A DNA stretch of 32,000 nt from Candidatus Electrothrix yaqonensis. Its GTDB lineage: Bacteria; Desulfobacterota; Desulfobulbia; Desulfobulbales; Desulfobulbaceae. Shown piece by piece: positions 1 to 32,000 of this stretch. The stretch spans positions 2,580,001 through 2,612,000 of the forward strand of contig CP178758.1 in the NCBI GenBank assembly GCA_047651235.1. The letters run 5' to 3'. Position 1 is the stretch's first letter; every line of letters begins with the position of its first letter. Under the pieces are notes generated by a model, which made no database searches, was not told the DNA's origin, and saw nothing but the letters and a program-made list of their open reading frames with translations. The translations under genes and the position numbers were made by a program.

Positions 1-143
1 CCGGTGTAGGAGGGATCGGTTAAGATCTCTTGGTAACCGCTCATGCTGGTATTAAATACAATTTCACCCACTGCTTCTCCGGGGCCGGTAAAGGAACGTC
101 CGGTAAGCACAGTGCCGTCTTCAAGCGCGATGCATGCTTTCAT
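1..143 (-). CDS. carA: Carbamoyl-phosphate synthase small subunit (glutamine amidotransferase), first 47 codons only; gene continues past the left window edge
   Basis: Minus-strand ATG at 141-143. My translation [48 protein letters not shown] matches the conserved CarA N-terminus ([18 protein letters not shown]). Not in the ORF track because it is cut by the edge. Confidence 0.8.
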
Positions 144-246
144 ATGTTCTTGTTCCGTGATAGACTGGGAAGTTTCGCCTGCAGTATTTTATGCCGACAC
201 GTTTTACCATTCTCTGCAGCATCGCGCAATGAAGATCATACATGGG

Positions 247-846
247 TTATCTCCGCATCATGGCGGCAACTTCGCCCATGCGCCTGCCGAGATTCCGTGC
301 CGTGGCAATTCCGGTCGTATCATGCTGATACCCGTCAGGATGGTTACCCCAGGCAGCACCGCCGAAATGGTCACCGTCACCGACAAGAATCATATCATGA
401 ATCATCATGGCCGCATGAACAGCCTGCACAGTCAGCTCCTGGCCTCCGTTCCGTGAGCCGCCCACCGCGATCACGCCGCCGAGTTTATTCCTCAGCATAA
501 AACCGTTCCGCCGGAAGACGACAGTCCGGTCCAGAAACGCCTTGGCCTGACTGGACATGCAGCCCATATATACAGGCGTTGCCATGATGAGTCCGACCAT
601 TTCCGGGTCGGCGAGCTTCGGGATGATGTCCTGGTAATCATCTTGCAGACTGCACAGGACGCCTTTTTTACAGGCATCACAGGCAATGCAGCCCTGAAAC
701 TGCAGCGGGGCAAGATCGATCAGTTCCGTTTCGATGTCACTTCCTGATTCTTCTGCTGTCCGTCGGACTGAATCAAGAGATTGTTCCAGCAGAAAACGGG
801 TGGACTTGTTTTCTCTCGGACTTGCTGAGACGCATATAATTTTCAT
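247..846 (-). CDS. Iron-sulfur flavoprotein / NADPH-dependent FMN reductase family (flavodoxin-like fold)
   Basis: 199-aa ORF starting MKIICVSASPRENKST, a typical FMN-reductase start. Compact cysteine motif C-x2-C-x2-C-x5-C (GCIACDACKKGVLC) as in Isf-type 4Fe-4S sites. Same strand as carA and directly upstream of it. Confidence 0.75.
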   Translation of the reverse strand: MKIICVSASPRENKSTRFLLEQSLDSVRRTAEESGSDIETELIDLAPLQFQGCIACDACKKGVLCSLQDDYQDIIPKLADPEMVGLIMATPVYMGCMSSQAKAFLDRTVVFRRNGFMLRNKLGGVIAVGGSRNGGQELTVQAVHAAMMIHDMILVGDGDHFGGAAWGNHPDGYQHDTTGIATARNLGRRMGEVAAMMRR

Positions 847-943
847 TATTCTTCCTCGTTTTTAGCCTTTTCTTTTTCCTTTACTCTGTGGAGCTGATAA
901 ATTCGATGATTTGAATCTGCTGTGTAAAAACGACCATTTTTGC

Positions 944-1103
944 TTATTCTGCGGAGCCTGTCAATGCCGAGGTGCAAACAGACTGAAGAACCTCATCCGC
1001 TTCCTCCGTGATCACAAAACGCCGATACTTGGCTACGCAGACGAAATGATACATGATACATCAGCAACGATACATTATGACTTTTGCGGATCAGATCTCC
1101 CAT
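944..1103 (-). pseudogene. IS200/IS605-family TnpA (Y1 transposase) N-terminal stub, frameshifted and prematurely terminated
   Basis: Minus-strand reading is MGDLIRKSHNVSLLMYH, then a frame break, then FVCVAKYRRFVITEEADEVLQSVCTSALTGSAE*. The YH.V...KYRR.V core is the conserved start of IS200-type TnpA. The heptamer atgatac is tandemly duplicated (1046-1052 and 1053-1059) exactly at the frame break. Only about 50 codons remain. Confidence 0.4.
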
Positions 1104-1114
1104 AATCCTGAGCC

Positions 1115-2729
1115 TAATTCTACTTTGTCAACCATAACCTTTTGATCTATTTGTAAAAACTTCTTGCAATATCCGGATAAAGTTGTATCTTTCATTAGGA
1201 AGATTTTATCGCTTTTTGATCAAGCTAGCACCTGATAACAGCTATCAAAAAAATACCCGTCAATCGCCCTGATTATAACTTTATTCTTTTTATGAACGCT
1301 CCCAGCCCCGAAAAAAGAAGTCCCCATGACAAATTCTTTGAGTTGACCGGCATCGCCCGGCAACTTACGTCTTTTCACGAAAGATATCATCATTTTTTTA
1401 AGAGACATACGGTAAGTTTGTCAGATAAAGCATTCCAATACTTGAAAGGTTTATTCCAGTCTGACAAAAAAACATGGAACGTATGGAGGAAAAGGTTCCG
1501 GGCGTTAAATATGAGCCCCTCCAGTATTTTCTTTCCGAATCGAACTGGGATTGGCGTCCTGTAAACAACCACGTAGCTAAAGATGCGGATAACATTTTTG
1601 GAGGAAAGGAAGATAGCGCTCTTTTTATTGATGAATCCGGGATACCCAAAAAGGGTAAAATGTCTGTTGGGGTTTCTCGTCAATGGTGCGGGCAGCTTGG
1701 TAAAACCGACAACTGTCAAGTAGTAGTGTTTGCAACTTTGGGATATGGTCGCTTTTCAACGCCGATCGACTGTCGGCTGTATTTACCGAAAAGCTGGACG
1801 GATGACAAGGAACGTTGTCTTAAGGCTAAGATTCCCGCCGACAAAATTGTTTTCAAAACAAAGCATGAACAGGCTCTTGACATGGTCTTCCATGCGCGAA
1901 AGAATGGCGTTCGTTTTAACTGGGTGGGTTGTGATGGTTTTTACGGGAAGAATTCTCAATTTCTTCGGAAACTTGATAATAACGATGAAAAGTTCATGGC
2001 AGATGTTCATAAAGACCAAATAATTTATAATTTATATTGAAGATCCCAACCCTGTCGTTCCAAAAGCAAAATCGAACAAAGGGAAACGCCCGAGCAAGCT
2101 CGAAGCACAAAAAGAAGGCATACGTGTTGATAAATGGGTGATGCAACAACTTAATAATGCATGGAAACGGGTGAAAGTTCGAAATACGACCAAAGGCAAA
2201 CTCATTGTGGATATTCTGCATAGGGAAGTGGCTATGGGACGGTAAAGAGGCTGAAGCAAGAAAATGGCATTTAGTTGTCAGACGTGAGGTTAAGTCCCCG
2301 AAAAAAATTAAATATAGCCTAAGTAATGCGGAAAGTAACACGTCAACAAGACGACTTGCATATATGCAAGCTCAACGATATTGGGTTGAACGGCCATTTC
2401 AGGATGCAAAAAATGAATGTGGAATGGGTGATTATCAGGCTCGGGGATGGCTGGCTTGGCATCATCATATGACTATGGTCATGATGGCCATGTTGTTTAT
2501 GGTCGAGCAACGATTATACCATCAAGTCGGTGTCCCGTTATTGAGTTGCGCTGATATAACAACATTACTCAAGTCAATTCTTCCACGTCGAGATGTAAAC
2601 GAAGATGAAGTTATAAGACAGCTTTGTCAACGGCATGAAAAGAGGCAAGCTTCGATTGATTTCGCATATGAGAAACAACGGAATTGCAAATTATTACCAC
2701 AGCCTTTGTGAGTGCCAAAGTAGAAATAA
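1115..2729 (+). mobile_element. IS701-family insertion sequence (about 1.6 kb), degenerate
   Basis: Imperfect terminal inverted repeats: the left end taattctactttgtcaacc matches the reverse complement of the right end, ttatttctactttggcac (shared core TTCTACTTTG). They enclose a DDE transposase split over several frames. No clear target-site duplication seen. Confidence 0.7.
1292..2711 (+). pseudogene. IS701-family DDE transposase disrupted by at least three frame changes
   Basis: Four pieces are colinear with IS701-type transposases. Piece 1: 1292-1564 (..AFQYLKGLFQSDKK). Piece 2: 1474-2040 (MERMEEKVPGVKYEPLQYFLSESNWDW..FIDESGIPKKGKMSVGVSRQWCGQLGKTDNCQVVVF..GCDGFYG). Piece 3: about 2040-2250. 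Piece 4: 2205-2711 (..KYSLSNA..RYWVERPFQDAKNECGMGDYQARGWLAWHHHMTMVMMA). The first break maps to an A7 run (1466-1472); the others lie near 2035 and 2230. Confidence 0.75.
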
Positions 2730-2759
2730 ACGATAATTTTATTCTGATATATGAGATAT

Positions 2760-2955
2760 ATTTCTCCGCTGAGTGCCGAAGAGAAAAAAACTCATGAGGA
2801 AGGGTGCAGAAATTATAAAAAACATTATTTCCGGAACCGCTGCAGAAGTATTCTGATGAGCTGTGAGGGGATGTACCTTAAATAGTACGTCTTTACAAGT
2901 GCATGAATGGCACATACAGAGTTCAGCCGTCGGGAGCAGTCTGGAACCGGCCTGA
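2760..2955 (+). pseudogene. Possible IS630-type transposase N-terminal HTH relic (stops and frameshift)
   Basis: Reading LSAEEKKTHEEGCRNYKKHYFRNRCRSILMSCEGMY, a frame break, then LNSTSLQVHEWHIQSSAVGSSLEPA*. This loosely follows the IS630 N-terminal pattern LS.eE...L......R.R..iiL....G.s...ia..l.V...tV..W...f...G..gL. Weak, judged by eye only. Confidence 0.3.
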
Positions 2956-3007
2956 TGATCCTGCCCGGATGCGGGCACAGAGCTGTGCTGAACGGTTGTA
3001 TTGACGA

Positions 3008-4465
3008 TCAGGCAAACTCAATGCTGACCGGGCAATGGTCGGAGCCGAGGATGTCGTCATGAATGTCTGCGGCCAGAACCCGGTCCCGGCTGGCAGGATC
3101 AACCAGAAAATAATCAATACGCCAGCCGATATTCTTTGCCCGCGCATTGAAGCGGTAACTCCACCAGGTGTACTGGTCCGGTTCCTGATTGAACAGGCGG
3201 AAGGTATCCACATAGCCTGCTCCGGTCACCTCGTCCATCCAGGCCCGTTCTTCGGGTGAAAAGCCGGGATTCTTCACATTGGCCTTGGGATTGGCAAGAT
3301 CGATTTCTTTATGGGCCACATTCAGGTCGCCGCAGAGAACCACGGATTTTTCCTTTGCCAGCCGGTCCATATACCGGAGAACTTCCCGGTTGAACTCCTG
3401 TTTGAACTGCAGCCGTTTCAGGCCGTGCTGGGCATTGGGAAAATAGGCCGTGATAAAATAAAAATCCGCAAATTCCAGGGTCAGCACCCGGCCTTCGGCA
3501 TCAAATTCTTTTCTTCCCAGGCCATAGATCACATTGAGCGGCGGCTGCCTGCTGAATACGCCTGTCCCGGAATAGCCTTTTTTCTGCGCCGGGTACCAGT
3601 AGGCGGTATAACCGGGAACCTGTCTGACTTCATTCGGCAGCTGGTCCGGCATAGCCTTGATTTCCTGCACGGCAAAAATGTCCGCATCAAATGCCTGCAG
3701 CACATCAAGAAAGCCCTTTTTCAGGGCCGCTCGGAGTCCGTTCACATTCCAGGAAACAAATTTTCGTGCCTTCTGCGCTGAACCTGCCGCCTCGGTTGAC
3801 TTCCCGATTTTTCTTGTTTTGCGCGGGGTGACGCCAATCTGCGGGCAGTCCTGCGTAAGAACACAGCGGTCACAGTGGGGGGCGCGGGATTTACAGGTTC
3901 CCTGGCCGAAAGCGACCAGTAACGAGTTAATTTCTCTCCAGTATTGCTTTGGCAGTTTTTCCCGCAGGGCCATTTCCGTCTGCAGCGGCGTGTCAGTCTG
4001 CACGTATCCCCAGATATTCATGATCCGATGCACATGAGTATCCACGCAGATGGCAGGTTTGCGGAAGGCCACAGCCACGACCAAATTTGCTGTTTTGCGC
4101 CCGACGCCGGGCAGTCTGACCAGCTCCTCCACCGTATCCGGCACCTGTCCGGTAAACTCTTTTTTCAGGACAGCAGGCAGGGCGGCAAGATATTTTGCCT
4201 TATTGCGGAAGAATCCCACCGGGTAGATGATCTTTTCCAGCTCGGTCGGAGAAAGACGCGCAAGGGCGTCAAGGGAATCAGCCCGCTGAAAGAGCCGTTT
4301 TGCTGCTGCTGCGGTAACTTCGTCCTTGGTGCGGGCGGAAAGAATGGTGGCCAGCAGAACTTTGAGCGGCTCGTCAGTCTGCGCGGCAATCAGATCGACC
4401 ACCGGTACCTGATAGCTGCTGACTTCTTTTTTCAGGGCAGCAAGAACGGTGTCGATGGGAAACAT
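3008..4465 (-). CDS. Fusion protein: endonuclease III (Nth, HhH-GPD glycosylase/AP lyase with 4Fe-4S loop) fused to exodeoxyribonuclease III (Xth-type AP endonuclease)
   Basis: One uninterrupted 485-aa ORF. N-terminal half: LLATILSARTKDE, HhH motif LPGVGRKTANLVV, ICVDTHVHRI, and cluster loop C-x6-C-x2-C-x5-C (CKSRAPHCDRCVLTQDC). A basic linker (PRKTRKIGKSTEAAGSAQKARK) follows. C-terminal half: FVSWNVNGLRAALKKGF..DADIFAVQEIK ... GSDHCPVSIEF, the ExoIII/EEP family signature. Confidence 0.85.
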   Translation of the reverse strand: MFPIDTVLAALKKEVSSYQVPVVDLIAAQTDEPLKVLLATILSARTKDEVTAAAAKRLFQRADSLDALARLSPTELEKIIYPVGFFRNKAKYLAALPAVLKKEFTGQVPDTVEELVRLPGVGRKTANLVVAVAFRKPAICVDTHVHRIMNIWGYVQTDTPLQTEMALREKLPKQYWREINSLLVAFGQGTCKSRAPHCDRCVLTQDCPQIGVTPRKTRKIGKSTEAAGSAQKARKFVSWNVNGLRAALKKGFLDVLQAFDADIFAVQEIKAMPDQLPNEVRQVPGYTAYWYPAQKKGYSGTGVFSRQPPLNVIYGLGRKEFDAEGRVLTLEFADFYFITAYFPNAQHGLKRLQFKQEFNREVLRYMDRLAKEKSVVLCGDLNVAHKEIDLANPKANVKNPGFSPEERAWMDEVTGAGYVDTFRLFNQEPDQYTWWSYRFNARAKNIGWRIDYFLVDPASRDRVLAADIHDDILGSDHCPVSIEFA

Positions 4466-4538
4466 AACGATGGTGGGGAATATTGTGTCCCGGCGTTGAA
4501 CGGCCGGGACTCATACGTGGGAAGGCCAGCAGTACCGC

Positions 4539-5897
4539 CTAACTTTTTATCAGCTCCGCAAGCTGAAACGCCATTTCCAGCGACTGCTCGGCGTTCAGTC
4601 TCGGATCGCAGGTCGTCAGGTAATTCCGGCTTAAATGCTCGTCTTCCAGCTTCCTGGCACCACCGGTGCATTCAGTCACATCAGCCCCGGTCAGTTCAAA
4701 ATGCACACCTCCGGGCACGGTTCCTTCGGCCCAGTTCAGCTCAAAGAACTGATGCAGTTCTGCCAGGATGTCGTCAAAGCTACGGGTCTTGTGACCGCTA
4801 TTCGCCTTCCGGATATTGGCATGCATGGGGTCACAGCTCCAGACGACATGCATACCCTCTTTTTTCACCGCCCTGAGCAGCGGCGGCAGATATTTTTCAA
4901 TATCGTTGACCCCGAAGCGGGTGATCAGGGTAATCCTGCCAGCTTCATTGTCAGGATTCAACCGCTCAATAATTTTGAGCATATCGTCAATATCATGCTT
5001 AGGCCCGACTTTGATCCCTAACGGATTCAGCACTCCGCGCAGAAATTCAATATGGGCGCCGTCAATCTGCCGGGTCCGGTCACCGATCCAGAGCATATGC
5101 CCGGAACAGTCATACCAGCCGCCTTCAAGAGAATCCTGACGGGTCAGGGCTTCCTCATAACCAAGAAACAGGGCCTCATGAGAGGTAAAAAACTGGGTCT
5201 GTTTGAGCTGGGGCAGCTCTGTGTTGATTCCGACATTCTGCATAAATTTCATAGCCCGGCTGATCTGTTTGGCCATCCGTTCATAGGAACGTCCCATGGG
5301 TGACTGCCGGACAAACTTCTGATTCCAGGCCTGCACCTTATCCAGCGCACTGAATCCGCCGCCGGTAAAGGCACGCAGCAGGTTCAGACTGGCGGCCGCC
5401 ATATGGTAGCCCTGGAGAAGGCGCTGCGGATCCGGGATGCGGGCTTCCGGGTCCGCATCCTGGGCATTGCACATATCACCCCGGTAACTGGGCAGTTCCA
5501 CACCATCGACCATTTCGGTGTCACTGGAGCGCGGTTTGGCGTACTGCCCGGCGATACGCCCGACTTTGATCACCGGTTTCTCTCCGGCATAGGTCAGGGT
5601 CACCGCCATCTGCAGCAGCACCTTCAGGGTATCGCGGATATTCGGGGCAGTACAGCGGCAGAATTCTTCCGAGCAGTCACCGCCCTGGAGCAGAAAAGCC
5701 TCGCCGTGCACGGCCTTGGCCAGACCGCTCTTCAGATCGCGTATTTCACCGGCAAAGACTAAAGGGGGCAGGCTGGAGATGGTCTGCAGAACATTGTTGA
5801 GTTGTGCTTCATCCGGCCAGTTGGGCTGCTGCAGAACAGGAAAAGTATGCCAGGAGGATTTTGTCCAGTCGGTTGCAGTTGTCATTGCAGTGGTCAT
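4539..5897 (-). CDS. 3-deoxy-7-phosphoheptulonate (DAHP) synthase, class II
   Basis: 452-aa ORF. The W..sW...p..QQP.WPD start, FLLQGGDCSEEF, the IGDRTRQ.DGAH.EF region and overall length are characteristic of class II (plant/actinobacterial type) DAHP synthases. Confidence 0.9.
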   Translation of the reverse strand: MTTAMTTATDWTKSSWHTFPVLQQPNWPDEAQLNNVLQTISSLPPLVFAGEIRDLKSGLAKAVHGEAFLLQGGDCSEEFCRCTAPNIRDTLKVLLQMAVTLTYAGEKPVIKVGRIAGQYAKPRSSDTEMVDGVELPSYRGDMCNAQDADPEARIPDPQRLLQGYHMAAASLNLLRAFTGGGFSALDKVQAWNQKFVRQSPMGRSYERMAKQISRAMKFMQNVGINTELPQLKQTQFFTSHEALFLGYEEALTRQDSLEGGWYDCSGHMLWIGDRTRQIDGAHIEFLRGVLNPLGIKVGPKHDIDDMLKIIERLNPDNEAGRITLITRFGVNDIEKYLPPLLRAVKKEGMHVVWSCDPMHANIRKANSGHKTRSFDDILAELHQFFELNWAEGTVPGGVHFELTGADVTECTGGARKLEDEHLSRNYLTTCDPRLNAEQSLEMAFQLAELIKS

Positions 5898-6102
5898 ATT
5901 TCTATCCGGGGAAAATTAATATTTGATATTGAGAGGCTGTCTGTTGTTCCGCAGAACCAGATGTCCTTTTTCGGCTGCAGGAAAGAAGGTACCATCTTCT
6001 GCTGAATATTTTTCTATATTTCTGCGCAAACTGCGCTCCTCTTTTGAGAAGCTGTTGTACAATAAGTTTGAGCAACAGGTCAGAGCTGAAACGCTATCAC
6101 TA

Positions 6103-6471
6103 TCAGTTGAATTCAGCTGGCTGCATAGCTTTTACGCCATTTACCGAGAGAATATCATTTGCTAGGTCATCGGCTATTTTCGGAATTAAACGCTTCATAT
6201 TTTCGTCGTATGTTTCGGGCCAGATTTTCTGGAGTTTCTTCCGGCCATCCTCATTTATATACAACGTTTTATCCGGTGTAATCAGCACCATCGCTACATG
6301 ACCGGAATTTTCGTTGACAGCAAACACAAAGTCATCCTTGTCCTTTATCAGCCCTTGATACCAATAATCAATATGCTCCTCCATATCATATTCATAAAGA
6401 GAGTAAGCCATTTTCCCTTTTCTTACGAACGTATTATGCAGGAGGATTTCAATTTCTGTTTTTTTGGTCAT
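6103..6471 (-). CDS. Hypothetical protein (122 aa), no recognisable domain
   Basis: ORF-track entry 6103-6525. I prefer the internal ATG at 6469-6471 (MTKKTEIEILL..), preceded by a purine-rich ggaagggaac stretch. Lies in a lower-GC stretch. Confidence 0.45.
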   Translation of the reverse strand: MTKKTEIEILLHNTFVRKGKMAYSLYEYDMEEHIDYWYQGLIKDKDDFVFAVNENSGHVAMVLITPDKTLYINEDGRKKLQKIWPETYDENMKRLIPKIADDLANDILSVNGVKAMQPAEFN

Positions 6472-6630
6472 CCGAGTTCCCTTCCCCTTCTTTCTACCTG
6501 TCTCGCCTGCCTTCTGTCTCTGCAATTATCGCGCTAAGATAGGAAATTTATCCTGAAACGGAGGAGGTTGAAACAGCTTCTTATCACTCCGAATCCGAAC
6601 AGCACCTTTTTACATGGTGTCAACAACAGA

Positions 6631-7716
6631 TTATTCTTTTAAAAGAAGAAAATTAGAAGCTGGCAATGCACCGCGTTGCACGCATGAATCTCCATAGAAA
6701 TAAGCTAAAGCTGACTCGTTATCTATTATAACAGCTATTTCTTCCGATATGGAGACAGGCTTCCATATTGTTTTGGGTTTGGTAAGTTTTGCCTGTTCAC
6801 TCCAAGATGTCCCGGATCGGACAAATATATATGAAGAGTCGCCCCAAGAGAAAATAGCCGTATCAACTGATATTGCTACAAAAATTCCACTCCCGCTGTC
6901 GCCTCCCGAAGGCATAAGTTTCGCCTGTTCAGTCCAGGATGTTCCGGATCGGACAAATATATACGCAGAATCATATCCGCCGACAATAACCGTATCATTT
7001 GATATGGCTACAGACCTGAGTCCGCTACCACCGTCTGAGGGTGTAAGTTTCGCCTGTTCAGTCCAGGATGTTCCGGATCGGACAAATATATATGTGGCAT
7101 CGCCATCACGGTGAATAACAACGGTATTACCCGATATGGCTACAAAACGGTGCCAATGCGGGAAAGGAATGGTAACCGTAAGTTTCGCCTGTTCAGTCCA
7201 GGATGTCCCGGATCGGACAAATATATACACGTCATCCCCGCCGACAACAACGGTATCACCTGATATGGCTACAGAACGACCGAAATTACTGTTACCATCC
7301 GGGGCCGTAAGTTTCGCCTGTTCACTCCAGGATGTCCCGGATCGGATAAAAATATAAGCAGCTCCTGATGTGCCGACAATTGCCGTATCGCCAGATACAG
7401 ATACAGATATAGTCCAGTCGTGAAGGACAGCATCAGACGGAACGAGCACAGCCTGCTGACGCCAACAGAAGTTATCGGAGCGAGAAAGAACGTATGCAGA
7501 ACTGGAACTCGACTTACATCCGATGGAACCTATGACCGATGTATCATTGGACAAGGATACGGATCCTCCGAAATATTCACAATCTGATATTTTTTTAATC
7601 TGTACCTTCTGGACAGTATCCAAATCAACAGTCGCAAGACCGAACAGCGGAAATATAAATACACCCGAAAAAAATATAATTATCAAAAAACTGATAGAAT
7701 TTATCCGTATAGACAT
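6631..7716 (-). CDS. Secreted FG-GAP / integrin-alpha-like beta-propeller repeat protein
   Basis: N-terminal hydrophobic signal (MSIRINSISFLIIIFFSGVFIFPLFGLA). Five to six units of about 44 aa follow with the pattern AYIF(V/I)RSGTSW(S/T)EQAKLT.(S/P)DG....G.SVAISGDT.VVG, typical of FG-GAP-like blades. Confidence 0.7.
   Translation of the reverse strand: MSIRINSISFLIIIFFSGVFIFPLFGLATVDLDTVQKVQIKKISDCEYFGGSVSLSNDTSVIGSIGCKSSSSSAYVLSRSDNFCWRQQAVLVPSDAVLHDWTISVSVSGDTAIVGTSGAAYIFIRSGTSWSEQAKLTAPDGNSNFGRSVAISGDTVVVGGDDVYIFVRSGTSWTEQAKLTVTIPFPHWHRFVAISGNTVVIHRDGDATYIFVRSGTSWTEQAKLTPSDGGSGLRSVAISNDTVIVGGYDSAYIFVRSGTSWTEQAKLMPSGGDSGSGIFVAISVDTAIFSWGDSSYIFVRSGTSWSEQAKLTKPKTIWKPVSISEEIAVIIDNESALAYFYGDSCVQRGALPASNFLLLKE
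6783..7357 (-). repeat. Intragenic tandem repeat: five copies of a nearly identical core of about 50 nt, spaced 129-135 nt apart
   Basis: The core taagttt(c/t)gcctgttca(g/c)tcca(g/a)gatgt(t/c)ccggatcgga(c/t)aaa(t/a)atata starts at 6783, 6915, 7044, 7179 and 7308. All spacings are multiples of 3. The core encodes the YIFVRSGTSW.EQAKLT part of each blade, and the segments between cores are much more divergent. Confidence 0.85.
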
Positions 7717-7806
7717 ATTTATTTTTCAAGCACTTGGGAGGGTATTACTTTTTTTAAAAAGGTCAAAAACCGGAAAGCTGTAAGCAGCTCTCCGGTCATT
7801 TAAGGA

Positions 7807-8703
7807 TTACAGCTCCAGCCAGGATTCAGAGAAAACCGTCTGGCCGGACAGGGCCTTGTAGGTCTTGTAATGCTCAATGGCTGTTCCTTCCAAGGTGGAG
7901 GGATCAGGATCATTGCCGTCCATCATGCCGTGCACCAGATCCACCAGCTCCTGACGCTCACCACGGCAGATCGCCATCAGCTCCTCATCATAGGAATTGA
8001 CAATGGCTGTGGAAATCCCGTATTTCATCAGCATGACCAGATAGGTGCGGTCCAGATATTTCCGCAGATGTTCGGCCACGCCGTTGGACACGTTAGACAG
8101 GCCTACTGTTGACCCGGAACCCGGTGCGATATCCGGCAGCATCATCATGAATTCGAGACCGGAAGCAATCTGATCCGCACCCAGGGTGATCGGAGTGCCA
8201 ATGGGATCGAACAGAATTTTTTCATTGGCGATTCCAGCCTCATTCAGAGCCATCATCAGATCCACGGCCATTGCTGCCCGCTCGTTGGAATCACGGGGCA
8301 TGCCGTCCGGTCCCCAGAGCAGGGCAATAACGTTGCAGCCTGCCTCGGCAGCCACCGGGATCAGTTTTTCCATGCGCTCCGGCTGGGCGGAAATGGAGTT
8401 CATGATCGCTTCGCTCTTGTTGCTCACCACCTGAAAACCGGCTGCCATTGCATCGGTATTGGTGGTATCCAGACAAAGCGGGATATCAACCGTTCCCTGC
8501 ACGGTCTCCACAACCCAAGGCATCAGTTCGGTGCCGTCCTTCCGGGCCGGACCGATATTCAGGTCAAGATAGGAAGCTCCGGCAGCGGTTTCTTCCTTTG
8601 CCATCTCCTGAACAGGCCCCTGGGTGCGCTCCTTCATGGCGGTGCCGCTTCTTTTCCCCATAATGTTGATGCTTTCGGCGATCGCCTTTACCGTCATTGC
8701 CAT
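7807..8703 (-). CDS. acsE: Pterin-binding methyltransferase, methyl-H4folate:corrinoid/Fe-S protein methyltransferase family (AcsE/MeTr-like)
   Basis: The 298-aa ORF aligns by eye with Moorella AcsE: IAESINIMGKR..ERT.GPVQEMAKEE..AGASYLDLNIGPA, LCLDTTN, MNSIS, GLSNVSNG. No corrinoid protein or CODH/ACS gene is adjacent. Confidence 0.7.
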   Translation of the reverse strand: MAMTVKAIAESINIMGKRSGTAMKERTQGPVQEMAKEETAAGASYLDLNIGPARKDGTELMPWVVETVQGTVDIPLCLDTTNTDAMAAGFQVVSNKSEAIMNSISAQPERMEKLIPVAAEAGCNVIALLWGPDGMPRDSNERAAMAVDLMMALNEAGIANEKILFDPIGTPITLGADQIASGLEFMMMLPDIAPGSGSTVGLSNVSNGVAEHLRKYLDRTYLVMLMKYGISTAIVNSYDEELMAICRGERQELVDLVHGMMDGNDPDPSTLEGTAIEHYKTYKALSGQTVFSESWLEL

Positions 8704-8843
8704 GTGTATTCTCCTTCGTTGGATTAATGTATACCGTATTTATTATTGAAAATAATCAAGTTCATCGAAGAATGATTCCTTGCCGATCAACAACAAGATT
8801 CAACGGAACCGTGAGTTTGCGGTGCCCAGTGAAATTACTATTC

Positions 8844-9254
8844 TTATGCTTTCTGTTCAGGGGAAGAAACTATCTCAATTCTTGTAAGAGAAAAATTCAG
8901 AGGAGTCTGTACACCTGCCCGTTCAATTGCAATGTCGGCTGCAGAGCCTATTTCTCCTCTCAGCTTTTCCAATATCAAGTATTTGAACGTCTTGCCTTGT
9001 GTGGGTTCACCGTCGATATGGGTAATGATATCCCCCCGCTGGATACCGCTTTTTGAAGCCGGAGTACCATCAATCACTTCAAGAACAACCAATGGGCCCA
9101 AGTGGTCTTCTGTATCCGGATCATATATTTGCGATACTCTCAAACCGAGACCACCGAATGTATCTTTCGTTGCCTGCGCAACAGTAAAAACTGATCCAAG
9201 TGACAGGGACAAAAAAATCACGGCAATGAGAGAAGTGGAAATTCTTTTGTTCAT
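8844..9254 (-). CDS. Small secreted PDZ-domain protein
   Basis: Signal peptide MNKRISTSLIAVIFLSLSLGSVFTVAQA, then a PDZ core GGLGLRV....PLVVLEVIDGTPASKSGIQRGDIITHIDGEP. Confidence 0.7.
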   Translation of the reverse strand: MNKRISTSLIAVIFLSLSLGSVFTVAQATKDTFGGLGLRVSQIYDPDTEDHLGPLVVLEVIDGTPASKSGIQRGDIITHIDGEPTQGKTFKYLILEKLRGEIGSAADIAIERAGVQTPLNFSLTRIEIVSSPEQKA

Positions 9255-9603
9255 CTTTTTCTCCTGATTTATTGGTTTTACGTGGCGAATTTCCGGTTTT
9301 TTGAGGATTCAGCTCAATACGACGAATACCCGATACCGAGAATATGGCTACCGCTGTAACAGAGTTGCCGTATCCGAATATGCTTCAGCTACGGTATCGC
9401 TCAGGCTATCCGGAAAACAAAAATGAAAAACCGATAATTAATCGCATTTCAGGGCATTTGTCAATCAACAATTACAGCAGCATACCCGGGGGGTGCCTTT
9501 TGTCCGCTTGAATATACGGAAACAGCGCCTGTTTTCCTTTCTTTGCGAGACCGGATAACAGGCTGCCATCTCATCATATTTTATCGTGCTTAGTAAATAG
9601 CAC

Positions 9604-10740
9604 TCAGCTGAGTTTCATCGGCATGACGATTCCGAGGAACCCCGCATCCTCTTCCGAGGTAATCAGACACGGACTTTCGCTGGAGGAAATGGATGCCTGC
9701 ACCGTCTCCCCCTCCATAACCTGCAGGGCCTCGATGAAATAGCGGCAGTTGAAGCCCATAGACAGAGGTTCACCGCTGTACTCGATCTCGATCTCATCCC
9801 GTGCCGAGCCGAAATCGTTATTTTCCGAAGTCAGAATAAGACGGTTATTCTGCAGCTCAAATTTAATCGCGTGGAAGAGGTCTTCTGTAAACAGGTTGAT
9901 GCGCTTCAGGGACTCAAGAAAGGATCTTTTCGGAATCCGGATATTATTTTCTTGGGGAACCGCTTTGAGGATATTTTCAAAATCCGGAAATTCTCCCTCC
10001 ATGAGCCGGACAATCAGGATGGAATCGTCGCTTCTGAAAACAATCTTTTTCTGTTCCACACCGAACTGAAACTGATCCTGTTCTTCACCGAATTTTCGAA
10101 TCTGCTGGATACCGCGACGGGGGATCAGGATAAACCGGTCAAGATCAAGCGGCTCGGTTCCTTCTGCTGCTTCCCTGCGCATAATACTCAGGCGGTGGCC
10201 GTCCGAGGTCACCATTCTGAAGGCTATTTTTTCGTCTTCTCTAAGCTGCTGCAGAAGCGCAGCGTTGAGATTGTACATATTCTCTTTTTCCGTGGCTACA
10301 GAAAAGATGGTCTTATCGATCAGATCACAGATGACTTCCCCTTCCATATGCACCAGCGCCTGTTCATCGTATTCCTCGAACTGGGGAAATTCCTCAGCAG
10401 AAGTACCGGCCAGCCTGTAGGTGCTGCTGCCTGCTGTGATTCTGATCCAGCTTTTTTCCTCTTCCTGAAAATTGATGGTTGCGGAACCGGATTCACGGGC
10501 TAGCTCAAAAAGTTTTTTCGACGGGATGGTGATTGTACCCGGTTCAAAGACTTCTGCAGCTACGGTCTGGCGCAGACTTATGTCCAGATCGGTTGCAGTA
10601 AATACAATACTATCATGAGTTACCTCTATGAGGACATTGGACAGAATAGGAAGGGTTCCTTTTTTATTCGTTATGTGCTGCTGGGAACTGACAGCACGAA
10701 GCAGATCTTCCCGGGCAATATTGAAATGAAACGACATCAT
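9604..10740 (-). CDS. dnaN: DNA polymerase III beta subunit (sliding clamp)
   Basis: 378-aa ORF. MSFHFNIAREDLLRAVSSQQHITNKKGTLPILSNVLIEV.. is the canonical DnaN start, and the length and three-domain periodicity fit. Confidence 0.9.
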   Translation of the reverse strand: MMSFHFNIAREDLLRAVSSQQHITNKKGTLPILSNVLIEVTHDSIVFTATDLDISLRQTVAAEVFEPGTITIPSKKLFELARESGSATINFQEEEKSWIRITAGSSTYRLAGTSAEEFPQFEEYDEQALVHMEGEVICDLIDKTIFSVATEKENMYNLNAALLQQLREDEKIAFRMVTSDGHRLSIMRREAAEGTEPLDLDRFILIPRRGIQQIRKFGEEQDQFQFGVEQKKIVFRSDDSILIVRLMEGEFPDFENILKAVPQENNIRIPKRSFLESLKRINLFTEDLFHAIKFELQNNRLILTSENNDFGSARDEIEIEYSGEPLSMGFNCRYFIEALQVMEGETVQASISSSESPCLITSEEDAGFLGIVMPMKLS

Positions 10741-10794
10741 TATACTCCTTCTATTGATTAAAAGAATTTATTGTTATTCTTACACCTGTCAGTT

Positions 10795-10950
10795 TGTGGA
10801 AAACAGATTCAGCGTGCTGATTTATACGGGAAAAATGTGTTGAAAGGATTTGTTTACTTTACAGGGATAAGCAGTGTATATATTCGATCTGCAGGTTATC
10901 AACAATATTTAAACGTCGCTGTCAACAGGTTACCAACAGTTTTTTCCACA
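10795..10950. promoter_or_regulatory. Cluster of DnaA-box-like 9-mers upstream of dnaN
   Basis: tgtggaaaa (10795-10803, reverse complement TTTTCCACA), ttatcaaca (10896-10904) and ttttccaca (10942-10950) each differ by one base from TTATCCACA. Several two-mismatch sites lie between them. AT-rich context. Confidence 0.4.
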
Positions 10951-11023
10951 GAGTTTTCAACTTTGCTCCGCGATATATCTGCCGCATGCCTGCGAAGAGA
11001 GGGAAAACACGGCAGATTGATTT

Positions 11024-11677
11024 GGTAGTGGCTCAAACCCGTTGATCCATATTTTTTTATCTGATATATTGTTCCGTCATTATGGAACAGTATATCAAAA
11101 TAACGTGTCGGCATTGCAGTGCCGGGGATCTCGTGAAAAACGGGCGGAGCGAAAACGGGACACAGCGTTACCGCTGTAATGAGTGCGGAAAAAGTTTTCG
11201 GCATGAATACAGGTAAACGCATGGAAACCCGGTGTGAAAAATCAGATCGGACAACAGACTCTTAACAGTTCCGGAGTCGGAGATATCAGCGGGAATCTTA
11301 ATATCTCAAGGAATACCGTGCTGTTCGAGCTGAAAAAAACGCTCGCCGAAGTAAACCCTTATTTTACAGAGCGATCGGACAGTACGTCGGTCGGAATCGA
11401 GGTTGAAATAGGAACGGATGCGGAAGCCGACGAATTATGGAGTTATGTTGGGAATAAGAAAAATCAGAGATGGACATGGTACGCGATTGAAAGAAATACC
11501 GGTGTGATACTCGCATGGCGCAACGGGAGACGGACGGATAAAAGCTGCTCGCTCCTGATGGAAAAGCTTTCCGTATTCCCTGTAACCCGTTATTATACCG
11601 ACGATTGGCAACGCTACAGAAAATATATTCCTTCGGAACGCCATATCATCGGTAAAGCGGACGTTGAGAAGTTTTAA
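11024..11677 (+). pseudogene. IS1-family element relic: InsA zinc-finger ORF, a frame break, then a fused HTH-DDE reading frame truncated at the 3' end
   Basis: Candidate left end ggtagtggctc at 11024. The ORF at 11082-11216 (MEQYIKITCRHCSAGDLVKNGRSENGTQRYRCNECGKSFRHEYR*) resembles the InsA Zn finger. The ORF at 11234-11677 aligns with IS1 InsAB' (..GVGDISGNLNISRNTVLFELKK.., AEADELWSYVGNKKNQRWTWYA, YYTDDWQRY) but stops at IGKADVEKF*, about 60 codons before the expected C-terminus. No right inverted repeat was found. Confidence 0.7.
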
Positions 11678-11732
11678 AATATCAGGAATTGGCGACTTAT
11701 GTGATCGCTATCGTTCTGGTGCTCCGCGAAAA

Positions 11733-11855
11733 TTAGTTCTACTTTGGTGACCATACCATTAACTGTTTAATAATATTAATAATGCTAAAAACAGGGGTTT
11801 TTAAATACTTAATAAAAACAAGATAGTTATGTTTATGATCGCCAAAGTAGAATTA
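11733..11855. mobile_element. MITE-like 123-bp element whose inverted termini match those of the IS701-family element at 1115-2729
   Basis: Left end ttagttctactttggtgaccatacc; reverse complement of the right end taattctactttggcgatcat. Compare the IS left end taattctactttgtcaaccataacc. The AT-rich interior has no ORF. Confidence 0.55.
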
Positions 11856-12007
11856 TGCATTGGGACGAGACAAAATCTCCGTTCTTACGGAGCCTGCTGG
11901 CAATATCTTTCTATATTATCGGAAGCATACTTGCAGGGCAAGGGATGCAGATAACTATGTAACTGATGTTACGCACGCAAATAAAAGATCAGTATGTAAG
12001 ATGCCAA

Positions 12008-12044
12008 GAGGGGAAACAGGGCCGCTTGCTTCCCCTTGTTTTTT
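12008..12044 (+). terminator. Orphan rho-independent terminator-like hairpin
   Basis: ggggaa (12010-12015) pairs with ttcccc (12030-12035), followed by ttgtttttt. There is no intact plus-strand gene upstream. Confidence 0.4.
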
Positions 12045-12157
12045 CCTGCCTCCTGCCGTGCCCGTCCCCAAACTGTACGCTTGATGCCTGTAGGTGCTAT
12101 AAATAAATTGGGATATCTGTTCCTCCGGCACATAAAAACACTTCGCGGGATTTCCTC

Positions 12158-15100
12158 TTGTACCTCCATCAATCCAACCGGCTGGAAAATCTGTTTGACG
12201 GACTCTGTGCAGTCCTTGACGAGCCGCTGACCGAGCCGCTGGCCCCGGAGGTCATTGTGGTGCAGAACCCGGGCATGGCGCGCTGGCTGTCCCAGCAGAT
12301 CGCCCTGCGTACCGGCATCAGCGCCAATTTTTCTTTTCCCTTACCGGCCACTTTTGTCTGGCGGGTCTTTGAGCAGACATTAGGGACGCTGCCGGATCTG
12401 TCCCGCTTTAACCGCAACGTCCTGCTCTGGCGGGTCCGGCGGGAGCTGGAAACGCTGTCGGACGATCCGTCCATGCAGGAAATCCGGGCCTATCTCCGGG
12501 AAGATCGGGACGGGAGCAGACGGTTTCAGCTGGCAGGTAGGATCACTGATCTGTTTGATCAGTACCAGGTATACCGCCCGGCCATGCTGCTGCACTGGGA
12601 ACAGGGCGGCGAGAGGCACTGGCAGGCCCGGCTCTGGCGCAGTCTGACTGCGGCTGACAGAAACCACCGGGCAGCGCTTCTGTACCGTTTTCTGGAGATA
12701 GCTGCCAAGGGTGGACTGCGTACCGATACCCTGCCGGAGCGGATTACTGTTTTCGGCATCAATTCACTGCCTCCGGCCTATCTTGAAGTCATTGATCAGC
12801 TGGGCCGCCTTATTGCCGTCCACGTCTTTCATCTCAGTCCCTGCCGGCAGGCCTGGGATGATATTCTGCCGGAACGTCTGGCGGCCATCCGGCGGCAGCG
12901 GTGGCGGAAAAAGGGAGTCGAGGATGTCAGTAATTATTTTATTACCGGCAATCCGCTGCTGGCCTCTTTGGGAGCTGTGGGGCAGGGATTTTTCTGCCTG
13001 CTTATGGAGCGGAATCCCGTGGAGGTTGAACTGTACGAGGCCCCGGAGTCTTCCGACTCCTCCTGCCTGCTCAGTCTCATCCAGCAGGATATCCTTGAAC
13101 TGCATGATCCCGGCGCTGACCGTCGTGACCGTGGGCAGCAACACAGAATGCTAATTCCGGGTGATCGTTCAGTCCGTTTTCACTGCTGCCACAGTCCCAT
13201 GCGGGAGATTCAGGTGCTCCATGACCGGCTGCTGGATTTCTTTGCAGATGACCCGACGCTGAAACCAGCTGATATCCTGGTAATGGCCCCAGATATCGCC
13301 CTGTATGCCCCGGCAGTGGCCGGGGTGTTCGGGTCTGCTCCTGCCGGGCGGCGTATTCCGTGGTCGATTGCTGACCAGTCCGGTCGGGAGGAGCAGCCGA
13401 TCATTGACGGTTTTCTCTCCATCCTGGAGTTGATCGGCAGCCGTTTCACAGCCCCGGAAGTGATGGCCCTGCTGGAGAATCAGGCGATCCTCCGGCGCTT
13501 TGGTCTTGTCGAGGAGAATATGTCGTTCATCCGGGCCCGGCTCACAGAGGCCGGGGTCCGCTGGGGCCTGGATCAGGAGCAGCGCAAAGAGCAGGGAATG
13601 GAGGGCCCGGCAGAGCATACTTGGGAGTTCGGCCTGGACCGGCTGCTGTTGGGCTGGGTCATGGGGCCGCTGAACGAACCCTGGCAGGGCATTATGCCCT
13701 GCTCCGGGATGCTGAACGATACCGGCTCGTGGCTTGGCGGCCTGACCCATTGTATCCGCTCTCTGCAGGAGCTGCACTGGCAGATGAAAATGCCCCGCCC
13801 GCCTGCTGCATGGGGAGAGCTGTTGCTCCGGCTGACTACAGATTTTTTTGCCGATGACGGGAGAGGCGGGGAACAGGAGGGGCTGCTCCTTCTGCGCCGA
13901 ACCATTACCGATTTCACCGAGTACTGCCGGACAGCGGAGTTTGACAGGGAGATCAGTCTGCCGGTTGTCCGGCACTGGTTCGTTTCCCGACTCTCGGAAC
14001 CGGCAGGCGGGCAGGCTTTTCTGGCTGGCCGGGTGACGTTCTGCAATATGGTGCCCATGCGCTCGGTGCCGTTCAAGGTCATCTGGCTGCTGGGCATGAA
14101 TGACGGGGATTATCCCCGGACCCAGCGGCCCCCGGCCTTTGACCTGATGGCCCGGCAGCCCCGTCTCGGGGACCGGAACCGGCGCGATGATGACCGGTAT
14201 CTCTTTCTGGAGGCCCTGCTTTCTGCCCGGCAGCATCTCGCCATTTCTTGGGTGGGCCGGAATCAGCAGGACAACGCATCCCTGCCGCCTTCAGTGGTGG
14301 TGGCTGAACTGCGGGATTATATCAACCGAGGCTGGATTACTTGGATTACCGGGGAGGCGGCGGAGAAAGAGAAAGACCGATCTCCGGCTGATCTGCTGAC
14401 TGTGGAATATCCGCTGCAGCCCTTCAGTAGGCATTGCTTTGACGGCAATCCTGCAACCGCTTCCTATGCTGCGGAGTGGATGCCCGGCCCGGCTGCTGCA
14501 GGAAGTAATGAAGCTGAGGGTACAGGAGCGTTCGTTTTTGCCGGACAGCTCCTGCCGCCGTCAGCGTCAGACCTGCCGCAGATTGATCTCAGCCGGTTCA
14601 TCCGTTTCTGGAATCATCCAGTCCGCTTTTTTTTGGAACAGCGTATCGGCCTGCGCACCCGGTTCAATGAAGAGCTGCTCCCGGAAAGCGAAGCCTTTGC
14701 CTTGGATCACCTGCAGAAATATTTTCTGAGTGTGGAAATTATGAATAGCCGCCGGGCTGATCTGCCTGATCGGCAGCCGTTACCTGTACTGTATCGGATG
14801 CAGGCGGAAGGCAGGCTGCCCGGAGGAAATTTTGGCCGCATTCTGTGCCGAAAGATGGAGCAGGAAGTCGCTGAGCTTATTGAGGGACTGGAACCGATTA
14901 TCCGAAAACCTGCGGAACCGATGGATATCAGGCTGCAGGTTGACGGGGTACAGCTCATCGGCCAGCTGTCCTCTCTGTACAGCAGCGGCAGGGTCACATT
15001 CCGTCCGGCCACCCTGAAGGCCAAGGATATCCTGCAGCTCTGGATCAACCATCTGGTTCTCCTGCTCCGGCTGCCTGCTGCTGTTGCCCCGATATCTATT

Positions 15101-15442
15101 CATGCTGCACGGAAGCAGACCGTCTGTTTCCAGGAAGTGGATGATCCGCAGGCTGAGCTGGCTGAACTGATCGCCCTGTTCCGCCAAGGGGAAGCAGAAC
15201 CGCTCCACTTTTATCCGAACACCAGCTATGCTTGGGCCAAGGCAAAGTCAGAAGGAGCAAAGTGGAATGCCGCCCGTCGGGTTTGGTCTTCCGGGTATTC
15301 CGGGTTTTCAGGGGGGGAGGGGGAGGATCCGGCCTATGAGATCGCCCTGCGCGCTCATGAACCGCTGGATCAGCGCTTTGCCCGGCTGGCCGGGTTGTTC
15401 AGCCCGATCCTCCGGTATATGGAGGAGCCGACTGCAGGATGA
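12158..15442 (+). CDS. recC: Exodeoxyribonuclease V gamma subunit (RecC)
   Basis: 1094-aa ORF. (M)YLHQSNRLENL......VVQNPGMARWLSQQIALRTGISANFSFPLPATFVW aligns with the E. coli RecC N-terminus (VYHSNRLDVL..VQSTGMAQWL..GIAANIDFPLPASFIW). TTG start, with no obvious SD. Confidence 0.9.
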   Translation: MYLHQSNRLENLFDGLCAVLDEPLTEPLAPEVIVVQNPGMARWLSQQIALRTGISANFSFPLPATFVWRVFEQTLGTLPDLSRFNRNVLLWRVRRELETLSDDPSMQEIRAYLREDRDGSRRFQLAGRITDLFDQYQVYRPAMLLHWEQGGERHWQARLWRSLTAADRNHRAALLYRFLEIAAKGGLRTDTLPERITVFGINSLPPAYLEVIDQLGRLIAVHVFHLSPCRQAWDDILPERLAAIRRQRWRKKGVEDVSNYFITGNPLLASLGAVGQGFFCLLMERNPVEVELYEAPESSDSSCLLSLIQQDILELHDPGADRRDRGQQHRMLIPGDRSVRFHCCHSPMREIQVLHDRLLDFFADDPTLKPADILVMAPDIALYAPAVAGVFGSAPAGRRIPWSIADQSGREEQPIIDGFLSILELIGSRFTAPEVMALLENQAILRRFGLVEENMSFIRARLTEAGVRWGLDQEQRKEQGMEGPAEHTWEFGLDRLLLGWVMGPLNEPWQGIMPCSGMLNDTGSWLGGLTHCIRSLQELHWQMKMPRPPAAWGELLLRLTTDFFADDGRGGEQEGLLLLRRTITDFTEYCRTAEFDREISLPVVRHWFVSRLSEPAGGQAFLAGRVTFCNMVPMRSVPFKVIWLLGMNDGDYPRTQRPPAFDLMARQPRLGDRNRRDDDRYLFLEALLSARQHLAISWVGRNQQDNASLPPSVVVAELRDYINRGWITWITGEAAEKEKDRSPADLLTVEYPLQPFSRHCFDGNPATASYAAEWMPGPAAAGSNEAEGTGAFVFAGQLLPPSASDLPQIDLSRFIRFWNHPVRFFLEQRIGLRTRFNEELLPESEAFALDHLQKYFLSVEIMNSRRADLPDRQPLPVLYRMQAEGRLPGGNFGRILCRKMEQEVAELIEGLEPIIRKPAEPMDIRLQVDGVQLIGQLSSLYSSGRVTFRPATLKAKDILQLWINHLVLLLRLPAAVAPISIHAARKQTVCFQEVDDPQAELAELIALFRQGEAEPLHFYPNTSYAWAKAKSEGAKWNAARRVWSSGYSGFSGGEGEDPAYEIALRAHEPLDQRFARLAGLFSPILRYMEEPTAG

Positions 15443-15573
15443 ACGGCAGAATGGAGGAGTATAAGAAGCATGTTTTTCAAACAGCTTCTAATGGTCAAAC
15501 GCCCGCTGAAAGCGCCTTTTCTGACAGCCCGTTCTCCTTCGCATTCGCTGGCCGGGAAAACGGTTCGGTTTGA
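15439..15573 (+). pseudogene. Possible recB start stub (speculative)
   Basis: The ATG overlaps the recC stop as ATGA (15439-15442), the usual arrangement for a translationally coupled next gene. The reading MNGRMEEYKKHVFQTASNG.. then runs out of frame through the rsmJ relic and stops. I cannot align the stub to RecB by eye. Confidence 0.2.
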
Positions 15574-15577
15574 TGTG
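15494..15577 (+). pseudogene. 84-nt relic of the 3' end of an rsmJ-type methyltransferase gene (direct repeat of 28139-28222)
   Basis: Encodes VKRPLKAPFLTARSPSHSLAGKTVRFDV, identical in protein to the C-terminal region of the intact gene. 80 of 84 nt are identical, and the 4 differences are all synonymous third positions (AAA/AAG, AAA/AAG, ACA/ACG, GTT/GTG). Confidence 0.85.
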
Positions 15578-15588
15578 ATATGTCCATG

Positions 15589-16656
15589 TCATCCGCTATT
15601 CTTCTCTCGTCTTGCTTTATTAAGGGTGTCGAGAAAGTTTGCCAACCAATTCAAATCAATATTCTCTTCAGGAGAAACACCATTCAGTTGTTCCTCCCAT
15701 TTATCTATGAGCGGATCAGATGGACCTAAGAGTTTTTTCATTTCCTTCTTTACAGAATCTCTTTTAAGCAATTCAATCACCATGCTGATATCATTGAATA
15801 ACCAGTTATATGCATCTTTCCATCTGAAAAGATTAAGCTCGTCATTTGTAGGTTTAAGTTCTCTGACTGTTTTTGCTGGCCAATTCCGTCTTTTTGTATA
15901 CGCAAACATTGAGAATGTAAACCATTCATTTGCTACATTAAACAATTCATCGGGATTTTCGGAAAAGTATCCCTCCTCTTTAGCAAGGATTTGTAACCGT
16001 TCTCTAAACCAAACTGTAGCATGTTCTATATTTTCCTTTTTTTTAGTTATTATTAATGCTCTGTACTTGATTTGAGCTAAAGAAAAAGAGGTCATTTCCT
16101 GTAACAGCCTATAATGTTTGATGTTTGCTCTGGAATCTATACCCTCTTTACCTGCACTTGTATAAAGTGCGCGATGCTTCCTATACTCTTTGTCTGCCTC
16201 AATAAATTTATCACTGTCTATATAATCTAATATGTTCTTTTTTACATGATTATGGAATCTGCTGAAGTTTCTGAAGAAAATAAATTGAAGGCCGATTATA
16301 TTTCTCGCCGAGCCTTCTATCTTGTAAGGAGCCAATAAATAATTGGCAAGAGAGTCCTTGTTGTTATACTTCCATGATATTGTTGTATTTTGCTCCGATG
16401 GAATGTTTAAAAAAGTAAAGTTTCCCCCTTCATCTAGACTACTTGCTCGTGGCCCACTGTTATTTATCAATTTTATAACTATTTTTTCGTGATCAGGTGG
16501 TGACAGATCAATTGCCTTCCCATCTGGTGACAGATCAATTACCTTCCCATCTAACTTCATACTTGTTGCAGCGTAAATTAAAGAGCAGTCTGCAAATAAT
16601 ACTGATGTTATTATAATAATAGTCAAAATAACGCTATTTTTTGTAAAGATAAGCAT
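15589..16656 (-). CDS. Hypothetical exported or membrane-anchored protein (355 aa)
   Basis: SD-like gggggа-type purine run (gtgggggaccggaa) before the ATG at 16654-16656. N-terminal hydrophobic segment (VILTIIIITSVLFADCSLIYAA). Tandem 9-aa duplication DGKVIDLSP/DGKAIDLSP. Short beta-sandwich-like stretch (GGNFTFLNIPSEQ), then a W/F-rich helical C-terminal region. No family recognised. AT-rich. Confidence 0.6.
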   Translation of the reverse strand: MLIFTKNSVILTIIIITSVLFADCSLIYAATSMKLDGKVIDLSPDGKAIDLSPPDHEKIVIKLINNSGPRASSLDEGGNFTFLNIPSEQNTTISWKYNNKDSLANYLLAPYKIEGSARNIIGLQFIFFRNFSRFHNHVKKNILDYIDSDKFIEADKEYRKHRALYTSAGKEGIDSRANIKHYRLLQEMTSFSLAQIKYRALIITKKKENIEHATVWFRERLQILAKEEGYFSENPDELFNVANEWFTFSMFAYTKRRNWPAKTVRELKPTNDELNLFRWKDAYNWLFNDISMVIELLKRDSVKKEMKKLLGPSDPLIDKWEEQLNGVSPEENIDLNWLANFLDTLNKARREKNSG

Positions 16657-17287
16657 TTCCGGTCCCCCACGTTACGTATTCCATTTTTTGAAACTTAAAT
16701 GGTTTCGGTTCTTCATTTTTGCATCTTAATGAAAGATTTGTCATATCTAACTCTTTTTCTATCCAAACTGCACCCGATCCCCAAAGTCCTTTTTTTAAAG
16801 GAAGTTTATGAGATTGGTGGTTGTTCCCTCCTTTCCATCTTACAGTGAAGTCCTTACAAGAAATTTGATCATTCTCAAAGAAAAATACAGTTTTTCCATT
16901 TGAAGCAAGATGATTGGTAAATCCAGTTAGAGTTAATATAGAAGCAGTAAAAAAGATCCCTCCCGTAACCAAAGAAGAATATTCTTTCTTCAAGGAAAGC
17001 ATGATCATGAGCAAGACAAAAAAAGACAGTCCGCTTATAAGGGTAAAAATTGTCAATTTGGGAGAGTAAAAAGTATACGCATCCCCTGTCATTAATATAA
17101 GTAAATATATTACCCAGATAGATATTACATATATCACCGATGTCAGTGGCAGAAGCTGTTTATTTACGTTTATTGGCGATGCTTTAAACATCAGCGGTAT
17201 CAGACCCGATATACTCACGAAAATTGGCGGTAAGATCCCTGCAATATTATTGATAATTTCGACCATTTTAACACCCGCAGCTAGCAT
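16634..17287 (-). CDS. Hypothetical integral membrane protein (about 4 TM segments plus a soluble C-terminal domain of about 90 aa)
   Basis: 217-aa ORF with four long hydrophobic stretches, then ..FFFENDQISCKDFTVRWKGGNNHQSHKLPLKKGLWGSGAVWIEK... Overlaps the downstream gene by 23 nt and the upstream gene by 20 nt. The start could instead be the internal ATG (MVEIINN). Confidence 0.55.
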   Translation of the reverse strand: MLAAGVKMVEIINNIAGILPPIFVSISGLIPLMFKASPINVNKQLLPLTSVIYVISIWVIYLLILMTGDAYTFYSPKLTIFTLISGLSFFVLLMIMLSLKKEYSSLVTGGIFFTASILTLTGFTNHLASNGKTVFFFENDQISCKDFTVRWKGGNNHQSHKLPLKKGLWGSGAVWIEKELDMTNLSLRCKNEEPKPFKFQKMEYVTWGTGNAYLYKK

Positions 17288-17498
17288 TAGCAGCTTGTTG
17301 CCACGTATTGTATCTGTTTCCTTTCCAATACCAATAGTTGCCTATTTTTGTTATTTCTTGATAATCTATTCCGTTGCATTTTATCAAAACGACATTTTGC
17401 TCTTGTTTCTCCACATTATAGCAGTCTTGTGCTGTAGCGGGGAGAAGGAATGCTATGAAAGAAAAAGAGACAAGAAAAAACGAGACGTTATTTTTCAT
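17268..17498 (-). CDS. Small secreted cysteine-containing protein (76 aa)
   Basis: Signal peptide MKNNVSFFLVSFSFIAFLLPATA-QD. The mature part of about 53 aa has 4 Cys, is W/Y/N-rich and ends in CGC. No SD seen. First gene of the overlapping three-gene set. Confidence 0.5.
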   Translation of the reverse strand: MKNNVSFFLVSFSFIAFLLPATAQDCYNVEKQEQNVVLIKCNGIDYQEITKIGNYWYWKGNRYNTWQQAANASCGC

Positions 17499-18045
17499 TT
17501 TATTTATATGTAGTTAGGGTTAAATAGGCAAGCCTAGTCAAAATAATGCTGACAGTATGGCTGATATCAGTTCTCATATCAATAAAAGCTACGTCGCGCC
17601 TCTTATCGATATTTATTACTTAATGGTACTGCCTGGAAAATATATTGTCAATATTAAAACCGAAGAAAAATATAAAGCCATGCTATGTCAATACGATATA
17701 TCATAAAAATGATAAGTTTTAAGGGTGAGATGTACAAATACGATCTCCAGATGAAAAGAAAAAATCCAATCATTCTGGGTTTCAGATTGATGGAACGGTC
17801 TGGATTCAGTTATGCGCCCGTGAAATTTTCTGACGATTTTAGGAGTTACGCAGTTGAAAACAAGATGACTATGTTTGGTTAATATCTACAAGGTATTAAA
17901 GAGTTACAGTTTAACTCCGACGGATGCTGAAATTATGGGTAGGCAGCAAATATTATTTTTTTGAATTACGGCGCATAACGTGCTTTATTGGATACAAGGG
18001 TTTCTTTTCCCGGCCCGAACGGCTCAAAAATACAACGGCGGAACC

Positions 18046-19395
18046 ATGAAACGATATTATATCCATACCTGCCTCCTGTGCCTGATACCGGTGATGCTGA
18101 CCGGTTTCTCCGCCCTCTCCGCTGAAAAAAAACAGGACACGCTGTCCACCTATCTTGAACAGGCGCTCGCCAATAATGACACCCTGCTGGCAGCGCGTGC
18201 CGAACTTCGGGCTGCCTCGGAAGAAGTGCGTCAGACCGGGGTGCTGCCGGACCCGAAACTGGAAGTCCAATATTATCTGGAGCCGATTGAGACTAGAACC
18301 GGGCCGCAGCAGGCAGCTTTGGGGATCGGGCAGGGAGTGCCTTGGTTCGGCAAGCTGGCTCTGATGCGCAAAATGGGAAACCATGACGAGGCCATTGCCG
18401 CAGCCAAGGTCGCCGCAGTGGAGCTGGATGTGGCCCGGCAGGTAAAAGAGGCATATATCAAGTATAGCTTTCTCGGTCGGTCACAGCAGATTGTTGCCGA
18501 CAACCTTGAACTGCTGCAGTATCTTGAAGGAGTAGCCCGTGACCGCTATACCGGCGGCAAGGCGACCTATTTCGATGTGCTCAAGGTGCAGGTGGAGCTG
18601 GCTCAAACAGAGGATAAGGCAAAAACGTTGACGGATCAGGCCGTACCGCTGCGTGTCCGGATCAATAACCTTCTGGGTACTGAACCGGAACGCCGATGCC
18701 CTGTACCGGAGCAGCTGCCCACGGTTGTGCTACAGAAAAAGGAGGAGCATATTTATGCTGCTGCGCTGAAAAATGCCCCGCTGCTGACGGCAGCTCAGGA
18801 ACGCATTGCCAAGGCACAAACCGGCAGGGAGCTGGCGGAAAGGGATTTCTTTCCGGATTTCCAGGTATCCTTGAAAACCATTTTTACCGGGTCAGCAGAG
18901 TACGGCGATCCGCCGGACAGCGGTTCAGACCCGATCATTGCCGGAGTAAGTATGAACCTGCCCATCTTTCGTGACCGTCGCCATGCCAAGGTGGCTGAAC
19001 AGAAGGCAGCTGTAAGCGGGGCGCAGGCTATGCTGGCGGAACAGGAACGGGGGATACAAAATAAAATTGAACAGGGCCTGTATGCCTACCGGGATGCGGA
19101 GCGCAGAGTCGCCCTGTATCAGGATGAACTGCTGCCTAAGGTCAGACAGCAGCTGGAGGTGGCAGTCAGCGGATTCCAGAGCGGCAAGAATTCCATCCTG
19201 GAAATGATTGATGCGGAAAAAAGTCTGCTGACCTTTGAGCTGGCTGCAAGCCGTGCCTCGGCGGACAGGTCTCTTGCCGTTGCCGGACTGGAGGCACAGG
19301 CCGGAGTTGTGCTGGCAACCTGGACACAAAAAAAGGATCAGAATAATATAAAAGAAGAAGATGAGAATGAAACTGAAAGCCGTTCTGACAGTTGA
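18046..19395 (+). CDS. TolC-family outer membrane efflux protein (CusC/CzcC-like)
   Basis: The internal ATG at 18046 gives the signal peptide MKRYYIHTCLLCLIPVMLTGFSALSA. This is followed by the typical OEP start (L..YLEQALANNDTLLAARAELRAA) and two coiled-coil/beta repeats. Heads a metal-efflux-type operon. Confidence 0.8.
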   Translation: MKRYYIHTCLLCLIPVMLTGFSALSAEKKQDTLSTYLEQALANNDTLLAARAELRAASEEVRQTGVLPDPKLEVQYYLEPIETRTGPQQAALGIGQGVPWFGKLALMRKMGNHDEAIAAAKVAAVELDVARQVKEAYIKYSFLGRSQQIVADNLELLQYLEGVARDRYTGGKATYFDVLKVQVELAQTEDKAKTLTDQAVPLRVRINNLLGTEPERRCPVPEQLPTVVLQKKEEHIYAAALKNAPLLTAAQERIAKAQTGRELAERDFFPDFQVSLKTIFTGSAEYGDPPDSGSDPIIAGVSMNLPIFRDRRHAKVAEQKAAVSGAQAMLAEQERGIQNKIEQGLYAYRDAERRVALYQDELLPKVRQQLEVAVSGFQSGKNSILEMIDAEKSLLTFELAASRASADRSLAVAGLEAQAGVVLATWTQKKDQNNIKEEDENETESRSDS

Positions 19396-19457
19396 GGACG
19401 GTTGAAAGATGCCTTCGCTGTCAGAAATCACATCAACACGAATAAAAGGAGTTCATC

Positions 19458-19787
19458 ATGCGTATCATTAAACCATTCGGTCTTGCTGTATTTTGTTTTT
19501 TTATGCTGCTGAGTTTTGCCGGAAGTGCCCTGGCAGCACCACAGACAACCTGTCCGGTCATGGGCGGTAAGATCAATAAAGAAATTTATGCGGATTATCA
19601 GGGCCAGCGGGTATATTTTTGCTGCGCAGCCTGTCTGCCTAAATTCAACGAAGATCCTGAAACATACTTGGCCAAAATGCAGGAAATGGGGCAGGAGCCG
19701 GAGGCAGTTCCGGTGGCAGGCGATGACGCGGCTGCGGCCCCGGCCGAACCTGCCAACCATGAAGGTCATGCCGAGCACGCGAACTAA
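19458..19787 (+). CDS. Periplasmic YHS-domain metal-binding protein with His-rich tail
   Basis: Signal peptide, then the YHS pattern TCPVMGGKINKEIYADYQGQRVYFCCAACLPKFNEDPETY. The C-terminus is NHEGHAEHAN. Confidence 0.75.
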   Translation: MRIIKPFGLAVFCFFMLLSFAGSALAAPQTTCPVMGGKINKEIYADYQGQRVYFCCAACLPKFNEDPETYLAKMQEMGQEPEAVPVAGDDAAAAPAEPANHEGHAEHAN

Positions 19788-19805
19788 GACGACGAGGAAA
19801 ACATT

Positions 19806-21896
19806 ATGCGGAATCTGCAGAGTCTGTTTTTTATAGGAGCTTTGTTTCTGCTGCTGTTTGACGCCACGGTGACCTTGTCGGCAGAGACAGCGGATTCCGC
19901 GCATGAGCATGGTCCGGAGACCGTCTGGACCTGCTCCATGCATCCGCAGATCCAGCTCCCGGAACCGGGTCAATGCCCGATCTGCTTCATGGATCTGATC
20001 GAGGTTGAAAAACAGAGCAATGAGGCGCGGCAGAGCCTGCGCCAGATTTCTTTTGACAGCCGGGCAAGAAAATTGGCAGAGATTGAGGTGCAACCGGTCA
20101 TCAGGGGAAGTAAGGATACAGATGCCGCACTTCAGATCTTTGGGCGGATCGATTACGATGAAACCAAGGTCAGCACCATAACTTCCTGGGTGGACGGCCG
20201 GATTGACAAGCTCCTGGTTGATTACACCGGTGCGGCTGTCCGGCACGGACAGGCAGTGGCCGAAGTGTACAGCCCGGATCTGTTCACGGCCCAGGCCGAG
20301 CTGATTCAGGCTGTAAAGGAAGTACAGCGGGTCGGAAAGTCAGACAATACTCTGGTCAAAAAAATGGCTCGCCGGACCCTGGATGCCGCGCGGGAGAAAC
20401 TGCACCTGCTGGGGATCGGCAAGCAGCAGCTGCAGAAGATGGAACAACTGGAACGACCTGCCCAACGCATTACTCTGACCGCTCCGCTGGCTGGCATTGT
20501 TATTGAAAAGCATGTCAACGAAGGCGTGTATGTCAAGACTGGCAATCCGGTGTACACCTTGGCCGATCTGTCAAAGGTCTGGGTGATCCTTGAGGTCTAC
20601 GAGTCAGATCTCAAGGCCGTTGTCATGGGGCAAAAAGTCGGTTTTACAGTTGAGGCCTATCCGGGCACCGAATTTCAGGGCAAGGTGGTCTATATTGATC
20701 CGCTGGTAGATGAAAAGAACCGGACCGTCCGGGTTCGTCTCAATGCGGACAACAGAAAAGGAAAATTGAAGCCGGGCATGTTTGTCCGGGCAGAGCTTGT
20801 TGTCCCGGCAGGCGGGCAGGGTCAGGCACCGCTGCTGATCCCGGCCTCAGCACCGCTGCTCACCGGAAAACGTGCGCTGGTTTATGTTCAGGTGCCGGAT
20901 AAACCGGGAACCTATATCGGACGCGAGGTGGTGCTCGGTTCGCGACGCGGGGAATTTTATGAAGTGAAAAGCGGGCTTGAACAAGGTGAGCTGGTAGTTG
21001 TGCGGGGCAACTTCAAGATTGATTCGGCCATTCAGCTGCAGGCCCGGCCGTCCATGATGAATCCTTATACGGGTGAGGCCGGAGCAGCTGAGACAAAGGG
21101 AAAAGCACTGCCTGAACTGTTTGCCTCCCGGCTGGATCTGCTCAACCGGAGTTTTTTCGAGCTGTCCGGAGAGGTGCATAAGCTGGAGAAGGCCCGATAT
21201 CGTCCGGCTCTGCAGGGGTTCAGTCATGCCTTGACTACCATCACAGAGGACGGGCTGAAGGGGGACGAGAAACTGAGTTGGCAGGAATTCGCCATGCTCC
21301 TGCAGAATGACGTCATCTTACTGCAGGAGGCAGAGGATGATCAGGAGGTGCTGCAAATCTATGCCGAGTTTGCTGAACACTTCCAGCAGGTCAGGGAACG
21401 TTTTGCCCTGCTGGATGTCCCGGCAGCCCAGGCTGCTTCGCCGGAACTGCAGGCCAAGGTGGGAGAGCTGCTCAAGGGCTATCTGATCCTCCAGCAGAAC
21501 TTGGCAGCGGATAATGAACAGGTGGCGCAGGACTCAGTTGCTGCCCTTGTCCCCCTGACTGAAGCCCTCGGAACGGCTCTTCAGCAAACAGGAGCAGGAG
21601 CAAAAGAAGCTGGGGAACTGGCTGCCCGCTTGAAAGAGGGAATAGAGAAACTGGCCGCGACCAAGGGTCTGGAAGCGATCCGGACCGCCTTTTTTCCCTA
21701 CAGCCAAGCCGTGGTGGAGGCCGTGGAGACCTTCGGCAGCAATGACCACACCTCCTGGTATGTCCACTTCTGCCCTATGGCCTTTGATAATACCGGGGCA
21801 ACCTGGCTGGCTCCGTCAGAGGAAATTAATAATCCCTATTTCGGAGCCATGATGCTCCGCTGCGGCGAGGTGCGCAGGCAGCTGACGCAGGAGTGA
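19806..21896 (+). CDS. RND efflux periplasmic adaptor (CusB-like) with an N-terminal heavy-metal-binding domain and a C-terminal DUF3347-like extension
   Basis: 696 aa. HMBD motif WTCSMHPQIQLPEPGQCPICFMDL. HlyD/MFP core (lipoyl, coiled-coil hairpin, beta-barrel; ..VYSPDLFTAQAEL..LTAPLAGIVIEKHVNEGVYV..). The C-terminal part of about 230 aa ends with WYVHFCPMAFDNTGATWLAPSEEINNPYFGAMMLRCGEV, which I recognise as the DUF3347 signature. Confidence 0.8.
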   Translation: MRNLQSLFFIGALFLLLFDATVTLSAETADSAHEHGPETVWTCSMHPQIQLPEPGQCPICFMDLIEVEKQSNEARQSLRQISFDSRARKLAEIEVQPVIRGSKDTDAALQIFGRIDYDETKVSTITSWVDGRIDKLLVDYTGAAVRHGQAVAEVYSPDLFTAQAELIQAVKEVQRVGKSDNTLVKKMARRTLDAAREKLHLLGIGKQQLQKMEQLERPAQRITLTAPLAGIVIEKHVNEGVYVKTGNPVYTLADLSKVWVILEVYESDLKAVVMGQKVGFTVEAYPGTEFQGKVVYIDPLVDEKNRTVRVRLNADNRKGKLKPGMFVRAELVVPAGGQGQAPLLIPASAPLLTGKRALVYVQVPDKPGTYIGREVVLGSRRGEFYEVKSGLEQGELVVVRGNFKIDSAIQLQARPSMMNPYTGEAGAAETKGKALPELFASRLDLLNRSFFELSGEVHKLEKARYRPALQGFSHALTTITEDGLKGDEKLSWQEFAMLLQNDVILLQEAEDDQEVLQIYAEFAEHFQQVRERFALLDVPAAQAASPELQAKVGELLKGYLILQQNLAADNEQVAQDSVAALVPLTEALGTALQQTGAGAKEAGELAARLKEGIEKLAATKGLEAIRTAFFPYSQAVVEAVETFGSNDHTSWYVHFCPMAFDNTGATWLAPSEEINNPYFGAMMLRCGEVRRQLTQE

Positions 21897-21925
21897 GTAT
21901 CCGGAGCCTCGTTATTCGGTGGTGA
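21893..21925 (+). pseudogene. Possible 10-codon stub of the missing RND pump gene (cusA)
   Basis: The GTG overlaps the cusB-like stop as GTGA. It reads VSIRSLVIRW*, loosely like HME-RND N-termini (MI..lI.ws..N). Very short, so tentative. Confidence 0.25.
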
Positions 21926-22043
21926 AGTCAGGGGTGGAAGAAGGTATAGCTCGCGAGGGGATAGAAGGTCAGTAAGTCGGGACTGAAGAATCCCCTTTGC
22001 GTAGGCTGCGCAGAAAGGCGGCCCTGCTTCCCATCCGGGTGAT

Positions 22044-22949
22044 TCAGCACCCTGCAGCGTTACAGGCAAACCGGGCAAGCAGTTCCTCCCGGTACCGCGC
22101 CACAAAGGCATCAATATCCTGCTGCCAGTCCTGCATACAATGTACCCCATGTTTTTTCAGCAGGCTGTTTTCCAGGATGGAATTTGCCGGGCGGCGGGCC
22201 GGAGTAGGGTAGTCCGTCGTGGAGCATGGCTCCAGGGAAAATGCCGCATCCATTGCGGTTAAAAAGTACCTTGCTCCCTCGTACCAAGTACAGTGTTTCT
22301 CTGCCGTGGCGTGGGCAATTCCGGTGAGGTCGGAGGCCAGCAGCCGGTTAATCTGCCGGGCCAGGGTCATGGTCCAGGTCAGGGAGCCGTACTGATCGTT
22401 GACCACCCGGACAGTGCGGGCATGATCGTTTATGGCCAGGCGCAGCATGGTTTTGAGGAAGTTATTGCCGCCCATCCCATACAGCCAGGCCGTGCGCAGA
22501 ATCAAAAAATTATCCAGCCGCTCCGCAACAGCCTGTTCACCGGCTAGCTTGCTCCTGCCGTAGGCAGAGACCGGCGAGACAGTATCCTGCTCGACATACG
22601 GTTTCGGAATCGGTCGGTTGCCGTCAAAAACGTAATCCGTTGAAATATGAATGAGCCTGCACCCGGTTGCAGCACAGGCATCAGCCAGATTGGTCGGGCC
22701 TTGGCAGTTGACGGCCTGACAGGCCTCCTGCTCGGTCTCGCATCTGTCCACTGCCGTGTAGGCGGCGCAGTTGAGGACAACATCAGGCTGCAGTTTTTTT
22801 ATTTCCTGCTGAACCTGTTCTCCTTGGGTGATGTCCAGCTGCTGCGAGGTCCGGCTATGCACGGTGTGCTCGTTCTGCATGACCTGAAGACAGTCCTGGC
22901 CGAGCTGACCGCCTGCACCGGTTATCAAAATGGTCATTGGAGTATTCAT
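22044..22949 (-). CDS. rfbD: dTDP-4-dehydrorhamnose reductase
   Basis: Rossmann start MTILITGAGGQLG, YAAYTAVD, the STDYVF motif and the right length. The true start may be the ATG at 22937. Its start overlaps the rfbA stop (TAATG). Confidence 0.85.
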   Translation of the reverse strand: MNTPMTILITGAGGQLGQDCLQVMQNEHTVHSRTSQQLDITQGEQVQQEIKKLQPDVVLNCAAYTAVDRCETEQEACQAVNCQGPTNLADACAATGCRLIHISTDYVFDGNRPIPKPYVEQDTVSPVSAYGRSKLAGEQAVAERLDNFLILRTAWLYGMGGNNFLKTMLRLAINDHARTVRVVNDQYGSLTWTMTLARQINRLLASDLTGIAHATAEKHCTWYEGARYFLTAMDAAFSLEPCSTTDYPTPARRPANSILENSLLKKHGVHCMQDWQQDIDAFVARYREELLARFACNAAGC

Positions 22950-23839
22950 TATTCTGCGTCTCCGTCAGGCACAGTCTCCTTCAGCATGGTCATCAGATAT
23001 TGACCGTACTGATTTTTCAGCATCGGCTCGGCTGTCCGGGCCACCTGATCAGCCGTGATATAGCCCAGCCCATAGGCGATTTCTTCCACGCAGGCGATCT
23101 TAAGTCCCTGCCGCTCCTGCACTGCCTGCACGTAACTGGATGCCTGCTGCAGCGATTCATGGGTGCCGGTATCCAGCCAGCAGAATCCGCGTCCAAGCAG
23201 CTCCACGCTCAGTTTGCCCTGCTGCAGATAGCAGGTGTTGATATCTGTGATTTCAAGTTCACCCCGTGCCGACGGCCGGATGGAGGCGGCGATATCCACC
23301 ACGCTGTTGTCGTAGAAATACAGTCCCGGTACAGCGTAGCGTGATTTGGGCTGCTTCGGCTTTTCTTCGATATTGATGACCCGTCTGTCCTTATCAAATC
23401 CTACCACGCCGTAGCGCTCCGGGTCTTTGACCAGATAGCCGAAAATGATGCCGCCGTCCGTGAGCCTGCTGCAGCGCTGGACAATACCGGCAAAACCGTG
23501 CCCGAAAAAGATATTGTCCCCTAGGACCAACGAAACTGCATCATTACCAATGAAATCTTTGTCGATGAGAAAGGCCTGGGCCAGACCTTCAGGGCGGGGC
23601 TGTTCCGCATAGGAGATATTGAGACCGAGTTGTTCGCCGCTGCCGAAGAGCTCGGTAAACCGGGGCAGGTCGGTCGGAGTGGAGATGATCAGGATATCCC
23701 GAATTCCGGCCAGCATGAGCACGGACAGCGGGTAATAGATCATGGGTTTATCATAGACCGGGATCAGCTGCTTGCTGATCACCCTGGTCAACGGATACAG
23801 CCGGGTTCCTGAGCCGCCTGCAAGAATGATTCCTTTCAT
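22949..23839 (-). CDS. rfbA: Glucose-1-phosphate thymidylyltransferase
   Basis: The internal ATG at 23837-23839 gives [55 protein letters not shown], the canonical RmlA N-terminus. The 5' extension in the ORF track (to 24016) is not homologous. Confidence 0.9.
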
Positions 23840-23918
23840 GTAGTTCTCCGAAGCTATCTCAGAATACTTGATTTGACCACATCTTCGACATAATGGAGGT
23901 TCTTTATCATTGCCGCAG

Positions 23919-24161
23919 TCAGCGTTTCCAGCCCGGCCTGTTTGGCCTCGGTGGCCTGCTGGCAGCCTGGGCATCTTCTGATGCCATAGTACCCTCAAGC
24001 TCGATGAGGAAATCAATATCGCTGCTCTCGTTGAAATTCTCCGTGAGCGCGCTGCCGAAAACGCTCAGACGCTTGACGCGGTATTTTTGACAGATGCCGG
24101 TGATCTTCTGCTGATACTTTTCAAGGGTGATCATATAATCGGCCTTCCGGTTGAGAAACAT
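23919..24161 (-). pseudogene. Nucleotidyltransferase (MNT-type antitoxin-like) fragment, 3'-truncated
   Basis: [46 protein letters not shown] carries the G-S-x(n)-D-x-D minimal nucleotidyltransferase motif. After ELEG the reading bears no resemblance to the family and runs into the rfbA upstream region. No HepT partner is present. Confidence 0.45.
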
Positions 24162-24262
24162 TCATCTGTCGGAGCAGTCGGAGTATAATGAATAGGAAGC
24201 AACAGCTATGCCGAAAACAAGTAGAGGCAGGCAAAAATCAGCAGAAGCAGGGCGGTGCACGG

Positions 24263-24676
24263 TTATTTTTTCAGCAGAATTTGGAAACCAGCCTGCTCGA
24301 AATGATGATCTGTTGAAAATACTTCCCTTGCACCCATATCTCTTGCAACGAGGATACTGATGCAGTCAACAAATCCCCAGTCTTTATCCGCCATCTGCTT
24401 GAACTGCTGAAAACCACGTTCAATCAGGGCCTCATCCAGAGCAATGCACAGCCATTTCTCAGAAGCTCTGACAGCCTCAATCATTTTCACCGCAGCCGGT
24501 TTCAGACTGACCGCGCTGAATGCATTGCCGAACTCAAGCAGAACTGCATCTGTTGTCACAAGATTTTGTTGCGATTGCTTCAGCTCAGCTGCTGTGCTTA
24601 CAGCTTGTGCATGAAACGTATCTCTCTTGTTGCCAATGGCAATAAAGGCGGAGGTGTCAACAAAAACAGATTTCAT
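24263..24676 (-). CDS. vapC: PIN-domain ribonuclease toxin (VapC family)
   Basis: 137 aa. Acidic PIN residues sit in the expected places (VFVDTSAF, LLEFGN, GFVDCIS, FSTDHHF). A 4-nt ATGA overlap joins it to the upstream small ORF. Confidence 0.85.
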   Translation of the reverse strand: MKSVFVDTSAFIAIGNKRDTFHAQAVSTAAELKQSQQNLVTTDAVLLEFGNAFSAVSLKPAAVKMIEAVRASEKWLCIALDEALIERGFQQFKQMADKDWGFVDCISILVARDMGAREVFSTDHHFEQAGFQILLKK

Positions 24677-24912
24677 GAACGCTTTGCTGTGCCATAAAGA
24701 TAATGATCATGATTTTCAGCAAAATCTTCAATTCCGGTATCAACTGAGAATTCCTCGAAATCGAGGGTGTCCCAAGGATCTGGCTGTTCCGAAGCCTTCT
24801 TCTCTATTTTGCAGGACACGCCCTCCCGTGCAAAAAGTTCCCGTATTCCTGAGATCAGTCGTGCTGTTCTTTCCGTTGGCAGGATGTCTGATATATTGAT
24901 TGTGAGCTGCAT
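24673..24912 (-). CDS. Putative cognate antitoxin (VapB-like, family not recognised)
   Basis: 79-aa acidic ORF translationally coupled to the PIN gene. No clear RHH/AbrB/Phd motif visible by eye. Confidence 0.55.
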   Translation of the reverse strand: MQLTINISDILPTERTARLISGIRELFAREGVSCKIEKKASEQPDPWDTLDFEEFSVDTGIEDFAENHDHYLYGTAKRS

Positions 24913-25258
24913 GTCATAGATAGCTGTTGTCAGATAAACTTTATTTGAGCAGCATGGCCCTGCCGCTTCCGCAGCATGATAAACAACTACTTTATGTTGC
25001 GGAAAATTTCAAGAGGAAACAGTGCGGTTTTCTCTTTTTCGGGTCAACATGAAGCAGAGGAACGGATGAAATAGGATTCGTTCCTGCAACCCGCCCCGCT
25101 GTGCCCCGTCAATGCGCGGTTTGGGGAATGGATGTGATACCGGCGGGGTCCTTTTTACATTACGATTTCGATTTTACATTTACTTTTTAAAGTTAATATG
25201 TTATATAGCTTTACACTAATCGATATAATATTACTTGTGACTTCGTGGAGGTATTCAA

Positions 25259-26353
25259 ATGGGTACGGCTGAACAAAGAAAGGATTTTTTAGAAGTTTAT
25301 AAGGATTATGTTTCGAATGTATTGCAGCCTACTAAGTGCGAAGTAAAAAACATCCTCAAGAAGTGGAAAAAGAAAGAAACTTGGAATGTAGAGGGTGATG
25401 TATTAGCTTACCCTTCCCCTATTAGTTGGTATGCTACTCGTATTAAAAGGCCGGAGTCGTTAGTTGACAAGATAACTAGTCAGACAGATACCTTCCCGGA
25501 TGGATTGGTTAAATCATCTCTTTGGATAATTAACGATGCTTTTGCTTGTAGAATCATTGTTTTTTGCTTGCAAGATTTAAGGCTGATACATGATATAATT
25601 ATGTCTTCAGATTTTTTTGACATTTCCCAGAAAGACGAGCCTTATGTCTTTGATTTAGATGAAAAGTTCATTGAAGCTTTGGGGCTGCAGAGGCTAAAAA
25701 GAAAAGGGAGAGATACCGGTTATACAGCGATACATTATATAGTTCGATTAAAAGAAAGTTCAGTTCCAATGTCAAAAAGACCTTGGTTTGAAATACAGGT
25801 TAAAACATTAGTTCAACATGCTTGGAGTGAAATTGAGCATTTGATTGGTTATAAACCAATAGGGTCTCTCTCTTCGTTATCAGAAAGCAAAAGGCAGCAG
25901 TTTAAAATTATCAGTTCTCATTTGAATGCAATTGATGAACATTTCAACTTGCTTTTTGAGGACGCCCTATTTAAACAGAAGACTGTTAAATATAATAGTG
26001 AAAGCATAATAACATCAGAGGCTTTACCAAAGATGTTGAGGAGCAAAGGTATAGTTTGTTCGCAGAATAAGATAGAAAAATCTATAAGGATATTTCGCAA
26101 TTATGGGATTTATAAAGTTAAGGATTTTGAAGGCGCTGTGACGATGGACCGGATAGAAATTATTAAAAATATATTTGAAGATATTTTAGGGTGCGCTCCA
26201 ACTTCTGATGATTTGATCGTTAACTTGGCATCCAGCAAAGAAATAGAGGATGATTCTCTTTTGCCTGATTTTATCAAAGTGCAGATAGCTTACAAATCTA
26301 CAAGTGATAAAATGAAAAGCATAAGGTGTGACTGTGATGAAAAGTCGAGCTAA
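25259..26353 (+). CDS. RelA/SpoT-domain (small alarmone synthetase-like nucleotidyltransferase) protein with an uncharacterised C-terminal extension of about 150 aa
   Basis: Synthetase-fold motifs are in order: RIKRPESLVDKI, INDAFACRIIV, GYTAIHYIV, FEIQVKTLVQHAWSEIEHLIGYK. There is no HD hydrolase or TGS/ACT region. SD ggaggt lies 7 nt before the ATG, with a perfect TATAAT at 25224-25229. The gene is visibly AT-rich relative to its flanks. Confidence 0.8.
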   Translation: MGTAEQRKDFLEVYKDYVSNVLQPTKCEVKNILKKWKKKETWNVEGDVLAYPSPISWYATRIKRPESLVDKITSQTDTFPDGLVKSSLWIINDAFACRIIVFCLQDLRLIHDIIMSSDFFDISQKDEPYVFDLDEKFIEALGLQRLKRKGRDTGYTAIHYIVRLKESSVPMSKRPWFEIQVKTLVQHAWSEIEHLIGYKPIGSLSSLSESKRQQFKIISSHLNAIDEHFNLLFEDALFKQKTVKYNSESIITSEALPKMLRSKGIVCSQNKIEKSIRIFRNYGIYKVKDFEGAVTMDRIEIIKNIFEDILGCAPTSDDLIVNLASSKEIEDDSLLPDFIKVQIAYKSTSDKMKSIRCDCDEKSS

Positions 26354-26381
26354 AAAGTAGTTCAAATTTGATCTGACAGAT

Positions 26382-26418
26382 ACCGGGTGCGTGCTTGGCG
26401 CGTTGTCCGGTTTTTTAT
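26382..26418 (+). terminator. Putative rho-independent terminator after the RelA/SpoT-domain gene
   Basis: Imperfect GC-rich hairpin accgggtgcg...cgcgttgtccggt followed by tttttt (26411-26416). Confidence 0.4.
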
Positions 26419-26531
26419 TCGCTGATCTGATAGAATTTCGATCCATGCGAACCGGAGTTGAAAACTCCAGCATATTTTCGTATGATGCAGCATCTCTGAT
26501 GTTTCCTTGTTCAACCTGTAATACCGGTTCT

Positions 26532-27401
26532 ATGCATAAGCTCATCTTATTTTTCCTCTGTCTGTTTTCCCTCTGCTTTGCTGGCTGCGAAAATACCGAT
26601 GTCGATATGCTGCTTGTCACGGACGCGGGGATTGATGCGGTCAAGGCTGTCACCCTTTCCGACAAAGCGGTGCAGCGGATGGCGGCACGCGCTTCGGCAT
26701 ACGCGGACAAAGAGAAAAGAATCGCTCCGCCGGGCAGCAGATACGCACAGCGGCTCAGGCGGATTGTGGGGGAACATCTGCGGGAAGGGAACATCACCTT
26801 CAACTATAAGGTCTACCTTGCCCAGGAAGTGAATGCCTTTGCAATGGCGGACGGGACAATCCGCGTCTACAGCGGCCTGATGGATATGCTCACGGACGAC
26901 GAGCTGCGTTTTGTTGTCGGCCATGAAATGGGGCATGTGGCGCTGCAGCATATCCACAAAAAACTCAAACTCGCCTATGCCTCCAGTGCGGTGCGCAAGG
27001 CAGTCGCGGCTACCGACAGCACTGCCGGTGAGATCGCCCGCTCGCAGTTGGGCGGATTTGTCCAGAAACTGATGGGCGCGCAGTTCTCCCAGCTGGAAGA
27101 AAAAGAGGCAGATGACTACGGTCTCGCCTTTATGAAAGAAAAGGGGTACGCGCCGCAGGCGGCGGTATCGGCTCTGCAGAAACTGGCCACCTTGGGCAAC
27201 GGCCATTCTTTTCTGTCCAGTCATCCGGCTCCCGGCAAACGGGCGGAACGGCTGCAGCTTCAGCTTGAGGGTAAGGCGCTCAGTATTGCGGAACAGAAGC
27301 AGGAAATGCAGGAGAAATCGAAAGGAATCCTGCGCTCTGTTCTCCATGTCCTGCAGACTGTTTTCCACTGGCTGGTCAATCTGCTGAAAAGCCTGCTGTG
27401 A
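26532..27401 (+). CDS. ycaL: M48-family zinc metalloprotease lipoprotein (YcaL-like)
   Basis: The internal ATG at 26532 gives the lipoprotein signal MHKLILFFLCLFSLCFAGC. It aligns by eye with E. coli YcaL (YKVY....VNAFAMADGTIRVYSGLMDM, HEMGHVALQH, EKEADDYGL, SSHPAPGKRA). Confidence 0.8.
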   Translation: MHKLILFFLCLFSLCFAGCENTDVDMLLVTDAGIDAVKAVTLSDKAVQRMAARASAYADKEKRIAPPGSRYAQRLRRIVGEHLREGNITFNYKVYLAQEVNAFAMADGTIRVYSGLMDMLTDDELRFVVGHEMGHVALQHIHKKLKLAYASSAVRKAVAATDSTAGEIARSQLGGFVQKLMGAQFSQLEEKEADDYGLAFMKEKGYAPQAAVSALQKLATLGNGHSFLSSHPAPGKRAERLQLQLEGKALSIAEQKQEMQEKSKGILRSVLHVLQTVFHWLVNLLKSLL

Positions 27402-27433
27402 GCACAGGGCGGGTCGGTCAGAGCGGAGCACGT

Positions 27434-28255
27434 ATGACCGCTGAGGTCGCAGTACTCTGTGGCGACTGTTCTGATCCGGTTCTGCGGACATGGGCGGAAC
27501 AGCTGGCCCTGCAGCTTGATCTCCCTCTGACGTATTCCCATAAAATGACAGGAGAATATCACCTGATGCTTCGGGTCGGCGAACAGGGACTGGAGCTTGT
27601 CAAACCTGCTGACCCGCATCTGAACGGTCCAGTCCGGGTGGATTTCACTGCCGGGCGGGCAGCCTTCCGCAGGAAGCAGCAGAAAAAGGAACTGCTGCTC
27701 CGGGCTGCGGGCTGCAAAAAAGGAGTTGCGCTGAATGTCATCGATGCAACCGGCGGGCTGGGGAGGGACAGCTTTCTGCTGGCCGCTGCCGGATGCCGGG
27801 TCCAGGTATTTGAACAGCAGCCGGTCATTGCCGCTCTGCTGGCTGAAGGACTTGAGCGGGCTGCCGCTCACCCGGAAACCGCAGCCATTGCCGGGCGTAT
27901 CCGCCTGACGGTCGGTGATGCTGTTACTGCGCTGCAGGCCATGCAGGCAGATGAGGAAGGGAAGGGGAGAACGGGGAAAGCTGTTGATGTAGTGTACATA
28001 GATCCCATGTTTCCTGAGCGGAAAAAATCGGCACTCGTGAAAAAGGAACTGCAGATGCTGCAGATGCTGGCGGTACCGGAGGCTGCCCCGGAACGACTGC
28101 TGGCCGCAGCTTTGGGGACTGCGACCAACCGAGTGGTGGTCAAGCGCCCGCTGAAGGCGCCTTTTCTGACGGCCCGTTCTCCTTCGCATTCGCTGGCCGG
28201 GAAAACGGTGCGGTTTGATGTGTACATGCAGCCTCATGTTAATTGGGCGGATTAG
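27434..28255 (+). CDS. rsmJ: 16S rRNA (guanine1516-N2)-methyltransferase RsmJ-type class I SAM methyltransferase
   Basis: VIDATGGLGRDSFLLAAAGCRVQVFEQQPVIAALL, VVYIDPMFPERKKSALVKKELQMLQ and RVVVKRPLKAP...RFDVY are colinear with E. coli RsmJ (YhiQ). The ORF track starts at 27398 (GTGA overlap with the M48 gene); I prefer the ATG at 27434. Confidence 0.8.
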   Translation: MTAEVAVLCGDCSDPVLRTWAEQLALQLDLPLTYSHKMTGEYHLMLRVGEQGLELVKPADPHLNGPVRVDFTAGRAAFRRKQQKKELLLRAAGCKKGVALNVIDATGGLGRDSFLLAAAGCRVQVFEQQPVIAALLAEGLERAAAHPETAAIAGRIRLTVGDAVTALQAMQADEEGKGRTGKAVDVVYIDPMFPERKKSALVKKELQMLQMLAVPEAAPERLLAAALGTATNRVVVKRPLKAPFLTARSPSHSLAGKTVRFDVYMQPHVNWAD

Positions 28256-28272
28256 GAGCTGATATCCGATAG

Positions 28273-28400
28273 TCAGCCCAGTCGCCTGCAGAGTTTGCCG
28301 TCCGGGGTGCGGCCTTCCAAGGTGTACCAGAAAATCTGGCCCAGGCCGGTGGCATCCGGGCTGAGGGGCGGACGGGTGAGCTCCGTGTTATCCCTTAAAC
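28273..28400 (-). pseudogene. Relic of about 40 codons of an HME-RND pump gene (CusA/CzcA family), internal fragment
   Basis: The minus-strand reading ..LRDNTELTRPPLSPDATGLGQIFWYTLEGRTPDGKLCRRLG* contains the CusA-type motif (L)GPDATG(L/V)G.I..Y.L, located near residue 150 in E. coli CusA. Homology is lost on both sides. It sits in the rsmJ-fhs spacer. Confidence 0.5.
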
Positions 28401-28412
28401 CCCATGGATACT

Positions 28413-28457
28413 CCCAAAAACACAACGGGCCGAAAGGATTTCTCCCTCCGGCCCGTT
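28413..28457 (-). terminator. Rho-independent terminator of fhs
   Basis: Perfect 9-bp stem aacgggccg (28424-28432) / cggcccgtt (28449-28457). On the minus strand it is followed by tgtgtttttggg. Located 28 nt after the fhs stop. Confidence 0.55.
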
Positions 28458-28484
28458 TGGTACCAAATGCTGTAAAAATTCGTT

Positions 28485-30248
28485 CTAGAACACGCCCTTC
28501 ACCTTACCGGTCTCGGTATCCACATCAATGCGGCGGTAGGCCGGATCAGAGGCCGTACCCGGCATCAGGCTGATAGCACCGGCCACGGGTACAACAAAGC
28601 CTGCGCCCTTGTAGGTGAGGATGTCCTGTACCGGCAGGGTCCAGCCTTTGGGGGTTCCCTTGAGCTTGGGATCATGGGACAGGGAGAGGTGGGTCTTGAC
28701 CATACAGGTGGTCATCTCTTTCATCTCCGGGTCCGCTTCAATGCGCTTGAGCTTGGCAGCTGCTTCCGGGGAGTAGCTTACGCCGTCACCGCCGTAGACC
28801 TCCTTGACGATCAGCTCGATACGCTTGGACAGCGGGGTGTCCAGGTCGTAGAGGAACTTGAAGTCATTCGGCTCTTCACAGGCATCCGCCACTGCATCGG
28901 CGAATTCCAGGGCACCGTCACCGCCGTGCTCCCAATGGCGGGACAGGGCCACCCGGGCACCGGCAGCCTCAGACAGGCGGCGGACTGCCGCGATCTCGTT
29001 GTCCGTGTCGGTATAGAAGGCGTTGATGCAGACAACCGGGTTAATACCGGCCTTCTTAACGGTTTCGATGTGATGGATGAGGTTCTTGCAGCCCTCTTCA
29101 ACCCAGCCCACGTTCTCACCGGAATACTCAGCAGGCATGGGCCGACCCGGAACAGGAATCGGGGCGCCGCCGTGGCATTTGAGGGCGCGGATGGTGGCAA
29201 CCACAACTGCGCAGTTGGGTTTCAGGCCGGAGTAGCGGCACTTGAGGTTCCAGAATTTTTCAAAACCGATGTCTGCTCCAAAGCCGGACTCAGTAACATT
29301 GTAGTCAGCCAGCTTCAGGGCCACGCGGTCGGCGATAACAGAGGACTGACCAATGGCGATATTGGCGAACGGTCCGGCATGAACAACAACCGGCTGGCCT
29401 TCCAAAGTCTGCATCAGGTTCGGGTTGATGGCATCCACCATCCAGGCGGTCATGGCGCCGTCCACTTCCAGATCAGCCGTGGTGATGGGCCGATCCTGCT
29501 TATCATAAGCCACCACGATCCTGCCGATACGCTCACGCATGTCTTTCAGATCCTTGGCAATGGAGAGGATGGCCATGATCTCGGAGGAAACCGCGATGTT
29601 AAAGCCGGACTGCATGGTCATGCCGTCCATCTTGCCGCCGATGCCTGTCGTGATGTTACGCAGGGCCTGGGCACAGTAGTCCATGATCCAGCGGAATTCC
29701 ACCTTTTTCGGGTGAATATCCAGCCTCTTCAGGTTGCGCTGGGCCAGCTGGTCATCCGTGTAATTACACTCATGCTGCATCCGGGCAGTCAAGGCGACCA
29801 TACCCAGGTTGTGGGCGTTCATGATGGCGTTGATATCACCGGTCATGCCCAGAGAAAACGGGGTCAGGGGGATACACTGGGCCAGACCGCCGCCAGCAGC
29901 GGAGCCTTTGATATTCATGGTCGGGCCGCCGGAGGGCTGACGGATGGCACCGATAACGGATTTCCCGCGTTTACCCAGTCCCTGGACCAACCCCATAGCG
30001 CAGGTGGACTTGCCTTCACCCAGCGGAGTCGGAGAAATAGCGGTCACGTCAACATACTTGCCGTCCGGCTTATCTTTCAGGCGGTCAAGGATCTTGCGGT
30101 AGTCCAGCTTGGCCAGATAATGCCCGTGCGGCAGCAGTTCTTCTTTCTCCAGCCCGAGCTTTTCACCTAGCTCGTACACTGTTTTCATCCTGTTTTCAGC
30201 CTCTTCGGCAATTTCCCAGTCAGCGTGTTTGGTCGGGTCTAAAACCAT
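28485..30248 (-). CDS. fhs: Formate--tetrahydrofolate ligase
   Basis: 587-aa ORF. DWEIAE.., [23 protein letters not shown], the [15 protein letters not shown]-type segment and the length are all canonical FTHFS. Confidence 0.95.
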
Positions 30249-30381
30249 GATGGCTCTCCTGTTATAAGTTAATAATTAAAAGGGTTGCAATGTTGATGTC
30301 AGCGGCCGGATACAACAGGGACACGCGGGTTCAGAGAAAATGCGTGACCTGAACAGTGAACCCGGAATGAGAAAAACAATT

Positions 30382-30410
30382 CTTTTACTGGATTTAGAGC
30401 CTATTGTCAA
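30382..30410 (-). promoter_or_regulatory. Candidate sigma70-type promoter for fhs
   Basis: On the minus strand: TTGACA (30405-30410), a 17-nt spacer, then TAAAAG (30382-30387). This would give a leader of about 130 nt. The -10 element is weak. Confidence 0.25.
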
Positions 30411-30714
30411 CAGATTAGTCGGCAGCTCCACATTCCTGTGTCCTTGACCGGGACAATTTTGTCGGAGAGGGGCAGGAAAAAGGGTAGTCCTGCAACGAGG
30501 TGATGATTTCAAAAATGGCAGCAGCGGACTCCCGCAATGGCGGCGGGACTGACTGATGGCGCTGAAAGAACTGTTTACAACAGTCGTTATTAGAAAGCAA
30601 CATTCTATGGGGGTGACTACCTTCTGCCGAATCCTGCTAAAAATTTCCTGCACACCATAAAAGAACACAAGGCAAAGGTTGCGGAGGTGCAGGTCAGGGA
30701 CGCAGGAGGGGACG

Positions 30715-31251
30715 GTGAGCAGAGAACTGCACCCGGAAATCCTCAGACATTTTCGCACAACATCCTTCAGCACTCCGGTCATCGGCATCACCGGAGGCAA
30801 GGGCGGAGTGGCAAAACAACCATAGCTGCTAATCTGGCAGCTGCCTTTGCTGCTCTGGGCAAAAAAACTGCTGGTCCGGGTGGTTGCCGGAGAACTGGGC
30901 ATCGGCTGCCCGGTGATTGCGGCACTCAAAGGCTCTGATTACGTCCTGCTGGTCACTGAACCGACGCTGTCCGCCCTGAGCGATCTGCAGCGGATCATGG
31001 AAGTGGTGCGCGGTTTCAGGATACCTGCTGGAGCAGTGCTCAACCGCTGCGACATGCACGAGGAATCCGCCCGGACAACTCGGCAGTGGCTGCAGGAAAA
31101 CGATCTGCCCTTGCTGGTGGAAATTCCCACGGATCCGTATCTGCCGCAGGCTCTGGCCCAGGGCGACCTTGCTGTAACTCTATATCCGGATGCCCCATCA
31201 TCAGCCGCACTGAAACAACTGTACAATATACTGGAAAATCTGCTTTTCTGA
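30715..31251 (+). pseudogene. MinD/ParA-superfamily P-loop ATPase (Fe-S-associated MinD-like type), interrupted by two compensating frameshifts
   Basis: The first frame reads VSRELHPEILRHFRTTSFSTPVIGITGGKGG, then hits TAG. The Walker A continues in another frame (SGKTTIAANLAAAFAALGKK). The original frame resumes after an A7 run (30860-30866) as LLVRVVAGELGIGCPVIAALKGSDYVLLVTEPTLSALSDLQR..VLNRCD... The central part found in full-length family members seems absent. Confidence 0.5.
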
Positions 31252-31371
31252 TCCGGACTGATCCGGAGCTTCCCTGCCGCTTGCTGTATTGCAGTTCAAC
31301 CCTCTCAAAGGACACCCGCCTTTGCCCCTCTCTCTTCTTCCGCTTCCGGGGCGGGTCGTCCGTTTTCTGTC

Positions 31372-31797
31372 TCATCGGATATGACGGACGGACGGGCTGT
31401 CGCAGCACGAGGTCAACTCCTTTACTGCGCCGCAGGGGTATTTAATCTGTACAGACACCTCCCATCTGCAGACAATCTCCTTCTGTATTTTTTCTATGGT
31501 ATTCTCGATATCTTCCCTCTTTTTCAGTCTTGCCATAAGCCTGCCCGCAGGTTGATCTGCAGCCAATACGGAACCCGGTATGACAAGAATAAACGCAGCA
31601 GCGGCAACAGGATCAGGTTTATGCTGTTCATCGTATACATGATCATGATCTTCAACCGGTCGTATTGAGATATGACAATGAAATTTTTCGCTGATGATTT
31701 TTTTTATTTCAGCAGCAGCAACAGCAGCTTCCGGCCCGCTTATGATCACATGAAATCCTTTTTCTTCTAATTGGCACCGCTCATCAGATGGCTTCAT
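31372..31797 (-). CDS. Hypothetical protein (141 aa)
   Basis: ATG at 31795-31797, preceded by ggagagggaac. MKPSDERCQLEEKGFHVIISGPEAAVAAAEIKK... No family recognised. Confidence 0.4.
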   Translation of the reverse strand: MKPSDERCQLEEKGFHVIISGPEAAVAAAEIKKIISEKFHCHISIRPVEDHDHVYDEQHKPDPVAAAAFILVIPGSVLAADQPAGRLMARLKKREDIENTIEKIQKEIVCRWEVSVQIKYPCGAVKELTSCCDSPSVRHIR

Positions 31798-31859
31798 TGT
31801 TCCCTCTCCGCTATGTTTTTTCTCCCGCTTTGCTGTAAAAGCACTGGCTCTCAACCGGG

Positions 31860-32000
31860 CTATCCGTTATTGTCCACGATAGAAGGAAAAAAGTCATACG
31901 GAAAATCAGGAAGACCAGCGTCGTTCACAGGATAACCAGCGGATGTAGCTGTTGCAGAAAATCGGACACCGGATGTTTTTTTCAGATAAACCAGTATGTG
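31860..32000 (-). CDS. C-terminal 46 codons of an unidentified gene entering from the right edge
   Basis: Open minus-strand frame from the window edge to TAG (31860-31862): HILVYLKKTSGVRFSATATSAGYPVNDAGLPDFPYDFFPSIVDNNG*. No family recognised. Confidence 0.25.
   Translation of the reverse strand, partial: HILVYLKKTSGVRFSATATSAGYPVNDAGLPDFPYDFFPSIVDNNG

Follow-up and report, generated by a model that had tools for sequence, protein, structure and literature searches.

A small AT-rich islet in a cable-bacterium relative carries an operon, apparently acquired horizontally, of predicted extracytoplasmic proteins built around a conserved two-gene core

Analysis of a 32,000-nt stretch of contig CP178758.1 (hereafter the window) from a cable-bacterium relative reveals a 2.4-kb AT-rich islet with three tightly packed genes, which we call A, B and C. 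Composition, gene order and distribution indicate that this cassette is a real operon of horizontal origin, and its three products are all predicted to act outside the cytoplasm. Comparison of distant homologues shows B and C to be its conserved core, a tightly juxtaposed pair that defines two apparently undescribed protein families, while A is an accessory and optional first gene. The best explanation overall, which we hold tentatively, is an imported operon of extracytoplasmic proteins in which B and C form a complex and the whole serves as a conflict module. The features on which the analysis rests are as follows.

15578-17990: AT-rich islet of 2.4 kb, GC 0.350, holding the three genes and about 490 nt of apparently non-coding upstream DNA.
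17499-17990: upstream region of the operon, part of the islet.
17557-17706 and 17685-17882, plus strand: two small ORFs in the upstream region, without support.
17268-17498, minus strand: gene A, a 76-aa precursor with a predicted Sec signal peptide and a mature protein of about 52 aa.
16634-17287 (probable start 17266), minus strand: gene B, 217 aa as listed and 210 aa from the probable start, with four predicted transmembrane (TM) helices and a C-terminal Ig-like beta-sandwich of about 90 aa.
15589-16656, minus strand: gene C, 355 aa, with a predicted signal peptide, a CarboxypepD_reg-like sandwich at about residues 32-114 and a Trp-rich TPR-like helical domain at 123-354.
16498-16551, minus strand: 27-nt in-frame tandem duplication in C, encoding DGKVIDLSP / DGKAIDLSP and located in the linker that follows the signal peptide.
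15492-15577, plus strand: rsmJ relic, 86 nt corresponding to rsmJ codons 248-275, abutting the left edge of the islet.
28137-28222, plus strand: the relic's partner copy, inside intact rsmJ (27398-28255).
15439-15573, plus strand: 44-aa ORF, formerly read as a recB stub, which overlaps the recC stop and is mostly the rsmJ relic in another frame.

Frame lengths far beyond chance reveal that B and C cannot be chance ORFs. Given the base composition of the islet, a stop is expected in 7.5% of codons, and the chance of an open frame falls to about 1e-12 for at least 355 codons, 5e-8 for at least 217 and 3e-3 for at least 76. Frame length is less telling for A, which we accept as real because it has a homologue in another lineage. 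The reading that the ORFs are spurious, open by chance in AT-rich junk DNA, could appeal to the lack of a strong Shine-Dalgarno site before A and to the genome's own annotation, which omits A (the gene is called only on a 12.7-kb contig), but it must contend both with the probabilities for C and B and with full-length homologues at 17-37% identity that keep motifs and gene order. The first-pass annotation of the window had allowed that the ORFs might be spurious and lack homologues; homologues were found for A, B and C alike. The spurious reading is already refuted for B and C, and we give it almost no credence as a whole.

As listed, the ORFs overlap by 20 nt (A-B) and 23 nt (B-C), as had been reported earlier. 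The B-C overlap stands, and the start of C is preceded by a Shine-Dalgarno-like GGGGGA site. The A-B overlap does not: alignment with homologues places the probable true start of B at Met8 (17266), matching a 210-aa protein-database call, and A and B then lie 1 nt apart (TAAAATG), with the packing still tight. The compact operon structure is confirmed beyond the window: across 7 lineages B and C either overlap by 4-23 nt or lie 1-32 nt apart, a tight junction throughout.

The islet is indeed as strikingly AT-rich between GC-rich flanks as first described, with a GC content of 0.35 against 0.593 on the left, in recC, and 0.553 on the right, in a neighbourhood of about 57% GC. The contrast extends to third codon positions, where GC3 is 0.32-0.38 in the trio versus 0.60-0.67 for recC, OEP and cusB. 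In the upstream region, the minus strand has promoter-like hexamers at 17651-17623 and 17582-17554; such sites number 8 there, compared with 8.9 expected by chance. Its two small ORFs have no Pfam or PHROG match and no counterpart in other loci. Scans of the islet for Rfam families, tRNA and terminators gave nothing above chance, and a search for terminal inverted or direct repeats found none.

The insertion site retains a scar, although only part of the scarring proposed at first holds. The rsmJ relic at the left edge is real: it is 95.3% identical to intact rsmJ (PF04445), on the same strand (tblastn E 1e-16), and its 4 mismatches all fall in third codon positions, leaving 28/28 encoded residues identical. 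The two rsmJ copies bracket 12.6 kb, and a Logan contig of 12,667 nt spans 15535-28201, from repeat copy to repeat copy; we rejected strain heterogeneity as the reason for its break at 15535, which is explained by a 38-nt exact run common to both copies. A 201-aa plus-strand ORF at 15470-16075 was likewise discarded as a gene, since it is the relic's frame continuing antisense to C. The supposed recB remnant falls away. Its ORF reads MNGRMEEYKKHVFQTAS... and has no RecB N-terminal motif (xLDPLxLPLxGxxLIEASAGTGKT), and recB is missing after recC in all 12 of the Electrothrix/Electronema-group loci examined, whereas it overlaps or directly follows the recC stop in 12/12 non-cable loci examined (11 Desulfobulbaceae-type and 2 Chromatiales-type loci among them). 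The loss of recB from behind recC is older than the islet, and a reading of the ORF as a scar of this insertion is not supported.

The evidence does not support a classical integrated island. No integrase or recombinase lies between 15.4 and 28.3 kb, no att repeats flank the 2.4-kb islet and there is no tRNA. The polarity of the rsmJ repeat is also wrong for simple integration, because the relic is found 5' of intact rsmJ, an arrangement that a single site-specific integration would not give. Synteny around recC revealed no neighbours shared with relatives, and the empty site could not be reconstructed. Profiles of A, B and C run against about 80 cable-bacterium and Desulfobulbaceae recC loci showed the module to be absent from all of them. 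The contrast in GC and GC3, the AT-richness of the module in other loci, its differing hosts, its absence from relatives and the edge scar together point to horizontal origin. The earlier suggestion of a horizontally acquired module is thus borne out by its foreign composition, its presence in unrelated contigs and its absence from related recC loci.

An exhaustive HMMER search recovered 8 distant full-length homologues of C (E 8e-22 to 5.6e-6; 17-32% identity), and among 15 billion proteins only about 9 lineages were found in all. A word-indexed search of 5.8 billion clusters found, for each of A, B and C, only the query itself. In all seven lineages with readable upstream DNA, a homologue of B lies directly 5' of C, with either an overlap or a gap of no more than 32 nt (loci L003, L005, L006, L007/L092/L093/L094, L008/L009 and L010). 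Hence, of the conserved trio that was to be looked for in other genomes, the pair B-C recurs, in a handful of environmental bacteria unrelated to one another, while A is found in just one further lineage (L007/L092/L093). The first gene before the constant pair may be A, a Glucosaminidase+Amidase_2 protein (L008) or nothing, and no A-like ORF is present upstream of B in L005, L006 or L008. The module is AT-rich relative to its flanks in three of the four other loci that could be tested (L092, L005 and L008). Dividing the loci into ORFs and comparing these all-versus-all gave no additional conserved partner gene, and profile searches of the window and about 95 loci gave no further copies of A, B or C. 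Within lineages there are only 2-6 SNPs, too few for dN/dS. We note that one locus adjoins a T9SS Por_Secre_tail protein and that one decayed copy of the module sits beside an ORF that resembles an IS4-family transposase by eye, with no Pfam match.

The orphan status of the trio consequently holds in one respect and fails in another: none of the three proteins matches a known family, but distant homologues exist (8 for C, at least 6 for B and one lineage for A). Pfam, NCBIfam, PADLOC and PHROGs returned nothing for A, B and C (0 families at E<=1 in PADLOC-DB 2.0) or for any of the proteins aligned with C and B, and PDB sequences, searched both by profile and by single sequence, gave no match below E 0.29, in agreement with the first impression that no family could be recognised.

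The first-pass description of A as a secreted four-Cys protein ending in CGC is upheld. Its predicted signal peptide is of Sec type, with the h-region VSFFLVSFSFIAFLL followed by ATA|QD, and the mature protein carries four Cys (C-x15-C ... C-x-C at the C-terminus) and a WYW aromatic cluster. The homologue, at L007:3245-3487 and also in L092 and L093, aligns over 51 aa ungapped at 37% identity (pairwise E 2e-11) and keeps 4/4 Cys. A hydrophobic N-terminus with a plausible signal-peptidase site is seen in A and in 7/9 C proteins; P0005 and P0012 are without an N-terminus. A lipoprotein reading of A and C was discarded, since the residues preceding Cys do not fit a lipobox.

Conservation of all four Cys, including the C-terminal CxC, is also what would be expected if A handled metal in the periplasm, using the CxC and the N-terminal Cys to bind Cu(I), Ni or a different thiophilic metal and working with the neighbouring efflux operon, while B-C would be its partner in the membrane. 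Both lineages that bear A have the trio beside an OEP-containing efflux operon: here OEP, YHS and a CusB-like protein with HMBD, and in L092 OEP, MFP, RND and TauE. The two OEPs, however, are only 21% identical and the efflux neighbours are not orthologous; the GC content of the trio differs from that of the efflux genes in both loci, and in the window the trio is divergent from them. B-C loci outside the A-bearing lineages have neither A nor efflux genes, Pfam gave no match between A and CusF, CopC or other metallochaperone families, and the four Cys of a periplasmic mini-protein would more simply form two disulfides. We regard a role in metal handling as quite improbable.

Structural analysis of B agrees with the four-TM protein with a soluble tail that had been proposed. 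Its AF2 model (pLDDT 65.9) reveals four TM helices followed by an eight-strand beta domain; like that of C, it is of moderate confidence and built on 5-9 sequences. The alignment of homologues identifies as invariant LPP before TM1, W58, FY73-74 and GFTN122-125. Loops 1 and 3 contain 2-4 Lys/Arg, while the N-terminal tail and loop 2 contain 0-1; the topology is only weakly decided by these charges, because the 15 residues past TM4 also carry 1-4 positive charges. A Foldseek search of the B model against the PDB gave nothing below E 1e-3, the best non-significant neighbours of the beta domain being CBM41 and Ig-like modules. A Cys pair occurs in the beta domain of two B proteins, and a DsbB/VKOR-like identity was rejected, since B has no conserved Cys.

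A small protein with four TM helices, encoded in L008 directly after a signal-less Glucosaminidase+Amidase_2 protein, recalls a phage-type lysis or release cassette, of which the module might be a remnant with B as a holin-like protein, C as a spanin-like one and A or the endolysin-like hydrolase as cargo. Such an origin is very improbable: none of the homologous loci contains phage genes, PHROGs gave no match and neither phage genomes nor IMG/VR yielded relatives, C is much larger than known spanins and differs from them in structure, and A has its own Sec signal.

The AF2 model of C (pLDDT 74.8, pTM 0.70) contains an N-terminal hydrophobic helix, a sandwich of seven strands at residues 32-114 and an all-helical alpha-solenoid at 123-354, in line with the signal, beta-sandwich-like segment and helical domain first described. 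Pfam gave no family at E<=1 for C or for any of the 9 family members. Residues 46-96 nevertheless match six repeats of P0006 (HMMER, E 3e-9), and these repeats are themselves CarboxypepD_reg/SdrD_B (E 2.6e-66); by this transitive similarity, together with the modelled fold, the C sandwich qualifies as CarboxypepD_reg-like (PF13620). Residues P110, R199, W216, W245, Y253, W259 and D289 are invariant among C homologues; all of them but P110 lie in the helical domain, for which no known family or structure gave a match. The check proposed earlier, AlphaFold models with Foldseek, was run for both B and C without a significant structural match; for C, nothing in the PDB or BFVD fell below E 1e-3, and the best non-significant neighbours were TPR, SNAP, 14-3-3 and Sel1-type scaffolds and CBM/DUF3823-type sandwiches.

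These neighbours and those of the B domain, the peptidoglycan hydrolase beside B-C in L008 and the invariant Trp, Tyr, Arg and Asp of C would all suit a role outside conflict, as an envelope scaffold or a module of the cell wall, in which B tethers C (a TPR-like adaptor with a carbohydrate-binding-like sandwich), the pair organises or modifies peptidoglycan or another polymer and A, with its WYW cluster, binds glycan. We consider this unlikely, given that the structural matches to TPR/Sel1-type scaffolds and CBM-type sandwiches are all non-significant and no enzyme domain is present; the case for A from its aromatic cluster is sequence reasoning only, and the rarity and foreign composition of the module disfavour a general envelope role.

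For the mechanism, a roughly 1:1 complex of B and C is suggested by the coupling of their cistrons, which is conserved. B would sit in the inner membrane with both termini outward, so that the LPP, FY and GFTNY motifs and the Ig-like domain face the periplasm and hold C. We infer that this topology and stoichiometry are probably correct.

The conflict reading that we favour builds on this complex, and is a guess that we would call more doubtful than the complex itself. The first gene would encode a secreted effector or ligand, namely the disulfide-stabilised, aromatic-rich A in the window and a peptidoglycan hydrolase in L008, and B-C would form an envelope-protective complex, of immunity or exclusion type, that may persist alone as an orphan protective pair. 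The module would thereby serve inter-microbial conflict. Four features suggest this: (I) the patchy and very rare distribution, (II) the variable first gene before a constant B-C, (III) the decayed copy near the IS4-like ORF, and (IV) a candidate defence gene (PDC-S33, E 4.5e-12; RelA_SpoT) and a PIN gene, 7-8 kb from the trio and within the same 12.6-kb stretch. The architecture of a bacteriocin/immunity locus is also present, with a small exported A and a four-TM B starting 1 nt after the A stop, but this is a likeness of architecture only, as no bacteriocin, immunity, toxin or defence family matches A, B or C (Pfam, NCBIfam, PADLOC, PHROGs, PDB). Further points tell against the conflict reading. 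No exporter that would carry A past the periplasm is present. Immunity proteins are usually specific to one effector, which makes a single B-C family with two unrelated first genes awkward. Finally, the L008 hydrolase, 97 nt from B, may be a mere neighbour.

Several of the same observations would also fit anti-phage defence or superinfection exclusion, with B-C as a membrane and periplasmic sensor or a blocker of adsorption or DNA entry and A as a dispensable accessory: the islet is small, AT-rich and very patchily distributed, its two-gene core is led by a four-TM protein, and the PDC-S33 candidate and PIN gene lie 7-8 kb away. Against this, B and C have no PADLOC match, and neither protein contains a recognisable nuclease, NADase or pore domain. 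PHROGs and phage genomes are empty of relatives (tblastn of C found no match in phage and plasmid collections), as is IMG/VR, which was scanned with B and C patterns, the full C alignment being too divergent for such scans. Metagenome scans returned nothing, or the L008-type locus again. For the neighbours in other loci PADLOC gave nothing meaningful; some of these loci are too short, and in the rest the neighbours are unrelated and do not look like defence genes. We therefore rate an anti-phage role as unlikely.

Extending the conflict reading further, B-C with A as optional cargo or ligand could represent an unrecognised periplasm-facing conflict system, a membrane-tethered TPR/Ig scaffold shielding the envelope from a secreted effector or from some invading element. 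Its source would be a reservoir that has hardly been sampled, out of which minute AT-rich islets carry it across distant phyla; we think this rather unlikely. Should a defined activity of B-C be proven, the pair would contribute two protein families not known before and perhaps also an immunity or exclusion module of a new kind, acting at the envelope. Tiny islets with no integrase would then also be shown to carry such modules from phylum to phylum, in this case into a cable bacterium. Cable bacteria have not yet been grown in pure culture. The practical value is modest: the B-C pair is delimited, start codons are corrected, about 9 members are aligned and moderate-confidence models are at hand, so that the families can be named and tested.

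Among known systems, loci of the lactococcin 972 and enterocin P types combine a small Sec-dependent bacteriocin with an adjacent membrane immunity gene. Compared by architecture, the operon described here is similar: it is compact and mobile, and a short Sec-exported protein (disulfide-containing, as predicted for A) is encoded just ahead of one with several membrane spans. It differs in having no sequence or profile similarity to bacteriocin or immunity families, in a core that is B-C and not A-B, with a third, large periplasmic protein obligatory, and in a diderm host with no outer-membrane export route present.

Kiwa (KwaA/KwaB) and lambda RexA/RexB are two-gene, membrane-anchored phage-defence modules in which KwaB and RexA are cytoplasmic. 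The core pair resembles them in joining a four-TM protein of about 200 aa to a partner of about 300-350 aa on a small foreign islet of patchy occurrence. Unlike KwaB and RexA, C has a predicted signal peptide and would be extracytoplasmic; B and C have no PADLOC match, and a link to phage was not found.

The islet itself compares with genomic islets or "morons", short inserts of foreign composition with a self-contained operon. Prophage, integrase, tRNA and terminal repeats are all missing, and the rsmJ fragment precedes the intact gene, in contrast to such elements; the likeness consists in its 2.4 kb at 35% GC, its own upstream region, the scar at its edge and its absence from relatives.

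At the level of folds, C falls below every Pfam threshold, including that of CarboxypepD_reg (PF13620), and its helical domain matches nothing known, yet the order of a seven-strand sandwich followed by an alpha-solenoid resembles a CarboxypepD_reg/transthyretin-like sandwich joined to a periplasmic TPR-like scaffold. The novelty of the module accordingly lies in its families and its operon, while the folds, namely a four-helix membrane bundle, an Ig-like domain, a transthyretin-like sandwich and an alpha-solenoid, appear to be ordinary.

Three minus-strand genes for envelope proteins occupy the AT-rich islet at 15578-17990:

C, 15589-16656, minus strand, 355-aa open reading frame
B, 16634-17287, minus strand, 217-aa open reading frame as listed, with its probable start at Met8 (17266)
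A, 17268-17498, minus strand, 76-aa open reading frame

All three frames lie exactly where the first-pass annotation placed them, and the compositional contrast it described is also found: GC is 0.350 in the islet, against 0.593 in recC to its left and 0.553 in the efflux genes to its right. GC at third codon positions behaves alike, at 0.32-0.38 in the trio versus 0.60-0.67 in the neighbours. At islet composition stops are expected at 7.5% of codons, and the chance of an open frame is about 1e-12 for 355 codons and 5e-8 for 217; that the frames are spurious is practically inconceivable. The operon is real and foreign. The 20-nt overlap proposed for A and B, on the other hand, has to be withdrawn, as homologue alignment and a 210-aa database call both start B at Met8, leaving a 1-nt gap (TAAAATG); the gap is 3 nt in L007, one of the fetched contigs with a homologous module. 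Inside C, we note a near-perfect in-frame 27-nt tandem duplication (16498-16551, DGKVIDLSP/DGKAIDLSP), probably recent.

For A, B and C, nothing beyond the window's own proteins came back when 5.8 billion protein clusters were searched by word index. Scanned exhaustively with HMMER, 1.84 billion representatives gave eight full-length relatives of C (303-360 aa, 17-32% identical, E 8e-22 to 5.6e-6), together with partial matches to repeats in two large proteins. A B homologue of 200-224 aa directly precedes C in every lineage with readable upstream DNA (L003, L005, L006, L007/L092/L093/L094, L008/L009, L010 and the window), with a junction that varies from an overlap of 4-23 nt to a gap of 1-32 nt; L004, which begins inside C, and L011, a decayed-looking copy, are uninformative for B. 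The idea of a conserved trio therefore stands for B and C; for A it stands in only one further lineage, L007, L092 and L093, where an uncalled 80-aa frame just 5' of B is a clear homologue, and A is absent from the searched loci of L005, L006 and L008. In L008, a signal-less 348-aa protein with Glucosaminidase and Amidase_2 domains takes the place of A. Since B precedes C in all readable lineages, A occurs in few, and a cross-locus comparison of ORFs found no recurrent gene beyond the trio, B and C form a conserved gene pair with A as an optional first gene.

Two of these loci have features of their own. L008 (612-1658 and 3529-6297; L009 likewise) is very AT-rich, and downstream of its Glucosaminidase-Amidase_2 gene and B-C pair the opposite strand encodes a 922-aa MutS whose C-terminus weakly matches DUF968 (E 0.0019, under the Pfam threshold). 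In L011 (67-2462), the C homologue has neither a signal peptide nor an upstream B gene and adjoins a 325-aa ORF that is IS4-family transposase-like by eye, with no Pfam match; it is probably a decaying copy.

Protein A consists of a Sec signal peptide (ATA/QD) and 52 residues with four cysteines, ending in CGC (CHCE in the homologue). Both align ungapped over 51 residues, from first to last cysteine (37% identity, E 2e-11), and share all four cysteines, a WYW cluster and a Q-AA motif. In the AlphaFold2 model of B, built on five sequences, four long helices are accompanied by a sandwich of eight strands at 132-216 (pLDDT 65.9); LPP before TM1, W58, the loop-2 residues FY73-74 and GFTN122-125, where TM4 ends, are invariant. 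Lys/Arg number 2-4 in loops 1 and 3 but 0-1 in the N-tail and in loop 2. This distribution favours, though only weakly since basic residues also follow TM4, an N-out/C-out topology in which the sandwich and every conserved motif would face the periplasm.

An N-terminal hydrophobic segment and a plausible signal-peptidase site are present in 7 of the 9 members of the C family, the window's included. The model of C (nine sequences, pLDDT 74.8, pTM 0.70) places a sandwich at 32-114, followed by 13 helices within 123-354, with P110, R199, W216, W245, Y253, W259 and D289 invariant. Residues 46-96 match repeats of the protein P0006, which are CarboxypepD_reg/SdrD_B domains. A CarboxypepD_reg-like domain, assigned by transitive similarity, is the sole statement at family level that stands. 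In its helical part, C is similar to TPR, SNAP, 14-3-3 and Sel1 scaffolds; these hints would suit an envelope or peptidoglycan scaffold outside any conflict, but their Foldseek scores are below significance and we consider such a scaffold rather unlikely.

The core is a tightly coupled pair of a polytopic membrane protein and a secreted two-domain protein, and the optional first gene encodes a small secreted Cys-stabilised protein. We think it reasonably likely that B anchors C, tethering it to the inner membrane on the periplasmic side.

RecC of the window shares 66% identity with that of several Candidatus Electrothrix genomes; for Electronema the figure is 57-60%, and for Desulfobulbus about 45%. 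Judged by this protein, the host is a cable-bacteria relative. Profile searches found A, B and C absent from all of the approximately 80 related loci fetched. Homologous modules lie on unrelated contigs (whole-contig GC 0.35-0.49), one of them adjoining a T9SS-tailed protein, and are much more AT-rich than their flanks in L092, L005 and L008, though not in L006. The module is also extremely rare, with some nine lineages among 15 billion proteins, and together these findings speak for repeated horizontal transfer out of a source that has been poorly sampled; the acquisition first suggested for the window gains from the islet's GC contrast, the absence from related loci and the unrelated contigs. 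Terminal repeats, an integrase, a tRNA and known RNA elements were sought at the islet and not found. Other AT-rich patches lie at about 0.8-2.8, 6.0-6.8, 11.6-12.0 and 25.2-26.4 kb. Truncated transposase ORFs, DDE_5 (1474-2040, plus strand) and IS1 family (11234-11677, plus strand), sit in or beside such patches; patches and IS fragments are consistent with a mosaic, heavily rearranged genome. A 485-aa fusion of HhH-GPD glycosylase and Exo_endo_phos (Xth-like) nuclease domains is encoded at 3008-4465 on the minus strand.

At the left edge, the rsmJ relic reported earlier is genuine: 15492-15577 is 95.3% identical to 28137-28222 of the intact gene (27398-28255) on the same strand, and 28 codons give identical residues. 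That all four differences fall at third codon positions is, with four sites, only suggestive of divergence while the relic still belonged to a functional gene. Lying upstream of intact rsmJ, it has the wrong polarity for a simple, single integration into that gene. The resulting 86-nt direct repeat of rsmJ 3' sequence encloses 12.6 kb holding the trio, the efflux operon, rmlA/rmlD, PIN, RelA_SpoT, M48 and rsmJ itself. A public short-read contig spans exactly 15535-28201; its ends are explained by a 38-nt exact run common to both copies, and we rejected them as a sign of strain variation. The supposed recB stub finds no support: it is a 44-aa ORF without the RecB N-terminal motif, mostly the relic in another frame. 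While recB overlaps or directly follows the recC stop in 12 of 12 non-cable loci examined (11 Desulfobulbaceae-type and 2 Chromatiales-type among them), it is missing after recC in the window (recC, 12158-15442) and in each of 12 loci of the Electrothrix/Electronema group, so that recB loss predates the islet. In the clade of the cable bacteria, the recBCD operon has apparently come apart; beyond this, relatives share no conserved synteny around recC.

To the right, a plus-strand operon (18046-21896) encodes an OEP, a YHS-domain protein and a 696-aa CusB-like protein (HMBD, HlyD_D23 and DUF3347); no RND pump gene follows, and rmlD and rmlA come next on the opposite strand. In L092 (944-8241), the trio comes after an operon of OEP, MFP, RND pump and TauE, with GC about 0.10 below it: a neighbourhood of the same kind, but with non-orthologous OEPs. 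An OEP operon near the trio in both A-bearing lineages might suggest metal handling tied to efflux; however, identity between the two OEPs is only 21% and their composition departs from the trio's, making this very unlikely. Farther on, a 364-aa RelA_SpoT-domain protein (25259-26353, plus strand) in its own AT-rich patch (GC about 0.35) is matched by PDC-S33, a candidate defence family of PADLOC (E 4.5e-12). Just 5' of it, the opposite strand carries a PIN-domain gene (24263-24676, minus); this region may represent a defence or toxin islet of the toxSAS type.

We tentatively propose, as the leading possibility, a module for microbial conflict: the product of the variable first gene would act as effector or ligand, and B and C would together protect the envelope as a complex, one that may persist alone as an orphan. 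Pointing this way are the transfer on an islet, the patchy distribution, the constant B-C behind a variable first gene, the decayed copy beside a transposase-like ORF, and the PDC-S33-like and PIN genes elsewhere in the same stretch. Phage exclusion or defence is improbable, PADLOC and phage searches having given no signal. Phage and plasmid collections and PHROGs yielded no link to the module, and a lysis-cassette remnant is hardly credible.

In sum, the cassette is a solid finding. Pfam, NCBIfam, PADLOC and PHROGs gave no consistent match for A, B, C or any family member, PDB none for the three by sequence or profile, and Foldseek no significant one for the predicted models of B or C. All membership tests by homology came out negative and only the CarboxypepD_reg-like domain was recognised; the cassette is therefore new as protein families and as an operon, with ordinary folds. 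In architecture it resembles what we take to be its nearest analogues, Sec-dependent bacteriocin/immunity loci and Kiwa- or Rex-type membrane defence modules of two genes.

What the first reader, a model, noticed from the sequence alone, without database searches (positions are those of the whole stretch)
25140..26420. Stand-alone AT-rich RelA/SpoT-domain gene: candidate fused toxSAS (CapRel-like) defence protein with an unknown C-terminal domain
Seen in sequence: a 364-aa ORF carries the ordered synthetase-fold motifs RIKRPESLVDKI, INDAFACRIIV, GYTAIHYIV and FEIQVKTLVQHAWSEIEHLIGYK. It has no hydrolase or regulatory domains and ends in about 150 aa that I cannot assign. It forms a one-gene AT-rich islet with its own TATAAT, SD and terminator-like hairpin, wedged between a vapBC pair and a GC-rich housekeeping-type gene. 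No adjacent small ORF could serve as a separate antitoxin. Established knowledge: toxic small alarmone synthetases (FaRel, PhRel, CapRel and related) make (p)ppApp/(p)ppGpp or pyrophosphorylate tRNA 3' ends. CapRel-type proteins are single-chain toxin-antitoxin fusions of similar size whose C-terminal domain senses a phage protein. Inference: this may be a single-chain toxSAS whose C-terminal region is an autoinhibitory sensor domain of a type not yet described.
Basis: partly seen in the sequence, partly recalled or inferred. Interest (0 to 1): 0.7.

Follow-up and report, generated by a model that had tools for sequence, protein, structure and literature searches.

The report
Stand-alone alarmone synthetase with unknown tail
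This is an intact, recently acquired gene in a cable bacterium for a RelQ/RelP-like small alarmone synthetase joined to a conserved helical domain of unknown fold. It belongs to a rare, uncharacterised family that resembles single-chain immune enzymes such as CapRel only in outline, and nothing here shows that it is a toxin or a phage defence.

Summary
Window 25259-26353 (+) encodes a 364-aa protein with a RelA_SpoT synthetase domain (Pfam 1.4e-13) and every catalytic residue. It is the only gene in a 1.2-kb AT-rich islet (GC 0.35 against 0.56). The host is Candidatus Electrothrix sp. YB6.

The CapRel reading is only partly supported.
- The catalytic half is much closer to the (p)ppGpp synthetases RelQ/RelP (profile E 1e-18, TM 0.76-0.80) than to CapRel (1e-6). 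FaRel2 gave only weak fold matches.
- The C-terminal ~120 aa are all alpha-helical. CapRel has a beta-sheet pseudo-zinc-finger there.
- This tail is well conserved (47% mean pairwise identity), not hypervariable.
- It has no Pfam, PDB or viral-structure relative.

The family is rare (56 representatives among 1.84 billion) and scattered across many phyla. No partner gene is conserved, and the immediate neighbours of homologues are mostly housekeeping genes. A few copies sit beside integrases, transposases or toxin-antitoxin genes, and one sits in a prophage-like contig.

A much larger sister family of stand-alone ~350-aa synthetases shares the linker helix and the first half of the tail.

Best guess (0.4): a self-regulated alarmone synthetase that makes (p)ppGpp-type nucleotides, with the tail as a cis regulatory or sensor module. 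Toxicity, trigger and product are untested.

The parts
25259..26353 (+). CDS for a 364-aa two-domain small alarmone synthetase, stop codon included. It is identical to NCBI ACL93V_12280 of Candidatus Electrothrix sp. YB6.
   Evidence: ORF list. 100% match to P0001. Pfam RelA_SpoT. AlphaFold2 model with mean pLDDT 92.1 and pTM 0.86.
25259..25408 (+). N-terminal region, residues 1-50. It holds a long helix (residues 4-38) with conserved aromatic residues F10, Y14, Y17, W36 and W42.
   Evidence: Secondary structure. Conservation. Mean pairwise identity 35%.
25409..25858 (+). SYNTH catalytic core, residues 51-200. R61 and R98 are the adenine-sandwich arginines. K63, S67 and K71 are the phosphate-binding residues. 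D93 and E178 are the Mg2+ ligands. Y155 is the G-loop tyrosine, and H159 is also conserved.
   Evidence: Pfam. Alignment to RelQ. 100% conservation of these residues in the family, except S67 (majority residue in only 52%) and Y155 (99%). Foldseek match to RelQ/RelP. Residue roles come from PMC7983052 and PMC11782079.
25859..25993 (+). Linker, residues 201-245, containing one long helix (207-242) with the conserved motif AIDEHFNLL. In the profile alignment it corresponds to the C-terminal helix of RelQ.
   Evidence: The A1 profile aligns to RelQ through position 243. Mean pairwise identity 55%.
25994..26350 (+). C-terminal all-alpha domain, residues 246-364, with six helices. Its fold and function are unassigned. 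The core (246-330) is conserved and the last ~35 residues are variable.
   Evidence: Domain-only model with pLDDT 92.5. No Pfam match. No Foldseek match in PDB or BFVD. No PDB sequence match. Conservation. Its first half is weakly homologous to the tail of sister family A5 (hhalign probability 77%, E 2e-5).
25247..25251 (+). Shine-Dalgarno sequence GGAGG, 7 nt upstream of the ATG.
   Evidence: Read from the sequence.
25224..25229 (+). TATAAT, a candidate -10 element. It has no convincing -35 element and is not distinguishable from chance in AT-rich DNA.
   Evidence: Sequence. The promoter scan found as many sites as the shuffled control.
26378..26418 (+). GC-rich hairpin followed by TTTTTTATT, a probable intrinsic terminator. 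It lies in the GC-normal DNA just past the islet.
   Evidence: RNA fold with dG -19 kcal/mol and z = -2.0.
25154..26378 (.). AT-rich islet of about 1.2 kb that contains only this gene and its leader. It is inferred to be a recent horizontal insertion.
   Evidence: Composition. The equivalent site in related contigs L101 and L102 holds different cargo.
25136..25153 (+). Left copy of an imperfect 18-nt direct repeat (GATACCGGCGGGGTCCTT) that abuts the islet. It may be a junction or target duplication, or it may be chance.
   Evidence: the repeat finder family D2. The first 8 nt match exactly.
26379..26396 (+). Right copy of the direct repeat (GATACCGGGTGCGTGCTT), directly after the islet and inside the terminator hairpin.
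   Evidence: the repeat finder family D2, 78% identity to the left copy.

Best explanation
The gene encodes an accessory, horizontally acquired small alarmone synthetase. It has a complete RelQ/RelP-type unit: an N-terminal helix, the SYNTH core and a C-terminal helix. A conserved ~120-aa helical domain is appended to that unit.

Proposed mechanism:
- The SYNTH core binds ATP between R61 and R98.
- With Mg2+ held by D93 and E178, it transfers the beta-gamma pyrophosphate to the 3'-OH of a purine nucleotide stacked on Y155.
- The acceptor is most likely GDP or GTP, giving (p)ppGpp.
- The appended domain works in cis as a regulatory or sensor module. It keeps the enzyme off, through contacts within the protein or control of oligomerisation, until a conserved cue is met.
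- The resulting alarmone burst slows or arrests growth.

What is shown and what is inferred:
- Shown: fold, catalytic residues, domain architecture, absence of a partner gene, rarity and patchiness, recent acquisition here.
- Inferred: the product, the regulatory role of the tail, the trigger, and any role in phage defence.
For: **Catalysis.** Pfam RelA_SpoT. All catalytic residues are invariant in 103 sequences. The family's G-loop motif KESGY is identical to that of RelQ.

**Affinity to (p)ppGpp synthetases.** The profile matches RelQ/RelP at E 3e-18 to 3e-14 and CapRel at 1e-6. FaRel2 and Tas1 are not detected. Foldseek gives E 3e-9 and TM 0.76-0.80 for RelQ/RelP. FaRel2 complexes reach only E about 5e-3 with TM 0.2-0.4.

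**Tail under selection.** The tail is confidently folded. Its core has 47% mean pairwise identity, against 55% for SYNTH. Full-model pTM of 0.86 suggests a defined packing of the two halves.

**Single-gene unit.** No neighbour is conserved in 81 loci. The most widespread neighbour cluster occurs in 11 loci and lies more than 1 kb away. No small ORF is conserved either.

**Accessory and mobile character.**
- 56 representatives at E<=1e-30 among 1.84 billion proteins.
- 108 hits among the representative genomes of 185,579 species, spread across many phyla.
- 17 of 79 copies have GC more than 5 points below their flanks.
- Copies lie beside integrases, transposases, HipA or PIN genes.
- One copy is on a plasmid. 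One is in a prophage-like contig between a repressor/ImmA-like module and an integrase.
- Pseudogenised copies exist.
- The window copy sits in a hotspot that holds a restriction-enzyme fragment or RhuM genes in related contigs.

**Precedent.** Pag1B/GRel has a SYNTH domain, a helical linker and a C-terminal domain. It makes pppGpp as an abortive-infection effector (bioRxiv 10.64898/2026.04.06.716658).
Against: - There is no biochemical or genetic evidence for the product, toxicity or regulation.
- Sequence closeness to RelQ/RelP does not fix acceptor specificity.
- I had no model coordinates, so I could not check whether the tail covers the active site.
- Most homologues lie among housekeeping genes with host-like GC. 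This fits a plain stress-signalling enzyme as well as it fits a conflict system.
- The tail has no recognisable ligand-binding or protein-binding fold.
Confidence: 0.4

Rival explanations
1. One reading: a CapRel-type single-chain toxin-antitoxin. The N-terminal toxSYNTH domain pyrophosphorylates tRNA 3'-CCA ends. The C-terminal domain autoinhibits it until a phage protein binds, and the result is abortive infection.
For: - Its size (364 aa against 373 aa) and its N-catalytic, C-accessory layout match CapRel.
- It is a stand-alone gene with no partner.
- CapRel is a detectable though distant relative.
- It is a recent acquisition next to vapBC, in a hotspot with restriction-enzyme and RhuM cargo in relatives.
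- One homologue sits near a prophage integrase.
- The SYNTH half is mildly basic, with a median pI of 9.0.
Against: - The tail is all-alpha, with no three-stranded sheet or pseudo-ZFD.
- The tail is conserved rather than diversifying.
- The SYNTH domain is far closer to the non-toxic (p)ppGpp synthetases.
- No unfused two-gene relatives exist.
- Homologues are not enriched in defence islands. No full-length family member was found among 50,697 phage records.
Confidence: 0.12
2. An ordinary, non-toxic stress-signalling small alarmone synthetase, a functional analogue of RelQ/RelP/RelV. It tops up (p)ppGpp under some condition. The extra domain serves oligomerisation, localisation or small-molecule allostery. 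It plays no part in genetic conflict.
For: - RelQ/RelP are the closest solved relatives, and the match covers the whole RelQ unit including the terminal helices.
- The G-loop is identical.
- The immediate neighbours of homologues are mostly housekeeping or transport genes.
- GC tracks the host in most loci, with a median difference of -0.024.
- Local synteny is kept within some clades: Flavobacteriaceae L056-L058, Gemmatimonadaceae L068/L071/L073 and Acidobacteriota L006/L011/L017/L054.
- The tail is conserved.
Against: - The family is extremely rare and patchy, which is unlike a housekeeping enzyme.
- There is no family-wide synteny.
- Copies have strongly atypical GC in the window and in 16 other loci.
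- Several copies lie next to integrases or transposases, one lies in a prophage-like contig, and some are pseudogenes.
- The window copy is a 1.2-kb foreign islet beside toxin-antitoxin genes.
Confidence: 0.28
3. A PANGU-like effector. The enzyme rests as an inactive homotetramer and is switched on in trans by a host protein encoded elsewhere, such as a nucleoid-associated protein, which binds the C-terminal domain.
For: - It has the same three-part plan as Pag1B/GRel: SYNTH, a long helical linker and a C-terminal domain (bioRxiv 10.64898/2026.04.06.716658).
- The RelQ-type terminal helices that mediate tetramerisation in RelQ/RelP are retained (PMC11782079).
- The tail is mildly acidic, with a median net charge of -2 and pI 5.5.
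- A conserved tail fits a conserved host partner.
Against: - No YejK-like or any other conserved neighbouring gene exists in 81 loci, nor in the sister family. PANGU is defined as a two-gene operon.
- The tail is only weakly acidic, not a DNA mimic.
- Homology to Pag1B could not be tested because no Pag1B sequence was available.
Confidence: 0.08

Closest known systems
RelQ / RelP (SAS1/SAS2; YjbM, YwaC), the small (p)ppGpp synthetases of Firmicutes (PDB 5DEC, 5DED, 6EWZ, 6FGK)
   Same: - They are the best sequence and fold matches. The profile E-value is 3e-18 to 3e-14. Foldseek gives E 3e-9 and TM 0.76-0.80 over about 230 columns.
- The catalytic residues and the KESGY G-loop are identical.
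- The match covers the terminal helices that form the RelQ/RelP oligomer interface.
   Different: - RelQ/RelP are 210-230 aa and have no extra domain. This protein adds about 120 aa of helical domain.
- RelQ/RelP are widespread in Firmicutes (PMC3153485). This family is rare and scattered across phyla.
- Identity is only 15-21%.
[quoted passage not shown]
   Same: - It is a single polypeptide of similar length, with an N-terminal RelA/SpoT synthetase and a C-terminal accessory domain.
- It needs no partner gene.
- The G-loop tyrosine happens to carry the same number, Y155.
   Different: - The CapRel tail is a pseudo-zinc-finger with a three-stranded beta-sheet plus anchor helices, and it is the least conserved region (PMC9712102). 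Here the tail is all-alpha and conserved.
- Sequence and fold similarity are weak (E 1e-6; TM 0.36-0.40, rmsd 18-20 A).
- CapRel modifies tRNA. Nothing here points to tRNA.
Pag1B / GRel, the effector of type I PANGU (bioRxiv 10.64898/2026.04.06.716658)
   Same: - It has the same architecture: a SYNTH domain, an alpha-helical linker and a C-terminal domain, at about 340-350 aa.
- It is a pppGpp-making growth-arrest effector, and its isolated SYNTH domain is not toxic.
   Different: - Pag1B is always paired with a YejK-like nucleoid protein gene, and its tail is a strongly acidic DNA mimic.
- This family has no conserved partner and only a mildly acidic tail.
- Direct homology was not testable here.
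An uncharacterised sister family of stand-alone ~340-370-aa RelA/SpoT-domain proteins (alignment A5), found in Bacillus cereus, Paenibacillus, Clostridium and Bacteroidota
   Same: - The SYNTH domain, the linker helix and the first half of the tail align. hhalign gives probability 99.7% over residues 53-308. The tail alone gives probability 77% and E 2e-5.
- These proteins are also single genes with no conserved partner.
- They show the same RelQ-over-CapRel preference.
   Different: - The sister family is much larger, with at least 1270 clusters.
- The examples inspected sit in resolvase, integrase or IS66 islands.
- The second half of the tail does not align.
- No function is published for it either, as far as the library searches show.
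PADLOC candidate PDC-S33
   Same: It is the only PADLOC model hit (E 4.5e-12, 44 bits). It is a single-gene candidate of similar profile length (349 positions).
   Different: The match covers only the catalytic part (profile positions 67-215 of 349) at a low score. The sister family scores 54-72 bits, also only partially. No paper in the library mentions PDC-S33.

Membership tests
RelA/SpoT homologue (RSH) synthetase domain, PF04607 | Profile match above the curated threshold | tested here: met
   E 1.4e-13, 51.5 bits against a cutoff of 27, residues 60-199.
RelA/SpoT homologue (RSH) synthetase domain, PF04607 | Catalytic set: two arginines that sandwich the adenine, basic and serine residues for the triphosphate, the Mg2+-binding Asp and Glu, and the G-loop Tyr | tested here: met
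   R61, R98, K63, S67, K71, D93, E178 and Y155 align to RelQ R46, R77, K48, S52, K56, D72, E139 and Y116. They are 99-100% conserved in 103 family members, except S67, which is the majority residue in only 52%. The RelQ numbering comes from my own knowledge and from PMC7983052 and PMC11782079.
RelA/SpoT homologue (RSH) synthetase domain, PF04607 | SYNTH fold | tested here: met
   Model pLDDT 92. Foldseek probability 1.00 and TM 0.76-0.80 to RelQ/RelP.
Small alarmone synthetase (SAS) | SYNTH domain without an HD hydrolase, TGS or ACT domain | tested here: met
   PF04607 is the only Pfam domain, and the protein has 364 aa.
CapRel (fused toxSAS) | C-terminal pseudo-zinc-finger antitoxin domain: a three-stranded beta-sheet plus helix, with anchor helices | tested here: not met
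   Residues 246-364 form six helices and no sheet. The overall TM to 7ZTB is 0.36-0.40 with rmsd 18-20 A. The tail-only model finds no CapRel chain.
CapRel (fused toxSAS) | toxSYNTH domain groups with CapRel/PhRel rather than with housekeeping SAS | tested here: not met
   Profile E is 1e-6 to CapRel and 3e-18 to RelQ/RelP. No tree against the published subfamily HMMs could be made.
CapRel (fused toxSAS) | The C-terminal sensor is the least conserved, diversifying region | tested here: not met
   The tail core has 47% mean pairwise identity, against 55% for SYNTH and 35% for the N-terminal helix.
CapRel (fused toxSAS) | The N-terminal half is toxic, is neutralised by the C-terminal half and is activated by a phage protein. 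tRNA is pyrophosphorylated. | not testable with these tools
   This needs expression, phage challenge and biochemistry.
Bicistronic toxSAS toxin-antitoxin modules (FaRel, FaRel2, PhRel, PhRel2) | A conserved adjacent, often overlapping, antitoxin gene | tested here: not met
   No neighbour cluster occurs in more than 11 of 81 loci, and none lies within 1 kb. No small ORF (25-160 aa) is conserved. No tandem repeats or Rfam RNA lie near the window gene.
RelQ/RelP housekeeping SAS | Single-domain protein of about 210-230 aa | tested here: not met
   The protein has 364 aa with an additional conserved domain of about 120 aa.
RelQ/RelP housekeeping SAS | Homotetramer with allosteric control by pppGpp or RNA | not testable with these tools
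   The terminal helices are retained, but no multimer prediction or model coordinates were available.
PANGU type I (Pag1A-Pag1B/GRel) | Operon partner encoding a YejK-like nucleoid-associated protein | tested here: not met
   No neighbour is conserved. No such family appears among the Pfam hits listed for 131 immediate neighbours (only the first 25 of 139 families are shown) or in the annotated loci.
PANGU type I (Pag1A-Pag1B/GRel) | SYNTH domain, helical linker and acidic DNA-mimicking C-terminal domain | tested here: inconclusive
   The three-part layout is present. The tail is only mildly acidic, with a net charge of -2 in the window protein and as the family median, and pI about 5.2-5.5. 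No Pag1B sequence or structure was available for comparison.
PADLOC PDC-S33 | Full-length match to the model | tested here: not met
   44 bits, covering profile positions 67-215 of 349 only.

The most novel reading that the evidence does not exclude
The protein and its much larger sister family would be an undescribed class of single-gene immune or stress switches. A RelQ-like alarmone synthetase would be gated in cis by a new all-alpha sensor domain. That domain would recognise a conserved cue, either a host-integrity signal or a conserved phage component, and not a fast-evolving phage protein. Growth would be shut down through (p)ppGpp or (p)ppApp, with no antitoxin and no partner gene.
Probability: 0.25. 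Interest if true: 0.7.

Novelty: new variant of a known kind. Interest (0 to 1): 0.45.

Why it matters
Small alarmone synthetases are now known to work both as stress regulators and as weapons: toxSAS toxins, CapRel, and PANGU's Pag1B. In each characterised case, what controls the enzyme is the interesting part.

This gene is a clean, single-gene example of a RelQ-like core carrying an accessory domain that matches nothing in Pfam, the PDB or the viral structure set. It also links to a sister family of more than a thousand stand-alone proteins in Bacillus, Paenibacillus, Clostridium and Bacteroidota, for which the literature searches run here turned up no published function.

Working out what the tail senses would add a third control logic for these enzymes. 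It would also show whether (p)ppGpp-type signalling is commonly mobilised between phyla as a portable growth brake.

If the protein proves to be an ordinary stress enzyme, the finding is modest. It would then be a new SAS subfamily with a new regulatory domain, present in a cable bacterium by horizontal transfer.

Tried and rejected
1. **CapRel membership: rejected.** See the membership rows.
2. **A separate antitoxin: none found.**
   - All-vs-all clustering of neighbour ORFs of at least 55 aa within 5 kb found nothing conserved.
   - The same was true for ORFs of 25-160 aa within 700 bp.
   - There is no RNA candidate either: no Rfam hit, tRNA or tandem repeat.
3. **Natural split versions with the tail as a separate protein: rejected.**
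   - A profile of the tail found 17 short proteins.
   - The four with the longest contigs were inspected. They were an in-frame-stop copy (L088), a frameshifted copy (L091), a 5'-truncated copy (L090) and a contig-end fragment (L089).
4. **Tail as an RNA polymerase alpha-CTD or helix-hairpin-helix domain: rejected.** This was a lead from my memory of the motif 'SRGIxTVGDL'. hhalign gave probability 0.6%. No HhH, SAP or alpha-CTD Pfam family recurred among 28 tails at E<=1.
5. **Fold assignment of the tail: nothing found.**
   - Foldseek against the PDB gave a best E of 1.4.
   - Foldseek against BFVD gave a best E of 0.35.
6. **Defence-island association: not supported.** Pfam and PADLOC scans of 131 immediate neighbours showed mostly housekeeping genes. 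This was a crude test: my own ORF calling, nearest neighbours only, no background model.
8. **Assignment to the published RSH subfamilies (Atkinson 2011, Jimmy 2020): not possible.** No supplementary tables are held and the HMMs are not in the libraries.
9. **An empty insertion site in relatives: not found.** Contigs L101 and L102 keep M48-RsmJ synteny but carry different cargo upstream.
10. **Promoter claim:** the number of consensus sites equals the chance expectation.
Full report
**1. The observation**

Window 25259..26353 (+) is a 364-aa ATG-initiated ORF. Pfam finds one domain, RelA_SpoT (PF04607), at residues 60-199 with E 1.4e-13 and 51.5 bits against a cutoff of 27. NCBIfam gives only a sub-threshold match to the YjbM-type GTP diphosphokinase.

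The protein is identical to a hypothetical protein of Candidatus Electrothrix sp. YB6, a cable bacterium.

The gene has GC 0.35 in a 0.56 background. The AT-rich segment, about 25154-26378, contains nothing else.

The expression signals are as follows.
- A GGAGG lies 7 nt before the ATG.
- TATAAT is present at 25224-25229. The promoter-like site count in the region equals the shuffled expectation, so it carries no weight.
- A GC-rich hairpin with a T-run follows the stop codon (dG -19 kcal/mol, z = -2.0).

The neighbours are as follows.
- Upstream: a PIN (VapC) gene with an overlapping 79-aa ORF, and a truncated nucleotidyltransferase fragment.
- Further upstream: rfbA and rfbD.
- Downstream: an M48 lipoprotein peptidase, an RsmJ-type methyltransferase and formate-tetrahydrofolate ligase.

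**2. Anatomy**

With a 103-sequence alignment, AlphaFold2 gives a confident model (pLDDT 92.1, pTM 0.86). It has four parts.
- A long N-terminal helix, residues 4-38.
- The alpha/beta SYNTH core, residues 55-196.
- One long helix, residues 207-242.
- A bundle of six helices, residues 256-361.

Alignment to RelQ and family conservation show the full catalytic set.
- R61 and R98 are the arginines that sandwich the ATP adenine.
- K63, S67 and K71 bind the phosphates.
- D93 and E178 hold the Mg2+.
- Y155 in the G-loop stacks on the acceptor base.
- H159 is also conserved.

All are 99-100% conserved in the family, except S67, which is the majority residue in only 52% of sequences. The residue roles come from PMC7983052 and PMC11782079.

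The window protein and its closest relative P0002 (63% identity) share several substitutions at positions that are otherwise at least 93% conserved: K151R, R182K, L236A, R282Y, A321V and W349S. This marks a maintained subclade, not decay.

**3. Which synthetase it resembles**

Foldseek of the full model puts RelQ/RelP first, with E 3e-9 to 1e-7 and TM 0.76-0.80 normalised to the target. CapRel follows at E 1e-6 with TM 0.36-0.40 and rmsd 18-20 A. The FaRel2 complexes reach only E about 5e-3.

A profile of the family against all PDB sequences gives the same order. RelQ/RelP score 3e-18 to 3e-14 and CapRel scores 1e-6. FaRel2, Tas1 and the long RSHs are not detected. The RelQ alignment runs to profile position 243. 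The protein therefore contains a whole RelQ-type unit, including the C-terminal helix that takes part in RelQ/RelP oligomerisation (PMC11782079), plus about 120 extra residues.

**4. The C-terminal domain**

The domain gave no match in any search.
- No Pfam match for the window sequence at E<=10.
- No recurrent Pfam family among 28 diverse tails at E<=1.
- No PDB sequence match.
- A domain-only model (pLDDT 92.5) has no Foldseek match in the PDB (best E 1.4) or in BFVD (best E 0.35).
- An alpha-CTD or helix-hairpin-helix idea failed hhalign, with probability 0.6%.

The domain is nevertheless under clear constraint. Its core (246-330) has 47% mean pairwise identity, against 55% for SYNTH and 55% for the linker. 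Only the last ~35 residues are variable. It is mildly acidic, with net charge -2 and pI 5.2 in the window protein and a family median pI of 5.5. This is the opposite of CapRel, whose pseudo-ZFD contains a three-stranded sheet and is the least conserved part of the protein (PMC9712102).

**5. The family and its contexts**

The word-indexed search found 105 full-length relatives of 333-408 aa at 32-63% identity, all carrying PF04607 only. The exhaustive search of 1.84 billion representatives found 56 at E<=1e-30.

In the species-representative genomes, 108 loci were found among 185,579 species. They span Acidobacteriota, Bacteroidota, Planctomycetota, Gemmatimonadota, Desulfobacterota, Gamma- and Zetaproteobacteria, Coriobacteriia, Calditrichota and others. 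The family is rare and patchy.

Neighbourhood analysis of 81 loci gave these results.
- No conserved partner exists. The most widespread neighbour cluster occurs in 11 loci and never lies within 1 kb.
- No small ORF is conserved.
- The tail-only proteins found with a tail profile were checked for the four with the longest contigs. They are an in-frame-stop copy, a frameshifted copy, a truncated copy and a contig-end fragment. No natural two-gene version exists.
- GC mostly tracks the host, with a median difference of -0.024. In 17 of 79 loci it is more than 5 points lower.
- The immediate neighbours of 66 non-redundant loci (131 ORFs) are chiefly transporters, central-metabolism enzymes and regulators.
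- Only a few of those neighbours look like defence genes. Strong PADLOC hits were single occurrences, among them one restriction enzyme, one ThsB-like protein, one kinase and one mad6.

Some copies do lie in mobile contexts.
- One is next to an integrase.
- One lies between transposases, an integrase and hipBA.
- A truncated copy lies near PIN and Fic genes.
- One is on a Persicobacter plasmid.
- One is in an IMG/VR contig between an XRE/ImmA-like module and the integrase.
- No full-length copy occurs in 50,697 phage records.

**6. The window locus as a hotspot**

Two metagenomic contigs carry an M48 peptidase 76-78% identical to the window's and keep M48-RsmJ synteny. Each has different cargo immediately upstream.
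- L101 has the C-terminal half of a type II restriction enzyme.
- L102 has two RhuM-family genes.

The window's vapBC plus synthetase therefore occupy a variable spot. An imperfect 18-nt direct repeat, GATACCGG..., abuts both ends of the AT-rich islet. It could mark the junction, but an 8-nt exact match is not rare by chance.

**7. A larger sister family**

Weak hits in the exhaustive search were proteins of 340-375 aa. Seven of them (alignment A5) align to this family from the SYNTH core through the linker into the tail. hhalign gives probability 99.7% over query residues 53-308. For the tails alone it gives probability 77% and E 2e-5 over 59 columns.

That family has at least 1270 clusters at 90% identity. 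Members occur in Bacillus cereus, Paenibacillus, Clostridium and Mucilaginibacter. It shows the same RelQ-over-CapRel preference. Its members are also stand-alone. In the examples inspected they sit in resolvase, integrase or IS66 islands, or next to DUF4435 and P-loop NTPase genes. None has a YejK-like neighbour. PADLOC's candidate PDC-S33 matches both families only over the catalytic part, at 44-72 bits.

**8. Interpretation**

Shown:
- It is an intact, catalytically complete, RelQ-like pyrophosphokinase.
- It carries a conserved appended domain of unassigned fold.
- It is encoded as a single-gene unit.
- The family is rare and horizontally scattered, and the window copy was acquired recently.

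Inferred:
- It makes a nucleotide alarmone, most likely (p)ppGpp. This rests on its affinity to guanosine-specific synthetases and on the identical G-loop.
- The tail regulates the enzyme in cis.

There is a precedent for a synthetase with a linker and a C-terminal domain acting as a pppGpp-producing abortive-infection effector. This is Pag1B/GRel (bioRxiv 10.64898/2026.04.06.716658). That system needs an adjacent nucleoid-protein gene, which is absent here.

The evidence does not separate a growth-arrest or defence switch from a plain stress-signalling enzyme.
- Rarity, patchiness, atypical GC, mobile-element neighbours and the hotspot favour the first.
- Housekeeping neighbours, host-like GC in most loci and the conserved tail favour the second.

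The CapRel-type reading, a tRNA-modifying enzyme gated by a phage protein, is the least supported of the three main options.

**9. Novelty and score**

The library searches turned up no paper that describes this family or its tail. Assignment to the published SAS subfamilies could not be tested. I rate it a new variant of a known kind: a small alarmone synthetase with a regulatory appendage.

Interest is moderate, at 0.45. The new domain and the link to a large uncharacterised family are worth an experiment. The defence claim that made the finding attractive is not backed by the genomic context.

Noticed in passing
window 24913-26531, compared with L101:1-2020 and L102:1-5857: The site just upstream of the M48 peptidase gene is a variable hotspot in related cable-bacterium contigs. 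L101 carries half of a type II restriction enzyme next to purC. L102 carries two RhuM-family genes. The window carries vapBC plus the synthetase.
   Followed up: partly
window 25136-25153 and 26379-26396: An imperfect 18-nt direct repeat (the first 8 nt, GATACCGG, match exactly) abuts both ends of the AT-rich islet. It may be an insertion junction or it may be chance.
   Followed up: partly
window 23919-24161 (-): An 80-aa fragment of a nucleotidyltransferase (Polbeta/NTP_transf_2, MNT-like) lies next to vapBC. It is probably the remnant of another toxin-antitoxin module.
   Followed up: no
window 15589-17287 (-): A 2.4-kb AT-rich islet (GC about 0.34) holds two overlapping ORFs of 355 and 217 aa. 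Neither has a Pfam or PADLOC match. It lies between recC and an outer-membrane efflux gene.
   Followed up: partly
window 1474-2040 (+) and 11234-11677 (+): Transposase fragments (DDE_5 and IS1) sit in other AT-rich patches. The region as a whole is a mosaic of backbone and foreign DNA.
   Followed up: no
window 9604-10740 (-): A DnaN-like beta-clamp gene (all three clamp domains, moderate scores) in lower-GC DNA beside the IS1 fragment and recC. I did not determine whether it is the housekeeping dnaN or an extra copy.
   Followed up: no
P0228, P0279, P0346 and the other A5 members; loci L094-L100: A large family (at least 1270 clusters) of stand-alone 340-370-aa RelA/SpoT proteins occurs in Bacillus cereus, Paenibacillus, Clostridium and Bacteroidota. 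It shares the linker and the first half of the tail with this family. The examples inspected lie in resolvase, integrase or IS66 islands. The library searches run here turned up no published function for it.
   Followed up: partly
L088:3455-4519, L091:3070-4334, L090:2003-2632: Family members inactivated by an in-frame stop, a frameshift and a 5' truncation. The truncated copy lies beside PIN and Fic genes.
   Followed up: yes
L110:5724-11134: A family member in an IMG/VR contig lies between an XRE-repressor/ImmA-like protease pair and the integrase. This is the usual position for prophage accessory cargo.
   Followed up: partly
L093:4662-7092 (Cetobacterium somerae megaplasmid): A distant 303-aa relative that aligns into the tail region lies directly upstream of a polyphosphate:AMP phosphotransferase gene. 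This could hint at a link to nucleotide metabolism.
   Followed up: no
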